From the IMG/VR virus record IMGVR_UViG_3300021963_000060, positions 35,523-99,522 of that record: a stretch of 64,000 nucleotides of DNA; one strand, written 5' to 3'. The position numbers and the translations under genes are program-made. This document shows positions 1 to 64,000 of this stretch, piece by piece (position 1 is the stretch's first letter; each line of letters begins with the position of its first letter). The stretch is from a virus. The notes beneath the pieces are model-generated. The model saw nothing but the letters and a program-made list of their open reading frames with translations. It was not told the origin of the DNA and searched no databases.

Positions 1-126
1 TGGTTCTCCACGAATTGCAGCAAGATCAACACTTTCACGATAAGCAATAAGTGCTGCTAAAAACTCTTTGTTGTTTACGTAATGCTCGGATCTCTTTCTT
101 TTGGTCATTACCGCTGTCGTTATCAT
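1..126 (-). CDS. g55: Late-transcription sigma factor gp55, 5' part (runs off window)
   Basis: Manual translation MITTAVMTKRKRSEHYVNNKEFLAALIAYRE. HYVNNKEFL is the typical gp55 N-terminus, and the position downstream of uvsW matches cyanomyovirus synteny. Confidence 0.85.
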   Translation of the reverse strand, partial: MITTAVMTKRKRSEHYVNNKEFLAALIAYRESVDLAAIRGEP

Positions 127-152
127 AAGTATCTCTAATTTAATATGTAGAG

Positions 153-181
153 ATTATAACATTTTCAAAAATAAAAGACAA
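153..181 (-). promoter_or_regulatory. sigma70-type promoter for g55
   Basis: Minus strand TTGTCT (181-176), 17 bp spacer, TATAAT (158-153), just upstream of the g55 ATG. Confidence 0.65.
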
Positions 182-182
182 C

Positions 183-211
183 TTGACTCACCTCCAAATA
201 GTGTGTATAAT
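183..211 (+). promoter_or_regulatory. Near-consensus sigma70 promoter, antisense to the late operon
   Basis: TTGACT (183-188), 17 bp spacer, TATAAT (206-211). Confidence 0.6.
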
Positions 212-251
212 ACCTTTGTTAGGGTTGATAAGTAATATATTAATTAATAGC

Positions 252-644
252 TTAAGAATTCTTATAGATCTTTTCTAAGAGCTCTTTAGCATCATTAACA
301 TTTGAGATGTAGCCCATTTTCTTGGTTACAATCGTTTTATCACTTTTTACATTGTTCGTTTTACGAACAAATGTCTGATACATAGAAATAATTTCAATAT
401 CATTTGATTCAGTCATAGTCATTACATTTTCCATATCTAAAATAAACATATCTTCAGTTGTTGTTTTTAGCCATGGCTCTATCTTGTATCCATTGACTCC
501 ATTCCTTCCTTTAATTTCACTTATAACAATAGGATTTGTAAGTAGAAGAATGGTTCTATTGTTTTCTTCAGAAGCTGCTACTTTAGCAAATACTTCTTCT
601 CCGGATTTTAACTTTAGGGTTGCATAAAAATCGTCTTCTATCAT
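252..644 (-). CDS. Conserved cyanophage hypothetical protein (Sm-like fold likely)
   Basis: 130-aa ORF with ATLKLKSGEEVFA motif, located between uvsW and g55. Confidence 0.7.
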   Translation of the reverse strand: MIEDDFYATLKLKSGEEVFAKVAASEENNRTILLLTNPIVISEIKGRNGVNGYKIEPWLKTTTEDMFILDMENVMTMTESNDIEIISMYQTFVRKTNNVKSDKTIVTKKMGYISNVNDAKELLEKIYKNS

Positions 645-2104
645 GATTTTAAATTAATAGTAATTATTTCATAATTAAATTTTTCTTCGTTATAAATTTT
701 TATTCTTTCTATCAGATGATTTAAAGTATAATTTTTTCTTGAATTATGAGTACAATCATCAGATATATCATAAAGCATTGCTTTTGTTTTATTTTTTCCT
801 TTTCTAAGGACTCTTCCAATACTTTGTAAATTTCTAATTCTTGATTTACTTGGAGAGGCAAAGATTACATTATGGAGATTTCTTATATTAATACCAGTAG
901 AAAAAACACCATATGATGCAATGATAATTGCATTTTCTTCACACTCAGTTATAGCTCTAACTTCCTCTCTTTCACTTGTTTCAACACCACCATGAACAAA
1001 AAATACCTTTCTGTTACTATCAACACTATTATTTATTAGGTTGTATAGTGGTTCTCCATGTGTTTCAATTCTAGAAAAAAGAATAAGACTGTTTCCTTTT
1101 AAATCTAATACTAAATTTTTAATAAAATTATTTCTTTTCTCGTGATTGATAATAAATTGAATCTCATCTTCATAAGTTTCAAATCTTTGTGGACTATGTT
1201 TTAGTATTAAACACCTAATATCCAATTTAGTTAGATGTCCTTGTTCCATCAATTCTGAAGTTCTTGTAACTTTATATGATGGTCCAAACAGGCCTTCAAG
1301 AACCCATTTATGAGTTTGTGACCCATCTAGAGTTCCAGTGAAACCAAATCTATATTTTGCATTATGTAATTTGGTCATAATACCAATCAAAGATTTGCTC
1401 TTAAATAGATGAGCCTCATCTCCAATAACTACATCATAGTCTTCAAAAAAATTCTTATCTAATTTATAAATTGATTGCCATGTAGTGATTGTAACTGGAT
1501 GACTATTATCTTTTTCTTTACCACCATATATTTTATAACAATATGAATCAACATCCCAACCATAATCTCGGAAGTCCCCGAACATCTGCTCTACTAGACT
1601 TGTCGTTGGAACAACTAAAAGAATTTTTTGGTTCTTATCCACATAGTAACGCACGAGGGCGTAGATCATCAGACTTTTTCCTGACGCAGTGGGACTTATC
1701 AGCAACTTTCGATTATATCGTAGGGCATCATATACTCCCTCTATTTGATAAGAACGTGGAGAATGTGAACAAATAGAGGTCATGTAATCTTTTACGCCTT
1801 CCATTGAGATTTCCTCGTTAACTTCGAATGGAAGACCGTAATATTTGTTTTCTGAAAAACTATAAGTATAATTGTGTAATTTTAATTTAGATATTAATTT
1901 ATCCAATAATCCAATATAAATTTCTCCAGTATGAATGTTTAATAAACGAATCATACCATCCCAATATTTACTTCTCATTTGAGGCATAAACTTTGCCCCA
2001 GGAACCTCAAATGTAAAGTATTCTTGAAGCTCATACAAAATATGAGGTTCACATTCTAACTTGATGTAAACCTCATTCTTTTTGTGTATTATTACGTCAC
2101 TCAT
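641..2104 (-). CDS. uvsW: UvsW RNA-DNA/DNA-DNA helicase
   Basis: SF2 motifs SPTASGKS, DEAH, TGT, QSIGRVLR; synteny. Confidence 0.95.
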   Translation of the reverse strand: MSDVIIHKKNEVYIKLECEPHILYELQEYFTFEVPGAKFMPQMRSKYWDGMIRLLNIHTGEIYIGLLDKLISKLKLHNYTYSFSENKYYGLPFEVNEEISMEGVKDYMTSICSHSPRSYQIEGVYDALRYNRKLLISPTASGKSLMIYALVRYYVDKNQKILLVVPTTSLVEQMFGDFRDYGWDVDSYCYKIYGGKEKDNSHPVTITTWQSIYKLDKNFFEDYDVVIGDEAHLFKSKSLIGIMTKLHNAKYRFGFTGTLDGSQTHKWVLEGLFGPSYKVTRTSELMEQGHLTKLDIRCLILKHSPQRFETYEDEIQFIINHEKRNNFIKNLVLDLKGNSLILFSRIETHGEPLYNLINNSVDSNRKVFFVHGGVETSEREEVRAITECEENAIIIASYGVFSTGINIRNLHNVIFASPSKSRIRNLQSIGRVLRKGKNKTKAMLYDISDDCTHNSRKNYTLNHLIERIKIYNEEKFNYEIITINLKS

Positions 2105-2155
2105 AGTTAATGATATTTTCTATGAGTATTTAGAGACATTTAAAAATATTATATT

Positions 2156-2593
2156 TTACCCTAGTCCTGATTGAAATCTCATATATTCTATTGAGTTCTT
2201 AATTTGATATCCTCTATTATGAATCATTTTAATAATGTCTTCAATATAATTAAGCATTACATCATAGTATTCTACTTTTAAATTTATTTGTGCTAATTTT
2301 GAATCGGCATCCATATACTTTTGAAGAGAATCTTTATCTCTTACTTTTTTAGGAAATGGATTTTCAATATAAACTTCTGGATCAGCCTTTCCTGTATAAT
2401 ATTCATATCTATCATGTTTTATATTTTTTCTATTTTGTTCTGCTTTCTTTCTTAGAAGTAGAATATTATTATAAAGATTATAGTACTTTGAATGTAGGAT
2501 TGGTATATTTAAAGATTCTGTATGTAAGTTATCAATATCAATTTTGGAATCTTTTTCCCACATACTTTGGATCATATCAAGATCAATACTCAT
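2156..2593 (-). CDS. uvsY: UvsY recombination mediator
   Basis: WEKDSKID..IP.LHSKY and IKNSIEY motifs; located between g3 and uvsW. Confidence 0.9.
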   Translation of the reverse strand: MSIDLDMIQSMWEKDSKIDIDNLHTESLNIPILHSKYYNLYNNILLLRKKAEQNRKNIKHDRYEYYTGKADPEVYIENPFPKKVRDKDSLQKYMDADSKLAQINLKVEYYDVMLNYIEDIIKMIHNRGYQIKNSIEYMRFQSGLG

Positions 2594-3153
2594 AAATTAT
2601 TTCCTTTCTTATCAGTTATATTATACATCAAATACTTAAATGTTACATCTGCAGTAAAGTATTCAACATCAGTTTGAGTTGCGTCAAATTGCAATGCAGA
2701 CAAACTGTATGGGAACATTGATCTGAATACAATTTGAAAATTACTATTTTGATTGCTATTTAATACTAATAATGTTCCATCAGAATACAAATTCATTTGA
2801 GACTTATATGGTTGCTCAAACTTTTCATTAGATTCTTGAAACTCATATATTTGATTTAAAGATTCTGGATATCCTATTCCCCTAATCCAGTTTTGGATTT
2901 CCATATAATTTTCTAGATTTTCATCAACTAGAAATCTTAGTGTGAAATCTTCAAATTCTACTTTATCTCCAGGGACAGGTATATCTCTAAGATAACTTGG
3001 TTGATTTGCAATACCTAAGGTAATTCCTGGTATATTAGCACTATTTGAGAAGAATGCGACTTTAGGAGACCTGTTAATAGTAAACTTAAATCCAACAGGT
3101 GCTAAAAAGTTTCTATTCTGAATTTGATTTTTGAAGGAATTTCCAACAGACAT
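2590..3153 (-). CDS. g3: Tail completion/sheath stabilizer gp3
   Basis: NFLAPVGFKF, ANIPGITLG, PGDK, FLVDENLENY motifs. Confidence 0.9.
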   Translation of the reverse strand: MSVGNSFKNQIQNRNFLAPVGFKFTINRSPKVAFFSNSANIPGITLGIANQPSYLRDIPVPGDKVEFEDFTLRFLVDENLENYMEIQNWIRGIGYPESLNQIYEFQESNEKFEQPYKSQMNLYSDGTLLVLNSNQNSNFQIVFRSMFPYSLSALQFDATQTDVEYFTADVTFKYLMYNITDKKGNNL

Positions 3154-3171
3154 TTTTTTAAATATTTAGAT

Positions 3172-3197
3172 AAAAAAAAGGTGCCTTTCGGCACCCT
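3172..3197 (-). terminator. Rho-independent terminator after g23
   Basis: Minus strand AAGGTGCC-GAAA-GGCACCTT followed by a T run. Confidence 0.85.
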
Positions 3198-3217
3198 TGA
3201 ACTTTATGGAATTTTGA

Positions 3218-4621
3218 TCACATAAGGTTCTTGATTTGTACTCTTCTGTAGTAACGGTTTGCGTTAGTTGTAAGAGCACCAAGACCCTTGTTAGCGCCTT
3301 CTGCGAATGGGTTAGCAACAAGACCATAACGAGTCTTGAAGCCGATCTTGGGCTGGAAGGTGTTCTCGCCAACAGCACGTACCATCTGGAGAGGTACATA
3401 TGGGCAATAGAAGAGACCAGCATCATAAGGGGAAGAACCCTTATAACCTACAACGTAGTACTGGTTGCTGCTTACGTTTGCAGCATAAGGATCGATATAA
3501 ACACGATACTTACCCATTAGAACACCAGCGAAGGTGTTACCAGTGTCGTCAACGTTGAGGTTTGCATTTAGAGCAGGGGTGTAATCAAGTACACCAGCCA
3601 TGCTTAGTGCGGAAGCAACGTCTGCAGAACACATGATAACGTTGCCCTTTCCTCTACGAGTTCTTTGTGCGATTGCGTTAGCGTCGCGCTCGATTTGGAA
3701 GAGTAGACCCTTGAACTTCTCAACGGACCAACGACCATTGGAGTCAACGTCAAGGTCAAATACACCCTGAGTTGCTACGTTAGCAGCAGCACCTTGCTCA
3801 GCAACCTTATAGATGGTTCTGATAACTTCTCTGTTGATTTCTGCGAGGATCTCAGTGGAGAGAATGTTAGCAAGTTCTGCTTCTGCATTTAGACCGTGGA
3901 TTGCCTTGAGGTCTTGAGCGAGCTCTAGGGAGTACTCAGCCTTAAGTGCTCTGGACTTTGCTTCAACAAGAACTTTCTCGATTGAGAAAGCCATTTCGTT
4001 GAATTGATTACCAGAACCGTTTCCGAGATTCTCAGAATCGGTGGTCTTCATGCCCTGACCAACGTTATATGCAGCTTCGCTTGCAGTTGCAGTTGGGTTT
4101 AGGAGACCAGGGTTGCTGCCTGCTTGTGCAGTAGTACCCATACCAACAGCAGCATTAGTTGCTGCAGTTGTGTTGTAACCGCTGTCCTGACCAGAGAATG
4201 CAGTATCTACTTCATTGTAGAAGCTTTCTGCACCAGTCTGGTTGTTGTAGCGGGAGCGCATTGCGAAGATAAGTCCAGTAGGACCGTTCATTGGTTGAAC
4301 ACCAGCGAGGTCATAAGCGACCAGGTTAGGCATTGCACGTCTGATTAGTGAAATCAGAACAGGGTCGAAACCTGCAACTGGACCACCAGCATCGGCACCA
4401 GCACTAAAACCTGCTGATCCGTTACCAGTAGAAGTGTTTACAGTTGGGGATTCAGTTAGGAGACCAGTGCTTGAAAAAGACTGCTGCTCTCTTAAAAATC
4501 TTTCTTGGTTCTCTAGCAGGACGGCGGTTACTGCCTTTCTGTGGGGATCTTTGATAGGATCAAGACCTTCATAATTTAGAAGGGGTGCCCACTTTTCCTG
4601 CAGATGCTCTGCGTTGAACAT
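3218..4621 (-). CDS. g23: Major capsid protein gp23
   Basis: KWAPLL, AVLLENQE, GVQPMNGPTGLIFAMR, FYCPYVPL, FQPKIGFKTRYG. Confidence 0.98.
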   Translation of the reverse strand: MFNAEHLQEKWAPLLNYEGLDPIKDPHRKAVTAVLLENQERFLREQQSFSSTGLLTESPTVNTSTGNGSAGFSAGADAGGPVAGFDPVLISLIRRAMPNLVAYDLAGVQPMNGPTGLIFAMRSRYNNQTGAESFYNEVDTAFSGQDSGYNTTAATNAAVGMGTTAQAGSNPGLLNPTATASEAAYNVGQGMKTTDSENLGNGSGNQFNEMAFSIEKVLVEAKSRALKAEYSLELAQDLKAIHGLNAEAELANILSTEILAEINREVIRTIYKVAEQGAAANVATQGVFDLDVDSNGRWSVEKFKGLLFQIERDANAIAQRTRRGKGNVIMCSADVASALSMAGVLDYTPALNANLNVDDTGNTFAGVLMGKYRVYIDPYAANVSSNQYYVVGYKGSSPYDAGLFYCPYVPLQMVRAVGENTFQPKIGFKTRYGLVANPFAEGANKGLGALTTNANRYYRRVQIKNLM

Positions 4622-4674
4622 TTGCGTTTACCTTTTACTAAGTGTGTGTGTGTTTTATTTGGATAATATTAAAT

Positions 4675-5901
4675 TCACTTTTTAGCAACTGCTGAAAGAG
4701 TTCTCAAGTAAGCATTCATTGTATCTGAGTGATACTCAGTTGCAACGTCTACTCCTTCAGAAAGAGTTTCAGTTTTTGCTTGAGGAGATACTACTCTTGA
4801 AGGGAAATAAGATTCCTTCAAAGTCTCCAGCTTTTCACGATATTGTGCTTCACTCTCAAACTCAACACTTTCGGCAAGTGAAGCGAGCTTGTCTTTCTGA
4901 GAAAGTGCTAGACCCTCAGAAATCTCATCAAAGATTCCTTCTGCAACCGACTCTGCGAGACGCTTGTTTAGGGAAATATTTCTTTCGATCTGCTCGTTGA
5001 GTTTTGTCTCCATTTCATCAAGTTTTTCTACCATGCTCTCTAGCACATCATATTTATCTTCAGGGATTGATACATAATGATCTTCAAAAAGTCCTTTCAG
5101 ACCAGTCATGAAGGACTCAGTGAGTTCTTCCTTCAGACCTTTCTCGATTGATAATCTATTTTCGTTAACCCATTCCTCGGAAACATATTCCAAGTATGCG
5201 TCAACACGCTCTTGAAGTTCAGACTTAATTTCTTCGACTTCTTCAAAAAGTCTCTGTTCATATTGAACTTCAAGAGATTCTTTGATTTCAGATACTTTTG
5301 ATCTGAGTGCAGATTCAAAAATAATTCTTGCTTTATCCTTAAACTCTTCGGAGAGTTCTTCTTCATCACCAGTGTTTAGGAGAGCATTCATATCTTCTTC
5401 GATATCATACTCTTCTTTCTGGGTCTTAGACTTTTCTTCGTCTTCGTCCTCATCCTCATCTTCTTCTTCGTCTTCGTCCTCATCATCTTCTTTCTTAGAA
5501 GCTTCAGTGACTAGATCCTCTTCATCTTCGCCTTCGGTTTCAATCTCCTCATCATACTCTTCTTCTTCATCAATTTCTTCATCAATTTCTTCAACTTCTT
5601 CTTTTACAGCATCAGACTTCTTAAGTGACTTCATTGAGTCAGCAGCTTTTGCTTTATTATTGACTACATTACTTACAGACTTAAGACCCGTAGCTGGATC
5701 CTTAAGTTCTGCAGAACTATCATCAGGTCTATAATTATCTGGAGTAGGACCACCCAGATCTTCCCAAGAACCAGTCTGTCCATCAACAGCACCGGGCGCT
5801 AGTTTACCCATTGGCTCAGCTGCTTTTGCTCCAGCATTAACAGCGGTACGGGATTGCTTTGTGCCTACTTCCATTTCTTGTAGATTGTTACCACGAGACA
5901 T
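4675..5901 (-). CDS. g22: Prohead core scaffold gp22
   Basis: Acidic coiled-coil protein with LSEEFKDKARIIFE and YLEYVSEEW motifs, upstream of g23. Confidence 0.93.
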   Translation of the reverse strand: MSRGNNLQEMEVGTKQSRTAVNAGAKAAEPMGKLAPGAVDGQTGSWEDLGGPTPDNYRPDDSSAELKDPATGLKSVSNVVNNKAKAADSMKSLKKSDAVKEEVEEIDEEIDEEEEYDEEIETEGEDEEDLVTEASKKEDDEDEDEEEDEDEDEDEEKSKTQKEEYDIEEDMNALLNTGDEEELSEEFKDKARIIFESALRSKVSEIKESLEVQYEQRLFEEVEEIKSELQERVDAYLEYVSEEWVNENRLSIEKGLKEELTESFMTGLKGLFEDHYVSIPEDKYDVLESMVEKLDEMETKLNEQIERNISLNKRLAESVAEGIFDEISEGLALSQKDKLASLAESVEFESEAQYREKLETLKESYFPSRVVSPQAKTETLSEGVDVATEYHSDTMNAYLRTLSAVAKK

Positions 5902-5937
5902 TTGAACTCTCCGATTTACCTTTATTAAATCTATATT

Positions 5938-5945
5938 TATTTATA
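5938..5945 (-). promoter_or_regulatory. T4-type late promoter (g22/g23)
   Basis: Exact TATAAATA on the minus strand. Confidence 0.8.
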
Positions 5946-5964
5946 AAATGACAATTTAGACATA

Positions 5965-6612
5965 TTAAAGAGAATTTAAAAAATCATTAAATAATCTAAT
6001 CTTATTCTCTTCTAGTGCTTTTTGATCAATTAAAGTGTTGATTCTTTTTTGGAAATTAGAAACTTTTTGCTCAAGAATTCCATTATTCCAAACCCACTCA
6101 ACACCCTCCATAATTCCTTGAACAAATGCATCAGGCGCTGAAGGATCTGCGACAATATCAGCAGCTGTTGCTAACATAAAATCTTCACCTACTTCACTAT
6201 AACCTTCTTTTGTTTGTCTTAATGAACCAATTCCTCTAGAAGAAACACCAAGAGTTACTCCATCTTTAAGAAGTGACTCGGCAATTTTTCCCATGGGAGT
6301 TGAAAGAATTTGTGCCTTACCTACAAAGTTATTTCCATCACGATATAATTCTGTAATTTTATGAGAGACCCTATCTAAATTTACAGTAGGTCCATCTGGA
6401 TGGCCTAGTTCACCAAGAGCTCTACCCTTTTTAACATACTGCTCACTATATCTTTTAACTTCTCTTTCCATTACGGGCATACGGTAAACCCTTCCATTAC
6501 GATTTACCTGCTCAGCTTGAAGAAAAATTCCTTTAATAAAAAGATTTTTCTTACCATTAGTTTCTTCGGTAAGAACTTCTACTTTTTCGATTTCCTCTCT
6601 GATTAATTTCAT
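5965..6612 (-). CDS. g21: Prohead protease gp21
   Basis: NRNGRVY, ALGELGHP, LGVSSRGIGS, DIVADPSAPDA. True start is likely MKLIREE at 6612 rather than 6672. Confidence 0.95.
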   Translation of the reverse strand: MKLIREEIEKVEVLTEETNGKKNLFIKGIFLQAEQVNRNGRVYRMPVMEREVKRYSEQYVKKGRALGELGHPDGPTVNLDRVSHKITELYRDGNNFVGKAQILSTPMGKIAESLLKDGVTLGVSSRGIGSLRQTKEGYSEVGEDFMLATAADIVADPSAPDAFVQGIMEGVEWVWNNGILEQKVSNFQKRINTLIDQKALEENKIRLFNDFLNSL

Positions 6613-6613
6613 T

Positions 6614-7162
6614 TTAAGCTTGCCCCGTAAATTGTACTTGTTGGATGTATAGTGTTCCAGAACCAGTTCCATAATTAGAAACTTTTAGTGATTTTCTAAG
6701 ATCACCATCTGTAGAAAATGCTGTTACAATACCACTAGTATTTGCGCCAACTGTTATTCTTGTTGAAAAATAACCATCATAATCAGAACTTCTATCTACA
6801 GATAAAACTGGGACATGAGTAAAGTTATAATATGGTTGTTGAACTGAAGTAAAAGAAACATAATCACCAATATCAAATGGGGATCCAGTTCCCTGAAGAA
6901 AATCTATAGTAGTTGTTGTTCCTGTAGTAATTCCAGAAACAGCATGTGAAGCAGGACTTAATGCTAAAGTTGCTTGAGATCCTGCTGGAATATAATAATC
7001 AGACGTAGTTGCTGTTGGTTCAGTTCCAATAGCGACATGAGTACCTGCACTAACTGCAACAAATCTTATAGTATCAGAATATACTGGAAATGATGTTGAA
7101 AGAGTTGCTGATCCCGATGCAATTGCGGTTGAAAAACCACTACCAACTGGTTTATGAGCCAT
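6614..7162 (-). CDS. Putative virion structural protein
   Basis: 182-aa Ser/Thr/Gly-rich, beta-type sequence in the head operon. Confidence 0.6.
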   Translation of the reverse strand: MAHKPVGSGFSTAIASGSATLSTSFPVYSDTIRFVAVSAGTHVAIGTEPTATTSDYYIPAGSQATLALSPASHAVSGITTGTTTTIDFLQGTGSPFDIGDYVSFTSVQQPYYNFTHVPVLSVDRSSDYDGYFSTRITVGANTSGIVTAFSTDGDLRKSLKVSNYGTGSGTLYIQQVQFTGQA

Positions 7163-7181
7163 TATTCCTATAATACACTTT

Positions 7182-7192
7182 TATTTATTTAT
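7182..7192 (-). promoter_or_regulatory. Late promoter-like (ATAAATA, tandem)
   Basis: Overlapping ATAAATA motifs upstream of the 7162 ATG. Confidence 0.6.
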
Positions 7193-7195
7193 TAT

Positions 7196-8452
7196 TTAAT
7201 AAATTTCTCTCCATCTCATAGAAACACCAACATTAGAAGGATCATTTCCTATATTGCTTACTCTCACTGAAAAAATTTCAGAATCTGTAGAATCAAAATT
7301 TTGAGACAAAAAGTTTTTCTTTGAAGTTGGCCCAGTTTGAACTTGTGCAGTTGTTGCTGATGGTTTAACTATATTTTGACTATCTCCTGCAGCATAACCT
7401 CCCATAAAGTCTTCAAAGTAAACTGTGCTAATACCAGTTGCTGTTTGGTTGTATTCAACTACAGACTCATCATTTTCAGAAATCCAAGTACCAGTAGTAT
7501 TAATTCCAACAGAACTTCTTAGTTTTACAACTTCATATTTTACATTTGATCCACTACTGAATACTGTAATATCTTCAAGTTTTACTGTTGCCCTATTTGG
7601 ATATCCTTTGAAAGAATTTTTTAATCTTATTGCAATAATAGGAACAGTAGTTCCAATACCAACAGATCTAAGTGGAGTTGTATGTGAAAATTCTCTTCCT
7701 GCTTCTGTATATCCACCCTCACTCATAACTGTGGAGCAAATTTGAACGAATGATCCACCGGCACCAACTTGTGTTCCACTGTTTCTAATTTCGCATCTTA
7801 CAGGAAGATTTGGATTAGACATATAGACAGTAGGCAAAACATTTGAATTATAAAATTCATGTGCGACAATATTGAGTCCATCTATACTAAAACCACAACG
7901 AACTCTACCAACTCCTAACCATTCAAAGTCTGTAAAAAATAGTTGAGATTTTGTGATATCTAAATTAAATCCAGATACACCATTCCCATCAAGTTTATCT
8001 TTGTTCCATTGAGATTGTGGAATTCTTCTTTCTGATACTCCTATTCCTGCAGTAACATAAGATCTAATTACAAAACTTAGAGTTCCATCTGGAGATTGTT
8101 CAAAGAAAATTCCGTCTCTATCGTCAAAATATCCAGTTCTTTTAGTAACATTCTGTTGCGCAGGACCAAAATTAAATGTCGAATAAATTAACTGAGATTT
8201 ACCGGGCATATAATGATGATATCTTTTAGTCTGATGGATACAATATCCATTAGTACTAATTCCAGATTGAAGTATAGCCGCTGCTTGATTTCTATCAAAA
8301 GAAACAGTAGCTCCAACACCAGATTTAACATCAATAAAATCAGGATCAATTGAATATAGATGTTTATAATCACCCAGTGTAAATGGGTCTGATGTTCTTA
8401 ATCTACCAAAAGCATCTATTTCTGGTTTAAATGGATCATATAAGTGAGACAT
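7196..8452 (-). CDS. Hypothetical (probable virion) protein
   Basis: 418-aa ORF with DAFGRLRTS, YMPGKSQ and EWLGVGRVRCGF motifs typical of a widespread phage beta-rich family. Confidence 0.65.
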   Translation of the reverse strand: MSHLYDPFKPEIDAFGRLRTSDPFTLGDYKHLYSIDPDFIDVKSGVGATVSFDRNQAAAILQSGISTNGYCIHQTKRYHHYMPGKSQLIYSTFNFGPAQQNVTKRTGYFDDRDGIFFEQSPDGTLSFVIRSYVTAGIGVSERRIPQSQWNKDKLDGNGVSGFNLDITKSQLFFTDFEWLGVGRVRCGFSIDGLNIVAHEFYNSNVLPTVYMSNPNLPVRCEIRNSGTQVGAGGSFVQICSTVMSEGGYTEAGREFSHTTPLRSVGIGTTVPIIAIRLKNSFKGYPNRATVKLEDITVFSSGSNVKYEVVKLRSSVGINTTGTWISENDESVVEYNQTATGISTVYFEDFMGGYAAGDSQNIVKPSATTAQVQTGPTSKKNFLSQNFDSTDSEIFSVRVSNIGNDPSNVGVSMRWREIY

Positions 8453-9252
8453 TAGATTACCCTCCAGGAATTACCTTTCCAAATAAATGTTAAACTTCCA
8501 AAATTAAAAGCAAGAATTGCTCTATCCCTACCATCAATTTTATCTGATCCTGTTGGTAGAATTGTTATATGTCTGTTAGTTCCTTTTGCTGCTTCTCCAA
8601 GTTCATCTTTAACAACAAATATTTTTCCTTCTCTGTCTGCTTTAGGTAGAGTAATAGTTACTGCACCTGCATAATTAACCCCAATATAGTAATCTTGAGG
8701 TCTTATTGTATAAGATGAAGTTGTTACGGATGTTATTGGAACATCCATATACGTTAGATTTGTTTCACCACCTCCACCAAATGTGGAAATTTGTTGTTGA
8801 ATCCTTGAAAGAAATAGTTTATAATGCTTATTTAAATCTTCTAAAGTAACAAAATTCTGATCTAAAGGAGTTAATGGATCACTTTGCTGTTTTACATTAG
8901 AAGGTTCAGAAAGAAGTCCTAAAGATTTTTCTTTAATTTCTTCTGGTTCTTTTAATTCTAATACGTCTTTTTTATCTTCTACATTTTCTATAATATTCTC
9001 TTCTTTTGGTTCCTTAGGAACCTCTAAGTCAATATTATCTTCAAGTAAAATATTTTCAAGAATTTCTATTTTTCTTTTTGTCTTTTCTTTTATTTTTTTA
9101 CTTTTCTTTTTTAGAGAACCTACCTCTTCAAAGATAGAGTTTAAATCCAAATCACCAACAATAGATTTAAATTGTGTTTTTTCTTTCTTTTTTTCTTTGT
9201 TTACCTCAGAAAAAAATGAAGAAAGACTTAAATCTAAATTGATATCATCCAC
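8452..9252 (-). CDS. Hypothetical protein (charged N-terminus, GGGGE linker, fiber-like C-terminal beta domain)
   Basis: 266-aa ORF, GTG start; stop overlaps the next start. Confidence 0.65.
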   Translation of the reverse strand: MDDINLDLSLSSFFSEVNKEKKKEKTQFKSIVGDLDLNSIFEEVGSLKKKSKKIKEKTKRKIEILENILLEDNIDLEVPKEPKEENIIENVEDKKDVLELKEPEEIKEKSLGLLSEPSNVKQQSDPLTPLDQNFVTLEDLNKHYKLFLSRIQQQISTFGGGGETNLTYMDVPITSVTTSSYTIRPQDYYIGVNYAGAVTITLPKADREGKIFVVKDELGEAAKGTNRHITILPTGSDKIDGRDRAILAFNFGSLTFIWKGNSWRVI

Positions 9253-9257
9253 TTACA

Positions 9258-9440
9258 TTATTCCTCTTCCGAATTGAAATTAATTTGATCAGTTCCGCTA
9301 TTATTAAAAATTGAATCTGCTACTGAAGGTCTCAAATCATCTATTTTATCAGATGCTTTTGAGAACAAAATTTCTTTAATCCTATCACTAATCTGAGAAG
9401 GTGATTCATCAGAAGCGATCATGTCCATGAGTTCGTCCAT
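9258..9440 (-). CDS. Small conserved protein downstream of portal (possible gp67-position core protein)
   Basis: 60-aa acidic ORF following g20, with a late promoter upstream. Confidence 0.6.
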   Translation of the reverse strand: MDELMDMIASDESPSQISDRIKEILFSKASDKIDDLRPSVADSIFNNSGTDQINFNSEEE

Positions 9441-9468
9441 AGTAATTATAATTTAATTAATCTTTGGT

Positions 9469-9476
9469 TATTTATA
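9469..9476 (-). promoter_or_regulatory. T4-type late promoter
   Basis: TATAAATA overlapping the g20 stop. Confidence 0.7.
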
Positions 9477-11148
9477 TTTCTCCACCTTTGGGTTCTTTAA
9501 CTTGGGTGACTTTTCCATCTGCCTCCAAATCTGGTTCCATAACTGGTTGACCTAAATCCATTCCAGCAGCTCCTGGATCCATTGGAGCTCCTGTTTGAGG
9601 ATCTATAGGTGCATTTGGATCCGCAATAATTCCTTCTTCAATTTCATTTTTAATTAGTTCATCTTGTTCAATTATTTCTTGATCAGTTTGACGAAGAATC
9701 TTACTTCTTACATAATTTTGAGAGAAATACTTCCCAACATAAGGTTCTGCAGTTGCTACTAAGTTTAGTCTTTCCGTTAGAAGTTCAGCATCCTTCAATT
9801 CTGAAAAATGATTATCATATAGGAAGTCATACTGAATATGATCTGCCATTTTCTCCCAATCTTCTGGAGTTATGATATTCTTCAAAATCAATTGAGTTTT
9901 TAACATGTCGTTAAACATGTTAGAGAATCTCTTTCTCAATCTTCCCACAAATTTAGTGAACTTAAGTTCATCTCTTAAAATTTCTGAAGAGCGACCAAGA
10001 TTAAAACCGCCTTCACCGTCCATTCTAGATGGTGGAACATTTAGAGAGCGATATAATTTCTTCTTAAAATATTCTACGTCAGTGAGTTCTCCAAGATTTT
10101 GACCTCCGGGAAGTGTAGTGATTTCAGTTCCTCTACCACCTTCACGACGAGGAAGCCAGAAATCCTCAAGCATACTCATGAACTTCTTATCATCACGAAT
10201 CTCACCAGTACTTGCATCATAAACAAGTTTGTTACGATAACGCATCATAACATCTCTGAGATATTGTTCTGCTTTTACCTTGGGAAGATTACCTACATCG
10301 ATGTAGAAGATTCTTCTTTCTGGCGCTCTAGAAAGTCTATAAATTACAAGAGAATCTTCAATCATACGAAGTTGATTGAGAGATTTAATTGCTTTGTTTA
10401 AATATGATAAACAAATTCCTTTGTTTCTGTCTACTAATCCTGAAGTGCAATATGTTACAGCATCTCTAGAGATTTTAACTCCACCTCCTCCAGTAGAAGA
10501 TTGATTTCCTCCTCCAGGGCCAACGGGATATGATGCTTTTGGAGTATAAACAAAATACTCCTCAATTTCTGGGAACTCGAAATCATCAGAGTCAAAACCA
10601 TTTTTTATAGTTCTTACTCCAGACTTATTTTCCTTTTTCTTTTCTTTTCTGATATATCTCATCTTTAGAGAATCAATATATCTTAATTCTTGAATACCAT
10701 CATGTGGATTCTTAAAATCAATTACCTTATGATAATAAAGTCTTCCATCAATATACCAGTTTCTATAAATTTCGTGAGCTTTTTTATCGAAATCTAGTAG
10801 TTCTAGTAAGTATTTGAATTCTTCTCTTATTTTCTTTTTGATTCCATCACTCGCATTCAAATTAGAAAGTTCTATCTGAACGGGAGTATCATTTGAATCT
10901 GATACTATTGCTTCGTTTACGATATCTTCAATGGCGCTATCTACTTCTGGATGAAGCGCCATTTCTCTGTATCTTTTAATTAAATCAAACTCTGATCTAT
11001 ATACACCTTCTATATCAACATAAGACCCAAAAAAACCACTTGTCAAATAATGATCAACCCCATCCTCATTATTTTGAGGGATGGGGGATACTACCGATGG
11101 TGATTGAGAATTTGTGTCCTCTATAGAGAAACCAAATAATCTAGACAT
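9472..11148 (-). CDS. g20: Portal vertex protein gp20
   Basis: WYIDGR, YRLSRAPERRIFYIDVGNLP, EDFWLPRREGGRGTEITTLPGG. Confidence 0.98.
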   Translation of the reverse strand: MSRLFGFSIEDTNSQSPSVVSPIPQNNEDGVDHYLTSGFFGSYVDIEGVYRSEFDLIKRYREMALHPEVDSAIEDIVNEAIVSDSNDTPVQIELSNLNASDGIKKKIREEFKYLLELLDFDKKAHEIYRNWYIDGRLYYHKVIDFKNPHDGIQELRYIDSLKMRYIRKEKKKENKSGVRTIKNGFDSDDFEFPEIEEYFVYTPKASYPVGPGGGNQSSTGGGGVKISRDAVTYCTSGLVDRNKGICLSYLNKAIKSLNQLRMIEDSLVIYRLSRAPERRIFYIDVGNLPKVKAEQYLRDVMMRYRNKLVYDASTGEIRDDKKFMSMLEDFWLPRREGGRGTEITTLPGGQNLGELTDVEYFKKKLYRSLNVPPSRMDGEGGFNLGRSSEILRDELKFTKFVGRLRKRFSNMFNDMLKTQLILKNIITPEDWEKMADHIQYDFLYDNHFSELKDAELLTERLNLVATAEPYVGKYFSQNYVRSKILRQTDQEIIEQDELIKNEIEEGIIADPNAPIDPQTGAPMDPGAAGMDLGQPVMEPDLEADGKVTQVKEPKGGEI

Positions 11149-11175
11149 TATTTAAAAATTATCGTAACCTTCTTC

Positions 11176-11183
11176 TATTTATA
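11176..11183 (-). promoter_or_regulatory. T4-type late promoter (g20)
   Basis: TATAAATA overlapping the g19 stop. Confidence 0.75.
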
Positions 11184-11829
11184 GAAGACTTCCAGGACCA
11201 TCACCGATTTCAAAGTATTGAACTTGGAATTCAACAGTGAATTCTTCGATGGTGTCTGAAGTATCGTATGATAAGTCAATCTGTGAGATATTTGTTGGGA
11301 AAATATCGTAGAACTTGTATGATCTTAGTACAGTTGCTTGACCTTCTCCAGTAGCACCAAATCCAGGACCTTGTGCATTAACTGAATTGATTACCTTTGT
11401 TCCTTCTTTCTTGTCGCTTCTTCCTAGTTGATAAACACTAGCATTTCTCATATAAGATGCTGGGTTGGTAGCACCTGTAGCATTATCTAGTTTGCTGAGT
11501 AGGTTCATCCATGCCTCAAAAGCATGTCTTAGTTTGAAGTCTTCGTCATTGATTACAGTAACAGTCCAAGTATCGAAAGTTCTATCACCAGCAACTTTAA
11601 GAATTCTTCCTCTAAAGGGAACATCAATTGGTGCTACGTTTGATGCTGGGAGAGCAGCAGACTTGCAGAGAAATCTGAAGTCAGTTTGTGCCTCACTATC
11701 CCAGATAGCACCAATTTCTGCGGGGAAATCATCGAGAGCAACTTCGAATAGATTAGGTCTAGCACCGCCTCCAGCTAATCTTGTCTTGAAGGCGGAAATA
11801 TTTTTGATTGATGGTCCGTTAGCAGCCAT
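11179..11829 (-). CDS. g19: Tail tube protein gp19
   Basis: GGARPNLFEV, FRGRILKVAGDRTFDTW, IEEFTVEF. Confidence 0.96.
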   Translation of the reverse strand: MAANGPSIKNISAFKTRLAGGGARPNLFEVALDDFPAEIGAIWDSEAQTDFRFLCKSAALPASNVAPIDVPFRGRILKVAGDRTFDTWTVTVINDEDFKLRHAFEAWMNLLSKLDNATGATNPASYMRNASVYQLGRSDKKEGTKVINSVNAQGPGFGATGEGQATVLRSYKFYDIFPTNISQIDLSYDTSDTIEEFTVEFQVQYFEIGDGPGSLL

Positions 11830-11868
11830 TTTAGGGTCCTCCTATTGTAATTAATTTAGAATTTAGAA

Positions 11869-14073
11869 TTAAACTCTTCCAACAACTTCTTCAAATGAAA
11901 CTCCTGTTCTAGTAGCAACAAATGTTAGTGTTACATAGTTAATTGATTTAGCTGGTTTTAGGAAAATATCAGCTCTGAATTCATTATTATCGATTACGTC
12001 AGGAGTATTGTTTGATTCATCACATACAACTAGGAAACCGTATAGGCCTCTCTTAGCTTGAACCTCTCTCAGATAAGGTTCTACTATGTTAACAAAGTTT
12101 GCTCTGGTGATTTCATCGTTCAACTCAAATAGTTGTGCTTGTGCAGTTCTCTCTAGAGCCTGCTCAACTGTTAAGAATAGTCTTCTAACGTTAATTCTAT
12201 CAAAGGCAGAAGAATAACCGAGAGCGGTCTTATCACCGAATAATATAATTCCAATTCCTGGTTGATTAACTATTGAATTAATTCTCTTAGGATAAAGTTG
12301 ATCTCTCTGTGCCTTCGATGGGTTATATGCAAGTTTAATTGCATTATTGAGGACACCTCTTTGTTGTCCTGCAGGAGAGAACCATGGATAAGAATTAATA
12401 CTTGTTCTTACGCATAGACCCGCAATATCTGCATTGCATGGTACATATCTGAATAGATTGTTGAATCTATCGTAAGTGTACTTATATCCAGTATCGAAGA
12501 TTGCGTATGATGAAGAGGATAGAGGACTAAAGAACTCAATGATATTATCAGTTTGAGTATCTGCATTTCCTACATCAATTACGTCTCCTCTGTGAGGAGA
12601 AATAACGGCCATACAATCTTTTCTATTAGATGCTAGGGAAATCAGTTCGTTTGCTTTTGCCTGACTTTCAAACTTGTTTGTTAGGCCAGGACCCATGATT
12701 AAGTAATCAACTTCAATATCTCTATTTCCAAATAACTTGTATGAAGTAATTAGGTCACCTAGAGTTGCCTTCATTCCACCTTCATTATTAGCACCAGAGT
12801 AATCTTTACCACCCTGGAGAGAATAAGTTACGTTTCCGATGGAACTGAATGTTACTCCTTGTGCAGGTTGGTTCCAAGAACCATCTGCTTCTCCGATTCT
12901 TTCCCAAGTAGTTTTTCCATCAACAACTTCAAAACCACCAGGTACTGGTGCAGTATTGTTGTAAGTATCTACTCCAGTAGAAGGATTATCACCTGCATAA
13001 ATGAAACTTGAGTAGTTTGCTATGTAATTCTTCCACCATGTCTTTTGTGGAGCATTTACTTGTGATACTGAGTCAAATGCCTTTGAGATGAAGAGATGCT
13101 TCTCAAGAAGGTTACCTTGAATTCCAGTTACCTTTCCTTCGTCATCAACGATTACAACGTGCATTGCATCGTTCTTACCACTTCTCTCTAGAACATAATT
13201 ATTAGTGATTGGTTTTGGTGCAATAGACTTCCAGAATAAAGTCGTATTGCTTAGTGTTAGAGTCTGTTGATCATACCAATCTACAACATCGGTGACTGTT
13301 TGAGCCATTCCGACATATGAACCAAGTTGGTCACGGAATCTTAGAGTATCACCTTCTAGGAAAGAATTAGTTCTGCTTCTTTCTGCATAATCTACAAATG
13401 TTTCTGCACCACTTGAAGAAACTCTAGAAATGATTCTTACATCAATCTTTGATTTTCCAGTAGCAGAAGTTGTTACTCCAGTAACAATACCTTTGATATA
13501 ACCACTGAAGAGTTCTGTTGCACCTACTCCAGCTCTTACGCTATTGATCCCTACAGTTACACCAGCACCAATAACTGCACCAATTCCTGCTGGGTTAGTA
13601 GTTGCAATCCCGATTGTTTGGTCTGCTAAATCGTCAATTACACAAATCTTTAGGGAATTTGCCCAAGTTCCTGGGTTCTTAGCAGCAAAGATGTAGTCTG
13701 CTACGTCATCTGCCCAATTTGAGTTATAATCGTCAAAGTTCTTAATCTTAACAGCATCTGAGTAGGAAATTCCTACACCAGCGTTTGCGTTGTTTAGAAA
13801 CTCACCATCAGTTCTTACTACTTTTAGAACACCACCATAACTAAGGAATGAGGAAGCACTCATCCAGTATTCGTATTGTGCATCTACTGAGCGTGGCTTA
13901 CCGAATACATTAATTAGTTCTTGCTCGGTGGTAATATCAACTGGCTCATCGACTGGACCTTGTGCATATGGACCAGCAATCGCTCCGATGTTATCTAAAA
14001 CATTATCAGCTCTTCCTACCGTTAAATCAACTTCTCTGACGAGTACGCCCGGAGATAATTGAGGAGTCGCCAT
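11869..14073 (-). CDS. g18: Tail sheath protein gp18
   Basis: LSPGVLVREVDLT, PWFSPAG, FDRINVRRLF, KPAKSINYVTLTF. Confidence 0.97.
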   Translation of the reverse strand: MATPQLSPGVLVREVDLTVGRADNVLDNIGAIAGPYAQGPVDEPVDITTEQELINVFGKPRSVDAQYEYWMSASSFLSYGGVLKVVRTDGEFLNNANAGVGISYSDAVKIKNFDDYNSNWADDVADYIFAAKNPGTWANSLKICVIDDLADQTIGIATTNPAGIGAVIGAGVTVGINSVRAGVGATELFSGYIKGIVTGVTTSATGKSKIDVRIISRVSSSGAETFVDYAERSRTNSFLEGDTLRFRDQLGSYVGMAQTVTDVVDWYDQQTLTLSNTTLFWKSIAPKPITNNYVLERSGKNDAMHVVIVDDEGKVTGIQGNLLEKHLFISKAFDSVSQVNAPQKTWWKNYIANYSSFIYAGDNPSTGVDTYNNTAPVPGGFEVVDGKTTWERIGEADGSWNQPAQGVTFSSIGNVTYSLQGGKDYSGANNEGGMKATLGDLITSYKLFGNRDIEVDYLIMGPGLTNKFESQAKANELISLASNRKDCMAVISPHRGDVIDVGNADTQTDNIIEFFSPLSSSSYAIFDTGYKYTYDRFNNLFRYVPCNADIAGLCVRTSINSYPWFSPAGQQRGVLNNAIKLAYNPSKAQRDQLYPKRINSIVNQPGIGIILFGDKTALGYSSAFDRINVRRLFLTVEQALERTAQAQLFELNDEITRANFVNIVEPYLREVQAKRGLYGFLVVCDESNNTPDVIDNNEFRADIFLKPAKSINYVTLTFVATRTGVSFEEVVGRV

Positions 14074-14107
14074 GTTTTTCTCCTGAAATTCTCAGTTTAT
14101 CTGAAAA

Positions 14108-14114
14108 TATTTAT
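14108..14114 (-). promoter_or_regulatory. Late promoter (g18)
   Basis: ATAAATA ~35 nt upstream of the g18 start. Confidence 0.65.
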
Positions 14115-14154
14115 TAAAACCTATATTTTCAGGTGATAAAACAGTGCATGAACA

Positions 14155-14382
14155 TCACCAGTCAGGATATTCCCACATTACTTCTTTATTTTTCTTTTTT
14201 CTTGAGCTTATTACCCTTTTTATAGAGCAAGATTTGCATTCATATGAATATGAAGATGGTTGATATTTATTTTTTCTTGTTCGATAAAATCCATCAATAA
14301 GATCTTTTACTTCACCACATGTTCTACATGTTCTTTCTGTGAGGTATAAGTGTTCTACCTGAAAATGATCATCGACATCCAT
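14155..14382 (-). CDS. Small Zn-finger-like protein (CxxC...CxxC)
   Basis: CRTC and CKSC motifs; probable start MDVDD at 14382, with TAATG overlap on the g17 stop. Confidence 0.7.
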   Translation of the reverse strand: MDVDDHFQVEHLYLTERTCRTCGEVKDLIDGFYRTRKNKYQPSSYSYECKSCSIKRVISSRKKKNKEVMWEYPDW

Positions 14383-16025
14383 TAGACATAATCCCACATA
14401 TAAGACATGTTTCCATATTCATCGGAATACCAGCGATCTCCATTATCATCCACAAAACTATCATTTTCTGTACCATTAACAATAAATCCAAATGGAGACA
14501 TATCTTGTTCTATTTGATTCTTTTGTTCTTCATATAGTCTTTTTCTTATGTCTTGATCAGTCAGTTCTTTAAAATAGTCTTGAGCAACTAACCAAGCATA
14601 GATTACTAGACACATAGCAAGGTCATCATTACAACCATCTTCTGCTTCAAATGAATTTCCCTTTTGAATAAAAGTCGTTAGTTCACTTATGATCTCATAA
14701 TCTGAGAATAATAATTTACCTTCTTCAATTAATGTTTTTAAATTTAAGCATCCAACTTTCTTAACGGTCTTGGACATCTTAACTCCAAGTTGAGTTTTCT
14801 TTCCAGAAAATCCCTGACCAACAATTTGACCTGCCCTACCTCTCATAGAGCACATAAGAACATTTTGATATTCTAGATCATAGTTTAAAATTGAAGCCAC
14901 CTGATCTCCAATATCATTTACTTCGCATAGTATATAAGCATTATTGTAATTTTTAGCTACTTCGTATATAATTGAAGGAAAGAGCATAGGTTTTATTTCA
15001 TTATTCCTATACTTTGCTACAACTTTATGGGGGAATTGAGTTATATCGGTAACTACGAAAGCAGAATAATCATTTCCAACTCCCCTAGCAACGTCCACCG
15101 TAATTATGTAATCATGCTCTTCATTTCTTTCTTCATAAACATCAAGTCCAGCATTTCTTAAGATTGGGTTATCATAAACCATCGTTCTAAGTTTGGATGG
15201 TGATATTAGAGTATCAACTGATCCCAAAAATTCACACTCAAACTCTACTTTAAACTGTTGTTCAGAAGTATTAGCTATAGTCTGCTCTTTCCACTTAGCA
15301 TCCCTACCAGGAACTTCACTCCAATGAACATCGGTGGGAATATATTCATTCTTACTTCTTTCAGCATCATGCCATATTTTATAAAAATGATTCATCCCAT
15401 GAGGGGTTGAAACAATAATTACCTTAGTGTTTTTACCAGATGAAATAGTAGGATAAACAGAACTGAAAAACTGATCAGCAATGTGGTTAGGAATAAACGC
15501 AAATTCGTCCAGGAATATAATATTATAAGAGCCACCGCGTACCGCAGAGGCGCTAGTAGAAGCAGCAATAATTTTTGACCCATTTTCTAACTCCAGAGAT
15601 GCTTTGTTCCAAGTCATTACACCCTGTTGTAACCACTTGGGTAAATTTTCGTATGCAGTTTGTAAACGATCTAATAAATCTTTTGCAGTAGATGCCTTGT
15701 TAGCAAGAATAGCAATATTTACATTATCATTAAAAATTGCATAGTGAAGGAGATATGATACAACAATAGTTGACTTACCAGACTGTCTAGGTAACTTGCA
15801 AATATTGAAACGATGATTATGAAATCTATCGATCATCAACTCTTGGAATTTATATGGTTTAAACGGTTGTAGACCATAATCCAAGGTAACGATCTGAATA
15901 TAATTTTTTGCAAAGTATATTGGATCGTCCTGACATTTAGCAAATTCTAAAACTTGCTCTTCAGTAAATTCTACAACCGTATTCGCCTTCTTTAATAAGG
16001 GATTACCAAGATAATGATCAGCCAT
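14382..16025 (-). CDS. g17: Terminase large subunit gp17
   Basis: YLGNPLLK, Walker A PRQSGKS, Walker B IIFLDEFAF, STPHG, nuclease DVARG and DDLAM. Confidence 0.98.
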   Translation of the reverse strand: MADHYLGNPLLKKANTVVEFTEEQVLEFAKCQDDPIYFAKNYIQIVTLDYGLQPFKPYKFQELMIDRFHNHRFNICKLPRQSGKSTIVVSYLLHYAIFNDNVNIAILANKASTAKDLLDRLQTAYENLPKWLQQGVMTWNKASLELENGSKIIAASTSASAVRGGSYNIIFLDEFAFIPNHIADQFFSSVYPTISSGKNTKVIIVSTPHGMNHFYKIWHDAERSKNEYIPTDVHWSEVPGRDAKWKEQTIANTSEQQFKVEFECEFLGSVDTLISPSKLRTMVYDNPILRNAGLDVYEERNEEHDYIITVDVARGVGNDYSAFVVTDITQFPHKVVAKYRNNEIKPMLFPSIIYEVAKNYNNAYILCEVNDIGDQVASILNYDLEYQNVLMCSMRGRAGQIVGQGFSGKKTQLGVKMSKTVKKVGCLNLKTLIEEGKLLFSDYEIISELTTFIQKGNSFEAEDGCNDDLAMCLVIYAWLVAQDYFKELTDQDIRKRLYEEQKNQIEQDMSPFGFIVNGTENDSFVDDNGDRWYSDEYGNMSYMWDYV

Positions 16026-16056
16026 GATTTAATTTTTTTTATGTTTTTTTATAGTA

Positions 16057-17748
16057 TCAGCAATTCCAAGCTCTAAGTGACTTATTGATTCTGCTATCGG
16101 GATCGTTAGCAGTTTTTGCACTTGTTAGTTTTGATTTCATTCCCTTCATTCTGGCGCAAAATGACGCCCTGCGGGGATTTCCAACCTTCTTTGAAGGTGC
16201 CTTAAGGTCGCTTCCAGGATTCTCACGCTCATAAGATTTGCGTCCTTTTTCATTTAGACCGCCCTCTTTATTTTTTCCCGATTCACGAGTCCATGCGGCA
16301 GATTCTCCTAATTCTCCAAGTGCTTTTGCTTTGCGAATCTTCTTAGGATTCTTAAGTTTACCACCAGGATAGTTTCTTTCATCATTACCCTCAAAATCAG
16401 GATCTACATTAGCACGATGTCTTGCTGCTCTTTCAGGAGATGCTTTATCTGCGTGAATACCCGCTCTACGATTAGGAGCAATCTTATCTGCTGCTCTCTT
16501 TTCCTTCTGCTTCTGACGACTTCTTTGCTTTTTGAAGTCTTTTATCGTCATACCTTCTTCAATTTCAAACTCTTCTCCCATTGGTCTTATATAACCTTTA
16601 CTTGGTTTTGGGTTAGCACTGCTTCCTCCCTGAGGACCAACTGCTTGAATGAGAGCCTGTCCAGGTTGAATTTGAGAAATTGAATGATGAACTAAGCTGC
16701 AACCTGGATATACTTTTTGTAATTCATCAGTGACTTCTTTTCTGGAAGGTAATTTAGTTTGTGGGAAAAACATATTCATTGAATAATATTTTCCTCTCCA
16801 AAGCACAGTTGCTAGAATTACATTACCATTTTGCGCTTTCATTCTTGTTGTTGCCTCAGATACCATTGTTTTTTTGATATCTTCTGGTTTAATTAGATCA
16901 ATAAATTCTACAAACTTATTACCAAACATATCTTCAATTTCTAAACTTTCTGACTTAGTTTTTTTAGATTCTACTTTTTTTAACTTAGTGTAATAATCAG
17001 GAACTTCGTCCAAATGTTGTAATGCGGTTATTCTTGCTGCAGTTTTATCTGAAGTGTGCTCACCTTCAACTTTAATACCCATCTCTAATTGCTTTTTAAT
17101 TGCTTCTAGAGATACTCCATGCTTTTTAGCAATTTCTTTTGGTGACTTATATGCTTGTACAGGACCTTTTGGATCCTTTTCTTCTTTTACAGAACAATCT
17201 TTATAACCATGAACTGGACATCTTTTTTCTTTCTTAGATTTATTGCATTCACAACCTTCTTCTTGTAGAATCTTTTCAACTAAAGATAGTTCCTCTTTTT
17301 TAACAGTAGGCAAACTAACTGCTGCTGCTTTTTTCTTTTGAAGTTCTATTGCCTTTGGTCCCAATTGCTTAGCTGCATCTGGTGTTAGTGCTCCTGCACC
17401 AGAAGATTTTTTAACAGCAAAACTAATATCTTTTCCTTCAGGTACACAGTTAGGAACAGTTTTTTTACCTTTTTTCTTCATTCCAATCTGTTTGTATCCT
17501 TTCCAACATGCCTCATCAATTTCTTCATCGCTATCCAAATAGTCGGCCGCAGTATCAATATAGTCTGCTGCTTTAGTAATTTTCGATTGTACCCATGCAG
17601 GTAGTTGGGTATCTCCACTTTTTATTACTTTTTTTAATCTTTTTACAGATTTTTCAATTGTATCCATCTCATTATGAGCCATATATCCTTCATCATCCTT
17701 CCTTTTACCACTAGCAATTTCTTTGTGGTCTTCAGATAATCTTTTCAT
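16057..17748 (-). CDS. Modular Lys/Glu-rich protein, probable head-internal polyprotein
   Basis: Modules LPAWVQSKIT, CWKGY..VPNCVP, MGIKVEGEH and GGLNEKGRKSY..RRASFCARM, separated by xxE sites. Confidence 0.65.
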   Translation of the reverse strand: MKRLSEDHKEIASGKRKDDEGYMAHNEMDTIEKSVKRLKKVIKSGDTQLPAWVQSKITKAADYIDTAADYLDSDEEIDEACWKGYKQIGMKKKGKKTVPNCVPEGKDISFAVKKSSGAGALTPDAAKQLGPKAIELQKKKAAAVSLPTVKKEELSLVEKILQEEGCECNKSKKEKRCPVHGYKDCSVKEEKDPKGPVQAYKSPKEIAKKHGVSLEAIKKQLEMGIKVEGEHTSDKTAARITALQHLDEVPDYYTKLKKVESKKTKSESLEIEDMFGNKFVEFIDLIKPEDIKKTMVSEATTRMKAQNGNVILATVLWRGKYYSMNMFFPQTKLPSRKEVTDELQKVYPGCSLVHHSISQIQPGQALIQAVGPQGGSSANPKPSKGYIRPMGEEFEIEEGMTIKDFKKQRSRQKQKEKRAADKIAPNRRAGIHADKASPERAARHRANVDPDFEGNDERNYPGGKLKNPKKIRKAKALGELGESAAWTRESGKNKEGGLNEKGRKSYERENPGSDLKAPSKKVGNPRRASFCARMKGMKSKLTSAKTANDPDSRINKSLRAWNC

Positions 17749-17767
17749 TTCTTGGCTATACTTTTTT

Positions 17768-18136
17768 TTATTTATTATAAAACTTTATCTCAGAGTACTC
17801 TGACTCTGTTTCTTCATTTATTTTTCTCTTTATCTCAGATCTTCTATCATTATTTTTATATACACTTCTAGCTAAAGAAATAAATTCATCCCCAAAACTA
17901 TTCTGATCTTCAAGAAGTCTTATTCTATCTTCTATCGCCCATAGTGTTCTATTAATTTGCAACAACTCAGTTACATATTTTTCAATATAAACGTTTTCTT
18001 TTTTTGCAATTTTTATAAGATCATTTAATTCCTTCATTACATTTTCATTTTTGGTATGTTGATACTTAATAGAAAGAATTGATATCTTATCTAATAGTTC
18101 ACCAATTGATATTGGAATTAATGGGCATGAATTCAT
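17768..18136 (-). CDS. DUF6165-like helical protein
   Basis: ISIGELLDKISILSIK, LWAIEDRIR, ARSVYKNNDRRSEIKRKIN. Confidence 0.75.
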   Translation of the reverse strand: MNSCPLIPISIGELLDKISILSIKYQHTKNENVMKELNDLIKIAKKENVYIEKYVTELLQINRTLWAIEDRIRLLEDQNSFGDEFISLARSVYKNNDRRSEIKRKINEETESEYSEIKFYNK

Positions 18137-19683
18137 AGTGGATTATCTAAATTGAAATTATTTTTGATTAGGTCAATCAATTCTTTATTTTTAGAAGCAA
18201 CTCCAAGTCCAAAAGTGTGAGTAAAAGTTACTTTTGGTAAATCTAGTTCTTCAAAAAATCTTTTAACTCCATATTGATTACCATTTAGTTCTTCAACACA
18301 AGTATCATGGAAAAGTATTACTCCATTTTCTTTTAAAAATGGAACCCATTTCTCATAATCATTTTTTACTGATTCATAAGCATGATCTCCATCGATATGA
18401 AGTATATCAATTTTTTTATCCCAATCTTTAGCAACGTCATCAAATAAACCTTTGATAAAAGTCACGTTATCTTGCATGAAAAGTTTTTCTCTTTTACTTA
18501 AAACATACTCATAAGATCCATGATTACCACCTGTGAATTTATCTCCTTCAAATGTATCAATACCATAAACATGCCCAATACGAGGCATTGCAAAACAGAA
18601 TGTAGAGAATCCCCAATCAACTCCAAGGTCAACAGTAACTTCTGGTTTGATATAAGAAACTAACCACTCTGCAAAATTTCTATGACCTTTCCAACATGAA
18701 GGAATATCTTCCAAGTTAGTTAAGAATAATTTATCAATAGCAGCACTTCTTTCTGGAGAAGAAAGCATATTTGGATTAAATCCAGTTGTGAAAATTGTAA
18801 GGTTTGGATTATTTACTTTTTGCGAAAGTTCAAACATATATCCAAATGCTTGTGATAAATGAGAACCTCCCATATTCATAGATTCGCTTAATGCATGAAA
18901 TGCATAGTTCATTCCACTTTGAAAATCTCCAAGAGAGAACAAGATCTGACTGCATCGAATGAAAGTTGGTATTCTAAAACTATTAAAATATGGTTTTGAT
19001 ACGTTCAAAAATTCTTGGCCATATTCCAATGATTTTTCTAAATTTTGTACACTAAAATAGTGATTAAAAATAAACCAAATATAGTACCAATTGTTTGGAT
19101 CTTTTTTATATTCTCTCTCACAAATAGAAAAATAAAAAAGTTCTTTATCAACCGTTTTATTGAGTTTTTTAGTAATTTTGATAGTCGTATCTACACTTAC
19201 TTGATTTGGATATTTTTCTGTAGAAACAAAGTTTGGAACTTCGTGTACAGCATTGACCCAAGTGTAATTATTGGTTCTATGAAAACGAGGATGAACTTCA
19301 TTCGATTGGACTGGTTCATTTTTTCCATTATCATCAAATCTCAAATGATTAAAAGTAGTAAATTCTTCCGCAATTACACTAAATCCTTCTGGATGAAATT
19401 CATCAACATCTTCATTAAAATCCAGTGCGAAAGCCCAATCAGTTTCCACATAAGAAAGTGCCTGATTTCTTGCTACAGAGAAATCAAACTCTTCCTTTGT
19501 TTGTGGATGCTCGTAAACTTTAATATTAGATTCTTTTAATAGTTCAATTGTTCTATCAGTACTTCCAGTATCGACTACGACTACATCATCAAACTTTTTT
19601 GCATTTTGAAGAAATTTTTCTACATTCTTTTCTTCGTTTTTACAAATAGAATATAATGTTACTTTCATAAGTATGTACTCCAA
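18133..19683 (-). CDS. GT2-like glycosyltransferase / helical linker / class I SAM methyltransferase (Methyltransf_24-like) fusion
   Basis: N-terminal KNEE, VVDTGSTD, FDFSVARN; C-terminal VDLGVDWGFS, IDILHIDGDHAYE, ILFHD. Confidence 0.8.
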   Translation of the reverse strand: MEYILMKVTLYSICKNEEKNVEKFLQNAKKFDDVVVVDTGSTDRTIELLKESNIKVYEHPQTKEEFDFSVARNQALSYVETDWAFALDFNEDVDEFHPEGFSVIAEEFTTFNHLRFDDNGKNEPVQSNEVHPRFHRTNNYTWVNAVHEVPNFVSTEKYPNQVSVDTTIKITKKLNKTVDKELFYFSICEREYKKDPNNWYYIWFIFNHYFSVQNLEKSLEYGQEFLNVSKPYFNSFRIPTFIRCSQILFSLGDFQSGMNYAFHALSESMNMGGSHLSQAFGYMFELSQKVNNPNLTIFTTGFNPNMLSSPERSAAIDKLFLTNLEDIPSCWKGHRNFAEWLVSYIKPEVTVDLGVDWGFSTFCFAMPRIGHVYGIDTFEGDKFTGGNHGSYEYVLSKREKLFMQDNVTFIKGLFDDVAKDWDKKIDILHIDGDHAYESVKNDYEKWVPFLKENGVILFHDTCVEELNGNQYGVKRFFEELDLPKVTFTHTFGLGVASKNKELIDLIKNNFNLDNPL

Positions 19684-20351
19684 TCAATACAAGGTGATAA
19701 AAAATCTTTGTGGCAATGTGTAGAATAACCAGGAATGCTTGAGATTAAATTGCGTCCTCTCCTATGTAGTTCTAAAAATTTTCCATGGTCCGCTGAAGGC
19801 TCGAAACCAGTAGAAAAATGTCTATGAACTTCTTGATCTTCTTTTAATGTTTTGAACTTTACGGCAAAAGTATTAGTAGTTGATGGTGTGGGCATCCAAT
19901 GTGAATATTTTGTCCTAAGAACTTTAGTCATGAAGTCTTTATACATCTCCTGATACTTGTCTCCGTGGTCGTACAAGGTCACATAATGAACTGGAAGACT
20001 AAACCCATCAATTAAAACCTTATCCCATTCGGAACGATGTACATAATCATCTTCTAAGAAATAAATGATAGTTTCATCATCAAAATCTTGAGAAAGAATA
20101 TAGTCTAAAGTCTTACAAAAACTAAGACTTTCTTTACCACAGTTGATTGTAATTGAACTCTCATCTTTGAGAAAAGTGTCCTTCTGCTTCCCATAACACT
20201 CATCAAAGATTATCGTATAATTTGTAGTCTTTTGATTTAATGTTTTCTTAAAATTATTAAATACTTTTTCTTTATCCCACCAATCTGGACGATTTGCTCC
20301 AGATAAATTGACTTTGGATGTATAACAATGTCTTAAAAATACTTCAATCAT
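19665..20351 (-). CDS. Putative GT-A fold glycosyltransferase
   Basis: IIYFLEDDYVH (DxD-like), YVTLYDH, IPGYSTH. Confidence 0.6.
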   Translation of the reverse strand: MIEVFLRHCYTSKVNLSGANRPDWWDKEKVFNNFKKTLNQKTTNYTIIFDECYGKQKDTFLKDESSITINCGKESLSFCKTLDYILSQDFDDETIIYFLEDDYVHRSEWDKVLIDGFSLPVHYVTLYDHGDKYQEMYKDFMTKVLRTKYSHWMPTPSTTNTFAVKFKTLKEDQEVHRHFSTGFEPSADHGKFLELHRRGRNLISSIPGYSTHCHKDFLSPCIDWSTYL

Positions 20352-21130
20352 ATATTAAATTTATCATAAAGTTTTACATTTTCTATACCAATTACTTCTT
20401 CTGCTGGAGGAGAAGTTCTTTGAAGTTTTGGACGAATCTGATGCAGATTATTTATTCCCCATGCATAATCCTTATCTTCAGAACAAGTGTTGAATATATT
20501 AGAAAAATCATGAGAATAAGATTCTACTTCTAAAAATTCATAAATTTTTAAAAGTTCTTTTTCTGGATTTTTTGTTAAATCGTTATAGTCAACAAGATGA
20601 ATATTATCTCTATAATTTGTTAATCCATAAACTAAACTTTCATATGGATCCGAAACATAATTTCTCCATAAGCATTCTAAACGATTATCAGTCGTGATCA
20701 TTTTTCCTTCCATTCTCAAATGAGCGTCTACAAAATTATCCTGCTCATTATTTTTTTCTATTAGTAAAATATAAGATGCTAAAACTTCACTAACTCTTCT
20801 ATTTGTTGCAATAATTTTTGGTTTTTGTTTAAGAAATTTTTCAATAGAAGAAATATTCTTACACCAAGCTCTGTGTTTATCAATAACACAGGGTTTTTCT
20901 ATATGATTATAAAAATTTTCAAGAATTGAATTATAAGTGTTATAAACTATATTTTTTTTATCGTAAGTATATTGTAAATCTATTTTAGAAAATCCATCAT
21001 CAATAAAACAGAGTAAATCTGAAAGTGGAGATGTTGGAGTTGTTTGTAATTTTGGATGCTGAGAGAGAATTGATCCAAGTAAAGTAGATCCAGATCTTGG
21101 AAGACCTGAAAGAAAAAATAATGTTTTCAT
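20348..21130 (-). CDS. PAPS-dependent sulfotransferase
   Basis: 5'-PSB motif GLPRSGSTLL..ILSQHP, DK.R.W, 3'-PB-like R..SEVLAS, YNDLTKNP. Confidence 0.85.
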   Translation of the reverse strand: MKTLFFLSGLPRSGSTLLGSILSQHPKLQTTPTSPLSDLLCFIDDGFSKIDLQYTYDKKNIVYNTYNSILENFYNHIEKPCVIDKHRAWCKNISSIEKFLKQKPKIIATNRRVSEVLASYILLIEKNNEQDNFVDAHLRMEGKMITTDNRLECLWRNYVSDPYESLVYGLTNYRDNIHLVDYNDLTKNPEKELLKIYEFLEVESYSHDFSNIFNTCSEDKDYAWGINNLHQIRPKLQRTSPPAEEVIGIENVKLYDKFNI

Positions 21131-21146
21131 AATTAATAGTAATTAT

Positions 21147-22334
21147 TTACGGATAGTTATCCTCATAAGTTATAGACATAATTTGTTGATTTGAGTGTCC
21201 AGCACTGACTCTCTTCCAGTTATTTTTACCAGCAAATGTTGTAACCGGTGTTAAAACATTCACATTAACATCTCTTACTCCTAACTGACCTAGTTGATTT
21301 CCTCCCCAAACCCACAAAGTTCCATCAGTTTTAATTGCTGCAACATGATCAACACCACAAGCAACTTGTTTCCAATTTGAATTGGTTCCTACCCTTAGAG
21401 GATCTACAGCAACTCCTCCTACTTGATTCAGACCTAATTGGCCATTACCATTATATCCCCATGTCCACAGTGTTCCATCAGTTTTAATTGCTGAGGCATG
21501 TAAATAACCCATGGAAACTTGCTTCCAATTGTTTCCCCCAGCAGTTGTTGTAACTGGTGTAGAACGATCTCCAGATCCAGCACCAAATGTTCCTATACCA
21601 CAAGCATAACTAACACCCCAAGTCCATAAAGATCCATCAGTTTTAATTGCAGCACTTCCGTATGATCCTGCGGTAACTTGTACCCAATTATTTCCCCCTG
21701 CAAATGTTGTTACTGGTGTTGATGCATCAATTGCGTTTATATTATTTCCTAATGCCCCATAAGTGTTCAGTCCCCAAGCCCACAACGTTCCATCAGTTTT
21801 GGTAGCAATTGTGTGCTTGAACCCTGCAGATACACTTTTCCAGTTATTTCCTCCAGTAAAAGTAGTAACAGGAGTAGATCTTTGAATTATGGTGTTATCG
21901 CCAAGTTGACCAGCATCATTCTGCCCCCAAGTCCATAAAGATCCATCAGTTTTAATTGCCGCTACATGACCTCTCCCAGAAGAAACTGTTCTCCAGGTTC
22001 TTTCTGTACCAACCTGTGATATTTGCAATAGGTTACCAGCTCCAAGATTTAATCCAAGTTGACCAAAAGAATTATTTCCCCAAACCCATAAAGTTCCATC
22101 TGTTTTTATTGCAGCTGAACTTAAAAGTCCTGGAGAAACTTCTTTCCAACTAGATCCTGCTGGTACAAAATCAGGAACGCTTCTAAATTCAGAAGTAGAC
22201 CCAAATCCAAGTTGAGCATGTGCATTCCTTCCTGCTGCCCATAAACTCCCTTCTCTAAACAAATCGGAAGATACTAAAACATCATCTAGAGAATATACTA
22301 CTCCGTTCTCTGTATAATTGTAAAAAGTAGGCAT
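21147..22334 (-). CDS. RCC1/BLIP-II repeat beta-propeller protein
   Basis: Seven repeats of H..AIKTDG(T/S)LW.WG.N..GQLG. Confidence 0.92.
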   Translation of the reverse strand: MPTFYNYTENGVVYSLDDVLVSSDLFREGSLWAAGRNAHAQLGFGSTSEFRSVPDFVPAGSSWKEVSPGLLSSAAIKTDGTLWVWGNNSFGQLGLNLGAGNLLQISQVGTERTWRTVSSGRGHVAAIKTDGSLWTWGQNDAGQLGDNTIIQRSTPVTTFTGGNNWKSVSAGFKHTIATKTDGTLWAWGLNTYGALGNNINAIDASTPVTTFAGGNNWVQVTAGSYGSAAIKTDGSLWTWGVSYACGIGTFGAGSGDRSTPVTTTAGGNNWKQVSMGYLHASAIKTDGTLWTWGYNGNGQLGLNQVGGVAVDPLRVGTNSNWKQVACGVDHVAAIKTDGTLWVWGGNQLGQLGVRDVNVNVLTPVTTFAGKNNWKRVSAGHSNQQIMSITYEDNYP

Positions 22335-22702
22335 TAGAGTATTTCCCAGGAATTATTATTTGAATAAATCACAGGAGTATTCATTATACTACTCCAATTT
22401 TTAAAATATTTTAATATATCCTTATTTATTTCATCTTGAGTTGAAACCAATTTGAGATATTGTCCGTTCTCATTATTTTCTACAGAGACGAGAACTCCAC
22501 ATTTATCAGGTCTCATTTCTTCAGATATAAGTTCTTGAGCCCATGCACAGAAATATCCTTCACATACTTTGGGTCTTACCTTATGAATACTGCATCCAGA
22601 TTCGCATAAGAACTTACAGGACTTTCCACCACCAAACTCATATCCATAAGCAGAACCTTGTAACCAAGTACAGCAAGCAGTACATTCTCCACATTCCCTC
22701 AT
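22334..22702 (-). CDS. Cys-cluster protein (YkgJ/CxxCxxCC family, Zn or Fe-S)
   Basis: CGECTACC, CKFL..GCSIH..RP.VC..YFC. Confidence 0.8.
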   Translation of the reverse strand: MRECGECTACCTWLQGSAYGYEFGGGKSCKFLCESGCSIHKVRPKVCEGYFCAWAQELISEEMRPDKCGVLVSVENNENGQYLKLVSTQDEINKDILKYFKNWSSIMNTPVIYSNNNSWEIL

Positions 22703-23403
22703 AAGTATTCCACCTCACTAAAGTAATGAGTATAAGGTTCATAATCACTCATACCTTTCTTTAATGGAATGGGATGATTATCGGCAATATAATCATCATC
22801 AGTATATTCCATAAATGATTTTGCCTTCACATTCTTATTGGTTCCAATCCAAAATTCTCTATCAAAACGATAATCGGTATTCAAATAGTTGTGGTCTAAT
22901 GTTTGTATATATGAAGCATTTGCCCACCAGAAGTTCCCACAGTAGCACCCAAGACCTTCATTACTCGTCATAGTCCCATCACCCCATAAGGTTGGTCCTA
23001 GAGGTTTGTAGGTCTGTCCTACACAGTCATAATCATTTAAATATTCAATACATTCTTTCCAGCGATCAATCACAAAGTATTCCATCATCAATCTCCAAGA
23101 ATTTGCAACGAGAGTTTCTTTACTAGTACCCTTCATATGAAAATATAAAATCTTATGTTCTGGATTTTCGTATGCAAAGTTTTTTAATGCTATAAGTGTT
23201 TCTGTTTCTTCTTTCCAATTTGTATTGTAAAAAACCCTTGCTTTTTCTGGTACATTGAATAATTCTTTATCACCATTAACACCAATATGGATATGATCGG
23301 CAGCGTCAACTAATCCAGAACAATATAGTCTATGAATTTGTTGCTGGTAGACAAACGCACTCATTCCAGATTGGAAAGTATGATAAAAAATTGCTATTTT
23401 CAT
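22699..23403 (-). CDS. Glycosyltransferase-like hypothetical protein
   Basis: LYFHMKG, WR..MEYF, GNFWWA motifs common in viral glycan loci. Confidence 0.5.
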   Translation of the reverse strand: MKIAIFYHTFQSGMSAFVYQQQIHRLYCSGLVDAADHIHIGVNGDKELFNVPEKARVFYNTNWKEETETLIALKNFAYENPEHKILYFHMKGTSKETLVANSWRLMMEYFVIDRWKECIEYLNDYDCVGQTYKPLGPTLWGDGTMTSNEGLGCYCGNFWWANASYIQTLDHNYLNTDYRFDREFWIGTNKNVKAKSFMEYTDDDYIADNHPIPLKKGMSDYEPYTHYFSEVEYL

Positions 23404-24167
23404 AATGAGAACCTATCTCCATCCATACCTTTAATTAAATCAAATCCAAGAACTGGAACATTTAAAATTTTATCTCTATCGATAAAATGATAGAAAGAAT
23501 GTTCTATATCAATTCCAGCAGTTAATTGAATTGCTCTTTCCATATACATAAAACTTTTTTGAAGAACATTAAAAATATCATTAAACAAGAATCTATCAAA
23601 AGACCACAGACCAGTTACAATACTTCCTTTACATCCATAAAGAAGTGAGTAAATATTTTCAATATCTTCAAATCTTTCTTCATAATCATAATACTTCATT
23701 ACATATTTGTTTGTTAAAAATTTTGTTTTATAGTCATTAATATCAAAATATTCATTTAATTTATATCTACCACTTAATTTAAATACTCTATTAACATCAC
23801 TAAATGTATTATTTTCTTGCATGTAATCTAAAACTAATTCTAAGCATCTACACTCAAGCATAGACTTTACAAATGTAAATTTATTAGGATCTCTATGTAG
23901 ATTTTCGTATAAAGCTTTGATATAAGGATCATCATAGAATTCTAAAAATAAATCAGATTGTTCTATGAATTTATTTTTATATTCTTCTTTGATAGGTTTT
24001 TCCGAGGCCTCATAGATCAAGATATATGCATCTGGAACTCTATCTTTAATAGATTTTATTGTATCTAATGTTTGTTGATATCTCTCTTCTGCATTAAAAG
24101 CACTTAAATCATCTTCTTTGAAATGATTAACTGCAGATCCAACTAAAAATAAAAACTTATAATTCAT
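23400..24167 (-). CDS. Hypothetical protein (GT-like)
   Basis: ERYQQTLDTIKSI and FKLSGRY motifs; translationally coupled within the island. Confidence 0.5.
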   Translation of the reverse strand: MNYKFLFLVGSAVNHFKEDDLSAFNAEERYQQTLDTIKSIKDRVPDAYILIYEASEKPIKEEYKNKFIEQSDLFLEFYDDPYIKALYENLHRDPNKFTFVKSMLECRCLELVLDYMQENNTFSDVNRVFKLSGRYKLNEYFDINDYKTKFLTNKYVMKYYDYEERFEDIENIYSLLYGCKGSIVTGLWSFDRFLFNDIFNVLQKSFMYMERAIQLTAGIDIEHSFYHFIDRDKILNVPVLGFDLIKGMDGDRFSL

Positions 24168-24837
24168 AAAAACAAGAAGAATGATGTGAAATAATTTTTT
24201 GATTATTTAATATATTATTTACTCTGGTTGTCCAGAGATCTGGAATAGAATCCTTAAACTTACTAATCCTAAACCAGTGATAAGTTGCTGGATATAAAGT
24301 TCCTGTTCCGTATATTCCATATCCAGAGAGTTTATATTCTTCAGGACCATCATAACCAATTGGATACATTAATTGATAAGGCATTCCAATTTGGTCTGCT
24401 CTTAAGGTAAGAAGTTGTGCAGTATCTATTTGAACTCCATTTTGCATAAACCAAGCAAAGTCTGAATTACCTAAAGTATTCCAAGCATCTTTAGTTACAA
24501 TTAAACAAGAAGCAGCAGCATAGATATGATTTCTCATTTGTGTATGAGAAATATTTTGTGCATTACCAACAAAAGATTTATTTTTTACCGCCCAGTCATA
24601 TGCTCTTTCTATCAATTCTTTATTGTGGGGAAGACAATCAATATCTAAAAAACAAGCAACTTCTTCCTTCTCCATAACAGAAGTCATAAATTTCCCATGA
24701 GACGTATAAACATCATCATAATCAGTAAAATCTTGATGATGATAGGTAACATCAATACCTACATGATCACAGACTTTTTTATGATTTTCTATAAGTTGTT
24801 CTGGAAGATTGTTTGTATAAAATGTATGAAATTTCAT
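24157..24837 (-). CDS. Putative GT-A glycosyltransferase
   Basis: CFLDIDC DxD motif. Confidence 0.55.
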   Translation of the reverse strand: MKFHTFYTNNLPEQLIENHKKVCDHVGIDVTYHHQDFTDYDDVYTSHGKFMTSVMEKEEVACFLDIDCLPHNKELIERAYDWAVKNKSFVGNAQNISHTQMRNHIYAAASCLIVTKDAWNTLGNSDFAWFMQNGVQIDTAQLLTLRADQIGMPYQLMYPIGYDGPEEYKLSGYGIYGTGTLYPATYHWFRISKFKDSIPDLWTTRVNNILNNQKIISHHSSCFYEL

Positions 24838-25292
24838 GAATAATCGGTATTAAAACTAATAATAATTCTTTCTTCTGTTTCTTCCTCTGTATAATGAACT
24901 AAATCGCTTGAGAAAATAACTAATAATCCAGGATAAGGTTGAATTGAGGTTTCTGGGAAAATGAGTGGAGTTCTTCCAGAAATATAAAATGCCCCACTTA
25001 TAATACTTTCTTCATGTCTATGTGCTTTAAGTTTATTTCCTGGTTGTGAAATATTAAACCAACTATTAATAAACTTGAGTGGTGGAATATTATATTTCTC
25101 ACAATAGATTATAATATATTCATTGATAATAGTTTTTAATCCTATCAGTTCTGGATACATCAAAACAGGCATTCCATGATTATAAGTAGAAGTGCCTCTT
25201 GTTACTAATCCATGAGAAGCAGTTTCTATTTGTAAAAGTTTTTTCTTTATAGAATTGAGATTGAGAAAAGATAAATTATACTCTTCTATCAT
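24834..25292 (-). CDS. 2OG-Fe(II) oxygenase-like protein
   Basis: SWFN, HRH, ISGAFYI, IFSS.L.H, RIIISFN. Confidence 0.8.
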   Translation of the reverse strand: MIEEYNLSFLNLNSIKKKLLQIETASHGLVTRGTSTYNHGMPVLMYPELIGLKTIINEYIIIYCEKYNIPPLKFINSWFNISQPGNKLKAHRHEESIISGAFYISGRTPLIFPETSIQPYPGLLVIFSSDLVHYTEEETEERIIISFNTDYS

Positions 25293-26625
25293 TCATAAAC
25301 TCCCAAAATTCTTTAGTTGGTTCATCCCAAGTTCTTGGTTTCTTTTGGCGGAATAGATGAACATTATCTCCATACCACATACATTTTCCTGTGGATGATG
25401 TCCAAACATAATATTCCATAATGGGTACAAAGACACAGACTTCTTTTCCCAGTGATGCTGCAACATGAGCAACAAAACTGCAAGAAGTTACAACTAAATC
25501 TAAGTTCTGGATGATGGAAAATGTATCAGCAAACTCTCTATTAGGAACTGATAGTGATTGTTTGATTTCTGGATAATCATTCGCATCTTTATTATCACTA
25601 TGAGTTTGAAGTGAATATAATGAGTATCCTTTATTTCCCAGAACACTCATATAATCTTTTAGTTCTACTGATCGGAAAGAATTTTGCTCAAATCCAGAAC
25701 TGGAAGCCCAAAACATTCCAACCTTATATTCAGTATCTTCTTTCATCCATTCCCATTTTTTATCATAATCAGGAAGTGTTTGAAGATAAGATTCTCTTCC
25801 AATATCTTTCAGTTCTAGATTAAGATAATAAGGAAGTGCAAGACCATATACCCAGCAAGCATCTTTTGGAAACTCTGGTTTATCCCAAATACAAACGGCA
25901 TCATAACCATTGTATTTAAAGAGTTCCACAAGTTCTTTTCGTGTAGAACTCCAAATTGGTTTCATTCCCAAATCTTTAAGATGTTTCATAAACCTGATAT
26001 GAATCACCTCATCACCAGCACCACACTGATTATCGATAATAATCGTTCTTCCTGGAGTGATAGTTCCATCCCACTTCTCAAAATCAGGATGCTTTTGATT
26101 CTTGTATGCTTCTACTTCTCCTGCTTTGAGAAAGTGTTGAAGTCCTGTATGAATATCATCCTTACGGAAATAGTGTCCTGATAGATTATGATATGCTTTT
26201 CTTTCAATCTCTTCTGGTAGATTCTTTTGAATAAGATTGAATAAAAGTTTTTCAGACTTTTCTTTTTGATTCAGTGCAGAATATGCAAAAGTTTCTTCCA
26301 AAAGAAGTTCAGGATCTTGAGGATTTTGTTTTTTCAGTTTTTCAATTTGAGTTATGGATTTCTCTGGATGATTTGACTGATTATAAGCATTAATCAAATT
26401 CATAGAGGTGGTATATTTTTCCTCTTTTGTTTGTGCTAGTTTAAGAGACTTTTCTCCATATTCAATTGCTTTGGAGAAGTTTTTAAGTTCAAAAAATATC
26501 TTTGCTACATCATCATATTGCGAAAATACTTGGGATTGTTTTCCAAAAGCATCAAGAAGTTCAAAAGTTAATTGTTGTTCTTTAAATGAATATAGTGTCT
26601 TTGCAACCAGTTCAAGTGGGTTCAT
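25276..26625 (-). CDS. TPR-containing GT9-like (GT-B) glycosyltransferase
   Basis: TPR-like N-terminus; QCGAGD..HIRF, LDLVVTSCSFVAHVAASLG, WY...LFRQ. Confidence 0.8.
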   Translation of the reverse strand: MNPLELVAKTLYSFKEQQLTFELLDAFGKQSQVFSQYDDVAKIFFELKNFSKAIEYGEKSLKLAQTKEEKYTTSMNLINAYNQSNHPEKSITQIEKLKKQNPQDPELLLEETFAYSALNQKEKSEKLLFNLIQKNLPEEIERKAYHNLSGHYFRKDDIHTGLQHFLKAGEVEAYKNQKHPDFEKWDGTITPGRTIIIDNQCGAGDEVIHIRFMKHLKDLGMKPIWSSTRKELVELFKYNGYDAVCIWDKPEFPKDACWVYGLALPYYLNLELKDIGRESYLQTLPDYDKKWEWMKEDTEYKVGMFWASSSGFEQNSFRSVELKDYMSVLGNKGYSLYSLQTHSDNKDANDYPEIKQSLSVPNREFADTFSIIQNLDLVVTSCSFVAHVAASLGKEVCVFVPIMEYYVWTSSTGKCMWYGDNVHLFRQKKPRTWDEPTKEFWEFMNDRRV

Positions 26626-26658
26626 ATTGAATAATTTATTTTGTAGGTATTTAGATAC

Positions 26659-27849
26659 CTACAAAATGTCTGAGGATTTTATTGCTACTGTATGAGAAGC
26701 TCCACAAGCAAGTTGTTTCCAGTTGGTTCCTCCTGCGAATGTAGTGACTGGAATGGATCTATTGGTTTGTGTATTGTCTCCTAGTTGTCCAATATGATTA
26801 CGACCCCAAGTCCATAAGGTTCCATCAGTTTTGATTGCTAATGTATGTAGACTTCCTGCACTTACTTGTTTCCAGTTAGTTCCTCCTGCGAATGTGGTGA
26901 CTGGAGTGGATCTATCAGTTGTTGTATTGTCTCCTAGTTGTCCACCAATATTATAACCCCAAGTCCATAAGGTTCCATCGGTTTTAATTGCTGCTGTATG
27001 TTCTTGTCCACAAGCAACTTGTTTCCAGTTAGTTCCTCCTGCGAATGTTGTTACTGGAGTGGATCTATCAGTTGCTGCATTGTCTCCTAGTTGTCCACTA
27101 CTATTACGACCCCAAGTCCATAAGGTTCCATCAGTTTTGATTGCTACTGTATCATTTACTCCAGCAAAAACTTGTTTCCAGTTAGTTCCTCCTGCGAATG
27201 TGGTGACTGGAGTGAATCTTTGGGTTGTTGTATTGTCTCCTACTTGCCCACTAAGATTACGACCCCAAGACCATAAAGTTCCATCAGTTTTGATTGCTGC
27301 TGTATGAATTTGACCACAAGCAACTTGTTTCCAGTTGGTTCCTCCTGCGAATATAGTGACTGGAATGGATCTATTGGTTGATGTATTGTCTCCTAGTTGT
27401 CCATAAGCATTACTCCCCCAAGTCCATAAGGTTCCATCAGTTTTGATTGCTAATGTATGTAGAAAACCTGCACTTACTTGTTTCCAGTTAGTTCCTCCTG
27501 CGAATGTGGTGACTGGAGTGAATCTTTGGGTTGTTGTATTGTCTCCTAGTTGTCCACCAATATTATAACCCCAAGTCCATAAGGTTCCATCAGTTTTGAT
27601 TGCTGAAACGTGATTAGCTCCACAACTAACCTGTTTCCAGTTTGCTCCGCCAGATAATGTTGTGACCGGAGTGGATCTATTGATTGTTGTATTCTCTCCT
27701 AGTTGTCCAGAAGAATTATTACCCCATACCCAAAGTTCTGGAGTGATTAATTGATTAGAAATATTGGGATAAACTGAAATTAAATAATCTTTCGATATAA
27801 ATTTATCGCCCAAATCTATCCCATCAGATCCTCTGAAATTTATACTCAT
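26659..27849 (-). CDS. RCC1/BLIP-II repeat beta-propeller protein
   Basis: Seven near-identical 51-aa repeats. Confidence 0.93.
26680..27735. repeat. Coding tandem repeat, 153-bp unit, ~7 copies
   Basis: TTGTTTCCAG recurs at 26713, 26866 and onward with a 153-bp period and high DNA identity. Confidence 0.9.
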
Positions 27850-27899
27850 ATTTTACAGAAAATGTTGGAGATAATAATATTATTTAGAACTAGAATCTA

Positions 27900-28349
27900 T
27901 TAATCTTTTGATTCTAATTTTGTAGATTTTAGTAGTTTAGATAATTCTGCAGTAGAACCTACAAAAAGTGCATTTGTAACATTTGTTGGCCCTTTACTTT
28001 GTTTATTATCATCAATATCCTTAAGTTTTTTCTGAAGATCCATTAACTTATCAGTAGCATCTGCAACATTTTTTATCAATTGTCCAGCAACCTCGTAAGC
28101 TCTGGGCATATCACTTTCTTGTGCTAACTCTAAAATACCATTTATAGCTTCTTGTCCTTTTTCTATAATAGAATATAAATTTCCTCTAGTATATTCATAA
28201 TCTTTTACTATATCATCTTTTATTGATGATTTATTTTCATTTTGATCCGATGGAATTATTTCTACGGAAGATTCTTTGACTTCAACTAATTCAGAAACTT
28301 CGGAATTAGTATTAAAAATATCATCCAATTTTTCATACTTTTTAGTCAT
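27900..28349 (-). CDS. g16: Terminase small subunit gp16
   Basis: DYEYTRGNLY, PRAYEVAGQLIK, NALFVGSTAEL. Confidence 0.95.
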   Translation of the reverse strand: MTKKYEKLDDIFNTNSEVSELVEVKESSVEIIPSDQNENKSSIKDDIVKDYEYTRGNLYSIIEKGQEAINGILELAQESDMPRAYEVAGQLIKNVADATDKLMDLQKKLKDIDDNKQSKGPTNVTNALFVGSTAELSKLLKSTKLESKD

Positions 28350-28354
28350 GATAT

Positions 28355-29356
28355 TTAAAATCCTCCACTAAAACCAAAATCATCTCCCAGTTTTATCTGT
28401 TCGTTATCTTGACTTGTTATTAATTTAACATCAGTTCCAGAAACATGAGTTGATATAATTGTATTATATGAACCTCTCTTAACTAAAAGATCATTTCCAT
28501 CTTTGTCACTTACAAATAAAGTTTCATCATTAATGGTAATATATGAATTTTTTGGAATAGTTGATACATTTGCTACAGTTATTCTTACATCATCAATATC
28601 AATATCTTTAGAAATAGTTGTTACAATATTATTTGTGTAACTCTTGGTAGCAACTGGTTCTGCAGTATAAGTCAAATCTCTAGATGGAGACTTGCTGGAA
28701 TCTCCAGCAACAAATCCAATAGATACTTTTTTGATAATATCTGAAGATGCACCAGATTGAATGGGGCCAAACAGATATGTCTTAGCAGTAAATCTTAAAG
28801 TGTATATAAGTGCTCTTCTTGTAGAATAATCACCTTCATAATCATCCTGCATTGTTATACCCTCTAAAGTTATGGGTATATCTCTTTTTTCACCTATAGT
28901 ATCAACTAAATCAATAGTTAAGTTATAGTTTGGTTGAAAATATGGTAATATTTGCTCTATTATTTGAAGCATATCATCATTTAATTTACACATGATGCTC
29001 AATTCAAAATCCATATTATATGGAACAGGCATATATGCCTTTTTAATATCTTGAGAATCTGTTTTTGATGATATGAGAAAAGTTTGAGTAGTCGTTAACT
29101 TTCTTGTTGAATCATAATTCAATCCAACAAATTCAAAGGACATTCTTGGTAAAGTAACCAAACCAGATTTGTTCAGATCTGGTTGCTGCTCAATTCTAGC
29201 CAAAAACTTCTGGGTAGGACCATACGCAAGAGGAACTTTTAATGAGGAAACTATTTTTCCACTATCATTTTTCTTCTTAATGTATATCTCATTAAAAAGT
29301 GTTCCAAAACCAATTACAGTTTTCCTAAGAATCTCGTGATAAAAATACTCAAACAT
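28355..29356 (-). CDS. g15: Tail sheath stabilizer/terminator gp15
   Basis: YFYHEILRK..FGTLFN, VPLAYGP, LPRMSFE, QIIEQILPYFQP. Confidence 0.95.
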   Translation of the reverse strand: MFEYFYHEILRKTVIGFGTLFNEIYIKKKNDSGKIVSSLKVPLAYGPTQKFLARIEQQPDLNKSGLVTLPRMSFEFVGLNYDSTRKLTTTQTFLISSKTDSQDIKKAYMPVPYNMDFELSIMCKLNDDMLQIIEQILPYFQPNYNLTIDLVDTIGEKRDIPITLEGITMQDDYEGDYSTRRALIYTLRFTAKTYLFGPIQSGASSDIIKKVSIGFVAGDSSKSPSRDLTYTAEPVATKSYTNNIVTTISKDIDIDDVRITVANVSTIPKNSYITINDETLFVSDKDGNDLLVKRGSYNTIISTHVSGTDVKLITSQDNEQIKLGDDFGFSGGF

Positions 29357-29389
29357 TTTAATTTTATTTAATATATTGTATTTAACAAA

Positions 29390-30793
29390 TTATGGATTTC
29401 CAAAAGGATTTCTTTCATCAAAATCTAGAATTTTATCTGCCTCAACTTCTATTTCTAGATTTTGAGAATATCCATCTCTAAGATTTATTTTATCTTGAGG
29501 ATCTGATATATTATCAGTATTTATTATCTCAAGTACATATCTAGCTCCAGACTTTTGACCTATTAAAGTTTCACCTTTAACAAAACTTCCACTGGAGTTT
29601 GATATTTCTAATATTCTAGTAACTGCATTCCAAGATTTTACATATGCAGATGTACTACTTGCACTTCCTATGATAGGTTCATTTGGAATATAAGTTCCAA
29701 TTCCTGTAATAACAGGACTTCCTATAACTATAGTTGGATTTGAGAAATAATTTAAACCACTATCTAGTAATCTTATTGAAGTCACAGAACCATTTGATAT
29801 TTGGGCAACTGCTCTTGCTTCTGATGTTGCTCCCCCAACAAATGATACATTGGGCGGTGTTGTATATCCAGATCCACCAGAAGTTACTGTTATAATTCCA
29901 ACTATTCCATTTCCCAAAGTTGCATAAGCTTCTGCTCCAGCACCTCCACCTCCAGAAAATGCAATTTTTGGGGCAATTGTATATCCTGCTCCTGGATTCG
30001 TTATTAATACACCTTGGACTCTAAGTAATTCCTCATCTGTTTCGCAAAAATCAACTATTCCTCCAATCATTGTTGCTATTCCAGATGCTCTAACTCCTCC
30101 AGATGGAGCAGTAGAAAATGCTACATTTGGAGAAGATTTATATCCAGAACCTCTATTTGTGACCGTAACAAATCTAACACCACCATTAACAGTAGATGTT
30201 ATTGCACTAGCAGTTGAACCAACACCAACCATTTTTAAGGTCTGAGTTAAAGAAGTATCCTTGTTACTATCATCAATATCTTCTATACCAGTATTAAATA
30301 CCTCATCTTCAAATCTAAATGGTTCACAAGTTAGTTCATATACGTAATTTTTTTGTAGTTGATAGAATGGTTTTTCATGCTCTACGTATTTTATTTCAAA
30401 TAATTTATCATTAAGTGGAAAATAAATTATATCCCCTTCCTTTGGCCTAGTCGCTAATTTTGAATTAGGTAACCTTTGTATCAATGGGGTAATATAATTT
30501 TCAAATCTTTCCTTAGAAACTATTAAAGTTAAATCATCTATTTCTTGTACACCAAATTTTGATAATACAGTTCCTTGCCCACCAAATCCTTGATAAGTAT
30601 CAATATACATTTCTATAGGATATGCGGCACTAAATTCCGATTCTATTACTTCTTTAATTACGGTTCTTTGTGTAACATATTGTCTAGGAAGATAGTATAC
30701 TTCAATACCATATATTTTTATATGTTCATTTACTAAATCTTGTATTAAGTTCTGCTCACCTTTAGAACCCTGTAGAAAAAAAGGATTTAACAT
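29390..30793 (-). CDS. g14: Neck protein gp14 with inserted GSGY-repeat domains
   Basis: NPFFLQG, EVYYLPR, RPKEGDIIYFP, FEIKYVEHE.PFYQL, NPFG. Confidence 0.93.
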   Translation of the reverse strand: MLNPFFLQGSKGEQNLIQDLVNEHIKIYGIEVYYLPRQYVTQRTVIKEVIESEFSAAYPIEMYIDTYQGFGGQGTVLSKFGVQEIDDLTLIVSKERFENYITPLIQRLPNSKLATRPKEGDIIYFPLNDKLFEIKYVEHEKPFYQLQKNYVYELTCEPFRFEDEVFNTGIEDIDDSNKDTSLTQTLKMVGVGSTASAITSTVNGGVRFVTVTNRGSGYKSSPNVAFSTAPSGGVRASGIATMIGGIVDFCETDEELLRVQGVLITNPGAGYTIAPKIAFSGGGGAGAEAYATLGNGIVGIITVTSGGSGYTTPPNVSFVGGATSEARAVAQISNGSVTSIRLLDSGLNYFSNPTIVIGSPVITGIGTYIPNEPIIGSASSTSAYVKSWNAVTRILEISNSSGSFVKGETLIGQKSGARYVLEIINTDNISDPQDKINLRDGYSQNLEIEVEADKILDFDERNPFGNP

Positions 30794-30797
30794 ATGA

Positions 30798-31628
30798 TTA
30801 ACCTATCATATCTAATGGTGGAAGCTCATAAGTAGAAGACATTTTTTCAATTATTGCATCAAGTTCTCTTTGACCATCATCATATAATTGTCTTCCATTT
30901 AATTCTACACCACCAGGAAGTTTAACTCCCTGAAATTTAATTAAATTTTGACCCCACTGCCTTTTGATCAAAGCAGTTAGGTATGGTTTTAGGAATGAGT
31001 CATTCCAAACTCTATCATAATCCATTGGGTCTAACATCCTATAACAGTCAATTATTAAATATTGACCTGGAGTAAGACTTGACCAATCTATATCTAAGTA
31101 AAGTCTATCTTGCCTCTTGTTAAATCTTATTTGTTTTTGGGTACTTAATAACCAATCAATATCTTCCAAATATCTTTTAGTCATGGAATAAGTTAATAAT
31201 TCCATGGATCCCCAATAATAAACATCATTTAAAAATAATTGGTATTTGATACTAAACATTCCACTTGATATCGAATTAGACCCTTCGAATTGCATAATCT
31301 TGTTTACACCAATTACGTGTGGGGGTATTTGAATATAATTACTGTTTTCTTTAAATGAGAATGTGGTTGCTGTTCCTACAATAGAAGAAGTTGCTGAAGT
31401 AGTATCAATTCCTACTTTTCCTCTACCCCTATCAATATCTTGTTGAGTTACTTCATACTTTAAAAAAGTTTGATATACGCCATCGAAATGTCTTTCTTGA
31501 AATAATTGTAAAGCATCATCTACAAGATCATCTATTTGCTCTTCGGCTACGTTAACTTCCAAAACAGGAGCGCCAAGTTTTCTCAAGCAATAATCGACTA
31601 GTTCTTGTCTTGTAGATGGTTTAGCCAT
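30798..31628 (-). CDS. g13: Neck protein gp13
   Basis: YCLRKLGAPVLEVNV, HFDG, KRQWGQNLIKF, LPGGVELNG. Confidence 0.95.
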   Translation of the reverse strand: MAKPSTRQELVDYCLRKLGAPVLEVNVAEEQIDDLVDDALQLFQERHFDGVYQTFLKYEVTQQDIDRGRGKVGIDTTSATSSIVGTATTFSFKENSNYIQIPPHVIGVNKIMQFEGSNSISSGMFSIKYQLFLNDVYYWGSMELLTYSMTKRYLEDIDWLLSTQKQIRFNKRQDRLYLDIDWSSLTPGQYLIIDCYRMLDPMDYDRVWNDSFLKPYLTALIKRQWGQNLIKFQGVKLPGGVELNGRQLYDDGQRELDAIIEKMSSTYELPPLDMIG

Positions 31629-31792
31629 TATAGTTCTGAAATAACTTCTTGTTGTTTATAATATAATTTCATATAACATTTAGCAATATTTTTCAGAGTT
31701 TCAATATCATCTATATTATCTATGTCTCTAGAAAATTTTTCAAACTCAAACATTTTTCCATAATTTTCTAAAGTTATACTATTAGGATTCAT
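31628..31792 (-). CDS. 54-aa helical protein, NblA-like (not in ORF track)
   Basis: Manual translation MNPNSITLENYGKMFEFEKFSRDIDNIDDIETLKNIAKCYMKLYYKQQEVISEL; TAATG overlap with g13. Confidence 0.55.
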   Translation of the reverse strand: MNPNSITLENYGKMFEFEKFSRDIDNIDDIETLKNIAKCYMKLYYKQQEVISEL

Positions 31793-32105
31793 TTCCATTT
31801 ACCAAACTCCTTAATAGAGATTTTATTTCACTCAAATCATTTTTAACAGAATTAACATCATTTTCTAATGATCTAATTCTGCTATTTTCTTTCTCTTTGA
31901 TTTTTTTAGAATCTTGATAACTTTTATAATCATTTAGATTCATATTTAATACTGCTTTTGTTCTTTCATCTCTAATAAGAGAAGGATTTCCTTCGACAAC
32001 AGAAAATGGACTTTTTTGGGGCATTTTGTTCAAATCACCCATTGCAATTTTTTTATTTGCAATGGGGGGACCAAAATCCCCCTCTTTTTTATTTGGAATA
32101 TTCAT
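31782..32105 (-). CDS. Conserved hypothetical protein with C-terminal coiled coil
   Basis: VEGNPSLIRDERTKAVLN motif; DLSEIKSLL. Confidence 0.7.
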   Translation of the reverse strand: MNIPNKKEGDFGPPIANKKIAMGDLNKMPQKSPFSVVEGNPSLIRDERTKAVLNMNLNDYKSYQDSKKIKEKENSRIRSLENDVNSVKNDLSEIKSLLRSLVNGNES

Positions 32106-32112
32106 AGTTTTA

Positions 32113-35100
32113 TTATGCTAAAGCAATTACTCTTAAACTTCTAAGTCTTGGTGGATATGCCTGATTTTCAGAAGTTCCTACAAATTTAATACTAAAATGC
32201 TTGAAGTCTGGTAAATTATCAATTGTAAATTCATAATCTCTATAAACCAATTCTGTACTTATGAATCCATTACCATCAGTCTTTTCAATTTCAAAATCAG
32301 ATCTACCATCACTCTTCGAAATATCAATAACCTGACCAGATTCATAGATATTGTTATATCCTGGGAATGGATAATAAATTGGTTCCTCGGAAGGATCCTT
32401 CATTACAGCATAAAGTGCTCTCAATTCATTATATTTATTTACGTGAGCACCTACGATTATTTTAATTGCAGTAGCAGGAACACCAAGAGTAATTGGATTA
32501 GTTGCATAAACAAATGATGAGGGATCCTCTCGTATTGTCGAAACTCTAACATCAGTAGCAAAATCATCAACGATACTATCAACCCTATTGCTGGTAAATA
32601 TCATACCAACTCTATCGAGGTCAATAACTGGAGATAGATTCTCATTAGATGTTGATAACTTAAGATTCATTGTAAATGATTTGTTACCAGGCATCTGTGT
32701 TAGATTATTTTGCTCATTAATTTTAGATGCAATTATTCTTGGAGACTTCAAGTAAGTATTTTCATCAATACTGATAGGTTCATAACCCTGATCTACATAA
32801 GATTCTTCATTACCATCAGCACTAGTTCCACTTACTGTTCTAATTTTTCCAGTTAGATTTGTACCAGTTAGATCCATTGTCTGGATAATTGGTTTTACAA
32901 TTTCATATGCAATATTTTGTGTTGCATAGATATTTGCTCCACCTGCTGATTTTGTTCCAGCGGAATAAAGTTTTGGAGTTGTAGTTCCAACACTTCTATC
33001 AACTTGGCCGTATGGTAGTGGTTCTGTTTTTCCAGCAGCACTTGTATCAATTTTAATAAAGTAAGAATCTAAGTTAATTGACTTAGCAATATCAACATCC
33101 TGTAAATCGTGTATTTTATTAATTCTTCTTAAGGAGATTCCATTAACTTCATACTTAAATACTAGAGATCCAGGTGGATGAGTGAATGATTTTGTTTGAT
33201 CTATTCCTCTAGTAATTCCAGTTAATGTTGTACCATCAATACCTTCATAAGAAATTATCTCCCTATCAATAATAATATAACCAGGATTTGTTGCAGAAAC
33301 TGGTAGATTTTCAAAATTAGCAAAAGCACTAGTTCCTGTGATACCATCACCATCAATAATCATATCAGTTAGATTGATAGAGTCTGTAGAATCACTTAAA
33401 TAAACTGTTGCTAGAGTTGATGGTCTAATATCAGAATATGCATCCTTTATTTCAACTCTATTATTTTTTGCGTGCATTCCATGGTTTTTATGGTTTACTT
33501 TAACATGTAAACCGTCAGATTCTTCAGATTCTACATCAATAAAATTGATAATAACATTTCCACCTATAGATGCATTAATATTTGTACTTCCAACACCAAC
33601 TGCAGAACTAATATATTGTACTGTTTTACCTACACCAGTTGAAAAATCACCTTGAACTTGATCTAAGATAAGTTGATTTATACCCTTAACATCGGATATT
33701 GAGAGTCTGATATTTCTTCCTAAAGGAGTACCACCCAAACTAGAAACCGTAACAATATCGCCAATTTTATAACCAGATCCACCTTGAGATATTGTTGCAC
33801 CTAAAGCAACAATAGATCCATTTGATATTGTAATATTTGCAGTAGCATTTTTTCCTGTTCCAGTTAGATTAACAAGAGGTACGTTTGCATAATATCCATT
33901 TGAGTAACCAATACCTGCATTAATAATATTCATATTACCAAATGCAGATCCTGCATATCCAACATAATTACCAGAGGCATTGGAACCCATTTGAATAATA
34001 GTGTTACCTAATTCTAATCCAGGATCTTGAACAGTAGTTCCAAGACCAACTCTAATCTTTCTTGAAGTAAAGTTTAGTGAATTTGGTACAAGATTAGCAA
34101 TCTGCTTATTTCCAACATTTAAATCTGGATTATAGAAATTTATATCTCCAGGACTTGTGCTGAATTTAGCCTTGTATAGGGTAAATTTAAGATCTTCATA
34201 TTGAGATGGATCCCATGTTGATCCATTCTGAGACTTAAACAGTGATCCAAGAAGAACCTGCTGAGTTACAACAATTCTTTGGGATTCTGGTTGAGATAAT
34301 GTTGAAACATCAGTTTCACCAAGTCTAGAAATCCAAACAGTGTATTCATTTGATTCGGACAGTAGGATTAGAGCGTGCTCTTCACCGCCTTTTAGATATA
34401 CTGGTGATGGGAAGTGTACAGTTGTTGCTACTGATGCATCTTCAGATACCTTAATATCTTTTGGTTCTACTACAATCTCACTGAATGGATAAACATCAGT
34501 TTTTGGTACGCCCATAGACATTGGACGCATTTGAATTGTAACAGGTAGATTATTTGGATCCTTTGTTCTGAAGTATAGGTCAACCTTAGTTATGAATACA
34601 CCATCTTCTTCCTCAACAAAGAATGATTGAGCAAGGGGATCCCAATAGCAATAACCCCAACGTCCATAATGATATCTCCAGTTATAAGGCCAACCATACC
34701 ATCCATAAACATTAGTAGATACTGAAGTTGTTGTCTCGGAAACTTGCTTACTCTCAGTTAACTTCTCAGAAGTAATATTTGCACTTCTTACAGAAACAAT
34801 TGTTTCTTGTATAGTATTCAAAATACCTTGTGCATAATAGTTGGCTTCACCACTTGTTGAGGTAACTCCATCAATTTGAGAGTTTATATCGCTGTTTGTG
34901 AGACGGAAACTCTTTGTTCCAGTTTCAAATGTGGGGTTTGTAGGTACGTTTGGATTAGGAATAAAGAATGAACCAATTACAGTTCCAACTTGATCAGTAA
35001 ATAATCTAATATTTCTTACAACAGCTTCAGCACCACTAGTTTGTCCTCTAAGAACCATTCCTTTTTGGAGATATCCATAGAAGTCACCTTGAGCTTGCTC

Positions 35101-38100
35101 AGAAAGACTGTAAGTGTCTATATTAAGCAATTCTGAAGTTGGAGAATATGTTTCAGGTAAAGATGTTGTACTTGTGGAATTATATGGATTTGCAGTGAAA
35201 ATATCTGTTGGTTCATTATATGGACCATATCTATGATTAGCAACAGCAGTTCTGAAAACAATCTGAGTAGGAGTTACACCTATAGTTGGATTTTCAAAAG
35301 TAGAAGAATCCATCACAGTACCAATAACAGTTTCTCCAACTTCAAATGTACCAGAATTCATAGTGATTTCTAGTAATTTTGGAACAATATACTCATTAAC
35401 GTCTTCACCATCAAAGAAAGCATAAACTTGAGTAAATGGTTTAAATCTCTTTCCAGTAAACTCAACGTTTCTAGATCTCATATATGAAATGAAATCTGTT
35501 GCGATAATAGAGTCTCCTTGAGAGTAAGTATTTACTTGCTCCGTAAGTTGCATTCTAGTACCTTCTCTAGTTGAGGTACCGGTTTTAGTAGTTGTAGCAA
35601 CTGTGGTATATGATCCCCAACCACCATACCATCCCCAAGGATAACCATAGTAGTAGTAAGGATATCCATATCCCCACCAACCATAATAGTGACCCCAATA
35701 TCCATGATAATATGGGTAACCATAGTAACCATAGTAGTATGGATATCCATATCCATAGTATCCGTAGTAAGGCCATCCATAATAATATCCATTCCAATAT
35801 GAATTATATGTTGTGGTCTCTCCTGTCCAAGTAGTTTCCCAAGCACCCCATGTAATTGGACTATAACCAGTCTGTGGGTCCCAACCAGCAGCAACTAATT
35901 GTTGTTGTGTTTGTGTAAAGTTATCAATTTCTACATTTTTAGCATCTGCTCTAACTTGGTCTACCCAAGTATCAGAAGATGGATAAAGTTCAATAGTTCC
36001 ATTATACCTTGTAACAAGATATGGAGTTACGTTTTCAGTTCTTGTCGCAAATGGTTGTTGAACTTGTACAACGTGCTCATAATCAAGAGTAATCATTTGA
36101 CCAGTTCTCTTGATATTATTTCCGATTAAATCAGTAACATATCTTGGATCTGCATTAGGATCAACTGAAGTTCCAATTCCAACTAAAGAAGAAGATCCTA
36201 AAAGTAAATCAACTTCGGTAGTATATGGAGCAGGTCTTAATTCACCATTCTTAGAGTCAATACTATTTTTAACAATAGTTATTTTACTTTGAGATGTTGT
36301 AGTAGTAAAATCGTCAACAAAAAATCCAGATTTAAATCTATCTAGACCATTAGCATCCTTAATTTTTAAATTCTCTGTATTAGTCTCAAGTAAATTAAGA
36401 GTAGTATATGATTCTAGATTCTTAATTCTCTCCTCTAGTTTAGAGATATCTTTCATTTGATATCTCTTATGTGGAGTAATATTTACTGTTGCTCTAGAAG
36501 CATCGCAAAGATATGGTGGTAAAGTTACAGTTGCAACTTCTAGTGCGTTTTCAACCAGTTGAGGAGCTTGAGGAATCTCAGATGGTTCACCCTTTACTAA
36601 TTGGAAAGTACCATCCTTAGTTAAGAAAATTTTATCAATTCTGGGAAGATAATATGAATAACTTAATACAATTGACTCATCGGATGCTAGTACATTTTTA
36701 GCACTATTTCCAGAGGAAGTAAATGATCTAGCTAAAAATTCAAAAGGAGATCTGTTTGCAGTTTGAATATTATATGGAGAAACCCTTGGTCTAGCATCGA
36801 TAATATCTGTATTATTGATACTTTCTTTAGCAAAAGTAACAGTGCAATAATCAAATTGATTATATGAATCTGCAGTGGTTATATCTCCAGTATCCGAACT
36901 AGCAAATGATGCAGATTCGTAAATTATTCTTATCTTTTTGGTTGGTTCTTTAGCCTCAGGTTTTCTAATTAACTTAGCATAATCATATATTGTTTCTTTT
37001 TGTCCATAATCGAAGGAAAAGTCTGGAAGAATACTCTTATCACCTAACGTAGTGTCTCCAACTACTGCTTCAATTCCAGTTTCTCTGAATTTTACAATCT
37101 CACCTTGTTGAAGTACCCTATTATTCAAATAAGAAAATTCTGCTTTTAGATCATTAATTCTACCAACATAAATTGCTACAGCACCACTATCCCTTCCAAT
37201 AAATTCTTCACCTGGAATTAAATCATTAACTGTTCCTGTTGGTCCAGATAATGTCGATAGACTAACTGTTGGTAATAAAGGATCCTGAACACCAGAAGAT
37301 TCTAAAATACCATAAACTCTAGTAATTTCTGGAACCATTAGACAAATTTCTTCGTCCTGAACTCTAGTTCCATATGGGAAATTACCAACTTCTAATCCAT
37401 CATTAACCGTAGTGCTTCCTATACCAGAATAATCGTATCTGGATCTATTGAGCACTATAGAATTAATTCTATTTTTAATCTTTGTTTTAGATTTTATATT
37501 TACTTTTCTTAGGGTAGCAATTAATCTTGCTTGTGGATCATTAGATCCAAGGCCATAAATTGTTAGTTCTTTAGACGCATTTGTGAATACAAACTTATCT
37601 TGTGTTAGAACTTCAAATGCACCATTTGATCTTACTAAAATATATCTTTCCTCATCAAATGGTAAGAATGTTTCCCCACTATCTGCAGTAACAGTGCTAG
37701 ACTGACCACTTGTAATTGTAATGGGATATTCTTTTCTTATTGTTATAGACGAATCTGTTAGATCAACAGAGGAAATATAAGGTCTTGGTAGAGAAGTGAA
37801 TAAGGTATTATCTGGAGATGGTTGGAAGTTGGATGCTAAAATTGATAATTCATTTAGATCAGTTTCTGATGTAGGTAGTGAACCATCACAAACTCCAGAA
37901 ACACTAGTAATTCCAGCAACAGTTATAGTTTTCTCTTGTACTGTTAAAACTCTGTTAAGAGTTGGAAGATCTCCATTTGGTTTTCTATAACTGATTAAAC
38001 CACCTTCTTTTACTTTATTAATAAAAGTAAAATCATTATCTACAGTAAGGCTAACTGTACTGATACCACTAACATTCTTGGATATCTTAGAGAAACCTAC

Positions 38101-39807
38101 AGAATGTGCTAATGATGGGATAATATCAGCACTAAAAATAGTTGTAGAACCATTTAGTTGTGATACAGATCTAACATCTTTGTTGCTAAACTCAGTTATA
38201 GCTACAGATACTCTACTATCAGTTTCTGTACCATTAAAAATGAATTTTTCACCTACGGCAAATGAACCAGTAATATTATAAGCAGTTACGATACCAGAAT
38301 TTACTACATCATATCTAAGATATCCTGATGCCCCACTAGATTTACCTTTAATATGTACTGGAGTAGTTAAATTAATAGGTTCATTTAGAACAATTTCACT
38401 ATATGTCTGAATATCAAATAAACTTAAATCCCATTGATTTAAGTTTGGATTTGATGAATCATATGCTCCAGACTCTAAAGCAAAATCATAAACTCTAGCT
38501 AGTCCAATCTCTTTTCCATTACCTGAAGTTTGAGAAGCTCCTACTCTTTGATCTCTCAGACTTACAATAAATGGTGATCCTAAATCAATTTTAGGGGAAC
38601 CGTATACTCGGTTTACTGTATATGTAGAACCAGTTACATAATTTACACTTTCATTTTCAACCTTTTTAGTTGTTCTTGGTTTATCAAAGTCTAAGTATAC
38701 GCTGGATAAGATAGAAACTTCATATCCTCTAACATATGCTTTTCCTGGAGAAATTTTATAAGTTGCTAATGATTCTCTAGGTACATTATTATTATAAGTT
38801 AATTGGTCTGCTCTATAGAGACCATTATTACCAAGATTATTTGTTAAAGTTTCTTTTGGTGTAATGTCGAATGGTCTTACATAGTAATCGCCAGACTCAT
38901 CAAAAGTTCTTCTTGCAATTTCATCTTGAATTACACTATATTGGGGTTTTGATTTCGTTGAAATTAGAACCCCTTCTTTAATATCAAGTAAACTAATGAA
39001 ATTTTCGTTATTTGTACTATCTAAAGGTTTTTTACTTAAAGTTGCTGTTATCTTGAATCTATCTGCACCTGGTGCAGCATAGTTTGTGAAACCTTGAGCA
39101 TTATCAGAAAGACTTTCATCTTCATCGGAAGTTATAATTTCTTCCTTAATATCAAAACCAACTTTGTATGATGGTTGATTGTTATATGGATCTAAAATTA
39201 AAACCTGATTAGATACATTTACAAAAGTTCCTCTAATATAGTAAACACCTTCTGATAAAATTACAGCAGATCCTACAGAAGTTGAATTAGTTTGAATTGT
39301 ATTTGCAAATCCTTCGCCTGCTTGAACAATTACTGTCTTTTTAACAATATTTTCATCAATGATTAGTTTTTCATTATCTAAAAATACTCCTTGATTATTA
39401 TCACCAGAAGCAGTGTAAGATACGAAGATAGTTACATTCTCATTCAGAGAATCTTCTTCACTTAAAACTGATATAATTTTTGCTTGTACTTTTGAAGTTT
39501 CGCCTTTGATAATTTTGCCTACAATATTATCAATATAAAAGCGAACAGGTATTCCTAGATATTCAGGTTCTAACTGAACTGAATAAAATTGATTATTATA
39601 ATTTGTTTGACCAGGAATTACAACCGATCCTTCCTTGAAGGTGTGATTTGCAAACTTCTCAATCTGATTTTGGAAAATAGATTGAAGAGTAGTTAACTCT
39701 CTGGCTTGAACAGGATAACCAGGCTTGAATAATACTTTATAGTAATTTTTTGACTCATTAAAGTCATCAAAGTAAGGTGAGATATTTAAATTAGTATCTT
39801 GAGGCAT
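32113..39807 (-). CDS. Large virion structural protein (VrlC/DUF4815-like)
   Basis: NISPYFDDF, LFKPGYPVQARELTTLQS, APGADR, RFKSGFFVDDF, DPLAQSF, LFKSQNGSTW, LRVIALA. Confidence 0.88.
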   Translation of the reverse strand: MPQDTNLNISPYFDDFNESKNYYKVLFKPGYPVQARELTTLQSIFQNQIEKFANHTFKEGSVVIPGQTNYNNQFYSVQLEPEYLGIPVRFYIDNIVGKIIKGETSKVQAKIISVLSEEDSLNENVTIFVSYTASGDNNQGVFLDNEKLIIDENIVKKTVIVQAGEGFANTIQTNSTSVGSAVILSEGVYYIRGTFVNVSNQVLILDPYNNQPSYKVGFDIKEEIITSDEDESLSDNAQGFTNYAAPGADRFKITATLSKKPLDSTNNENFISLLDIKEGVLISTKSKPQYSVIQDEIARRTFDESGDYYVRPFDITPKETLTNNLGNNGLYRADQLTYNNNVPRESLATYKISPGKAYVRGYEVSILSSVYLDFDKPRTTKKVENESVNYVTGSTYTVNRVYGSPKIDLGSPFIVSLRDQRVGASQTSGNGKEIGLARVYDFALESGAYDSSNPNLNQWDLSLFDIQTYSEIVLNEPINLTTPVHIKGKSSGASGYLRYDVVNSGIVTAYNITGSFAVGEKFIFNGTETDSRVSVAITEFSNKDVRSVSQLNGSTTIFSADIIPSLAHSVGFSKISKNVSGISTVSLTVDNDFTFINKVKEGGLISYRKPNGDLPTLNRVLTVQEKTITVAGITSVSGVCDGSLPTSETDLNELSILASNFQPSPDNTLFTSLPRPYISSVDLTDSSITIRKEYPITITSGQSSTVTADSGETFLPFDEERYILVRSNGAFEVLTQDKFVFTNASKELTIYGLGSNDPQARLIATLRKVNIKSKTKIKNRINSIVLNRSRYDYSGIGSTTVNDGLEVGNFPYGTRVQDEEICLMVPEITRVYGILESSGVQDPLLPTVSLSTLSGPTGTVNDLIPGEEFIGRDSGAVAIYVGRINDLKAEFSYLNNRVLQQGEIVKFRETGIEAVVGDTTLGDKSILPDFSFDYGQKETIYDYAKLIRKPEAKEPTKKIRIIYESASFASSDTGDITTADSYNQFDYCTVTFAKESINNTDIIDARPRVSPYNIQTANRSPFEFLARSFTSSGNSAKNVLASDESIVLSYSYYLPRIDKIFLTKDGTFQLVKGEPSEIPQAPQLVENALEVATVTLPPYLCDASRATVNITPHKRYQMKDISKLEERIKNLESYTTLNLLETNTENLKIKDANGLDRFKSGFFVDDFTTTTSQSKITIVKNSIDSKNGELRPAPYTTEVDLLLGSSSLVGIGTSVDPNADPRYVTDLIGNNIKRTGQMITLDYEHVVQVQQPFATRTENVTPYLVTRYNGTIELYPSSDTWVDQVRADAKNVEIDNFTQTQQQLVAAGWDPQTGYSPITWGAWETTWTGETTTYNSYWNGYYYGWPYYGYYGYGYPYYYGYYGYPYYHGYWGHYYGWWGYGYPYYYYGYPWGWYGGWGSYTTVATTTKTGTSTREGTRMQLTEQVNTYSQGDSIIATDFISYMRSRNVEFTGKRFKPFTQVYAFFDGEDVNEYIVPKLLEITMNSGTFEVGETVIGTVMDSSTFENPTIGVTPTQIVFRTAVANHRYGPYNEPTDIFTANPYNSTSTTSLPETYSPTSELLNIDTYSLSEQAQGDFYGYLQKGMVLRGQTSGAEAVVRNIRLFTDQVGTVIGSFFIPNPNVPTNPTFETGTKSFRLTNSDINSQIDGVTSTSGEANYYAQGILNTIQETIVSVRSANITSEKLTESKQVSETTTSVSTNVYGWYGWPYNWRYHYGRWGYCYWDPLAQSFFVEEEDGVFITKVDLYFRTKDPNNLPVTIQMRPMSMGVPKTDVYPFSEIVVEPKDIKVSEDASVATTVHFPSPVYLKGGEEHALILLSESNEYTVWISRLGETDVSTLSQPESQRIVVTQQVLLGSLFKSQNGSTWDPSQYEDLKFTLYKAKFSTSPGDINFYNPDLNVGNKQIANLVPNSLNFTSRKIRVGLGTTVQDPGLELGNTIIQMGSNASGNYVGYAGSAFGNMNIINAGIGYSNGYYANVPLVNLTGTGKNATANITISNGSIVALGATISQGGSGYKIGDIVTVSSLGGTPLGRNIRLSISDVKGINQLILDQVQGDFSTGVGKTVQYISSAVGVGSTNINASIGGNVIINFIDVESEESDGLHVKVNHKNHGMHAKNNRVEIKDAYSDIRPSTLATVYLSDSTDSINLTDMIIDGDGITGTSAFANFENLPVSATNPGYIIIDREIISYEGIDGTTLTGITRGIDQTKSFTHPPGSLVFKYEVNGISLRRINKIHDLQDVDIAKSINLDSYFIKIDTSAAGKTEPLPYGQVDRSVGTTTPKLYSAGTKSAGGANIYATQNIAYEIVKPIIQTMDLTGTNLTGKIRTVSGTSADGNEESYVDQGYEPISIDENTYLKSPRIIASKINEQNNLTQMPGNKSFTMNLKLSTSNENLSPVIDLDRVGMIFTSNRVDSIVDDFATDVRVSTIREDPSSFVYATNPITLGVPATAIKIIVGAHVNKYNELRALYAVMKDPSEEPIYYPFPGYNNIYESGQVIDISKSDGRSDFEIEKTDGNGFISTELVYRDYEFTIDNLPDFKHFSIKFVGTSENQAYPPRLRSLRVIALA

Positions 39808-39813
39808 AATAGT

Positions 39814-41394
39814 TTAGAATTGCAAAATTACTTTAATATCTTCTTTTTGATTTTTTGACCTGGTTATTGAAGGTCGGTTATCAACGTATATAATACTTCC
39901 TGAATATTTTTTAACCTCAGGTTGAGAAACACCATTGATAAATGGTTGACCCAGGTAGTATGTTCTATTATTTATGGTGGTACTTATACCTGGGTTATCA
40001 TTTGTTCCAAAAGTATTTTGAATTTCTAATGATGTAGTTCCACCTAAAATTTCTATAGATCCACCGGCACCTGGAGTTGCAGTAAATCTATTTAATTTAA
40101 ATCCATATGTTGGATCAATATCCTTTGAGTTAGTGGTAGTGAATCCACATAGAGTTCTATCTTGCCAGTATTTTAAAACACCGGTTACTTGATCATATGA
40201 TATAACCCTACCAAAAGCAGTTGTTCCTGCAGAAATTGTCTGTCTAATAAAAGTATCAGGTGTAAACTTTGCAGTACTGTATCCAATACCAGTTAACTTT
40301 AATGCATATACTCCACTAGCTTTTTCCAAAGTTAATAGTGAATTTGAATCATAAGATTGTGGATTTCTTATTATTCCTACTCTTGAAATTTGGTTTCCAG
40401 TAATAAAATCTGGGTTTTCTGAATCATTTTCAATTCTAGAGTAAACTAATACACTAGTTGCTCCTAGTTCACGGTATATATCGTGACCATGACCACCCTG
40501 AGGGGGAATGATAACATCAAATATGGGATCAACTGTTCCTTTTGGTACACCAGCAGCCTCTAGATCCAGAGTACCATAGGTATATCCATTTCCTCCATTT
40601 GAGATTACAACGGATTCTACTTTGGAATCATTATTAATAATAATGGTTGCTTCTCCACCATTACCATCACCTTTAATTGGTATATTGGTATAAGTTCTAT
40701 TTGCAGTTCCTAAATCAGATCCTCTATTTTTTATTACAATTGTTTTTATCTGACCACTATCTGCGGCATTATTCCTAACTAATGCATTATCAGAACTAGT
40801 TTCCCAGTTTGGAGGAACAGGTATAAAATTAACAGAATCAAATTTTATTATTTCTGTTGGTTTAATTGTATAAAGGTATTTCCATACATATCCATCTCCA
40901 CTATTCCCTGCAGATCTTGGTTCCAAATCTACAAATGTTGGTTCATCTAATGATGGTTTTCCTTCAGGAGTTTCTGGAGTTGTACCATTTTGTAGACAAA
41001 TATAAACACGGTAATCACTATTAACTACATAATAATTCGATGAATATAAGTTAGTAGAATTGGATGGTTTTGATAAATTAGTTCTGCTAATATCATGACG
41101 ATACATATCGTAAATATTACCAGAAGTCCAAGTTGTTTTTCTAACTACTTGTCTAACATCATCAATTAGAATTTTCTTTAATGCAATTAAAGTATCCCAA
41201 TAGTTATTTTCTTCATCAAAAGAATCTTTTGGTGAAGGAGGTAGAACATCCCATTCCTGAGGTAAATATGGATCATAGTCGGAAGAATTGGGAAGTCCTA
41301 CAAAAGAGTAATATGAATTTCCAGATGAGGTTATATCAGTTACAAAGCTCCTAGCACTCAATATTCTAAGTTGATCAGTAATTATTGCTGACAT
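39814..41394 (-). CDS. g8: Baseplate wedge gp8
   Basis: MSAIITDQLRI, YDMYRHD, VYICLQN, DGYVWKYLYTI, YVDNR, EDIKVILQF. Confidence 0.92.
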   Translation of the reverse strand: MSAIITDQLRILSARSFVTDITSSGNSYYSFVGLPNSSDYDPYLPQEWDVLPPSPKDSFDEENNYWDTLIALKKILIDDVRQVVRKTTWTSGNIYDMYRHDISRTNLSKPSNSTNLYSSNYYVVNSDYRVYICLQNGTTPETPEGKPSLDEPTFVDLEPRSAGNSGDGYVWKYLYTIKPTEIIKFDSVNFIPVPPNWETSSDNALVRNNAADSGQIKTIVIKNRGSDLGTANRTYTNIPIKGDGNGGEATIIINNDSKVESVVISNGGNGYTYGTLDLEAAGVPKGTVDPIFDVIIPPQGGHGHDIYRELGATSVLVYSRIENDSENPDFITGNQISRVGIIRNPQSYDSNSLLTLEKASGVYALKLTGIGYSTAKFTPDTFIRQTISAGTTAFGRVISYDQVTGVLKYWQDRTLCGFTTTNSKDIDPTYGFKLNRFTATPGAGGSIEILGGTTSLEIQNTFGTNDNPGISTTINNRTYYLGQPFINGVSQPEVKKYSGSIIYVDNRPSITRSKNQKEDIKVILQF

Positions 41395-41415
41395 TTTTTG
41401 AGAGTTTTTATTTAT

Positions 41416-44400
41416 TTATTTAACATAATTTAGGTACTTTAATGGATTCTTTCTTCTAATTACTGGAGAAGATGAAATTCCAGAAATTCCATTCTGAATA
41501 TGAGTATTAAATGTCTTGGGATCTAATCTTCCTTCACTAGCCATAAGTTTACCCCAAGTATAATCTCCATAGAACGGAGTATTCAATATAGAAGCAAAAT
41601 CCATTCCATTATAATCAACAACGCGAGTTGTTATTCTTGCAGGTAAGAACTCATCAACATAAAGAACTCCACCTTGATTAACAAGAACAGATAATGTAAC
41701 TCCAATTATAGTAACAGTTGAATTTATTGTCGCCGTAACATTATTTTCTACAGTAACTCTACCTGCTAATTGAGTTGGAACATCATATGAAGTATTTGTT
41801 TGGATATTTTCTATACTTAATTCATTAAACTCTTCGATTATAACTGCACTATCATATGTTTCAAATCCAGTAACAGTAACTGGGGTTTTAATGACTGTTC
41901 CATCTTGTCTAAGATCAATATCCGCAACTTGATATACATTATCAAAATAAGTAGAACCTGTTCCTATGATAGATCCATCATTTCTTAATGAAGTAAAACC
42001 AACACCAACGTTAGAATTTTTAATTACAAAATAATCACCAACTTCTATGGAAGTTCTTATTAATGGTTCTTTTACTATAGATGGATTCTTTAATGGAGAT
42101 TCTTCAGAGATGTAAAAATCAAATGATACTCCAAAAGGAATTTGTTCAGTCATCACTGTTCCTATAGCAACTATTTCACCAAAATCACCATAATATGCAA
42201 TATCTGTTATTGTCTCTGATTTTGAGTATTCGGGACTAATAGTATTAGAATCAATTAATGGAACTTGGTCAATTATTTCAATATCTGAGAGTATTTTTCC
42301 TTGAGCATTTTCTTTTCTACTATCAAAGAAAGTCTTAACACTTTCTACATAGAAAACAGTGTCACCCAAACCAATATTCTGAATTAAATTAGTTGTTGGG
42401 GAAATTAGAGGCTCATAATTTACTCTATCTTTAGTAACTTCTTTTCCATTAATAATAACATCTTGCTTTTGTTTGTACCAAGTTACTGGTCTTAGATAAG
42501 TAGAATCTACTGATATTCCTGGACCAGCATATGAATTAGTTTCTACAGAATCAGAAGCATTGACTCTAGAAATAGTTCTTAAATCTTGCTCTAAAGATAC
42601 GGAGTCGTCATTTATTAGTAAATAATCTCCAGGTTTTACTGACTCTAAGATATCAACATCAACAACATCAATTCCTTTCGTTCCTCTATAGAATACGATA
42701 GTAGATTTATCGCCAGAATTTGGATATGCTGGATCAGGACCTTTTGGTGGTTCGGTGAAGGTTATTGTGCTTCCTCCATCGAATAAGTAACCAACTCCAG
42801 GTACTTGTAAAACACCATTAATAAAAACTAACAATGTTGCTTGTATATCAATGTTAGATCCTCTATTGGTCAATATTGACTTTTGTTGACCACTAATCAT
42901 TAATGGGAAAGTTCTATTAAATCCATCAAAATATTCATCAATACTATCAAAAACTTCAAACTCACCCATAGACCAAGCAGCAAATTCTTCATTATAAATT
43001 TCAGTAACATCAATTTGGAATTCATCTAGAGGTAAGTATACAAAATCTCCAAGAATTAAAGTAGTAGAATTATCAATAGTTAAAATAGAACTTTCAGAAA
43101 CTACAGATGGACTTGGATATTCAAATACAGTGGTAACTATATTTGGTTGAACTAAAACATTACCCGTAATAATATTTTCGTTAAAAATATTTTGTAATGG
43201 TATTCCAGTAGTTCCTCCTACTGAAACAGTCAATACATCTCCTTCGGAATAAGCATAACCATAAGATTTGATATTAAAATCAGTTACTTTATAATCAAAT
43301 CCAACATTAATGTCTACTAATGCACCAGTACCAATTCCTGAAGATGATGATGTGTAAATTAAAGGAATATTGGAATATGGAAGAGGAGAATCAAATACTA
43401 CTTTAAGTCTATCCGTTTGATTATATCCAGAAAGAGAACTTGTGATGTTTACAGATGTTACTCTTCCATTAGTTACATTTGCGTAACCAACGTAATCAAT
43501 ATTTGCTGAATTCAGTCCTTCTTTCTGTACACCAACATTAACATATGTCTGTATACCAGAACGATAACCAGAACCTGGATTTTCTACAATAATAGATTGA
43601 ATAGTTCCAGCAGCAGAAACTACTGCAGATCCTCCAGCTCTTAGCAGAGGTTGGTATCCAAGACCACTAGTTGAACCTACTGATACAATGATACCACCTA
43701 TAGGAGCATTTGATCTATTAACATCATACCTTATATCTACTGGAGATGAGTTAAAATGTAGTTTTGTCTGATAATTATCTTCAGTTAAATAATAATTTCC
43801 AACTACATTATTGATAGGAGTCAATCTCCTTGGGGTTTGATACGCATTTCTTAAGAATATTAATGGATTCTGATCGGAAATTCCAATTATATCTGAACCA
43901 TTTTGTTTTAATGTAAAAGAAGTAGTTATTCCGTTGAATTGGGTGGAAACATCATCAAATAGATAGTTTGAACTATACGGATCTGAATTAGAATTTATTT
44001 TTCCTGTTCTTAAGAATATTCTTCCACTAAAAGTAGAATGTGTAGTAATACCAGCAAAATCTCTCTGATCTGGATCCTTAGATGATAAAATACCGACAGG
44101 CATTTTTCCATAAGGAGCACTTGAGAAATTAATAGTGTTATCAACAATGTTATAATTACCCTTCAATTTTGTAACAACACTGTTATTTGGGTGAATGGAA
44201 AGCCTTGTTCCCATCCAATTTCTTTCTACCTCTATAGAATTATTTGAAACTACACCAATAGAATTTACTCTCATTATTTCATCATCTATTTTGATGATAT
44301 CACCTGCATAATATCCTGTAGTATCAGCAACTAAAATATTATTATCAGTTATGAATACTTCAGATGTAGTGTTTGTAGTGTAAGAAGTTTCTTTAATTGG

Positions 44401-47400
44401 AATTTGAACCAGATTATCAATTGTAATTAATGATTTTAAGTTTTGGTTAGATGAGATAATCTTATGTTGTGTTCCTATACCAACACCTTTAATTTTTATA
44501 GGAATTGGACTAAAACTCAATGCATTTGATGCAGTAGACGCAAGTTGTATTTTAAATTTATCAAATTTAATCGCATATAAGTCATAGTTTGTTGGAAGTA
44601 AACTAGTTACTCCAATTCCAGGGAAATTGGTTGGTTCAATTTCAAGAGGACGTTGAGTTCCGATTCCAGTTGCTGTATATCTTACCTTTTCTCCACTTAC
44701 AAAGAAATGATTAGGAATTCTAATCGTATCTTCAGAAACGTTAACTATAGTTGATATTTCGCTATTAAATTCTCTTTCAAAAATAGGAAGTCCATTATTA
44801 TAAAGATTGAATGATCTTCTAACATCCCTATCAGTTCCAGTATAATAAGAATAATTTGATCTAATTGAAGAAGTCTTGAGATCAATAGTATTATTTGGAT
44901 TTAAGAGATCTACAGTACCTAGGCAATTGATAAAAGTTCTCAGTTGGACTTTTCTTCCTGCTTTTGGTGTAAATAAAATCTCAGTGAATCCACCATTCAA
45001 TCTAGTACTTATTGTTCCTAATTCTGAATGTGTGGATGTCTTTCCATATTCTACAAAATAAGTGTTAGTACCATCTTCGATTACTACTATTTCCGATAAA
45101 CTAGCTTTTATCTGTCCATCAATAGTAACGTCTTCGGCACTGATAAAAGCATGTGCTGCATTGTATCCATTATTACCACTATTATATTTTGATATTACTG
45201 TTGCTATAGGAGATGGACTTGAATTTATTTCTATAAAGTCACTTTTCAGAAGTGAATTGTTTAATGCGGCACTCTTTGTATCAGTTTTTTCTTTATTAGA
45301 AATGATAATAGAAATTAATTTTGATTTAATGGTAACGGTTGGATTTGTATTTGGAATAAAATCTAAAGCTATTCCAGTTCCACCAAAAGAATATCCATAG
45401 TAAGTTCCTAGTCCAGTAAAGTTTCCGAATCTACCATAGTCTAATACTTGAGCAGTAAATCCATCATGAACTACTGTTAATTCATCATATTGATAATTTC
45501 CATTAGAATCTTCTAATTGAACAATAAACTTAGCAGATCTACAAGCCTGTATTGTAATCAGATTTTGTCTGCCTACTGTCTGTAAATTCTTAGTTAATGA
45601 ATTAAATTCAACGCAACCAAAATCATACGATGAAGCTTCGTTGAAAAATTCATTAAAATCATAACTGAGGATATTTAAACTATAATCATTAACTCTATAG
45701 TCAACAGGGTAGAATAATAATCTTGCATCATTCCCATTTATTTCAAAGTCAAAAGATCCTAGTTGCTTTTTACTTTCAACTCTTGCATATTGAGTAATAT
45801 ATGCATCCTGACCATCATGAAGTACATTTACAATGTAGGCTTGTCTATCAGAAGAGAAGCGATTATCTCTAATATAGGTTAAGTATTTTTTACTTCTTAT
45901 TTCATTCTTGTTGAATGAATCAACTACACTGAAAACAGTTTCTCTACTAGTATTATTAAATTGATCACTAATATCATCAATGACTAATACTCTATTACCT
46001 ATTGAGTTGAGGTGATCTTGTATAACTTTAGAATTGAAAATAATCTCATCACTTATAAGTTTTGTTCCAATATTGAGACTATTTTCAGTTACTAAATCAA
46101 AATCACTGACTGAATCTGCTTCAATCTCAGTGTAAAAATCCGTAATAGCACTAAAGTCGCCTTGATTTTGGTCTGTTTTTAATTTTTCATTTAGATTTGT
46201 ATTTTCAACAATCAAATCACTAAATTTCTTAAATCCGGCAACGTGATTTAAAGTTGATACTGGATTATTCCAATCTGAAATTTGTACTTTTGATTTTAAT
46301 GAGTATGAGAAATACTGATAATAGTCATTATTGTGAGTTCTTTGGAAAGTATTATTTAAGAATCCAGTTTCTCTAGACCAATCTCTATTGACTATGGATG
46401 ATGAAGAAACGACGTATTTACAATTTGTTGGAATAACTTCACTGATTATTCCTTGAGTCTTTGTGGTTTCAGCTACAATTTTTTCGCCAATTTTTATAGT
46501 ATCTGTTGTTAGTACTTTTAAATATTCATTTCTAGAATCCCAATATTCAACAATACCAGTAGCAGATGGTGTTTTAATGGTTTCCCCAATAATAAAATCA
46601 TTTTTTTGTAGGACAATATCAAATATTGGGAAATTAACTTCTGGAGTAACTTTACCCGAAGATCTAATTGCATCAAATTCTCCTGGATACTCACCAGACT
46701 GTAAAAATCCAGTCAAGTTAAATTTAATTGTTGGATCAGAACCACCAATATTAGGATCAACTTCGGTTAAGATGAAGAGTCTATACTTATATTCTGAGGA
46801 ATTATAACCCTTACCACCTATCGACTGTCTAATATTAACATTTTCAATTATAATTTTACCACCAACTTCAAATGGGAATGATTCCAAAGTACTAAAACTT
46901 GCATCCAATTTTACAGAAACTTCATTAGTTTTATCATTAAAAATAATTGATCTAATGCTTATAGCATTACTATTATTAATTGGAATTATTTGTGGACTTG
47001 CATTGTATATTCCATATGTATTTCTAAGAATAGTTACAAATTGGTCCCCTAAATTATATCTTAGTTTAACTTCTGGAATAATTTCTTTAGTAAATCCATC
47101 AATTACAACTAAGTCAGGTGAACTTGTATAATTTTTTCCAGTAGATGTGATACCTATAGATTTGAATGATGTTAGTGGATCTACCTTTACAACATCAGAA
47201 AACTTAACTGTTGGGGTAAGAGTCAAATCTGATGGATAATCAAATCCGATATCATCGATTCTAATTTTCTTTATCTTACCAATTGTATTACTTCTAGGTA
47301 ATATAATTGCACCTTTTCCTGTACTTGAAATAACAGAGGAAACTCCAGGAAGATAACGATACCCCTTTCCTCTATTTTTAATTTCAATATTTTCAATAAC

Positions 47401-50400
47401 ACCAAATGCAGATTTTGAATTTGTGTTATATGCTATATTTGCTTCATTTGAATTATAAGATTGCTTTTCAGGATCTTTTGTTAGATTATATTTAAAGGTG
47501 TTTGTTGTTATTCCTACAACTTTATGATTACCTGAATATGAACTCTTCCTAATTAAGATTCTATTATTGTTATCAATATTTTCATCATCAATAACAATTT
47601 CTTGTTTGATCGATGGGACATCAATATCATTATACTTCTTAAGAGGAGTTAATCTATAATATATTGATTCTGGAAAATTGTTATTAATTTTTACTGTAAC
47701 AGAAGATTCAGAACTTACCCCAACTAAACCATTTCTAATTATTTCAAAATCTTTAGTTGTTTTAGTGGTTTCAAATTTATTTTTGAATGTCTTATCAGAA
47801 TAAAATTCCAGTTCAAAAGCTGGATACTTGTTTGTTCCACTAATGAAAGATAAAGATTCGTCAGAAACATTAAATGTTAATGTCTGATTTGAAACTGCCT
47901 TTATTTCAGGATTGACTGGGGATAAAGTAGCATTTTCTTGAGTCTGAATATTTACAAAAGATGGAATGTCTGAAGTAGCTTCATAATAACTATTGCATAG
48001 ATTTATTCTATTGTAATCAATAACATATACAAAATAAATTCTATTATTCTCCAACCCAACGGAAGGAGTTTCTGAGACAGAAGAATATATTACTTTTTGT
48101 CCATTAATAAATCCATGATTTTCAATTCTAATACTTGAATTTAATAAATTTATATTTTCACTTAAAATATTTCTAGGATTTATTAGTAATCTTCTGTTTA
48201 GTTCATCATATTTTACGTAATTTGAAATATTATTTTTTGCTACTAAATCTATATCAACATAATCTAATAAAGACAGACCATGTGTTGATGCAGTAGATAC
48301 TGTTACTACATTTCTAGAAATTTGCCCCTTTAGTTTATTGCTATAATTTGTTTTAAAACTATGGTAATTTCCAGTTCCAAATCCAACAAAGTATACAGTT
48401 GTTTTGGATGTACCAATTCCTACAAATTTACCATCAGTACCTAATCCAATTTTATTTGTTGATATTCCAATTATATCATTTGAAATCTTAGCTGCATAAA
48501 CTATTGAATTGTTTGTTAAGACAAAAGTACTTCCTATACCAACACTATCAACTAATAGAGGTTCTCCTCCATTACTTGAATAGATTAATTCATCACCAGT
48601 ATTAAATCCATGATCAGGTAGGTAGATGGATTTTGTTGGTATTATTATAGAAGAAGAATTTAGTCCAAGAATATTGACTGGTATGGTAACGCCAATTCCA
48701 GGTCCAAATGATGTTCCAATTCCTACAGAATTAACTGGATTAAAATAAATTTCTCTATCAATTTTATATTCATGCTTACTGATATCAGCATTTACAACAA
48801 TTTTTCTTGATTTATCAAAAAGTATAGTTCCTGCAGTGTGTGCTCCTGCATTTTTCTTCCTTAAAACTAATACTCTAGAATTCTTAGAATCTATAGAAAG
48901 AACTTTTACTTCTTCGGAATCAATAGTAAATACATCATTTTCTTTTCTATATGGGAAATTTAAATTTCCAGATACTTCGAAATAAGTAACAATACCAGTT
49001 ACACTTTCCGATGCAACACTAGAAGATAATACTAGATTATTTTCCAGAACTCTTATCTTATAACTTTTTTCTAATTTAAGGTTAGTTGTGCTTAACCCAC
49101 TTATATTGACTACATCTTCATTTAATAAATTATGAGGTAAAGTAGAAATACCAACATATTCATTTACAGAATTGAGAGGATAGAAAACAACATCTTCAAT
49201 ATTTGTCTTATTTACACTAACATTAGATATTATTTTCCCTTTAATTTTTGATACAAATGCATATGCACTATCAACTACTTCAGTATTATCATTATCAAAT
49301 TGAAGAACATCACCAACTTTATAATCTTCTCCGCCACTTATTATTCTAAAATAGTCAATTGAACCTGGTGAAGAATATTTAACCTTTGTTATGGGATTCT
49401 TGATTTTATTTGAATCAATCAAATAATTATAGTATCCATTTTGATCTGAAATATTATATGGATAAGTATTTCTCAATAGTCCTGCTTCTACTAAATCAAA
49501 TTCATCTTGATTTGACTTAGAATCAAAGTTAAAATCTATTGGTCTTGACTTATAAGTATCTCCAACTAAGTATGGGAAAGTTGGCCTAAAGTATCCCTCA
49601 AATGGACCGACAGCATCAAGTAAATTAGCATCTATTGTGGAAAAGTATGCATAAACTCCATTTGGAAACTCTGGCGTAACACAATATCTTCCATTGTGTT
49701 CATCTAAATCTCCAACTTTAGAATCAAATGAATAATCTTCTACAAAAAATCCTGTTGGGTATAAATTATCAGATGGCCTGTTATTTCCTAAAGTCTGAAT
49801 ATATCCAGACTTCATTCTCCTTACTTGGCCTCCAGTTGGTTTATCATATCCATATGGACCGTAGATTGGATTTCCATCATAGGCCCAACCTATAATTGGA
49901 GAGTGTGCTTGAGATACTGCTTCCTTCCCATTTTCAATTTTTAAATCTGCCTCAAATACTCTCTTTCCTCTTACTGTTCTGTTAGAAAATACTGATCTTC
50001 TTAATTTTCTTGATGAATATAAATGGGTATATTGTAATCCAAAATCTTTATTCGTTCCTTCAACGATTACTCCATCATCTTCAAATATCTGATTTGAATT
50101 TAATAACCTCTCAAATAAATTAACTCTCCACTTCTTAATGTTAGCTTCAAAAGAAGCCTCTGATCCAGCAGATATTACTTGAAGGGTTGTTGTTCTATCT
50201 TCATATCCAATTCCACCATTAACTACTTTTACTGATGAGAAGACTCCATTTTTAATAACAGGCACTAAAATAGCTCCAAAACCACCAGATCCATTTGAAG
50301 TAACTTCAATAGTTGGTTGACTATTATAATCTCTTCCTGGATTATTAATTAAAACATCAGTAATTCTTCCATTTACAACAACTGCAGTTAATCTCGCTCC

Positions 50401-53400
50401 TGATCCAGAATTTAATCTAAAACTAGGTTGTCTTTGATAATTTAAAATCTCTTGACTTCCATAGTTCAAACCATTAGATTTTAGATGTATTTTCTTGATA
50501 CTACCTCTAAAAATTGGTTTAATACTGGCGCTAAAATCTTGATTTGTGAATGTAGATACACCAATTACGCCATCAATTTTTACTTGTATTTCTGGATAAC
50601 TGAAGAAATGATCACCAGACCCTACTGATGTAATATCAATATATTGCTTTGTTCTATAATAAAAATCATTCCCAATCTCATTATTACCAATCTGAGATAA
50701 TTTAAAATTATCATCATCCAGTCTAGTAATATAATAGTTTTGATTATTAGTTAACCCACCAATAGAAGTACCAGTTCTTGTATAAGTTACTAGTTCTCCG
50801 CTATTAAATCCATGCTGCTTTGAATATATTTTATTAGTGAAGGTTGTTATTCCTACAGTAGAAACGTATACCTTTTTACTTGAATATCCACTACCACTAT
50901 TAAGAATACTGATAGAGGTTATTCTTCTCTTTTTAGACCTTGCTTGGAAATTATGAATTCCTTCTCCATATGTTGGTCCTATATCTAATGTATTAATTCC
51001 AACTATTGCATCATCATATTTTTTATGCAACTTAATCCTATATTCATCTACAACAGAAACAAAGTATTCTGATCCTGTAGAAATACCACCAACACCTTTT
51101 TGGCCATCAGTTTGATAGATTACTTTTTCCGCATCTCTAAACTTGTGATACGTAGAAAAACCAAGAATGTTATTTGAAATATCTACAAGTCCAGAACTTG
51201 CCCTAGAATTAAATGGAACAATATGATCAAATGCCGTTAGTTTTGCTTTTGCTACTGCTCCAGACCCATTACCACCAGTAATTGTAATTATTGGATCATT
51301 TAGATAATCATATCCACCGTCTAGAATATCAATTCTTTCCAACTTCCCTTCAACCTCACAAAAACCAGTAGCTCCAACACCAACAGAATCTTCTATTATA
51401 AGAGATGGTGGATTTATAATATCATAATCTCTACCTCTATTTGAAATAATTACTTCTTCAATAGGACCATAGTAAATAATGTCCTTTGACTTATATGATA
51501 AAAATTCTGTACCATTTAAAGAAATACCAATTTTTCCGGGGTTAACAAAATAATCTCCTGGTTCATCAACTGGAGTTGAGATCTTTCTGACTAGTTTTTG
51601 TGGTTGTAAAGTTTTAATATTGTATAGATTATCGGCAAAATCTAGTAAAGACAGTTTGTTATTGGTTACAGAACCTTCAAATTCAATAAAAATATTATTG
51701 AAGATGTTATCTCTGCTTCTTGATAACTTTAATTTAAAATCATCTACTTTCTTTACAAAATAAATTCCCTTATCAATATTCAGTTTATTAGTATTTGATG
51801 CTGGAATATAAACCACAGCATCACCACTGTGGAAACCATGTCTCTTAGTGAATATAATTTCAGTATATACTTTTGTTAGTTTGTAGTTAAGATTTTCATA
51901 TAGTATTCCAGATAAACCATAAATTTCTATAGTATTCAAGTTTACTACAGAAACTACCTTATATTTTTTACTTTCAGAATTAGATAGTGTAATACTTACT
52001 ACATCTTCTAATAATAAGTTATGTTCTTTTGAAGTTGTTATTCTATATCTTGTATTTTCGTCATTTAATGGAATTAAACTGGTAATATCAAATAATTCTG
52101 AAGGTAAAAAATTACCAGAGAATGATGCAGTTCTATCAGAAGTCTGAATCGGTTCGTTAAAATATGAAGGTACAGATGGAGAAGTTACATAGATTGATTT
52201 TTCTTCATCAGAATAAACGTTTTGTACGTTTGAATTTACTGTAGATAATTCTGGATAATTTACTGAATTAATCTTTGCGATTCTTCTCTCTATCTTATAA
52301 ATTGCACCAAGATTTATTGGATTATCTGTTTGTATTACAATGCTTTTTTCATCAGATACTTTCGAAATAAATCCAGTATATTCTACACCAGTAGATGCAA
52401 TAATTTTAATTTGATCACCTGATTTGAATTTATGATTATCTACAGTGAATACTGAATATGATCTACCAAAATTATCTAATGATAATAATTGCTCTACTTT
52501 ATGTCCAGAAGCAACGTTAAAAAACCAATTATTGAATTTTATATCAACTTCTTTAGATCCAAGAGAAACTATCTTCGAAGAATCACCTTTATTAAAATAC
52601 AGAGTATTTTCTGGAATTCTTATATCAGAAAGAACTCCTGATATTCTCATTTTTACAGTTTCACCATCTTCATTTGATACACCATAAATGTATGAATTAT
52701 GGAATAATTCCTGACCAGATTGTAGAGGTTGATCTATTCCTGAACACCCAAAAAATTGTGTTAATGATTTTGATGTGTATGATACTAAAAGTGTTGTATT
52801 GTCGTCAATATAAACCAACAGTTCACCAGAGTCTGGAAATCCAATAGTGGAATCTACATCTAATACTTCAGCAAAAGTTTCTACTGAGTTAATTAATGTA
52901 GTTTTTGGATGAACATTAAAATTACCAAAAACTGAACCTGATACAATAATATCTTTATTGCTACCAAAATCCAAACTTACAATATAATATTCTCTATCTC
53001 CACGTAATATTTTTTCTACATTAGTAACAGTTCCTCTAGCATAAGGGAATAAACCTTCAATCTCATCTTGATATATTGTAGAGTTAATAAGTTCTTCAGG
53101 ACTTCCTGCAATTCTTTCTACAACCAGATCTTTAGTTAATCCATAATCAGCATCTGATGGTTGGAAAAGATAATCTCTAGGTTTAATAACTTCAACATCT
53201 TCCCCATATAGAATCTTAAATAAGATCTTAAATGATTGATCAGTTCCCTTTGCAGAATAAAAATCTTTAGCCTGCTTGATGAAAATATTTTGATTTACAT
53301 CTTTATCAACTTCTCTACCTTCAAATCCAGGGTTAAATTGATACTTAATTTTATATAAAAATTCCTTTAAGAATAAGATACTTAAATTATTAACTACACT

Positions 53401-53841
53401 TCCTTTTGAATGACTATCTGTATTAGTTTTTGAAAATACTAATAGATCTGGTTTTTCATCACTCTTGTATGAACTAGTGCCGCTAAATCCTCTTATACAA
53501 CCCTCAAAAGAGGTTTGAGTCTTGCTTGTATATGTAATGATTTCAGAATCAATTTGAATAAGGCCATACTTGTCTGGATATCCAGCAGTAGAACTTACAT
53601 TAATAATATCATTATATGCTTCAATATCTTCTGTTAAGGTGGTAGATTCAACAATAGATGTTAGTGTATCTAACTTAACGTATTGATCTATATTAGAAAG
53701 TATATCTAATACCTGACCTTGATTTTCTACTGACCTATAATACTGAGATAAAAACTCAGATACTAAAGGAAATTCCTCTCTTACAAAAGAGGGAAGTTGA
53801 TTTTCTAGGAAAGAACTGACCTTTACTCTTGAATCTACCAT
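41416..53841 (-). CDS. g7: Giant baseplate wedge initiator gp7-like protein (repeated beta modules, YHYH-like domain)
   Basis: QLPSFVREE, FYSAKGT..SFKILF, YYQYFSY..H.AGFK, HSPIIGWAYDGNPIYGPYG; located between g6 and g8. Confidence 0.85.
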   Translation of the reverse strand: MVDSRVKVSSFLENQLPSFVREEFPLVSEFLSQYYRSVENQGQVLDILSNIDQYVKLDTLTSIVESTTLTEDIEAYNDIINVSSTAGYPDKYGLIQIDSEIITYTSKTQTSFEGCIRGFSGTSSYKSDEKPDLLVFSKTNTDSHSKGSVVNNLSILFLKEFLYKIKYQFNPGFEGREVDKDVNQNIFIKQAKDFYSAKGTDQSFKILFKILYGEDVEVIKPRDYLFQPSDADYGLTKDLVVERIAGSPEELINSTIYQDEIEGLFPYARGTVTNVEKILRGDREYYIVSLDFGSNKDIIVSGSVFGNFNVHPKTTLINSVETFAEVLDVDSTIGFPDSGELLVYIDDNTTLLVSYTSKSLTQFFGCSGIDQPLQSGQELFHNSYIYGVSNEDGETVKMRISGVLSDIRIPENTLYFNKGDSSKIVSLGSKEVDIKFNNWFFNVASGHKVEQLLSLDNFGRSYSVFTVDNHKFKSGDQIKIIASTGVEYTGFISKVSDEKSIVIQTDNPINLGAIYKIERRIAKINSVNYPELSTVNSNVQNVYSDEEKSIYVTSPSVPSYFNEPIQTSDRTASFSGNFLPSELFDITSLIPLNDENTRYRITTSKEHNLLLEDVVSITLSNSESKKYKVVSVVNLNTIEIYGLSGILYENLNYKLTKVYTEIIFTKRHGFHSGDAVVYIPASNTNKLNIDKGIYFVKKVDDFKLKLSRSRDNIFNNIFIEFEGSVTNNKLSLLDFADNLYNIKTLQPQKLVRKISTPVDEPGDYFVNPGKIGISLNGTEFLSYKSKDIIYYGPIEEVIISNRGRDYDIINPPSLIIEDSVGVGATGFCEVEGKLERIDILDGGYDYLNDPIITITGGNGSGAVAKAKLTAFDHIVPFNSRASSGLVDISNNILGFSTYHKFRDAEKVIYQTDGQKGVGGISTGSEYFVSVVDEYRIKLHKKYDDAIVGINTLDIGPTYGEGIHNFQARSKKRRITSISILNSGSGYSSKKVYVSTVGITTFTNKIYSKQHGFNSGELVTYTRTGTSIGGLTNNQNYYITRLDDDNFKLSQIGNNEIGNDFYYRTKQYIDITSVGSGDHFFSYPEIQVKIDGVIGVSTFTNQDFSASIKPIFRGSIKKIHLKSNGLNYGSQEILNYQRQPSFRLNSGSGARLTAVVVNGRITDVLINNPGRDYNSQPTIEVTSNGSGGFGAILVPVIKNGVFSSVKVVNGGIGYEDRTTTLQVISAGSEASFEANIKKWRVNLFERLLNSNQIFEDDGVIVEGTNKDFGLQYTHLYSSRKLRRSVFSNRTVRGKRVFEADLKIENGKEAVSQAHSPIIGWAYDGNPIYGPYGYDKPTGGQVRRMKSGYIQTLGNNRPSDNLYPTGFFVEDYSFDSKVGDLDEHNGRYCVTPEFPNGVYAYFSTIDANLLDAVGPFEGYFRPTFPYLVGDTYKSRPIDFNFDSKSNQDEFDLVEAGLLRNTYPYNISDQNGYYNYLIDSNKIKNPITKVKYSSPGSIDYFRIISGGEDYKVGDVLQFDNDNTEVVDSAYAFVSKIKGKIISNVSVNKTNIEDVVFYPLNSVNEYVGISTLPHNLLNEDVVNISGLSTTNLKLEKSYKIRVLENNLVLSSSVASESVTGIVTYFEVSGNLNFPYRKENDVFTIDSEEVKVLSIDSKNSRVLVLRKKNAGAHTAGTILFDKSRKIVVNADISKHEYKIDREIYFNPVNSVGIGTSFGPGIGVTIPVNILGLNSSSIIIPTKSIYLPDHGFNTGDELIYSSNGGEPLLVDSVGIGSTFVLTNNSIVYAAKISNDIIGISTNKIGLGTDGKFVGIGTSKTTVYFVGFGTGNYHSFKTNYSNKLKGQISRNVVTVSTASTHGLSLLDYVDIDLVAKNNISNYVKYDELNRRLLINPRNILSENINLLNSSIRIENHGFINGQKVIYSSVSETPSVGLENNRIYFVYVIDYNRINLCNSYYEATSDIPSFVNIQTQENATLSPVNPEIKAVSNQTLTFNVSDESLSFISGTNKYPAFELEFYSDKTFKNKFETTKTTKDFEIIRNGLVGVSSESSVTVKINNNFPESIYYRLTPLKKYNDIDVPSIKQEIVIDDENIDNNNRILIRKSSYSGNHKVVGITTNTFKYNLTKDPEKQSYNSNEANIAYNTNSKSAFGVIENIEIKNRGKGYRYLPGVSSVISSTGKGAIILPRSNTIGKIKKIRIDDIGFDYPSDLTLTPTVKFSDVVKVDPLTSFKSIGITSTGKNYTSSPDLVVIDGFTKEIIPEVKLRYNLGDQFVTILRNTYGIYNASPQIIPINNSNAISIRSIIFNDKTNEVSVKLDASFSTLESFPFEVGGKIIIENVNIRQSIGGKGYNSSEYKYRLFILTEVDPNIGGSDPTIKFNLTGFLQSGEYPGEFDAIRSSGKVTPEVNFPIFDIVLQKNDFIIGETIKTPSATGIVEYWDSRNEYLKVLTTDTIKIGEKIVAETTKTQGIISEVIPTNCKYVVSSSSIVNRDWSRETGFLNNTFQRTHNNDYYQYFSYSLKSKVQISDWNNPVSTLNHVAGFKKFSDLIVENTNLNEKLKTDQNQGDFSAITDFYTEIEADSVSDFDLVTENSLNIGTKLISDEIIFNSKVIQDHLNSIGNRVLVIDDISDQFNNTSRETVFSVVDSFNKNEIRSKKYLTYIRDNRFSSDRQAYIVNVLHDGQDAYITQYARVESKKQLGSFDFEINGNDARLLFYPVDYRVNDYSLNILSYDFNEFFNEASSYDFGCVEFNSLTKNLQTVGRQNLITIQACRSAKFIVQLEDSNGNYQYDELTVVHDGFTAQVLDYGRFGNFTGLGTYYGYSFGGTGIALDFIPNTNPTVTIKSKLISIIISNKEKTDTKSAALNNSLLKSDFIEINSSPSPIATVISKYNSGNNGYNAAHAFISAEDVTIDGQIKASLSEIVVIEDGTNTYFVEYGKTSTHSELGTISTRLNGGFTEILFTPKAGRKVQLRTFINCLGTVDLLNPNNTIDLKTSSIRSNYSYYTGTDRDVRRSFNLYNNGLPIFEREFNSEISTIVNVSEDTIRIPNHFFVSGEKVRYTATGIGTQRPLEIEPTNFPGIGVTSLLPTNYDLYAIKFDKFKIQLASTASNALSFSPIPIKIKGVGIGTQHKIISSNQNLKSLITIDNLVQIPIKETSYTTNTTSEVFITDNNILVADTTGYYAGDIIKIDDEIMRVNSIGVVSNNSIEVERNWMGTRLSIHPNNSVVTKLKGNYNIVDNTINFSSAPYGKMPVGILSSKDPDQRDFAGITTHSTFSGRIFLRTGKINSNSDPYSSNYLFDDVSTQFNGITTSFTLKQNGSDIIGISDQNPLIFLRNAYQTPRRLTPINNVVGNYYLTEDNYQTKLHFNSSPVDIRYDVNRSNAPIGGIIVSVGSTSGLGYQPLLRAGGSAVVSAAGTIQSIIVENPGSGYRSGIQTYVNVGVQKEGLNSANIDYVGYANVTNGRVTSVNITSSLSGYNQTDRLKVVFDSPLPYSNIPLIYTSSSSGIGTGALVDINVGFDYKVTDFNIKSYGYAYSEGDVLTVSVGGTTGIPLQNIFNENIITGNVLVQPNIVTTVFEYPSPSVVSESSILTIDNSTTLILGDFVYLPLDEFQIDVTEIYNEEFAAWSMGEFEVFDSIDEYFDGFNRTFPLMISGQQKSILTNRGSNIDIQATLLVFINGVLQVPGVGYLFDGGSTITFTEPPKGPDPAYPNSGDKSTIVFYRGTKGIDVVDVDILESVKPGDYLLINDDSVSLEQDLRTISRVNASDSVETNSYAGPGISVDSTYLRPVTWYKQKQDVIINGKEVTKDRVNYEPLISPTTNLIQNIGLGDTVFYVESVKTFFDSRKENAQGKILSDIEIIDQVPLIDSNTISPEYSKSETITDIAYYGDFGEIVAIGTVMTEQIPFGVSFDFYISEESPLKNPSIVKEPLIRTSIEVGDYFVIKNSNVGVGFTSLRNDGSIIGTGSTYFDNVYQVADIDLRQDGTVIKTPVTVTGFETYDSAVIIEEFNELSIENIQTNTSYDVPTQLAGRVTVENNVTATINSTVTIIGVTLSVLVNQGGVLYVDEFLPARITTRVVDYNGMDFASILNTPFYGDYTWGKLMASEGRLDPKTFNTHIQNGISGISSSPVIRRKNPLKYLNYVK

Positions 53842-53844
53842 TTT

Positions 53845-55782
53845 TTATTTTCTTACTAGGTCGCCGTTAATGTAACTTGATGATCTTGTATAATTTGAAC
53901 CTGATGGGTTCGCACCTGATGAAATTTCATCTGATACCATATTTAATACAGTTCTAGTATTATCTAGTTGCAAATAAAGATCCTGTAATCCGATAACATC
54001 GTTCGACTTAGGGATAGCAGAAATCTCAATAATTGATTCGCCATTAAATTTAGTTGTTGATAAAATATTAACAGGGTTGAGCAGTATTTCTCCTTTAACA
54101 TAGTCTATAGTACCTACAGACTTTCTAACAATTGTACTATTAGAGATATCTTCACTATTATTTTCAGAATTTAATTTAAAGAAGAATATAGTCCCAGTTT
54201 TACCTCCAGGATTTGGTAGATCACTTAAGTATAAAGTGCCAGGTATTCCCTTAACAGTAAATCCAGAAGACTTAATATTATAACCTTGCATACTCTTAAT
54301 ATGAAATTCATTTCCATAGCAAATTTCATACTCTGCAAGTTGATTGATTGCAGCACGCATGTCTCTTCTAATTTGTATTTTTGTTATATTAGAAGTGATG
54401 GATACGTCAGAATCGTCAATTAATTTTTGGAATTTACTATATTTAAATCTAGCACCGTACTTATTTAATTCAGAAGAATTTGAATACTTATTAATGTTGT
54501 TGAGGACAGAATCTAAAACAGATTCTGCGTTAGATGCTAAGTTTGTATTATAGTAAATATTTGAATCAATTTCAATATAAAGATACTTCAGATCAAGTAT
54601 TTCAGGTACAATACCCGCAACACTATATTGTCTGAGCGTTTTCTTTAAATTTCTTTTTACACCATTAGGAACAAATTGTCCATTAGTTGGTTTAATTGTA
54701 ATAAAAACTTTTCCATATTTTGGAGGTGTTAATTCTTCTCCACCAAAAACAGAAACTGATTCTGCTTCTGGATATATTCTTGGAATTAATGCCTCATAAT
54801 CTGCTGCTGTAACGGCTCTATTTTGTGCAGAATATAATCTAGGAGCATTATTCTTAATTGATCTAATCGATTCAATTTCAGAACCACCAGTTGATGGAGT
54901 AATTGTTGATATAAGAGAAACTCCATCTCCAATAACTCGTCCATTATTATCAATTAGTCTTCCAGCAAAGGTGAAATCAGAAACTCCATTTCCATTTTCT
55001 CCTCCACTGGTTACATAACTTACATCAACATAATTTCCTGTATTTAATTTTTTACCAAATACTCCGTCACCAAAGATTAACTCATATCTCTGATCTTCTA
55101 CTTCTTGTAGAAAATAAATCTTTGATTGATCATCAAGATTGAATAAACTATTTGACTGTGAGAATTTATTCTTTACAGTTGATACTACAGAGTCTTTTAC
55201 AAAAACTCTGATTAAGGATGTATCGATATTTGCATTACCTAAGATAAATCTTTGATCTGGGTTTCCTGCATCTACTGTAAAATTTTCAGTAATGAATGAT
55301 CCTTCAAATATTTCTATTCCTTGCCCATTATTATCAAAATAAGCAATCCCATCAACAACTGGAACTGTAATATCTTCTGGGACTACGTAGGTATAGTTCT
55401 CAGAACCAAAAGAAGCTGCTGTAGTACAGACTACACCCTTCTGTAGTGTGATTGATACTGGTTTTGTCGGGAACGTAGTAGTATCAACGTAAAAATTAAT
55501 TCTAGCTCTAGCGGATGTTCTTGATCTAGGAATATATCCAATGTTTCTTGCTAGAGCAACGACGTTTTCTCTAAGTGTTGCACTATCAATAAAGACCTCA
55601 TTGCTAATCATGTTAGCATTATATGAGGAGATATATGTATTATATGCAAGAATGTCTAGAATGATTGAAAGATTAGATCCTTCAAAATCATAGTCAGTAA
55701 AATTTGAATTCGATCTCAGATAGTCGATTATCGAATTCTTTATATCTTTGAAGTCTAGATTCGTAAAATTTACTAGGGACAT
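53845..55782 (-). CDS. g6: Baseplate wedge gp6
   Basis: LDFKDIK, FTDYDFEGS, LAYNT, FGDGVFG, QNRAVTAADY, YGKVFI. Confidence 0.95.
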   Translation of the reverse strand: MSLVNFTNLDFKDIKNSIIDYLRSNSNFTDYDFEGSNLSIILDILAYNTYISSYNANMISNEVFIDSATLRENVVALARNIGYIPRSRTSARARINFYVDTTTFPTKPVSITLQKGVVCTTAASFGSENYTYVVPEDITVPVVDGIAYFDNNGQGIEIFEGSFITENFTVDAGNPDQRFILGNANIDTSLIRVFVKDSVVSTVKNKFSQSNSLFNLDDQSKIYFLQEVEDQRYELIFGDGVFGKKLNTGNYVDVSYVTSGGENGNGVSDFTFAGRLIDNNGRVIGDGVSLISTITPSTGGSEIESIRSIKNNAPRLYSAQNRAVTAADYEALIPRIYPEAESVSVFGGEELTPPKYGKVFITIKPTNGQFVPNGVKRNLKKTLRQYSVAGIVPEILDLKYLYIEIDSNIYYNTNLASNAESVLDSVLNNINKYSNSSELNKYGARFKYSKFQKLIDDSDVSITSNITKIQIRRDMRAAINQLAEYEICYGNEFHIKSMQGYNIKSSGFTVKGIPGTLYLSDLPNPGGKTGTIFFFKLNSENNSEDISNSTIVRKSVGTIDYVKGEILLNPVNILSTTKFNGESIIEISAIPKSNDVIGLQDLYLQLDNTRTVLNMVSDEISSGANPSGSNYTRSSSYINGDLVRK

Positions 55783-56184
55783 TTATCTTACTGACTGTAA
55801 TGCAAATGATAATCTTTGAGGTGATACATCAACGCCTATGATTTGATACTTAAGATTAATATCAAAGGTGTTTTCATCATAATTTGGAATGGTAATACAT
55901 TCAATTATAGTAACTCTAGGTTCATATTCTTTGATCAATCTTATAACTTCATCATTTAGAATATCTGCAGAGATATTATCAACGTTTTCAAAGATTGTTC
56001 TAGAAACCCTGGATCCAAAATCTTGGTTAAAGAATTTTTCACCAGGGATAGTATAAACTAGATTTCTAATAGATCTTGCAATCGCAGTCTCATTCTGTAT
56101 CGTAATTAAATCCTTGTTTAAAGGATTCACCTGAAAAGACAAACTAATGTCTTTAAACCCCTTGCTGATACGCTGTATGGGCAT
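55783..56184 (-). CDS. g25: Baseplate wedge gp25
   Basis: FKDISLSF, AIARSIRNLV.T.PGE.FF..FGS, YEPRV. Confidence 0.92.
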   Translation of the reverse strand: MPIQRISKGFKDISLSFQVNPLNKDLITIQNETAIARSIRNLVYTIPGEKFFNQDFGSRVSRTIFENVDNISADILNDEVIRLIKEYEPRVTIIECITIPNYDENTFDINLKYQIIGVDVSPQRLSFALQSVR

Positions 56185-56206
56185 TTAACGGATAATAAAT
56201 CTATCT

Positions 56207-56213
56207 TATTTAT
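56207..56213 (-). promoter_or_regulatory. Late promoter for the baseplate operon
   Basis: ATAAATA upstream of the g25 start. Confidence 0.65.
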
Positions 56214-56218
56214 TAAAG

Positions 56219-56446
56219 TTAAGACCATTTCTTAGAATAGATTGGTTCAGTCCCATACTCCCAATCATCATAGTCATCGTCGTTTCTTATCTTCTCATGA
56301 ATTTCATTCTGAATGTTGAAATTATGCTTCTTACTCTCTTTAGTTTTTTCATTTAGTCTCTCAAATGCACCATAATCAGTAATAAGATTGGTTGTTCCCC
56401 ACATCTTGTACATGTAATCTGCATCTCGATCTGTAGGTTTTTTCAT
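56219..56446 (-). CDS. Hypothetical protein
   Basis: 75-aa ORF with AGGAG Shine-Dalgarno (SD). Confidence 0.7.
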   Translation of the reverse strand: MKKPTDRDADYMYKMWGTTNLITDYGAFERLNEKTKESKKHNFNIQNEIHEKIRNDDDYDDWEYGTEPIYSKKWS

Positions 56447-56501
56447 TTTTTTCTCCTGATTTGAAACAATCAGAACTTTTTACGGGGTTCCTATCCCGTC
56501 A
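56444..56501 (-). promoter_or_regulatory. Putative cis-regulatory RNA (H-type pseudoknot plus SD-sequestering hairpin)
   Basis: ACGGG-ATAGGAAC-CCCGT-AAAAA-GTTCT; competing stem TTCTGATT/AATCAGGA. Confidence 0.45.
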
Positions 56502-57089
56502 TTCTATAAAAAATCCCTCTCTTAAAAAATCCTCATCTCTAACATACTTATATTTACCATCAATTTCCATATTATCCTCTTTCCAGATAGGAATCGCAAC
56601 ATTATTTCCGTATCTAAAATCTGGATTTTGTCTAAAGTGAACTTCGATTAACTTATCTCCTATAAATTCACAGTTGATATACTCATATTCCCCCTTCAGT
56701 CTACTCAGAATAGAAGGAAATTCAATATATCTTTCAATCTTCTCCCATTTTTCCCATTTATACAGAGGGCTTTCCGGTTTTCTGTGCCCCTTAACAACTA
56801 AAACTGGTTCTTTCTTATAATAATCAACGGATATATGTTCTCCCTCAAAGATCTCACACCAAAACTCTGCAGGGTGTAAGTGCTCTGTGTCCCTCTCAAT
56901 GTACTCTATTCGAGATACGCGGCCCATACCCATAAGATTAATGGAGGGTCTTACAATAAAAAAGTCGGACTTGGGAACTGGGACTCCCGAAGGTCCGCAG
57001 TTATATCCCAAAATCCGACTTAAAAATAATTTGTTGTATGCCCAGAGATCTTCATGATGAATACTATTCCATTCATCATAGACTTCCAT
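56499..57089 (-). CDS. Hypothetical protein, ATP-grasp-like
   Basis: IVRP..N..GMG, EIFEGEHISVDY, INCEFIGDKLIEVHFR. Confidence 0.55.
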   Translation of the reverse strand: MEVYDEWNSIHHEDLWAYNKLFLSRILGYNCGPSGVPVPKSDFFIVRPSINLMGMGRVSRIEYIERDTEHLHPAEFWCEIFEGEHISVDYYKKEPVLVVKGHRKPESPLYKWEKWEKIERYIEFPSILSRLKGEYEYINCEFIGDKLIEVHFRQNPDFRYGNNVAIPIWKEDNMEIDGKYKYVRDEDFLREGFFIE

Positions 57090-57093
57090 AGAA

Positions 57094-57228
57094 TCAATCA
57101 GAACTTGATGTATTATCTAGTTGTTCTGAAGTTTGTTCTGCTGGGATCTCTTCAGTTTTTTTCTGAAAACATGCAAGTACACCAGCGACCCAACTATAGA
57201 TTGTATTCTTAGACTGTTCTTCGCTCAT
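57094..57228 (-). CDS. 44-aa hypothetical protein (not in ORF track)
   Basis: MSEEQSKNTIYSWVAGVLACFQKKTEEIPAEQTSEQLDNTSSSD; ATGA overlap with the upstream ORF; fills the gap exactly. Confidence 0.5.
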   Translation of the reverse strand: MSEEQSKNTIYSWVAGVLACFQKKTEEIPAEQTSEQLDNTSSSD

Positions 57229-57368
57229 TTACCTTGGCCTCGATATTTTTTCTTAGCAGGATTGCTACTTGTTGCGGCATATTTTGTGTGTTTCCCAAGA
57301 CCCTGACGGGTAGACTTGGGTTTAGATTCAATTTTTTGTCCGCCATTAAAAGAAGGTCGCTTAGCCAT
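57225..57368 (-). CDS. 47-aa highly basic protein (not in ORF track)
   Basis: MAKRPSFNGGQKIESKPKSTRQGLGKHTKYAATSSNPAKKKYRGQGK; GGAGG SD upstream. Confidence 0.75.
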   Translation of the reverse strand: MAKRPSFNGGQKIESKPKSTRQGLGKHTKYAATSSNPAKKKYRGQGK

Positions 57369-57519
57369 CAATTTCCTCCATGTCTATTTCATTAGGGTCA
57401 ATAGTATCATCTCCCTCAAAGTATTTTAGAGCGAGATCTTGTAGAATATCAGCACATTCTTCATAAGTCAAGTCTTGATAGATCTTACGACCTTTGTATA
57501 GAATGTTGATCTTTTTCAT
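57361..57519 (-). CDS. Small hypothetical protein
   Basis: Probable start MKKINILY at 57519 (TGATG overlap with the upstream stop). Confidence 0.65.
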   Translation of the reverse strand: MKKINILYKGRKIYQDLTYEECADILQDLALKYFEGDDTIDPNEIDMEEIDG

Positions 57520-58301
57520 CAGATGATTCGTGTCTTTTCGTGTCCAACTCTGATACGAGGATCGCACCAGATTTCGAAACCTTCTTCCTTTGCATCAAGA
57601 CAGAATGATACGTCTTCACCGCACATGTCTTGTACTGCTCCGGATTCGAAGACTTGCATCTTAGGTGCAAACCAGGGATATTCGAGATTCTCAAATACAC
57701 CTTTCTTAATCAGTACCCAACCGAAACCAGTATAGTCTACGGTGAAAGGCTTACGACGCTTCTGAATTGAATCTACGGTTTCGTGATTCATGACTCCACC
57801 ATTACGACGGAAATCATCTTCATCCAACCAGTGAGCTACGGATGTCGTATGACCATCTTCTGTAGCGTACCAACCAGCAGCAATCTCTCGTTCTACAACA
57901 TTACCTTCTTCATCAGCAGATAGTGCTAGATCACAGAGTTGCCAGAATTTTTCAGTATTGAAAACAATATCACTATCAATCCAGAGTTGATAATCATACT
58001 GTAGTTTGCCGTCCCAGGGAATCTGCTTTGGACCCCTCAGAACGTTTGCTCCGAGACATTTGCAACGAGCAAAGTTTACCATTGATGAGTAATCCTGAGA
58101 AATTTGGATACTCATTCCGTTCTGCACTAGATCAAAACACAGTTGCACAAATGCTTTCAGAAAAGTAAATGAACATCCCCTACCAGGTAGGCAGAATACA
58201 ATCGACTTCCCTCGCATTCTTTCTTTGATAGCATCATAATCCCATTCTTCTTTGGGTGCTGTAATGGGACTTTTTGCTTTTACAGTGAATCCTTTAGCCA
58301 T
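57519..58301 (-). CDS. Conserved cyanophage GT2-like glycosyltransferase
   Basis: WIDSD DxD motif, TGFGWVLIK..VFE, GEDVSFC, VGHEK. Confidence 0.75.
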   Translation of the reverse strand: MAKGFTVKAKSPITAPKEEWDYDAIKERMRGKSIVFCLPGRGCSFTFLKAFVQLCFDLVQNGMSIQISQDYSSMVNFARCKCLGANVLRGPKQIPWDGKLQYDYQLWIDSDIVFNTEKFWQLCDLALSADEEGNVVEREIAAGWYATEDGHTTSVAHWLDEDDFRRNGGVMNHETVDSIQKRRKPFTVDYTGFGWVLIKKGVFENLEYPWFAPKMQVFESGAVQDMCGEDVSFCLDAKEEGFEIWCDPRIRVGHEKTRII

Positions 58302-58350
58302 AAGTTTCAGTAACCTTCAAGATCAATTTTATCGTCTTATTTATGCTTTG

Positions 58351-58542
58351 TCAATGTGAGGCATCCTCGAATATTTTTCGATTCACACTCAGTTCCTCAA
58401 AGCTCAAATCTTCGATATTATAGTCGGTTTTCATTAGACCTACCATATTTTTTAAAGTCATCCAAATCACAGGAAACTCGTCCTCACTCACAGAATGGAA
58501 GAGGCACCGATCCTTAGCATAAATGTGATATACTTTTTCCAT
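58351..58542 (-). CDS. Small hypothetical protein
   Basis: 63-aa ORF, co-directional with neighbours. Confidence 0.65.
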   Translation of the reverse strand: MEKVYHIYAKDRCLFHSVSEDEFPVIWMTLKNMVGLMKTDYNIEDLSFEELSVNRKIFEDASH

Positions 58543-58813
58543 ATGGTCTATTTTTTCCCCTCAAAAATTTTTTTTGTTGACTTCAGAGTATATATGAGTT
58601 TTCTCTGAAATCCTATGGGGCGGTTTTTTGTACCGGGAAAAATTTTTTTAGAACACATTCACTCTCTCATTTTGTCACCTCTGTAGGTTAGGGTAGTTAT
58701 CGTTTTTTAAATCAGGGCGCGCCGCCATAACGATAACGTTATACCATAAACTGCTGATCACGAATGCTCCGCACGAATGGGGGGGGCAAGCGTGAGTGCC
58801 TGCCCCTGCCGTC

Positions 58814-58999
58814 TCACCCGATGCCGCGATAATCGGTGTGCAGTCCAGCCAACTCAGCGGCGCAGAATCCGTCGATTCCGTCCCGAGCATAAGCGGCGGA
58901 AGAATGAGAATTCAACTGCGGGCGACCCTTCACCACGTTGGTGCTGACCCATACGGTCTGGCGGGTGGCGAGGTCGGTTGCGATGTTGTAGAGCGCCAT
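58814..58999 (-). CDS. Early hypothetical protein
   Basis: 61-aa ORF directly behind the promoter cassette at 59011-59053. Confidence 0.65.
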   Translation of the reverse strand: MALYNIATDLATRQTVWVSTNVVKGRPQLNSHSSAAYARDGIDGFCAAELAGLHTDYRGIG

Positions 59000-59061
59000 G
59001 GGGAGGTGGTGTGAACTGGAGCCAGTATAGCAGATCGGGGGGCGATGCCCCCCTCAGCGGA

Positions 59062-59253
59062 TCAGTAGCGGATCGGCACGTAAGCGACGGTGACCTCTAC
59101 GTAGAGGGGCTCATCGGTGTTGTAGTCGTCCATCCGCTTACGAAGGCCGGCGGCGTCTGCCTCTGCCTTCTCAGCGGTGGCGTAGAGTCCGAACAGTTCG
59201 GGACGATCGTAGTAGTCGTTGCCCGTGGTGAAGATGGCGTATGCTTCGGTCAT
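59062..59253 (-). CDS. Early hypothetical protein
   Basis: 63-aa ORF behind a cassette. Confidence 0.7.
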   Translation of the reverse strand: MTEAYAIFTTGNDYYDRPELFGLYATAEKAEADAAGLRKRMDDYNTDEPLYVEVTVAYVPIRY

Positions 59254-59319
59254 CGGATCGGATCGGTTGACTTGGCCAGTATAGCAGATCAGGAGGAGGG
59301 GGGAGGTCCCCCCATCGGG

Positions 59320-59550
59320 TCAGTATCCCAGCCAGTTCAGGAATTCGCCAGTGTCGATCCGCTCGCCCTGCAGATGCCCGTAATCCTTACGGAACTGATA
59401 GAGGCAATCGGGACCGTGCATGTCGGCGGATTCCAGAGCGATGTGCCAGGCGATGGTGTCGTTGGCGGGGTGAGTACAATCCCAGAGGATGTCGCTGAAC
59501 GTGGTGCCAGGAGCGTAAACGTTCAGGCAATCGCGGAGGGCGGTGGTCAT
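59320..59550 (-). CDS. Early hypothetical protein
   Basis: 76-aa ORF ending FLNWLGY, behind a cassette. Confidence 0.7.
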   Translation of the reverse strand: MTTALRDCLNVYAPGTTFSDILWDCTHPANDTIAWHIALESADMHGPDCLYQFRKDYGHLQGERIDTGEFLNWLGY

Positions 59551-59596
59551 CGGATCGGATCGGTTGACTTGGCTAGTGTAGCAGATCGGGGACCGC

Positions 59597-59935
59597 CTAG
59601 GCGGCGGTGAACTGATCGTAGTATTCAGACTCCAGGTGATCCGCTTCCATCTCCCTGATGATGTCGCAGGTCAGACCCTCCAGGGATTGGCGGCAGTGAA
59701 CCAGCTCGTGGATCAGGGTCAGGATGTAGTCTTTGCGGGTCAGGTCGCGCTCAATGTCGATCAGGAATTCGTGGTCGGTTTCCTGCTGCTGCCATCCTAC
59801 CACACCCTCAGCAGTCAGGCGGCGGTGGTGAACCGTGACGGTAGCAGCGCCGAGCAGCGGTTCCTGATCGAGCATGAAGCGGTAGACCTGTTGGGCGAGG
59901 CGGGGGCGTTGCTTCTGTCCAGAGGTGAGCAGCAT
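59597..59935 (-). CDS. HExxH zinc-metallopeptidase-like protein
   Basis: LTLIHELVHCRQ plus downstream E.EA motif. Confidence 0.65.
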   Translation of the reverse strand: MLLTSGQKQRPRLAQQVYRFMLDQEPLLGAATVTVHHRRLTAEGVVGWQQQETDHEFLIDIERDLTRKDYILTLIHELVHCRQSLEGLTCDIIREMEADHLESEYYDQFTAA

Positions 59936-59976
59936 GGCGGTGGAGCGGTGGTGTGAACTGAAGCCAGTATAGCAGA

Positions 59977-60171
59977 TCAGTATGCTTCCCAGGCGGCAGC
60001 GGCAAGGTCAGCCGCCATCTTTTCCAGATTCTCCTCGGTGGTCCGGGCGCCGTACCATTCCATTGATTCGGGGTCCAGGCGGTCCAGGTCGCATCCGTAG
60101 GAATCCCAGGCGATCTCCTCAGCGAGGGCGAGGAGGCGATCGTAGAGGGCGAGGACTTGCTGTTCGGTCAT
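59977..60171 (-). CDS. Acidic early hypothetical protein
   Basis: 64-aa ORF behind a cassette. Confidence 0.7.
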   Translation of the reverse strand: MTEQQVLALYDRLLALAEEIAWDSYGCDLDRLDPESMEWYGARTTEENLEKMAADLAAAAWEAY

Positions 60172-60206
60172 TGTTCTATTGATTGAACTGAGATCAGTCT
60201 ACAGGG

Positions 60207-60431
60207 TCAGGCGACCTTCTGGGGTTTGATGCAGTGACGGTTTACCCACCGGCCCAGTGACTGATTGGAGTTCAGGGTAAGGGCGAGGGCAGCGCGGCGG
60301 GAGACCTTGAAAGTGTAGGGTTGGCGGGTGTAGTAGCGTTCGAAGCGTACCGCCACCTGACCAGTGATAGGGTTGACCGTGAGGGTTTCGATTGCGTCGC
60401 TGTTGTAGGTGGCGATGGGGAGTCCGATCAT
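60207..60431 (-). CDS. KTSC-like small protein
   Basis: SDAI...V.VRF...Y.F.V....L....SLGRWVN pattern. Confidence 0.5.
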   Translation of the reverse strand: MIGLPIATYNSDAIETLTVNPITGQVAVRFERYYTRQPYTFKVSRRAALALTLNSNQSLGRWVNRHCIKPQKVA

Positions 60432-60475
60432 GGGGTGCCTTGCGGTTGAGAGTATTGTAGCAGATCAGGGAGGGG

Positions 60476-60655
60476 TCAGAGCGCCCCGTTCTGATTCAGG
60501 ATGCCGTAGGAGACTTCGAACCCATTGGAGGTGGGGTAGATTCCCAGGTAAGCGCGACCGATGGAGACTGCAAGCATTTCATCTCCAGGGCGTGCTCGGC
60601 GGTCCAAACCAGCGTAGAAGATCGGTTCCAGGAATCGGGGAGTGCGGAGGATCAT
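60476..60655 (-). CDS. 59-aa early protein (not in ORF track)
   Basis: MILRTPRFLEPIFYAGLDRR...GILNQNGAL, behind the cassette at 60678. Confidence 0.65.
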   Translation of the reverse strand: MILRTPRFLEPIFYAGLDRRARPGDEMLAVSIGRAYLGIYPTSNGFEVSYGILNQNGAL

Positions 60656-60722
60656 CGGGGTCGTTTGAACTGAGAGAATTCTACAGGGTCAGGGGAGGAT
60701 CGATCCTCCCCCTATGGACGGT

Positions 60723-60884
60723 TCAGCGACCGTCTGTGTAGTCTCCGATGATGATGCCATTCTGGCGAACCTGAGCGTACCCGTATTCTTCAGAGAGGGA
60801 GAGGCACAGATCCCAGGCGCGATCCTCATCAGTGGTAGTGTTCTCCCAGGGAGCGGAGGGGCAGATCACGTCAAGGCGTTGCAT
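60723..60884 (-). CDS. 53-aa early protein (not in ORF track)
   Basis: MQRLDVICPSAPWENTTTDEDRAWDLCLSLSEEYGYAQVRQNGIIIGDYTDGR, behind the cassette at 60907. Confidence 0.7.
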   Translation of the reverse strand: MQRLDVICPSAPWENTTTDEDRAWDLCLSLSEEYGYAQVRQNGIIIGDYTDGR

Positions 60885-60955
60885 GGTGGTTGTCTGAACT
60901 GAGATCAGTATAAGGGGTCAGGAGGGGGATCCGTGACCCCCCGTGTACCAGTGCC

Positions 60956-61141
60956 TCAGGCGGCCATCAGAGCAGACTCCAGGCAGATCTCCCGCGTGTC
61001 CATCAGGGAGTAATCGTAACCCTCATTCTCCTGCAGCTGCCTCAGGTAAGCGTCAGCAGCAGAGAAGCAATCGAACAGGCGGAGCGACTTGAAATCCTCC
61101 CCCTCATAATCGAATCCACCGATCACAGCGTAGACTTTCAT
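60956..61141 (-). CDS. Early hypothetical protein
   Basis: 61-aa MKVYAVIGGFDYEGE ORF behind a cassette. Confidence 0.7.
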   Translation of the reverse strand: MKVYAVIGGFDYEGEDFKSLRLFDCFSAADAYLRQLQENEGYDYSLMDTREICLESALMAA

Positions 61142-61182
61142 GGGCGGGTCGTTTGAACTGAGATCAGTATAGGGTCAGGCGG

Positions 61183-61338
61183 TCACCAGCGGCCGTCCCA
61201 GTGGTCAGCCGCCCAACCGTCCCGCTGGGCTTGACGGGCATCATAATCTTCAGCCGTCATCAGGTCATCATGCTCCAGGTCCCACCGATCATCGTATTGG
61301 GCAGAAGCTTGAGAGCGGTAGACAGTAGAGCAGGTCAT
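61183..61338 (-). CDS. 51-aa Asp/Trp-rich protein (not in ORF track)
   Basis: MTCSTVYRSQASAQYDDRWDLEHDDLMTAEDYDARQAQRDGWAADHWDGRW. Confidence 0.55.
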   Translation of the reverse strand: MTCSTVYRSQASAQYDDRWDLEHDDLMTAEDYDARQAQRDGWAADHWDGRW

Positions 61339-61358
61339 CGGTTGTTGTTAGTTTGTGA

Positions 61359-61502
61359 TCAGAATTCGATGGTGTTCAGCGTTGGACCATCTGCAGGATC
61401 ATTGTTATCATCCATCCCAGCAGTGATAGTTTCAAGAATCTGGAGAATTTCATCGCCATTGGTGCCTTTCTGCAGGAGGGAGATTGCAAGACTCTTAGAC
61501 AT
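61359..61502 (-). CDS. 47-aa acidic protein (not in ORF track)
   Basis: MSKSLAISLLQKGTNGDEILQILETITAGMDDNNDPADGPTLNTIEF. Confidence 0.6.
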   Translation of the reverse strand: MSKSLAISLLQKGTNGDEILQILETITAGMDDNNDPADGPTLNTIEF

Positions 61503-61567
61503 TGTGAGATTAAAAAATTGAGTAGTGTGTGAGCAGTTTTAGGACTTACTCAGGTCCCGATTGTTAA

Positions 61568-61999
61568 TCAGTAATCAGAGAAGATGTGAACCTGACGGTA
61601 ACCAGCTTCGCAAGCGGTGTAATCGTAGCGGAGGTTAGTCTCCCAGGTTGCTTCCCAATCAACCACAACAAAATCGGGGACAATGTAACCCATTTCGCCA
61701 CAGTATTCTTCAGCAAAATCAGCGGTCGATTCGTAGGTTCCGCGATAACGCTCATCGCAGGAATCAATGTAGGACATGTCGCCCATTTCTTCAATCAGGG
61801 CATCAACTGCCTCATAACCGATTGCTTCACCACAGCGGACATACTCCTCATAATAGTTGCAGAAGTCATCCTCATTGTGCTCATCAATGAACTCAAGCAT
61901 GTCATCCAGAGCGTAGTTATCCTCCAGGCGCTCCTCAATGAATGCAACAGTCTGGGGATCGAGGGTTTCTTTGTAGTTGGCGGTGAGGGTGATCGACAT
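61568..61999 (-). CDS. ArdA-like antirestriction / DNA-mimic protein
   Basis: Very acidic 143 aa; YRGTYESTADFAEEY..VPDFVVVDWEATW...L.YDY resembles the ArdA C-terminal domain. Confidence 0.65.
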   Translation of the reverse strand: MSITLTANYKETLDPQTVAFIEERLEDNYALDDMLEFIDEHNEDDFCNYYEEYVRCGEAIGYEAVDALIEEMGDMSYIDSCDERYRGTYESTADFAEEYCGEMGYIVPDFVVVDWEATWETNLRYDYTACEAGYRQVHIFSDY

Positions 62000-62073
62000 G
62001 GTGGGTTGGGTTCGTTTGAACTGAGATCAGTATAAGGGGTCAGAGGGGGGCGTTGGTGCCCCCAGTGGACAGA

Positions 62074-62274
62074 TCAGCGAGTGGCACCCTTGATCATGCC
62101 TTCTACGAAAGCGGCACCGATCTCAGCCCAGAAGGAAGAATCGGTGACACAATCAGAGATCGCCTTAGTCCAATCCTGAGCGGTGGCCGTAGCGAGGATC
62201 TTACGTTGATCGGGGGTCAGGTCTGCGATCGTCTCATCCCAGGCGGTGAGCAGTTCGGTTTCCAGGTTGGCCAT
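62074..62274 (-). CDS. Early hypothetical protein
   Basis: Probable start MANLETE at 62274; the track start at 62322 lies inside the promoter cassette. Confidence 0.65.
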   Translation of the reverse strand: MANLETELLTAWDETIADLTPDQRKILATATAQDWTKAISDCVTDSSFWAEIGAAFVEGMIKGATR

Positions 62275-62341
62275 CAGTCGGTTGTCTGAACTGAGATCAG
62301 TATAAGGGTCGGGAGGGGGCATCGATGCCCCCAGTGGTCAC

Positions 62342-63094
62342 TCAGTAAACCGTCACAGTAGCGGCGGTCTGCTGCAGGAGTTGTGCTACCTTATCCTGTT
62401 GCAATTTAATTACAACTTGAGAGTTTTTGTTTGCTTTACTGTTGCCCAGGAATGCATTGATTCCGTTGTTGCTTGTGACGCGGATTCTCAAACCACAATC
62501 ATACACATTCCCCTCAGAATCGACAAAGTAAATCATGCGGGAAGATTTGCCGTTGCCCTTGAGAACGGGAGTGAAACCACGTTCGATGTAGGAAACTGCG
62601 GGATGATTGTTAGCGGAGAAGACGTAGATTTCCTGAGATTTCGTGTCGTTAATGACAACATCAAAACCAGAGTTGTTATCAATCAGTCCGATTTGCAGAA
62701 TGTTAATAATTTGATCTTTGCTAAGAGTATCCAACGCCAACTCACAAAGAGCGTTGAAACTGTCGCGGATCTTCAGCACGAACTCTTCATCAGAGCGCAG
62801 CGATTCGGGCATCTGACGCAACTCCCTCATGTTGGAAAGGAAGTGGTCAAAAGTATCACCCAGGACATCATTGTATGCGCTGGTGTTGAACCAATCGAAG
62901 CTGCCGTTGGTGATACCTTCCTTGCGCTTTATGCTGATTTTTTGAGCACCAGCAACGGCGTCTTCTTTGAGTTTAGTCCCACCACGCTTTACTACAGTTT
63001 CACTGTAGATCTTTTTCTCATTCAGGATACGAACAGTTGTATCCTCATTCTTTACGCCTCCGTGGTGAACGGAACCGTCTGTTTTGTAAGTCAT
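62342..63094 (-). CDS. Putative PD-(D/E)xK-fold endonuclease
   Basis: G..NE, GGTKLKED...ISIK pattern resembles type II restriction-enzyme-like active sites. Confidence 0.45.
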   Translation of the reverse strand: MTYKTDGSVHHGGVKNEDTTVRILNEKKIYSETVVKRGGTKLKEDAVAGAQKISIKRKEGITNGSFDWFNTSAYNDVLGDTFDHFLSNMRELRQMPESLRSDEEFVLKIRDSFNALCELALDTLSKDQIINILQIGLIDNNSGFDVVINDTKSQEIYVFSANNHPAVSYIERGFTPVLKGNGKSSRMIYFVDSEGNVYDCGLRIRVTSNNGINAFLGNSKANKNSQVVIKLQQDKVAQLLQQTAATVTVY

Positions 63095-63168
63095 TTGATC
63101 GACAAATTAAAGTGAACGTTTGGAGTCTTTAGGGCGCTGCCGTTCCCTGTGCCCTTAATTATACAGGA

Positions 63169-63312
63169 TCAACGACCCTCCCCGCAGTATTCAGGGGCCG
63201 CTTTGCAAAGTGTCTCAGCACGGCGCTCCTGGTACGAATCCACGGTAGCCATCGCAGCGGTAGCGACGTTGAAACCCAGGATCAGGGTCAGGGCAGTAAA
63301 GGCGAGGCGCAT
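63169..63312 (-). CDS. 47-aa signal-peptide/membrane protein (not in ORF track)
   Basis: MRLAFTALTLILGFNVATAAMATVDSYQERRAETLCKAAPEYCGEGR, behind the cassette at 63334. Confidence 0.6.
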   Translation of the reverse strand: MRLAFTALTLILGFNVATAAMATVDSYQERRAETLCKAAPEYCGEGR

Positions 63313-63388
63313 GGGGTTGTTTGAACTGTGGCCAGTATAGGGGTTAAAAGGGGATTCACGAACCCCCCTTGTGCCACTTGTCAGTCTG

Positions 63389-63601
63389 TCACGCAGGTTC
63401 CGTCACCTCTGTAGGATACACAGGTTCAGTATCTTCTAGCAGTTCAGGGTAGGTTTCACTAACCTCAGTGATTAGTTCATCCTCAGTATAATCATTGAAG
63501 CATTGAACTAGCATGTCGTAAGCATACTGTTCAAGAGTTTTCATGTCCATACTATCCAGGATTTGCTGGGCGTAGGCATCAATCAGGTCTGCTTTGTTCA
63601 T
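63389..63601 (-). CDS. Acidic early hypothetical protein
   Basis: Probable start MNKADLIDAYA at 63601. Confidence 0.7.
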   Translation of the reverse strand: MNKADLIDAYAQQILDSMDMKTLEQYAYDMLVQCFNDYTEDELITEVSETYPELLEDTEPVYPTEVTEPA

Positions 63602-63608
63602 GATAGTT

Positions 63609-63881
63609 TCAGTTAGCGTAGATGGACATTTGCTTACGGTCACGGATTGAATCATCAATCATCTCACCAACCTGTTCATAAATGTAGGAACAACCTCCTA
63701 CATCAGCGAGCACATCTTGAGTGAAAAGAGAAGAAAAATACTTCTCTTGATTGTCTTCACCATCAAACTCAACAACATCGTGTTGAGTGAATACAAACGC
63801 AGCACAGGGAGCGTTCTCACCTTGACTCTCAATCATTGAATTGATTGAATCACGAAGTTCGGCAAGTGTGCGATACATCAA
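63609..63881 (-). CDS. Early hypothetical protein
   Basis: 90-aa ORF. Confidence 0.7.
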   Translation of the reverse strand: MMYRTLAELRDSINSMIESQGENAPCAAFVFTQHDVVEFDGEDNQEKYFSSLFTQDVLADVGGCSYIYEQVGEMIDDSIRDRKQMSIYAN

Positions 63882-64000
63882 TCGTCTCCAAAGTTGTTGG
63901 TGAGGAAGTCTTCAAGTTCAATGAGTTTGCTATCACTCAAAGAGCACACATACTCATTGATGATAGTAGCGAGAAGGTCAGGATCTTGCCTGCACTTCTC
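63878..64000 (-). CDS. Hypothetical protein, 3' part (enters from outside window)
   Basis: Open frame EKCRQDPDLLATIINEYVCSLSDSKLIELEDFLTNNFGDD* with stop overlapping the next start. Confidence 0.55.
   Translation of the reverse strand, partial: EKCRQDPDLLATIINEYVCSLSDSKLIELEDFLTNNFGDD

Follow-up and report, generated by a model that had tools for sequence, protein, structure and literature searches.

A cassette of 12 co-directional genes in a T4-like cyanobacterial virus (positions 17768-27849, minus strand, about 10 kb) brings together two RCC1 propellers and about ten soluble enzymes predicted to add sugar, sulfate and methyl groups. As read from its gene content, it may well be a mobile unit of propellers and tailoring enzymes that modifies the phage's own RCC1 proteins in the cytoplasm, by glycosylation, sulfation and methylation, a reading to which we give moderate confidence.

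Layout of the cassette and its borders

The genes and motifs are listed below in transcription order. Fractions give gene presence among 40 distinct cassettes, and each gap or overlap is that with the next cassette gene.

27900..28349, minus strand: g16 small terminase subunit (Pfam DNA_Packaging, 3.7e-8), upstream border of the insertion
27881..27887, minus strand: CTAAATA motif, 38 nt upstream of the RCC1a start (sequence)
26659..27849, minus strand: RCC1a, seven-bladed RCC1 propeller, class A (Pfam RCC1, E about 1e-82 to 6e-82, 270 bits, 7 stretches); 33-nt gap
26643..26662, minus strand: 8-bp hairpin between RCC1a and the TPR gene, with CTAAATA (26648-26654) in and beside its loop (sequence)
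25276..26625, minus strand: TPR region (residues 1-175, ten helices) and GT-B domain of GT9-like topology (186-449), from an AlphaFold model (pLDDT 84); 17-nt overlap
24834..25292, minus strand: 2OG-Fe(II) oxygenase (2OG-FeII_Oxy_5/TIGR02466, Pfam 4e-13), optional, 32/40; 4-nt overlap
24157..24837, minus strand: u226, soluble, strand-DID motif, optional, 19/40; 11-nt overlap
23400..24167, minus strand: u255, core member of a large family without a name, 38/40; 4-nt overlap
22699..23403, minus strand: u234, modelled GT-A fold (pLDDT 75), DUF8361-like (Atlas DUF8361), 37/40; 4-nt overlap
22334..22702, minus strand: cys122, 10-Cys protein with an N-terminal CxxCxxCC motif (phrog_9155), 40/40; 1-nt overlap
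21147..22334, minus strand: RCC1b, seven-bladed RCC1 propeller, class B (Pfam RCC1, 1e-53, 180 bits, 6 stretches); 16-nt gap
21144..21150, minus strand: GTAAATA motif, 20 nt upstream of the sulfotransferase start (sequence)
20348..21130, minus strand: PAPS-type sulfotransferase (phrog_27463; Pfam Sulfotransfer_1/3, 1e-14), 39/40; 4-nt overlap
19665..20351, minus strand: u228, EDD motif (Atlas neighbour: GT2 cluster at 0.97), 38/40; overlap of 4 nt with ATG at 19668, or of 19 nt with TTG at 19683
18133..19683, minus strand: GT2 domain, helical linker and Methyltransf_24 (Pfam Glycos_transf_2, 2e-9; Methyltransf_24, 1e-22), 37/40; 4-nt overlap
17768..18136, minus strand: DUF6165/DUF4254 small helical protein, final cassette gene (Pfam DUF6165, 5e-12), 33/40
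16057..17748, minus strand: 563-aa DUF5661/DUF6321 protein (Pfam), downstream border of the insertion, between the cassette and g17
14382..16025, minus strand: g17 large terminase subunit (Pfam Terminase_6N/6C)

Nine of the 11 junctions inside the cassette overlap, and the gene count, order and overlapping stop and start codons given by the initial annotation were all recovered in these 12 minus-strand ORFs; the GT2-methyltransferase gene likely starts at the ATG at 19668. Pfam also identified g15 in the flanks. The native occupant of the g16-g17 gap is the 563-aa DUF5661/DUF6321 gene, which also lies between g16 and g17 in another locus (L092). The hyperplastic nature ascribed early on to the g15-g18 interval agrees with the literature, which describes both the hypervariability of this region and NATAAATA as late promoter (PMC2984593).

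The intergenic gaps number only three and add up to 99 nt; each contains a (C/G)TAAATA motif, for an expected count of about 0.03 based on its minus-strand frequency of 17 per 64 kb over the whole window (i.e., the complete 64,000-nt stretch of DNA analysed). All 20 copies of canonical NATAAATA lie on the minus strand, and none of them in the three cassette gaps, which read CTAAATA, CTAAATA and GTAAATA; judged by their letters, the gap motifs are a C/G variant of this late promoter. The late-promoter-like motifs first reported at 27881, 26648 and 21144 are thus in place, but as the variant and not as the canonical sequence. Upstream of the TPR gene, TCTAAATAC is conserved in most lineages.

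Membrane segments are absent from all cassette proteins, whose 19-residue hydropathy peaks at 1.55, and profile searches of the cassette gave no family match for a flippase, polymerase or initiating transferase (Wzx/Wzy, GtrA/B-type). Nucleotide-sugar synthesis genes, already reported as lacking, were not found anywhere in the 99.5 kb of the record, which is 46% complete.

The propellers and their enzymes

Membership of the RCC1 family (PF00415, PF25390) is borne out by seven repeats above the curated cut-off, and UVR8 and HERC relatives score 1e-60 to 1e-37 (RCC1a versus UVR8, 1e-59). The blades of RCC1a are 51 aa long and near-identical, with a TPVTT motif in each and 14 N-x-S/T sequons; its class-A N-terminus is conserved across loci, and RCC1b is 51% identical to it. 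RCC1 is present in 39 of the 40 distinct cassettes; in 37 of the 38 lineages used to count adjacency, fewer than 300 nt separate its end from the GT9-like gene downstream. In the cultured phage BUCT-ZZ01, a tail fibre gene is followed in turn by those for a tail assembly chaperone, a 700-aa RCC1 protein and a GT9-like-methyltransferase protein that is only 26% identical to the cassette enzyme (E 3e-29). One 39%-identical locus (L048) keeps TPR-GT9, cys122 and two sulfotransferases with no RCC1 within 10 kb, and RCC1_B is missing from three others (L147, L158, L166). An RCC1 protein is among the structural proteins identified by mass spectrometry in the jumbo phage GAP32 (PMC5259590), and we infer that the propellers of the cassette are phage structural or host-binding proteins, normally of the tail-fibre module.

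The identity of the TPR-GT9 enzyme is supported by its modelled structure. Residues 186-449 superpose on GT9 chains with VIA Z scores of 17.0 for 3tov (247 residues, rmsd 3.1), 16.0 for WaaF and 15.1-15.6 for WaaC, and on TibC with Z 15.7 (239 residues aligned), whereas the Pfam GT9 profile (PF01075) stays below its gathering score (12.1 bits where 22 are needed, E 0.12, match confined to residues 329-396). With the whole chain, Foldseek places SPY/OGT first and the capsule multienzyme 8qoy at rank 2; there is no Pfam GT41 match in the enzyme, and GT9 chains superpose better than GT41. The one bacterial TPR-GT9 relative located adjoins an HldE-like ADP-heptose gene and a GT4 gene, and no RCC1 was found near it; neither this record nor the complete relative G001 yielded a heptose pathway (SIS/GmhA, HldE).

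The GT2 domain has GmaR (3.9e-11) and SunS (1.5e-5) as its nearest solved relatives, the latter being the sublancin peptide S-glycosyltransferase, and it also matches the NCBIfam SunS family. The Methyltransf_24 domain that follows is TylF-like, of the O-methyltransferase type, although one PHROG match tags it as 'DNA methyltransferase'. The sulfotransferase scores 54.9 and 53.3 bits against PF00685 and PF13469, above their cut-offs of 22 and 27; against solved TPST/CurM chains, only the PAPS loop (N-terminal residues 4-33) aligns. No gene accompanies the GT9-like gene more faithfully than that of the small protein cys122.

Evidence for the remaining candidate transferases differs from gene to gene. 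For u234, one of the two proteins initially called GT-like, a GT-A fold is supported by VIA matches to heparosan synthase (Z 13.4) and to mannosylglycerate and hyaluronan synthases (12.7), with the LH3/ColGalT1 complex also among its GT-A structural matches; it has H-x-K-G at the usual DxD place, and similar scores are reached by cytidylyltransferases from its superfamily. HMM searches gave no match for u228, which is probably a GT-A transferase given its EDD motif and GT2-like neighbour. The u255 family (1430 representative clusters) occurs in other organisms in natural fusions (P0265 and P0205) with TPR+GT41 and with a nucleotide-sugar transferase domain, and it is through these fusions that u255 may be seen as glycosyltransferase-like. 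Profile and relative searches found no family and no longer relatives for u226, whose DID motif is the one feature suggesting a transferase. Most other domain calls of the initial annotation (both RCC1 propellers, 2OG oxygenase, sulfotransferase, GT2-methyltransferase and DUF6165) were recovered by Pfam, while TPR-GT9 is backed by structure, with Pfam below threshold. Its proposal that the TPR-fused transferase acts on proteins also gains support from the OGT/SPY-like architecture of this enzyme and from the relationship of the GT2 domain to GmaR and SunS.

Recurrence, usual position and transfer

The cassette shares its gene order with phage S-SRM01 and with about 80 contigs of uncultured phages (47+34 IMG/VR loci). 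A gene-neighbourhood comparison had been proposed at the outset, with lack of co-occurrence as an argument against a dedicated pathway; since the genes form a unit in about 80 phage contigs, that argument falls. Sister cassettes carry as accessory genes GT2, GT25 paired with 2OG, FkbM methyltransferases, an RXYLT1-like protein and a sugar dehydratase/epimerase. The cassette is usually located in the tail-fibre module, where it immediately follows a collagen/S74 fibre gene and has collagen-repeat fibres on both sides. The terminase genes, described initially as split, are indeed separated here, with the cassette between g16 and g17, but this is peculiar to this genome, as the cassette is never found at the terminase in the other loci.

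Both insertion junctions are bridged by contigs from at least three independent studies: that between g16 and RCC1a by X1 record 7 and X4 record 30 (0-1 mismatches), and that on the DUF6165-DUF5661 side by X1 record 2 and X3 record 19. As these metagenomes are independent, the placement in the terminase gap is real. The portal protein is 79% identical to marine isolates and the cassette 85-92% identical to freshwater S-SRM01 (92% for TPR-GT9), and this combination of a marine-type backbone with an S-SRM01-like cassette points to horizontal transfer as a unit. The phage occurs in estuarine and marine samples, and not just in the freshwater setting assumed at first. Elsewhere the cassette is preceded by a collagen/S74 fibre gene, RCC1_X and a DUF4376 gene, none of which moved here, and no collagen or S74 domain was found in the 99.5 kb of the record (46% complete). 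RCC1a to DUF6165 moved and the fibre was left behind; it is therefore the propellers, and not the fibre, that travel with the enzymes.

Candidate substrates and known systems

If the phage modifies its own propellers, the soluble enzymes would act in the cytoplasm of the infected cell ahead of assembly. The TPR domain of the lead enzyme would dock on the repeat protein and its GT-B domain would put the first sugar on Ser, Thr or Asn of the repeated blade loops, the glycan then being extended by the GT-A enzymes u234, u228 and the GT2 domain, perhaps also by u226 and u255, and capped by the methyltransferase and the sulfotransferase. The 2OG oxygenase could hydroxylate either the acceptor residue or a sugar, and the host would supply the donors (nucleotide sugars, PAPS, SAM, 2-oxoglutarate). 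The whole unit from RCC1a to DUF6165 would have come from a freshwater S-SRM01-like lineage and entered a marine-type backbone between its g16 and DUF5661 genes, within the g15-g18 hypervariable region, thereby staying within the late structural operon.

Modification of the propellers is favoured by the RCC1-GT9 adjacency (37/38) and the retention of this pair at 26% identity in BUCT-ZZ01, by enzyme types directed at proteins (TPR with GT-B, a GmaR/SunS-like GT2, a u255 family fused to TPR+GT41), and by the lack in the cassette of a membrane segment, flippase, polymerase or initiating transferase. The fixed gene order across the 47+34 IMG/VR loci and S-SRM01, the fact that the accessory genes of sister cassettes are further glycan tailoring enzymes, and a structural context seen in the motifs of all three gaps and in the GAP32 RCC1 protein (PMC5259590) argue in the same direction. 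It is weakened by the occurrence of TPR-fused transferases in polysaccharide synthesis (8qoy, Foldseek rank 2), by the ability of soluble GT2/GT9 enzymes to act on lipid-linked glycans at the membrane face, by the loci lacking RCC1 (L048) or RCC1_B (L147, L158, L166), by the bacterial relative with no RCC1 nearby and the lack of a heptose pathway in the record or G001, and by the departure of the gap motifs from canonical NATAAATA. The dedicated glycan-coat pathway proposed at first is partly upheld, as a co-occurring soluble unit, but a general virion coat is less well supported than RCC1 modification. More tentatively, the cassette could be a portable adhesin with its own glycan factory, i.e., sulfated and methylated glycoprotein propellers displayed on fibres and encoded by a module that hops between distant backbones. 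If true, bacteriophages would thereby gain their first reported sulfated glycoprotein, and the module would cross the freshwater-marine boundary, here to reach the terminase gap of an estuarine phage, carrying a ready-made trait for host recognition or virion protection.

In aquatic T4-like phages, sets of glycosyltransferase genes within the hypervariable fibre region are usually read as remodelling the host surface (PMC7029224), and P-SSM2 carries 24 LPS genes (PMC2984593). On such a reading, which we consider less likely here though a serious rival, the enzymes would change the lipopolysaccharide, O-chain or sulfated exopolysaccharide of the infected host, thereby blocking superinfection or keeping progeny from re-adsorbing to debris, and the propellers would be receptor-binding proteins whose specificity co-varies with the altered glycan. 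GT9, GT25 and GT2 are classically families of LPS enzymes, the enzyme content varies much as O-antigen clusters do, and the bacterial TPR-GT9 relative has ADP-heptose and GT4 genes as neighbours. Yet the cassette encodes none of the membrane steps, it lies within late structural operons, translationally coupled to fibre and RCC1 genes, and late expression in a lytic phage would leave little time for rebuilding an envelope; the nearest solved relatives of its GT2 domain are protein or peptide transferases, and the RCC1-GT9 pairing outlasts divergence to 26% identity.

The enzymes might instead decorate other virion proteins (collagen-like fibres, giant fibre proteins, capsid or sheath), RCC1 being an unmodified adhesin, scaffold or chaperone. 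The collagen-repeat fibres flanking the cassette in its usual context would fit, as would the pairing of 2OG with GT25 in sister cassettes, reminiscent of collagen hydroxylysine glycosylation, and the LH3/ColGalT1 match; mycobacteriophage transferases modify capsid and tail tube, according to the summary in PMC11600133. The constant neighbour is RCC1, however, and the transferred unit left the collagen/S74 fibre behind, with none in the 99.5 kb of a record that is 46% complete, which makes this improbable. DNA hypermodification, raised in the initial annotation and practised by T-even phages, which glucosylate their DNA, finds an echo in the 'DNA methyltransferase' label of one PHROG match. 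It is nevertheless very improbable, and so is a small-molecule role such as making a sulfated glycolipid or natural product: no family of base-hydroxymethylases or DNA-glycosyltransferases was matched, the methyltransferase is of the O-methyltransferase type, cassettes lie in fibre or structural modules with RCC1 genes and not in nucleotide-metabolism modules, and carrier, PKS or NRPS genes for a small molecule are lacking.

Modification of the propellers themselves has its closest parallel in the bacterial autotransporter heptosyltransferases (BAHT family) and their adhesins, TibC/TibA and Aah/AIDA-I, TibC being known to hyperglycosylate a repeat adhesin (PMC4358343). There, as in the cassette, a soluble cytoplasmic GT-B enzyme of GT9-like topology is encoded beside a highly repetitive protein, with glycosylation predicted in our case; however, the N-terminus of the cassette enzyme is modelled as a ten-helix TPR solenoid instead of the beta-barrel of TibC, its partner is an RCC1 propeller and not a beta-helix, and a separate 10-Cys protein and many further tailoring enzymes are added. 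An N-terminal TPR followed by a C-terminal GT-B catalytic domain is shared with OGT/SPY and with FlmG of Caulobacter crescentus, whose TPR domain binds its protein substrate (PMC7591256), but the catalytic domain of the cassette enzyme is closer to GT9 than to GT41. The helical region after the GT2 domain also recalls GmaR, the Listeria flagellar glycosyltransferase (PMC3150276), which is with SunS the closest solved relative of that domain, while the C-terminus of the cassette protein is a Methyltransf_24 domain.

Among phages, the mycobacteriophage system (Freeman et al., 2023), as outlined in PMC11600133, similarly has tandem glycosyltransferases and an O-methyltransferase in the structural region. 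It acts on the phage's own virion proteins (capsid or tail tube), whereas the cassette is known from its genes, with RCC1 as presumed substrate; the enzyme families differ, and the cassette adds a sulfotransferase, a 2OG oxygenase and a cyanobacterial host. The LPS/O-chain clusters of fibre regions (PMC7029224; P-SSM2, PMC2984593) are likewise variable, glycosyltransferase-rich sets beside tail-fibre genes, but the cassette is a fixed-order unit around RCC1 whose lead enzymes resemble protein transferases, and it lacks steps that involve sugar nucleotides or membranes.

Layout of the locus and identity of the cassette genes

The source record, a 99.5-kb IMG/VR virus with a completeness estimate of 46% and of which the window is the final 64 kb, comes from a T4-like cyanomyovirus. 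Its late genes, including g13-g15, g16, g17 and g18-g20, all lie on the minus strand, with the cassette among them:

Features around the cassette
27900-28349, minus strand: g16, upstream of the cassette
17768-27849, minus strand: cassette of twelve co-directional genes, between g16 and g17
16057-17748, minus strand: DUF5661/DUF6321 gene encoding a Lys/Arg-rich protein of 563 aa, after the cassette and before g17
14382-16025, minus strand: g17

Of the eleven junctions within the cassette, nine are overlaps of 1-17 nt, in agreement with the initial annotation, which had described a co-directional run of twelve genes with mostly overlapping junctions. The junction between u228 and the gene for the GT2-methyltransferase protein (GT2-MT) is a 4-nt ATGA overlap if translation starts at the ATG at 19668, the start annotated in the isolate S-SRM01.

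Pfam matches (RCC1 twice, 2OG-FeII_Oxy_5, sulfotransferase, GT2 with Methyltransf_24, and DUF6165) bear out the corresponding gene calls made earlier from the sequence. The 449-aa lead enzyme was modeled (pLDDT 84) as ten TPR helices followed by a GT-B domain, which superposes best on GT9 enzymes (Z of 17.0 with 3tov, 16.0 with WaaF and 15.7 with the protein heptosyltransferase TibC); its nearest whole-chain architectures in Foldseek are SPY and OGT. Since the Pfam GT9 match is below threshold, this protein is named TPR-GT9-like rather than filed as a GT9 member. For GT2-MT, the closest solved relatives of the GT2 domain are GmaR (3.9e-11) and SunS (1.5e-5), the latter being a peptide S-glycosyltransferase. 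GmaR is a flagellar glycosyltransferase of Listeria, with a TPR region after its GT domain (PMC3150276).

Among the remaining proteins, u234 adopts a GT-A fold (Z of 13.4 with heparosan synthase and 12.7 with mannosylglycerate and hyaluronan synthases), its top Foldseek ranks being cytidylyltransferases of the same superfamily, while u228 carries an EDD motif and has a GT2-like neighbor in the ESM Atlas. The u255 protein belongs to a large, unnamed family of 1430 representative clusters, with natural fusions to TPR plus GT41 and to a nucleotide-sugar transferase domain; a word-indexed homolog search with u255 returned close relatives only, none with Pfam domains. The cys122 protein contains ten cysteines and starts with a CxxCxxCC motif, and u226 matched no known family, nor did a search for longer homologs of it find any. 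Alignments of the TPR protein, u226 and u228 used as profiles against PDB sequences gave TPR noise only or no match, u226, u255, u234 and u228 showed no mutual relation by hhalign, and BLAST among the window proteins identified the two propellers RCC1a and RCC1b as the sole related pair. Membrane-like segments are absent from all cassette proteins.

The terminal 6 kb of the window (58300-64000) stand out by a GC content of 0.45-0.60, versus about 0.31 elsewhere, with ORFs overlapping on both strands, none longer than 250 aa, and no tRNA or Rfam match. Contamination was ruled out and this end is phage DNA, because it matches, patchily at 73%, a small hypothetical-gene region of S-PM2 and other Synechococcus phages; one gene there is annotated 'anti-restriction protein'.

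A conserved unit and its placement at the terminase genes

Searches with the TPR-GT9-like protein retrieved about 80 viral contigs in addition to S-SRM01. All share a single gene order: RCC1, TPR-GT9, (2OG and/or u226), u255, u234, cys122, RCC1, sulfotransferase, u228, GT2-MT, DUF6165.

Gene presence in the 40 distinct cassettes whose flanks were long enough
cys122: 40/40
Sulfotransferase: 39/40
RCC1: 39/40
u228: 38/40
u255: 38/40
GT2-MT: 37/40
u234: 37/40
DUF6165: 33/40
2OG oxygenase: 32/40
u226: 19/40

In 37 of 38 lineages the TPR gene is preceded, at under 300 nt, by the end of an RCC1 gene. Sister cassettes contain extra tailoring genes (a GT2, a 2OG oxygenase and GT25 pair, FkbM methyltransferases, an RXYLT1-like protein), and that of S-SRM01 an additional sugar dehydratase/epimerase. 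Upstream, the usual context consists of a collagen-repeat/Peptidase_S74 fiber gene, RCC1_X (a third class of propeller gene) translationally coupled to it, and a gene for a DUF4376 protein; the usual home of the cassette is thus the fiber module, and g16, g17 and the DUF5661 gene are absent from the vicinity of the cassette in all related loci.

The initial annotation had the cassette splitting the terminase genes, which holds for this phage but not elsewhere. Here, Logan contigs bridge both the g16/RCC1a junction (X1 record 7, X4 record 30) and the DUF6165/DUF5661 junction (X1 record 2, X3 record 19) with 0-1 mismatches; as the contigs stem from separate studies of aquatic, estuarine and marine metagenomes, an assembly chimera is excluded (bridging contigs of set X2, identical to those of X1 and possibly one dataset filed twice, were left uncounted). 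Elsewhere, all 16 g16 loci also holding g17 have a gap of 1.8-3.8 kb with no cassette gene, and in S-SRM01 and a complete 258-kb relative the g15-g17 spacing is 2-4.5 kb, with the cassette at a distance of about 100 kb. The gene native to the g16-g17 gap is that of the 563-aa DUF5661/DUF6321 protein, which is also found there in another locus (L092).

The portal has its nearest matches, at about 79%, among marine isolates (S-SCSM1, S-SM2 and Bellamy, for example), and the TPR-GT9-like protein, which matches only 4 of 50,697 phage records, is 92% identical to that of the freshwater phage S-SRM01. Identity to S-SRM01 reaches 85-92% for cassette proteins versus 60-77% for g15 and g17. Together with the unusual placement, these similarities indicate that the cassette entered the g15-g18 interval, a known hypervariable region (PMC2984593), by horizontal transfer as a unit. 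RCC1a and RCC1b were transferred, while the fiber, RCC1_X and DUF4376 genes were left behind, as far as this incomplete record extends. No direct repeat of at least 10 nt is common to the two insertion junctions, and the cassette genes resemble the backbone in both GC and GC3, so that composition shows no sign of recent foreign origin.

More distant relatives were also found. BUCT-ZZ01, a lake phage that infects S. elongatus PCC 7942, has a tail fiber gene, a tail assembly chaperone gene and an RCC1 gene followed by a GT9-like-methyltransferase gene, whose 571-aa product shares 26% identity with the enzyme of the window (E 3e-29); the pairing of RCC1 with a GT9-like enzyme is deeply conserved. 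The 700-aa protein of BUCT-ZZ01 (ON615601.1, 4800-6902) carries the annotation 'BNR repeat domain protein' but is really an RCC1 double propeller of 13 repeats (Pfam RCC1, 2e-130). A homolog with 39% identity (L048) is accompanied by cys122, two sulfotransferases and a methyltransferase, with no RCC1 within 10 kb, and a scan of genome contigs gave one bacterial TPR-GT9 relative, without RCC1 nearby. The gene for this 715-aa TPR plus GT9 protein, in an alphaproteobacterial MAG (JBGCED010000027.1, 6123-11127), runs convergently to two others, a GT4 gene and one for a bifunctional PfkB kinase/cytidylyltransferase (HldE-like, ADP-heptose synthesis).

Propeller variation and promoter-like motifs

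Conserved N-termini of some 35 aa divide the RCC1 genes into three classes, with lengths from about 290 to 2291 aa. RCC1a (26659-27849) has seven 51-aa blades that are near-identical except for three short loop segments, which recur in differing combinations among blades. It contains 14 N-x-S/T sequons, i.e., 3.5 per 100 aa versus 0.4-1.6 in the region's other proteins. Blade expansion in related genes yields giant ORFs with dozens of blades each, of 2291 aa (L038, 3095-9970) and 1551 aa (L039, 14308-18963), which stand at the class-A and class-B positions in cassettes that are ordinary in other respects.

The canonical late motif of cyanomyoviruses, NATAAATA (PMC2984593), has 20 occurrences on the minus strand and none on the plus strand, mostly 22-44 nt upstream of late genes. 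The three intergenic gaps of the cassette contain one variant each (CTAAATA, CTAAATA and GTAAATA); these are the motifs first noticed at 27881, 26648 and 21144. The gaps total 99 nt, in which the frequency across the window predicts about 0.03 such motifs. Most related lineages keep TCTAAATAC ahead of the TPR gene, while some have a TATAAT-like element there in its place. This conservation and the gap motifs make late expression of the cassette plausible. RNA runs contain only 4-5% of sampled words. A canonical NATAAATA also lies 28 nt upstream of the DUF5661/DUF6321 gene, within the 3' end of the DUF6165 gene.

Possible targets of the cassette enzymes

Glycosyltransferase clusters of this kind are conventionally read as remodeling host LPS or EPS (PMC7029224), which for this cassette we regard as possible but less likely than modification of the propellers. 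We give about even chances to the enzymes modifying the phage's own RCC1 propellers in the cytoplasm, a reading favored because the enzymes are soluble, two transferases are of protein-directed type, the propellers were co-transferred with the enzymes and the cassette sits within late structural operons. It is also favored because an RCC1 protein of the jumbo phage GAP32 is a proven structural protein (PMC5259590). Modification of other virion proteins is possible too, at a somewhat lower probability than a host-surface role, and a role on DNA or small molecules is unlikely. For modification of the propellers, the succession of reactions as well as donor and acceptor residues are inferred; the phage's own 99.5-kb record contains no Epimerase, NTP_transferase, SIS or HldE-type sugar-activation gene. 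Outside the window, a 407-aa ORF of this record contains a CTP_transf_like (nucleotidyltransferase) domain (G000:C1:11771-12199), with similar ORFs in S-SRM01 and two relatives.

To our knowledge, phage-encoded virion glycosylation has been documented so far essentially for mycobacteriophages, and when aquatic T4-like phages carry glycosyltransferase clusters, these are routinely dismissed as host-LPS genes. Were the propellers decorated by this cassette, this would represent new post-translational chemistry on phage attachment structures (glycan, sulfate and methyl, possibly hydroxylation), explain a widespread unannotated gene set, with about 1400 representative clusters in the u255 family alone, and bear on the prediction of host range and particle stability for abundant cyanophages. 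As only RCC1a through DUF6165 moved, the window naturally delimits the functional unit, and provides evidence for its transfer between freshwater-type and marine-type phages. Two cultured systems would allow direct tests: S-SRM01, and BUCT-ZZ01 with its host Synechococcus elongatus PCC 7942, which is genetically tractable.

Modification of the propellers by the cassette enzymes is finally favored by likeness to known systems: the lead enzyme has a TPR domain as a putative docking site, like FlmG and OGT, and, as in TibC/TibA, the cassette transferase adjoins a repeat protein.

Follow-up and report, generated by a model that had tools for sequence, protein, structure and literature searches.

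T4-like cyanophages are among the most abundant viruses of the ocean, and little is known about their post-transcriptional control. In T4 and T2 the mRNA of gene 32 carries in its 5' leader a compact H-type pseudoknot operator, which is read by gp32 and governs translation initiation. According to work by Nivinskas and Malys, a hairpin at the intercistronic ribosome-binding site (RBS) between genes 26 and 25 of the T4-even phages reportedly controls translation initiation near gene 25; it acts as an activator, bringing a distant Shine-Dalgarno (SD) sequence near the gene 25 AUG. Outside this phage group, preQ1-I aptamers (RF00522) are very small H-type pseudoknots (~27-34 nt) that lie directly upstream of the RBS and act on translation. 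Their stem P1 is rich in G-C pairs, an A-rich L3 occupies the minor groove of this stem, and the 3' side of the loop reads AAC and then CCC. In guanidine-III (ykkC-III) and other pseudoknot ON riboswitches, a nearby SD is proposed to become accessible once the compact aptamer folds. Riboswitches typically control several genes of related function.

Conserved cis-regulatory candidates have also been described for T4-like cyanophages, and the RNA motifs named in the paper on S-CREM1 are glnA, manA, wcaG, PhotoRC-II, CFrI and abiF (PMC9964418). The S-CREM1 genome carries the element described below at ~95,075; only abiF, wcaG, manA and glnA are annotated there, at other coordinates (PMC9964418), and none of the glnA/glutamine, manA, wcaG, PhotoRC-II and abiF motifs overlaps the element locus. 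The main text of a study with more than 10,000 viral structured-RNA candidates mentions the gene 32 pseudoknot and contains no such baseplate or cyanophage motif (PMC10690425). The element apparently has not been catalogued so far.

The element lies on the minus strand of a 64,000-nt stretch of viral DNA (the window, positions 35,523 to 99,522 of IMG/VR record IMGVR_UViG_3300021963_000060), ahead of a small ORF located before gp25. The gene 32 operator is a precedent for a protein that reads a leader pseudoknot in a T4-like phage, although gene and sequence differ, and in T4 the pseudoknot serves as the nucleation point for cooperative binding to an unstructured leader rich in A and U, whereas the cyanophage leader consists of a competing hairpin. 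A gp32-type autoregulatory operator was rejected, as the downstream gene encodes a modular hypothetical protein of 45-96 aa and not gp32. Unlike the hairpin between T4 genes 26 and 25, the cyanophage hairpin would mask the RBS of a separate small ORF and compete with the pseudoknot. With guanidine-III the element shares the compact core whose folding is predicted to free a nearby SD, but the former stands in a detoxification context and the latter in a viral structural context, with no sequence similarity and no Rfam match.

Structure of the element in the window

The sequence-only reading of positions 56444-56501 had described a P1-type stem, its loop, an A-tract, a complementarity between the loop and a downstream strand, and an 8-bp stem over an SD sequence. 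We found every one of these features in the sequence and confirmed them on the minus strand. An upstream ORF of 196 aa (phrog_3577, function unknown) ends with the stop codon TGA at 56501..56499. The stem as first read pairs ACGGG (56499..56495) with CCCGU (56486..56482) and encloses the loop AUAGGAAC; AAAAA at 56481..56477 separates it from GUUCU at 56476..56472, to which GGAAC of the loop is complementary. The outermost A-U pair of this stem is contributed by the A of the stop codon, occurs in this window only and is not kept in relatives. The element is numbered from window position 56498 as N1 G2 G3 G4 A5 U6 A7 G8 N9 A10 A11 C12 C13 C14 C15 N16 N17 A18-A22 G23 U24 U25 C26 U27, and these 27 nt (56498..56472) form the core, whose letters permit an H-type pseudoknot fold.

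The P1 hairpin (56483..56498) pairs C1 G2 G3 G4 (56498..56495) with C13 C14 C15 G16 (56486..56483), joining an invariant GGG/CCC to a covarying N1-N16 pair, and its loop reads A5 U6 A7 G8 G9 A10 A11 C12. Within the loop, A5 and U6 form L1 (AU), and A7 G8 (N9) A10 A11 C12 (56487..56492) constitutes the 5' strand of P2, with N9 (56490, G in this window) as its single free position. L3 comprises U17 and A18-A22 (56477..56482), an A-rich linker that would cross the P1 minor groove. It is followed by the P2 3' strand G23 U24 U25 C26 U27 (GUUCU, 56472..56476), the predicted switching strand, common to P2 and to an RBS-masking hairpin (56454..56475). The arms of this hairpin are UUCUGAUU (56475..56468) and AAUCAGGA (56461..56454) with GUUUCA as the loop, and its 3' arm covers the AGGAG SD (56453..56457) of a 75-aa ORF (56219..56446), located 6 nt before the ATG at 56446..56444. 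The MFE fold (ViennaRNA, 86 nt) contains both hairpins at -16.8 kcal/mol, with -7.8 kcal/mol for the RBS-masking hairpin. At z = -2.33 versus shuffles the window's own fold is modestly unusual for one sequence, and it is because of its conservation that it stands above chance.

Comparison with preQ1-I riboswitches

Similar size, H-type topology, an A-rich L3 and the AAC-CCC junction make the core resemble a preQ1-I aptamer in outline; its size and A-tract had been pointed out from the sequence, together with a differing loop sequence. Membership of that family is not supported. Rfam 15, searched with permissive thresholds using 801 nt and 71 nt, gave no relevant family, only chance-level matches (snoRNAs and the RBS parts of Mu-gpT-DE and freshwater-2), and RF00522 was not listed by cmscan at E ≤ 10 even with the 71-nt query. 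The anatomy differs as well. PreQ1-I has an L2 loop and a free specificity C; in the cyanophage element L2 is zero and C12, at the equivalent position, has a complement in the invariant G23. Moreover, the P2 3' strand of preQ1-I contains the SD, so that the pseudoknot is the OFF state, whereas that of the cyanophage element is complementary to the SD, i.e. an anti-SD, and predicts the opposite logic, ON. No queuosine or preQ1 synthesis or transport genes were present at any locus examined, the downstream genes being a hypothetical ORF and gp25, and unlike preQ1-I the element appears confined to cyanophages. A divergent preQ1-I riboswitch sensing preQ1 or preQ0 is therefore highly improbable.

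Conservation and distribution

An exact-pattern scan recovered the core, essentially unchanged, from at least 120 IMG/VR contigs, and a 33-nt query found it in 22 isolate records, all of them Synechococcus phages or cyanophage, at one place per record. Phages from marine, estuarine and fresh waters share it down to the single nucleotide. When a 951-nt query was compared by blastn with 50,697 phage records, several Synechococcus phages matched over the ~50-nt element alone, and the genes flanking it in these phages had diverged past blastn detection. The 28-nt core occurs once in the window and once in the 99.5-kb record. A covariance model (R1) likewise found a single match per genome when run on five genomes; it scored 44-52 bits, as against ≤13.5 bits for the runner-up, and no extra copies of the element were found in these five genomes by this search.

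We also sampled loci by gp25 instead of by the motif. Among 72 loci with enough upstream DNA, the element was present in 34 and missing in 38; the covariance model recovered one divergent copy with a longer L3 (L137) from the 38 core-less loci, and no other intermediate form was found among the 72. Regarding cellular genomes, a scan of one genome per prokaryotic species yielded 4 matches only (L125-L128), at least two of which (L125 and L127) adjoin gp25 homology; of the gp25-bearing contigs, one was binned as an Acidimicrobiaceae MAG and one is a short Synechococcus lacustris contig. A cellular origin was rejected on these grounds, and the element appears to be phage-specific. Its conservation, as read from these sequences, identifies it as a real, strongly selected, cis-regulatory RNA of T4-like cyanophages. 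It is also short enough for direct synthesis and probing.

Sequence variation in P1 and P2

Variation was tabulated for 147 unique elements. GGG/CCC of P1 is invariant. The predicted closing pair N1-N16 is C-G in 117, A-U in 12, U-A in 2, G-C in 1, U.G in 1 and a mismatch in 14, and thus covaries through four Watson-Crick types. N9 is C in 97 elements, U in 18, G in 15, A in 13 and absent in 4, while L3 reads UAAAAA in 121, AAAAAA in 12, CAAAAA in 10, UUAAAA in 3 and has a 10-nt form ending in AAAA in one. The H-type topology proposed from the single sequence stands, but the fourth pair of its register, G9-C26, is specific to this window; N9 is mostly C and sometimes deleted. The conserved P2 register comprises C12-G23, A11-U24, A10-U25, a bulged N9 and G8-C26, with A7-U27 as an optional pair. 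In the Syn30 group, which lacks N9, a perfect AGAAC/GUUCU results.

Exclusion scans of IMG/VR were used to collect copies deviating from the canonical sequence at a single chosen position. These scans returned 0 contigs for each of A5, U6, U24 and U25, 2 contigs for C26 and 30 for U27, the last being U27C. Two metagenome matches with a U25 variant had unrelated surroundings, with ORFs not arranged as in a phage or with another base composition, and were treated as chance. Of the two C26 variants, C26U in L217 retains a G.U pair, and L218 combines N9 = A with a change of GUUCU to GUUUC, so that GAAAC/GUUUC pairs contiguously, which reads as a compensatory register shift of P2. U27C leaves the A7-U27 pair broken without compensation at A7, and its C27 finds a partner in one of the SD G residues when the alternative hairpin forms.

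The covariation expected among cyanophage relatives was thus found for the P1 closing pair and, as shown below, for the hairpin; P2 contributes two rare variants, and the other pseudoknot pairs are invariant. As 8 of the 9 pseudoknot pairs never vary, GGG/CCC and AAC/GUU carry no covariation signal in either direction, and formal covariation support for the pseudoknot pairs is weak, P2 resting on the two rare variants and on complementarity. The geometry is compatible with such a fold: L1 has 2-3 nt over a P2 of 4-5 bp and L3 has 6 nt over a P1 of 4 bp, lengths which classical H-type rules accommodate. P2 is plausible with some support, and we infer that it forms in vivo. The invariant loop and junction letters (A5, U6, U24 and U25, with two variants at C26) resemble the conserved aptamer core of a riboswitch, and this conservation pattern would fit a folded receptor.

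The RBS-masking hairpin and its predicted polarity

The hairpin over the RBS varies far more than the core, and yet the same strand of the pseudoknot recurs in it. Type A, found in 91 unique sequences, has the form UUCUGAUU(U) / (A)AAUCAGGA and is often lengthened by G23-C and A22-U. In its alignment the share of paired cells is 95.7%, and in four pairs both partners change. In type B (17 sequences) UCUGUU pairs with AACAGA, the final A being the A of AUG, and an inner stem ACC(U)/(A)GG sits on the SD; here the overlap of the hairpin with P2 is limited to U25-U27. Besides UCUGAUU/AAUCAGGA and UCUGUU/AACAGA, the pairings found are UCUAAUUC/GAAUUAGGA, UCUCCU/AGGAGA, GUUCC/GGAGC and UCUAUGU/ACAUAGA, as well as hairpins in which the A tail and GUU pair as AAAGUU(C)/(G)AACUUU. 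Several unrelated hairpins are thus all predicted to employ the P2 3' strand, and the alternative use of this strand, first proposed for the window, is conserved across hairpin types. The result is a variable expression platform of riboswitch type, mutually exclusive with the pseudoknot fold.

In 84 of the 91 type A rows the hairpin contains a U25.G48 wobble, which marks it as a structure of the sense-strand RNA and, together with the recurrence of the core, bears out the earlier reading as a cis-acting RNA. The wobble also speaks against a site acting at the DNA level (protein binding, or a recombination or homing junction at the edge of a structural module), since a hairpin containing G.U pairs holds for the sense strand only. 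Such a site would suit the position of the element, where a variable region meets the conserved baseplate module, and the sequence invariance of both stem halves; the fixed distance to the start codon and the compensatory changes at N1-N16 and in the hairpin arms argue against it. We regard it, like a by-product of coding constraint, as scarcely credible.

Among 137 unique sequences, at least three of G23-U27 are paired downstream in the MFE fold in 97%, as opposed to 76% of dinucleotide shuffles, and the mean folding energy is -6.7 versus -3.75 kcal/mol. The cost of opening the RBS (-14 to +3) was calculated with N1-U27 unavailable, i.e. with the core sequestered, and with N17-U27 free. In the folding model it amounts to 3.0 kcal/mol with the core sequestered and 7.5 kcal/mol with the tail free, a difference of ~4.5 kcal/mol; composition-matched shuffled tails add just 0.8 kcal/mol. 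Sequestering the core lowers the predicted cost by more than 1 kcal/mol in 127 of the 137 variants, 10 show no predicted ON/OFF difference and none is reversed. The ON polarity suggested for the window, with the RBS open when the pseudoknot is formed, is accordingly predicted for the family in general. Over the nested-fold ensemble, essentially all structures pair the first two bases of the SD, and 80-93% pair the two that follow.

The energies of the two states bear on what would drive such a switch. For the window the two-hairpin state has -15.2 kcal/mol, and the stacking sums of P1 and P2 are ~-10.7 and ~-7.1 kcal/mol before a pseudoknot penalty. Customary penalties are ~+9 or more. The nearest-neighbour energies thus favour the hairpin state, and the ON state would be the less stable one unless tertiary contacts or a bound factor add energy; we infer that the pseudoknot state needs stabilisation beyond base pairing. 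The same energies would also suit a kinetic trap that works free of any ligand. In that case the pseudoknot, which is transcribed before the 3' arm of the hairpin, would form first on the nascent RNA and keep the RBS open, and the hairpin would form later, so that refolding, or unwinding by ribosomes on the upstream ORF, limits, times or couples translation of the small ORF. The invariance of P2 could then come from the three-way constraint among SD, anti-SD and anti-anti-SD together with triplex packing, and compact pseudoknots of the triplex type, such as the frameshift signals of luteoviruses, are constrained in sequence without a ligand. The absolute invariance of A5 and U6, and of GGG/CCC, in which compensatory swaps would preserve pairing, nevertheless exceeds what a simple kinetic trap needs. 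We consider a ligand-free switch the main alternative, and less likely than not.

Upstream context and transcript starts

Downstream of the element the order was the same in every locus examined, with a small hypothetical ORF followed by gp25 and gp6, and the distance from the end of the core to the start codon of the small ORF is always 21-30 nt. The upstream context varies and includes PurM, various hypothetical genes, a structural gene or a late-promoter motif. The upstream stop is found between -39 and +93 relative to the element, namely just before N1 (this window), as a UAG in the loop, as the UAA of L3, in the hairpin loop or past the start of the small ORF. At most loci the upstream ORF therefore ends just before, inside or past the element and ribosomes must cross it, as a ligand-free coupling would have it. 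In this window the stem as first read does start within the upstream stop codon, as initially noted, but switching by the terminating ribosome does not hold as a conserved feature. With the stop position unconserved and 19 of 147 loci carrying a late-promoter motif in place of the ORF, coupling to ribosomes cannot be the general trigger.

The element is crossed by upstream ORFs in all three reading frames, or by none, and its conservation is thus not due to protein constraint. A programmed -1 frameshift or readthrough signal was rejected for lack of a conserved slippery site or stop spacing (stops from -39 to +93, three frames), and an intrinsic terminator because P1 precedes an A-tract and not a U-tract.

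In the 19 of 147 unique elements with a late-promoter motif (~13%), the TAAATA core ends 4-8 nt before N1 and replaces the upstream ORF, and in 12 of the 19 N1 is A, paired with U16. From T4-type late promoters, transcripts at such spacing would begin at or within 1-2 bases of P1. The spacing of the motif therefore suggests that late transcripts start at or near P1 at these loci, their first transcribed bases falling inside P1. This would agree with a pseudoknot that caps the 5' end or a processing site of the transcript against RNase E or RNase J, the RBS hairpin being secondary. Most loci, however, lack a late-promoter motif in the vicinity of the element; in this window none adjoins it and the nearest upstream ATAAATA is at 58344..58338. 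A stabiliser would moreover need neither a fixed distance to the start codon nor a 3' strand with constant complementarity to the RBS region, which makes this explanation quite unlikely.

A two-state model for the element

A structural switch, counting its factor-dependent and factor-independent versions together, is the likely function of the element. Our own tentative preference, held with a little less than even confidence and ahead of the ligand-free kinetic or ribosome-coupled version, is a factor-stabilised two-state translational ON switch for the small ORF preceding gp25. In state 1 the core would form a 27-nt H-type pseudoknot with P1 NGGG/CCCN', L1 AU, P2 AG(N)AAC/GUUCU and L3 NAAAAA, in which P2 stacks directly on P1 without an L2 and L3 lies in the P1 minor groove. 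GUUCU would then be locked away, leaving the SD and AUG open (ON). In state 2, P1 would be kept, and GUUCU together with part of the A tail would be released to pair with the RBS region (OFF). State 1 would be stabilised by something beyond base pairing. The near-invariant loop and stem letters suggest that the pseudoknot is a specific receptor for a trans-acting factor, which may be a small molecule, as in a riboswitch, or a phage or host protein, and whose binding would turn translation on.

Several observations count against the factor-dependent reading. U27C is uncompensated, 10 of 137 variants are neutral and type B hairpins overlap with P2 only in part. With L2 = 0 there would be no obvious junction pocket of the preQ1-I type, and the small-ORF protein, a hypothetical one, offers no physiological rationale for the switch. 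Nor does the restriction to one locus match a typical riboswitch, which controls several related genes. A narrower proposal would make the 27-nt pseudoknot an aptamer that senses a metabolite or ion of the infected cyanobacterium and founds a new riboswitch class, the smallest known; we judge it unlikely. If true, it would mean a metabolite-gated late function that switches on a small virion-assembly-associated protein in T4-like cyanophages.

The element is built like a switch, and its predicted polarity is clear. Should it have a ligand or protein partner, it would represent either a minimal riboswitch of a new class or a phage translational operator of a new kind; otherwise it would be a clean natural case of a triplex-type pseudoknot serving as an anti-sequestor. 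Either way, the small ORF beside gp25 would be marked as a gene with tightly controlled dosage.

The small ORF in front of gp25

The sequence-only reading had placed the element just upstream of the baseplate operon. The element does not head that operon, as a late-promoter-like motif ATAAATA (56213..56207) separates the small ORF from gp25, the baseplate wedge subunit (55783..56184, minus strand; Pfam PF04965, E = 1.4e-9), which is a downstream neighbour outside the proposed switch. ATAAATA between the small ORF and gp25 is seen in relatives too, so that gp25-gp6 probably have a late start of their own and the element would serve the small ORF and not the baseplate operon.

The small-ORF protein has no Pfam family, PHROGs gives phrog_1414 only (function unknown), and an Atlas search returned viral hypothetical clusters only, with a low-confidence model. 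The proteins are 45-96 aa long and modular. The N module PVDRDxNYMxxMWGTTxLITDY corresponds to phrog_1414, the M module ends in IRNDEDYDDWEYGTEP, and an alternative C module carries RPCGGKGGFDDYVERWH; the 75-aa protein of the window combines the phrog_1414 N module with the acidic module DYDDWEYGTEP. The modules occur as N+M, M alone, N+C and N alone. Since the element stands before each of these architectures, it is not tied to one coding sequence.

Promoter motifs and gene order upstream of gp25

The core of T4-type late promoters is ATAAATA. This motif occurs 20 times in the whole window, in all 20 cases on the minus (coding) strand (e.g. 56207-56213 and 58338-58344), and is rarer than in shuffled sequences (20 observed vs. 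37.6 expected), a strand bias and depletion that fit functional late promoters and avoidance of the motif elsewhere. One ATAAATA motif is overlapped by a near-consensus sigma-70-like promoter (58326-58354, minus strand, TTGACA-17-TAAAAT, 11/12), and an ORF of 260 aa (57519-58301) begins just downstream. This overlap upstream of the 260-aa ORF suggests an early and a late start, both putative, for the gene block that ends in the element and the small ORF.

In phages without the element, a KKRYRGQGK-type small gene often ends 5’ of the small ORF, and a strong terminator-like hairpin (AAGGGACUC...GAGUCCCUUUUUU) lies there as well, as at the compared loci L140 and L152, about 300 nt upstream of gp25. 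A homologous ORF of 48 aa occurs in the window itself at 57225-57371, so that the order of genes at this junction is shuffled between phages.

Variation of the small ORF and the element

The small ORF (56219-56446) and its homologues in the compared loci (L001-L247) are mosaics of three short modules, whose combinations vary from phage to phage: the N module corresponds to phrog_1414, the second is acidic (DYDDWEYGTEP) and the third is a RPCGGKGGFDDYVERWH module. The protein is predicted to be mostly disordered.

The element was also found on four contigs filed as cellular assemblies (L125-L128): two are short contigs listed as Synechococcus lacustris, and the others are filed under MAGs assigned to Acidimicrobiaceae and Chlamydiae, one each. 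Because gp25 homology adjoins the element on L125 and L127, these two look like cyanophage DNA.

In a subset of phages (L011, L037, L038, L092, L129 (Syn9), L131 (S-B43) and L133 (Syn30)) the partner of the A-rich linker L3 plus GUU in the alternative hairpin is AACUUU(U), located downstream, rather than the Shine-Dalgarno sequence itself. The predicted difference between the ON and OFF states is small at these loci, about 0-1.2 kcal/mol, so that their platform may work in a different mode or through a relay.

Follow-up and report, generated by a model that had tools for sequence, protein, structure and literature searches.

Among T4-type phages, promoter-early stem-loop (PeSL) cassettes are known in RB49/phi1, T4/PST and KVP40/nt-1 (Arbiol et al. 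2010, PMC2839356; Comeau et al. 2014, PMC4122927). Cyanophages were outside the scope of both studies, and a later search for PeSLs in S-PM2 concerned only another region of its genome, where few were found (Puxty et al. 2015, PMC4503421). No published description was found for cyanophages, and the cassette array reported here is most likely a cyanophage counterpart of PeSL terminator/promoter cassettes, the terminator role being a putative one. Cyanobacterial promoters have a -10 box, lack a -35 consensus and prefer A at +1 (Vijayan et al. 2011, PMC3219970), and cyanobacteria, being devoid of Rho, depend on hairpin termination (PMC3219970).

The window, i.e. the whole 64-kb stretch of DNA analysed (from IMG/VR record IMGVR_UViG_3300021963_000060), belongs to an AT-rich T4-like cyanomyovirus of marine cyanobacteria (Kyanoviridae-like). 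It contains an island with a GC content of 52-54% versus ~31% in the remainder of the window, and with a median GC3 of 0.71 for the cassettes versus 0.20 for the backbone, a contrast in composition that was not mentioned in an earlier note on this DNA. This island is likely a hyperplastic early-gene region, in which single-gene cassettes with a PeSL-like composite unit are exchanged by homologous recombination and encode small, mostly acidic early proteins. Its features, 5' to 3' on the minus strand, are as follows.

63389-63601, minus: backbone gene DUF7326 / phrog_1352 (Pfam PF24012, E 1.5e-16), upstream border of the slot
58779-63375, minus: GC-rich cassette island defined by GC and GC3 contrast, 15 small ORFs, 12 with the repeated unit
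63322-63375, minus: unit 1, GTGGCAC box, hairpin 63347-63370, -10 TATACT 63334-63339, leader AGTTCAAAC
63169-63312, minus: cassette ORF, 47 aa, hydrophobic N-terminus, phrog_1792
62342-63094, minus: 250-aa ORF without unit, lower GC (45%), own TATAAT 63158-63163
62287-62340, minus: unit 3, CCACT box, hairpin 62315-62332, -10 TATACT 62299-62304, GATCTC, AGTTCAGAC, repeat family D2
62074-62274, minus: cassette ORF, 66 aa, acidic
62017-62070, minus: unit 4, CCACT box, hairpin 62046-62063, -10 TATACT 62029-62034, AGTTCAAAC
61568-61999, minus: cassette ORF, 143 aa, net charge -30, anti-restriction family, distantly ArdA-like
about 61540-61560, minus: hairpin and T-run preceding the next two ORFs
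61183-61502, minus: two small ORFs without unit, 47 aa (61359-61502) and 51 aa (61183-61338)
61154-61180, minus: unit 7, without intergenic hairpin, CTGACCC, -10 TATACT 61166-61171, AGTTCAAAC
60956-61141, minus: cassette ORF, 61 aa, phrog_17343, weak DUF7336, homologues in Syn1, S-RIM44 and ACG-2014h
60895-60948, minus: unit 8, GGCAC box, hairpin 60924-60942, -10 TATACT 60907-60912, AGTTCAGAC
60723-60884, minus: cassette ORF, 53 aa, commonest family, at least 35 copies across loci
60666-60719, minus: unit 9, hairpin 60691-60712, -10 TAGAAT 60678-60683, AGTTCAAAC
60476-60655, minus: cassette ORF, 59 aa
60432-60470, minus: unit 10, variant leader, without hairpin, upstream stop codon in CTGACCC, GATCTGC, -10 TACAAT 60454-60459
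60207-60431, minus: cassette ORF, 74 aa, basic, phrog_7365
60172-60212, minus: unit 11, without hairpin, stop codon within CTGACCC, -10 TAGACT 60196-60201, AGTTCAATC
59977-60171, minus: cassette ORF, 64 aa, acidic
59936-59980, minus: unit 12, without intergenic hairpin, GATCTGC, -10 TATACT 59966-59971, AGTTCACAC, repeat family D1
59597-59935, minus: cassette ORF, 112 aa, HELVH motif, phrog_10499, weak DUF6782 (metallopeptidase-like)
59551-59608, minus: unit 13, short hairpin 59592-59608 overlapping the stop codon, GATCTGC, -10 TACACT 59575-59580, AGTCAACC leader, repeat family D4
59320-59550, minus: cassette ORF, 76 aa
59254-59313, minus: unit 14, hairpin 59298-59313, GATCTGC, -10 TATACT 59278-59283, AGTCAACC leader, repeat family D4
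59062-59253, minus: cassette ORF, 63 aa, homologue in the S-PM2 island
59000-59053, minus: unit 15, hairpin 59037-59053, GATCTGC, -10 TATACT 59024-59029, AGTTCACAC, repeat family D1
58814-58999, minus: last cassette ORF, 61 aa
58779-58813, minus: terminal G/C hairpin, 3' of the last cassette, seen in the sequence
58620-58790, no strand: conserved non-coding backbone stretch containing ATAACGTTATCGTTAT, downstream border of the slot

The earlier note had described an array of one-gene cassettes, each behind a repeated regulatory unit, and this array is real. Reading the minus strand of 58600-64000 placed 12 units between 58.8 and 63.4 kb where they had been reported, and the three hairpins that had been quoted are exact (GGGGGGCATCGCCCCCC, 59037-59053; GGGGGAGGATCGATCCTCCCCT, 60691-60712; GGGGGCATCGATGCCCCC, 62315-62332). 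Each unit reads as a TGGCACA-type box, a G/C hairpin (8/12), CTGACCC or GATCTGC, TAnAnT, 6 nt, AGTTCA(A/C)AC, a C/A-rich leader and ATG. A TAnnnT box lies 27-36 nt before the ATG of twelve ORFs, eight of them with an intergenic G/C hairpin as well, and three ORFs have no unit (62342-63094, 61359-61502 and 61183-61338). The motif TANANTN6AGTYMA occurred 11 times in the 64-kb window versus 1.86 expected, a count reached in none of 100 shuffles; nine of the 11 occurrences fall inside the island, all on the minus strand. A repeat search recovered direct-repeat families of 38-57 nt spanning the units. Neither a canonical -35/-10 promoter scan nor a hairpin-plus-T-run terminator scan detected the units, in agreement with the earlier description of them as lacking a -35 box and a U tract, and inspection of the C/A-rich leaders likewise revealed no Shine-Dalgarno sequence.

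The exact unit 18-mer was found in at least 119 IMG/VR contigs; because the loci were gathered through this single 18-mer, statistics on units are biased towards that variant. Across 185,579 prokaryote species, a unit 21-mer matched once, to a MAG contig that is probably mis-binned, and the unit is thus essentially absent from cellular genomes. In S-PM2, as in at least 119 uncultured relatives, the corresponding slot contains an array of the same type. The array is bordered upstream by a homologue of the DUF7326 gene in S-PM2 and at least 57 loci, and the conserved non-coding stretch directly 3' of the array was recognized in at least 15 loci, window and S-PM2 included; by blastn, this stretch matches unannotated DNA of S-SM2, P-TIM68, Sf-FS3 and DSL-LC02. 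The slot is found a few kb upstream of gp25/gp6, a synteny observed in S-PM2 and Syn1. Among the matches listed, all arrays have a single orientation and a GC content far above that of the backbone (median 0.58 for arrays, 0.32-0.44 for backbones), with no dependence of array GC on backbone GC (rho -0.22, p 0.22). The motif is restricted to the island in the complete S-PM2 genome and in this record, and S-PM2 early genes outside the island do not use the unit, which may therefore need its own dedicated factor rather than plain host polymerase.

The hairpin varies in sequence. Among the matches listed, upstream G/C stems of 5 bp or longer were found in 233/354 units versus 7/354 coding controls, with a mean MFE of -15.6 versus -4.3 kcal/mol, and 189 hairpins carried 105 different 5' arms, indicating that pairing is kept while the sequence changes. 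Stem mismatches, counted among the matches listed to look for RNA-level selection, comprised 40 G-T and 26 A-C (p 0.11). Only 19 of 258 hairpins among the matches listed are followed by a T-run; they thus differ from canonical intrinsic terminators and may work in another way. Hairpins are missing in 4/12 window units and in about a third of the 354 units among the matches listed, where between 2 and 47 nt separate them from the -10 box, which suggests a 3'-end structure of the preceding cassette rather than a promoter element. Hairpins may travel with either the upstream ORF or the downstream promoter, their identity among the matches listed being 0.69 versus 0.64 when neighbours differ. The variable hairpin and the TGGCACA box would together form the 3' end of the upstream cassette, and a hairpin in this position would halt transcription or stabilise the mRNA 3' end.

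Comparison across relatives, as the earlier note had proposed, revealed differences in both cassette order and content, with breakpoints in the repeats. The loci encode at least 408 cassette ORFs (median 63 aa) in at least 75 families; one family has at least 10 different direct predecessors, and reciprocal orders occur (e.g. family 5 before 10 and 10 before 5). The best matches of the window cassettes lie each in a different locus, at 74-95% nucleotide identity among the matches listed. From the CTGACCC/-10 box on, loci L075 and L038 share 99.2% identity, and their sequences just upstream are unrelated; L031 and L107 differ by one cassette replacement bordered by two units. Metagenome contigs from three other studies (X3, X4 and X7) join 60683 to 60943, lacking the 53-aa cassette (60723-60884) and carrying a different hairpin instead; other contigs have joints within leaders, at 59256 to 60447 and 60883 to 62006. 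Breakpoints in the sole conserved intergenic sequence are partly expected from the detection of homology blocks. The 30-57 nt of near-identical unit sequence would provide homology for the phage's own general recombination, and unit-to-unit recombination would delete, insert, duplicate or swap cassettes while leaving genes and their expression signals intact.

The units might instead be mere transcription punctuation, with cassette turnover driven by illegitimate recombination and selection and no causal part for the repeats. Promoter geometry and hairpins are equally well explained this way, comparisons of unrelated ORFs must place breakpoints in the sole conserved non-coding sequence, and Syn1 retains the slot with much more degenerate units. 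However, the passage from unrelated to near-identical sequence in L075 and L038 coincides with the -10 core, and clean losses or exchanges of a single cassette, with the two borders inside units, were seen repeatedly in several studies independent of one another. Neighbouring units have up to 46 nt in common at 93% identity (units 13 and 14), which is ample for T4-type recombination, and PeSL recombination was experimentally shown in RB49/phi1 (PMC2839356). We thus regard punctuation without a causal part as unlikely.

Homologous exchange between units is also to be weighed against the integron-like mechanism of the earlier note or another site-specific one. In such a system, a dedicated recombinase or a structure-specific nuclease, for which the 250-aa ORF would be a candidate, would cut and join hairpins folded in single-stranded DNA. 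The varying hairpins with conserved pairing recall attC sites, a conserved TGGCACA box adjoins the hairpin in about 87 of 189 units among the matches listed, and the island may encode an R.HinP1I-like nuclease. Yet no tyrosine or serine recombinase was found in the complete S-PM2 genome or in this record, every cassette comes with a promoter, which integron cassettes lack, the hairpin is missing from a third of the units, and the observed crossovers lie in the -10/leader core, not in the hairpin. The 250-aa ORF itself is without a unit, is poorer in GC than the cassettes and gave no sequence match in Pfam, PHROG or PDB; its Atlas feature score of 0.93, with a TM of 0.75 to clusters having PF11463 in 14-27% of members, makes it an R.HinP1I-like nuclease candidate as a lead only. 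A site-specific mechanism is therefore highly improbable.

As regards expression, the promoter register was set by the anchor AGTTCA..ATG only (467 sites among the matches listed), and TAnAnT was thus not imposed on it. At these sites, positions -12 to -7 counted from the A of AGTTCA read T 0.82, A 0.82, T 0.57, A 0.84, C/A and T 0.80, which is the canonical -10-to-start geometry with A at +1; the TAnAnT box has ordinary sigma-70 geometry. In about 95% of the 354 unique units among the matches listed, the first TAnAnT base lies 27-35 nt before the ATG. TAnAnT would serve as a -10 box for unmodified host RNA polymerase with its primary sigma factor, and transcription would start at the A of AGTTCA, leaving a leader of 15-24 nt without Shine-Dalgarno sequence. 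A search of RNA runs gave none that contains the stretch. These data do not favour the -35-less, structure-dependent promoter class put forward earlier, nor was support found for its analogy with N4. A hairpin recognised instead of a -35 box, as in N4 early promoters, would account for hairpins ending 7-13 nt before the -10 box in most units, over the -35 place, and for the missing -35 consensus, but such a consensus is normally absent from cyanobacterial promoters (PMC3219970), the spacing varies, the four window units without hairpin still have a -10 box and leader, and hairpins stand directly 3' of stop codons like 3'-end structures. A search for a single-subunit RNA polymerase gave no match, with a control that was equally silent. 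We give an N4-like promoter almost no credence. Equally low is our credence in a small mobile repeat (MITE or REP-like) spread through the island's intergenic spaces: the many near-identical copies confined to one region would fit it, but they have a strictly constant orientation and a fixed distance to the ATG, show no terminal inverted repeats, target duplications or transposase, and are absent from cellular genomes.

Strongly acidic proteins represent 56% of 312 cassette products among the matches listed. The 143-aa cassette (61568-61999) belongs to the anti-restriction phrog_36653 (E 9.6e-41) and looks distantly ArdA-like: Pfam ArdA was below cut-off (E 0.0087), the AF2 model (pLDDT 83) had ArdA 2w82 as top Foldseek match (E 1.6, TM 0.42), and ArdA was the sole VIA match (Z 4.3). 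Homologues of the 74-aa cassette (phrog_7365) occur in the first 1-3 kb of T7-like cyanopodoviruses, before gp0.7. The ArdA-like cassette and this homologue at the early left end of cyanopodoviruses make an early or anti-defence role plausible. The cargo may represent a reservoir of immediate-early proteins, small and for the most part acidic, that would serve in host takeover or counter-defence; their host-like GC and codon content would suit translation before phage tRNAs exist.

The array is thus most likely a variant of the known PeSL kind, apparently not described for cyanophages, rather than the candidate undescribed system proposed earlier; the likeness to PeSLs noted there is supported, and so is the variable cassette content and order with breakpoints in repeats. 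Like PeSLs, it belongs to a T4-type myovirus, lies in a hyperplastic region, sets small ORFan genes each behind a repeated stem-loop and putative host-type early promoter, and shows indels and replacements between relatives with borders in repeats and crossovers between -10 box and ATG, with no dedicated recombinase. Unlike PeSLs, the cyanophage unit has no -35 box or AT-rich upstream element, has a conserved CTGACCC/GATCTGC before the -10 box, shows conservation of the predicted transcribed start AGTTCA(A/C)AC as well, and is not used by the phage's other early genes; its hairpins lack T-runs, lie nearer the -10 box and often adjoin a TGGCACA box, and the array forms one compact island in a fixed slot, about 20 GC points above the genome. 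With integron arrays (IntI, attI, attC, Pc) it shares a fixed platform, a variable one-directional row of small single-gene cassettes, imperfect palindromes between them and content shuffled among relatives, but no integrase was detected, each cassette has a promoter instead of a shared Pc, crossovers fall in promoter/leader homology rather than the palindrome, and a third of the junctions lack one. In T7-like cyanopodoviruses, the class I early region (S-CBP3, S-CBP4, S-TIP37 and S-RIP2) shares at least one cassette family, phrog_7365, and tiny acidic ORFs before gp0.7, but the repeated unit is absent from the S-CBP3 region examined. Finally, cyanobacterial sigma-70-type promoters (PMC3219970) similarly have TAnnnT at -12 to -7, A at +1 and no -35 consensus, whereas the cyanophage unit is far more conserved, with CTGACCC at -21 to -15 and AGTTCAAAC at +1 to +9, an exact motif that is absent from cellular genomes.

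Located on the minus strand of the window between 58.8 and 63.4 kb, the island is a compact array of 15 small ORFs (47-250 aa), 12 of which are headed by a repeated unit combining a box, a G/C hairpin, a -10 box and a conserved leader. Its GC content reaches 52-54% vs ~31% for the window, and the GC3 of unit-headed cassettes is 0.71 vs 0.20 for backbone genes. The window covers the final 64 kb of an IMG/VR virus record 99.5 kb in length, the completeness of which is estimated at 46%, and its closest cultured relatives are S-PM2, S-SCSM1 and Bellamy, T4-like Synechococcus myoviruses of the Kyanoviridae. The genomic position of the array, a few kb upstream of gp25/gp6, is common to the window, S-PM2 and Syn1.

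Features of the island and its border in the window
58620-58790: non-coding DNA bordering the array downstream
58779-63375, minus strand: array of single-gene cassettes
59320-59550: 76-aa cassette
59597-59935, minus strand: 112-aa cassette
60943-60955: example of the box adjoining a hairpin
61510-61560, minus strand: junction ahead of the 47-aa ORF, which has no unit
61568-61999: 143-aa ORF with an anti-restriction match
62342-63163 region, minus strand: 250-aa ORF without a unit
63371-63377: second example of the box adjoining a hairpin

Several compositional particularities were observed in this region. GATC occurs 54 times in the island vs 17.4 expected by base composition (3.1x), an excess accounted for by trinucleotide content, which predicts 52 occurrences; as most S-PM2 units are also devoid of GATC, this motif was rejected as an essential component of the unit. 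Other palindromes are depleted between 58814 and 63390 (observed vs expected), including CTAG (2 vs 17), CCGG (3 vs 24.5), GGCC (9 vs 24.5), GTAC (6 vs 17) and AGCT (5 vs 17). The junction preceding the unit-less 47-aa ORF carries a different signal, in which an A/T-rich leader comes after the hairpin GGGACCTGAGTAAGTCC; because this signal is AT-richer and the GC content of the ORF lower, another origin is suggested for this cassette. An Rfam scan of the window from 56 to 64 kb returned chance-level matches only.

Organization of the repeated unit, in gene sense
Element 1: stop codon of the preceding ORF
Element 2: often, a (A/G)GTGGCACA(A/C) or CCACT box
Element 3: G/C-rich hairpin of 6-10 bp, in 8 of the 12 window units
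Element 4: pyrimidine-rich spacer ending with CTGACCC(C)T or GATCTGC
Element 5: TATACT, TAGAAT, TACAAT, TAGACT or TACACT
Element 6: six bases, frequently GATCTC
Element 7: AGTTCA(A/C/G)AC or AGTCAACC
Element 8: C/A-rich run followed by ATG

The core pattern TANANTN6AGTYMA was found 11 times in the window vs 1.9 expected, with 9 of these 11 occurrences inside the island and on one strand. A repeat search of the island identified direct-repeat families of 38-57 nt, and neighbouring window units have up to 46 nt in common at 93% identity. In about 95% of 354 unique units, the first base of TAnAnT, a motif built into the collection pattern, is located 27-35 nt ahead of the ATG. Re-anchoring on AGTTCA..ATG alone yielded 467 sites, in which positions -12 to -7 from the A of AGTTCA read T (0.82), A (0.82), T (0.57), A (0.84), C/A and T (0.80), with an additional TGAC at -20 to -17. 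The putative -10 box TAnAnT is thereby at standard spacing from a start with A at +1, a register from which leaders of 15-24 nt are predicted. Canonical promoter and terminator scans gave no excess over shuffles, as expected for units having neither a -35 box nor a T-run. No -35 hexamer or AT-rich upstream element was found in the units, the upstream region being C-rich or occupied by the hairpin. A sigma-54 reading of TGGCAC ... TTGC was rejected for its spacing (N9 instead of N5 in an S-PM2 example); RpoN is not known from cyanobacteria. The earlier note had inferred a -35-less, structure-dependent promoter class. Genome-wide mapping in Synechococcus elongatus revealed a -10 box, no -35 consensus and a preference for A at +1, and Prochlorococcus promoters are likewise reported without a -35 consensus (PMC3219970). 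Because cyanobacterial promoters have no -35 consensus, the units conform in this respect to the host norm (PMC3219970) and do not make a new promoter class.

All three hairpins quoted in the earlier note are found exactly where it had placed them. More generally, G/C stems of 5 bp or longer were detected in 233 of 354 units vs 7 of 354 coding controls, with a mean MFE of -15.6 vs -4.3 kcal/mol. As many as 105 distinct 5' arms were counted among 189 hairpins, so that pairing, not sequence, is conserved. Loops are 3-10 nt long and a T-run follows the hairpin in 19 of 258 cases. The (A/G)GTGGCACA(A/C) box adjoins the 5' side of the hairpin in about 87 of 189 units, and at times it falls within the loop. 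The hairpin is missing from about one third of the 354 units, and its spacing to the -10 box varies between 2 and 47 nt (mode 7-13). Units without a hairpin use the TGA within CTGACCC to stop the preceding ORF. Together, these features argue for a putative 3'-end element of the upstream cassette, which would fit the sequences better than a promoter element; transcription termination, mRNA stabilisation and marking of a processing site are its candidate roles. The same unfixed position, along with the absence of a hairpin in 4 of the 12 window units, speaks against the N4-type hairpin promoter evoked in the earlier note. Searches for a single-subunit RNA polymerase (PF00940) gave no match in S-PM2 or in the record, the control genomes being silent too. 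Synechococcus elongatus has no Rho and terminates transcription by hairpin (PMC3219970). Regarding selection at the RNA or DNA level, G-T and A-C stem mismatches numbered 40 vs 26 (p 0.11), and the linkage of the hairpin to its upstream vs downstream neighbour corresponded to identities of 0.69 vs 0.64 when neighbours differ.

Consistent with the shuffling postulated in the earlier note, the order of cassettes is not fixed and breakpoints fall at the repeats. Collecting all ORFs with a start codon 20-45 nt beyond a unit provided 408 cassette ORFs (median 63 aa), which cluster into 75 families, and the arrays are differing permutations or subsets of these families. As many as 10 different families directly precede a single family, and some pairs of families occur in both orders.

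Order of cassette families in the window and two other loci
Window: 52-31-7-1-21-13-74-5-10-19
L038: 1-0-6-7-3-29-5-33-16-5-5-4-34
L113: 7-2-3-8-29-1-5-41-10

Pairs of loci illustrate this behaviour. Over 2.8 kb from the CTGACCC/-10 core of one unit onward, L075 and L038 share 99.2% identity, and they are unrelated directly upstream, and L031 differs from L107 by the replacement of one cassette, with two units as borders. For the window cassettes, each best match (74-95% at the nucleotide level) falls in a different locus. Four metagenomes, each from a separate study, supplied contigs for alignment to the window; in three of them, contigs join 60683, the first base of TAGAAT, to 60943, which lies right behind the following hairpin, the 53-aa cassette being absent and a different hairpin found in its place. 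Further joints occur inside leaders (59256 to 60447; 60883 to 62006), and one contig skips the whole array by joining 58743 to 63362, with a short anchor of 23 nt. Joints going back in assembled contigs are ambiguous because the units are repeats.

An exact 18-mer, TATACTGATCTCAGTTCA, was used as the island signature in an IMG/VR search and was found in at least 119 contigs. Its 21-mer version had one match, a 2.6-kb contig, among 185,579 prokaryote species, and a host origin of the unit was rejected on this basis. This lone contig (JBIKNV010000533.1), binned into a lake Pirellulales MAG, is probably viral, a mis-binned cyanophage fragment. The loci fetched for comparison display one-directional arrays of up to 15 units, with an array GC of 0.51-0.61 (median 0.58) vs 0.32-0.44 for the backbone and no correlation between the two (Spearman -0.22, p 0.22). 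A DUF7326 gene is located upstream of the array in 57 loci, and a conserved non-coding stretch occurs just downstream in 15 loci, window included. Besides the window, this stretch was positioned at ~7960-8120 in the S-PM2 locus (L001) and at ~6040-6150 in locus L130. It includes CTAACCTACA(G/A)AG as well as a palindrome, ATAACGTTAT, and is kept, unannotated, in S-PM2, Syn1, S-SM2, P-TIM68, Sf-FS3 and DSL-LC02, with an ATAAATA late-promoter-like motif in S-PM2 and Syn1. It probably represents backbone regulatory DNA for the next genes.

The homologous block of S-PM2, at 21.1-25.0 kb, has a GC content of 50-60% in a genome of ~38% and carries TATAATGACTGAAGTTCAAAC, TAGACTTCTCTCAGTTCAAC, hairpins and GGCAC boxes, which is the unit type of the window. 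It is bordered upstream by the DUF7326 gene and downstream by non-coding ATAACGTTATCGTTAT..., with gp25/gp6 a few kb beyond. In complete S-PM2 the unit motif is confined to this block, as it is to the island in the record of the window; the unit is therefore an island signature and not the general early promoter of the phage. The public annotation of this S-PM2 region (NC_006820) is poor: S-PM2p067 and p070 are placed on the other strand than the ORFs headed by units, and annotation is missing for some cassettes, such as 23021-23206, a homologue of the 74-aa cassette of the window. Cassette homologues were also found in Syn1, S-RIM44 and ACG-2014h, Syn1 having a more degenerate array in the equivalent position.

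Most cassettes have no Pfam family, several belong to PHROGs lacking an assigned function, and 56% of 312 distinct cassette proteins are strongly acidic. The ORF at 61568-61999, with a net charge of -30 over 143 aa, matches a PHROG annotated as anti-restriction protein (E 9.6e-41). Its Pfam match to ArdA (E 0.0087, 17.1 bits) is below the curated cut-off of 27, and its AlphaFold (AF2) model (pLDDT 83) has ArdA 2w82 as top Foldseek match, a weak one (E 1.6, TM 0.42), the VIA comparison with ArdA giving a Z of 4.3 and an rmsd of 4.6 over 110 aligned residues. PDB sequence searches with this protein and its profile returned no match. These three weak pointers, from sequence and model, agree on a distantly ArdA-like product, short of establishing it as a member of ArdA. 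A HELVH (HExxH) motif is present in the 112-aa cassette, which also weakly matches DUF6782, a family of putative metallopeptidases; its homologous place in S-SCSM1 is annotated as a transcriptional regulator of DNA damage repair. No tblastn match to the 76-aa cassette was found in cultured phages.

Homologues of the 74-aa cassette are located within the first 1-3 kb of T7-like cyanopodoviruses, ahead of gp0.7. By the T7 model, early genes read by the host polymerase would sit there. At least one early protein family is therefore common to different phage families. In the early left end of S-CBP3, the homologue spans 1043-1315, and a tiny acidic ORF at 2409-2560 is similar by eye to weakly DUF7336-like cassettes. 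A podovirus origin of the unit was rejected, the early region of S-CBP3 having the protein family without the unit. The 250-aa ORF has a lower GC content (45%), its own TATAAT, and no Pfam, PHROG or PDB sequence match. In a protein atlas, it falls near virus clusters (feature score 0.93, predicted-structure TM 0.75) in which 14-27% of members have an R.HinP1I restriction-endonuclease domain, a lead towards a putative R.HinP1I-like nuclease. From the anti-restriction PHROG, the podovirus early homologue and the acidity of the products, we mostly infer a plausible early role of the cassettes in host takeover or counter-defence.

T4-like cyanophages are among the most abundant marine viruses, and little is understood of the routes by which they gain genes for host takeover and counter-defence. 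The array represents a widespread hot-spot, easily recognised by its GC-rich block, fixed position and 18-nt signature. The small proteins that it encodes number in the hundreds (75 families, ~120 loci), are probably immediate-early and are candidates for anti-defence or host shut-off screens, and its presence in the cultured model S-PM2 makes it directly testable. It also raises the question of why a block stands ~20 GC points above genomes of 32% to 44% GC; possible answers include a foreign gene pool held in common, a recombination-driven GC bias, or host-like codons suited to translation ahead of phage tRNA production. No published description of the array was found in the literature on promoter-early stem-loop (PeSL) cassettes, cyanophage early promoters and cyanophage islands, a coverage that leaves aside the S-PM2 genome paper. 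The two PeSL papers do not cover cyanophages (PMC2839356, PMC4122927), and Puxty et al. 2015 limited their search for PeSLs to the "ORFanage" of S-PM2 (5-17 kb), where few were found (PMC4503421).

The island might alternatively be a distinct, self-contained regulon and gene-exchange platform of cyanophages, with a common GC-rich cassette pool circulating among T4-like myoviruses whose backbones differ strongly and signatures read by a specific factor, a reading that we consider rather unlikely. The pool would then have at least one protein family in common with T7-like podoviruses. CTGACCC, the -10 box and AGUUCAAAC would form its 5' signature, and TGGCACA with the hairpin its 3' signature. 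Rather than a plain promoter and terminator, these would serve a phage or host factor for immediate-early expression, shut-off or cassette capture.

As a mechanism, the integron-like reading of the earlier note was not supported. Integrons have an IntI-type tyrosine recombinase beside the array, and none is found at this island: tyrosine (PF00589) and serine (PF00239) recombinases had no match in complete S-PM2 or in the record of the window, with controls matched in both searches. Integron cassettes are promoterless, depend on one common promoter and have attC ends, whereas here a separate -10 box and leader precede each cassette, and the palindrome is missing at one third of junctions. The absence of a recombinase, these individual promoters and crossovers falling within promoter/leader homology correspond to the PeSL picture, in which regulatory repeats undergo homologous exchange by the general recombination of the phage (PMC2839356, PMC4122927); by analogy, the same exchange would operate between the units. 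As with PeSLs, the genome is that of a T4-type myovirus and the array is located in one of its hyperplastic regions, a stem-loop and a host sigma-70-type promoter form a composite ahead of small ORFs (stem-loop in 8 of 12 units here, 233 of 354 elsewhere), and the motifs border indels and replacements between relatives. Unlike PeSLs, the units are devoid of a -35 hexamer and of AT-rich DNA upstream of it; the missing -35 fits hosts whose promoters lack this consensus (PMC3219970). Specific to the island are the conserved transcribed start, the box adjoining the hairpin, compactness, the fixed position and the strong GC contrast. The PeSL motifs of the three published phage pairs also differ among themselves (PMC2839356, PMC4122927). 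In PeSLs the stem-loop terminates transcription effectively and recombination between adjacent motifs gives mini-circles; the corresponding observations here are a T-run behind 19 of 258 hairpins and the ambiguous joints going back. PeSL is the closest known system, equal in architecture and evolutionary behaviour and differing in a promoter make-up that matches the host, and the island extends the idea of regulatory repeats as seams for modular exchange to hosts with -10-only promoters.
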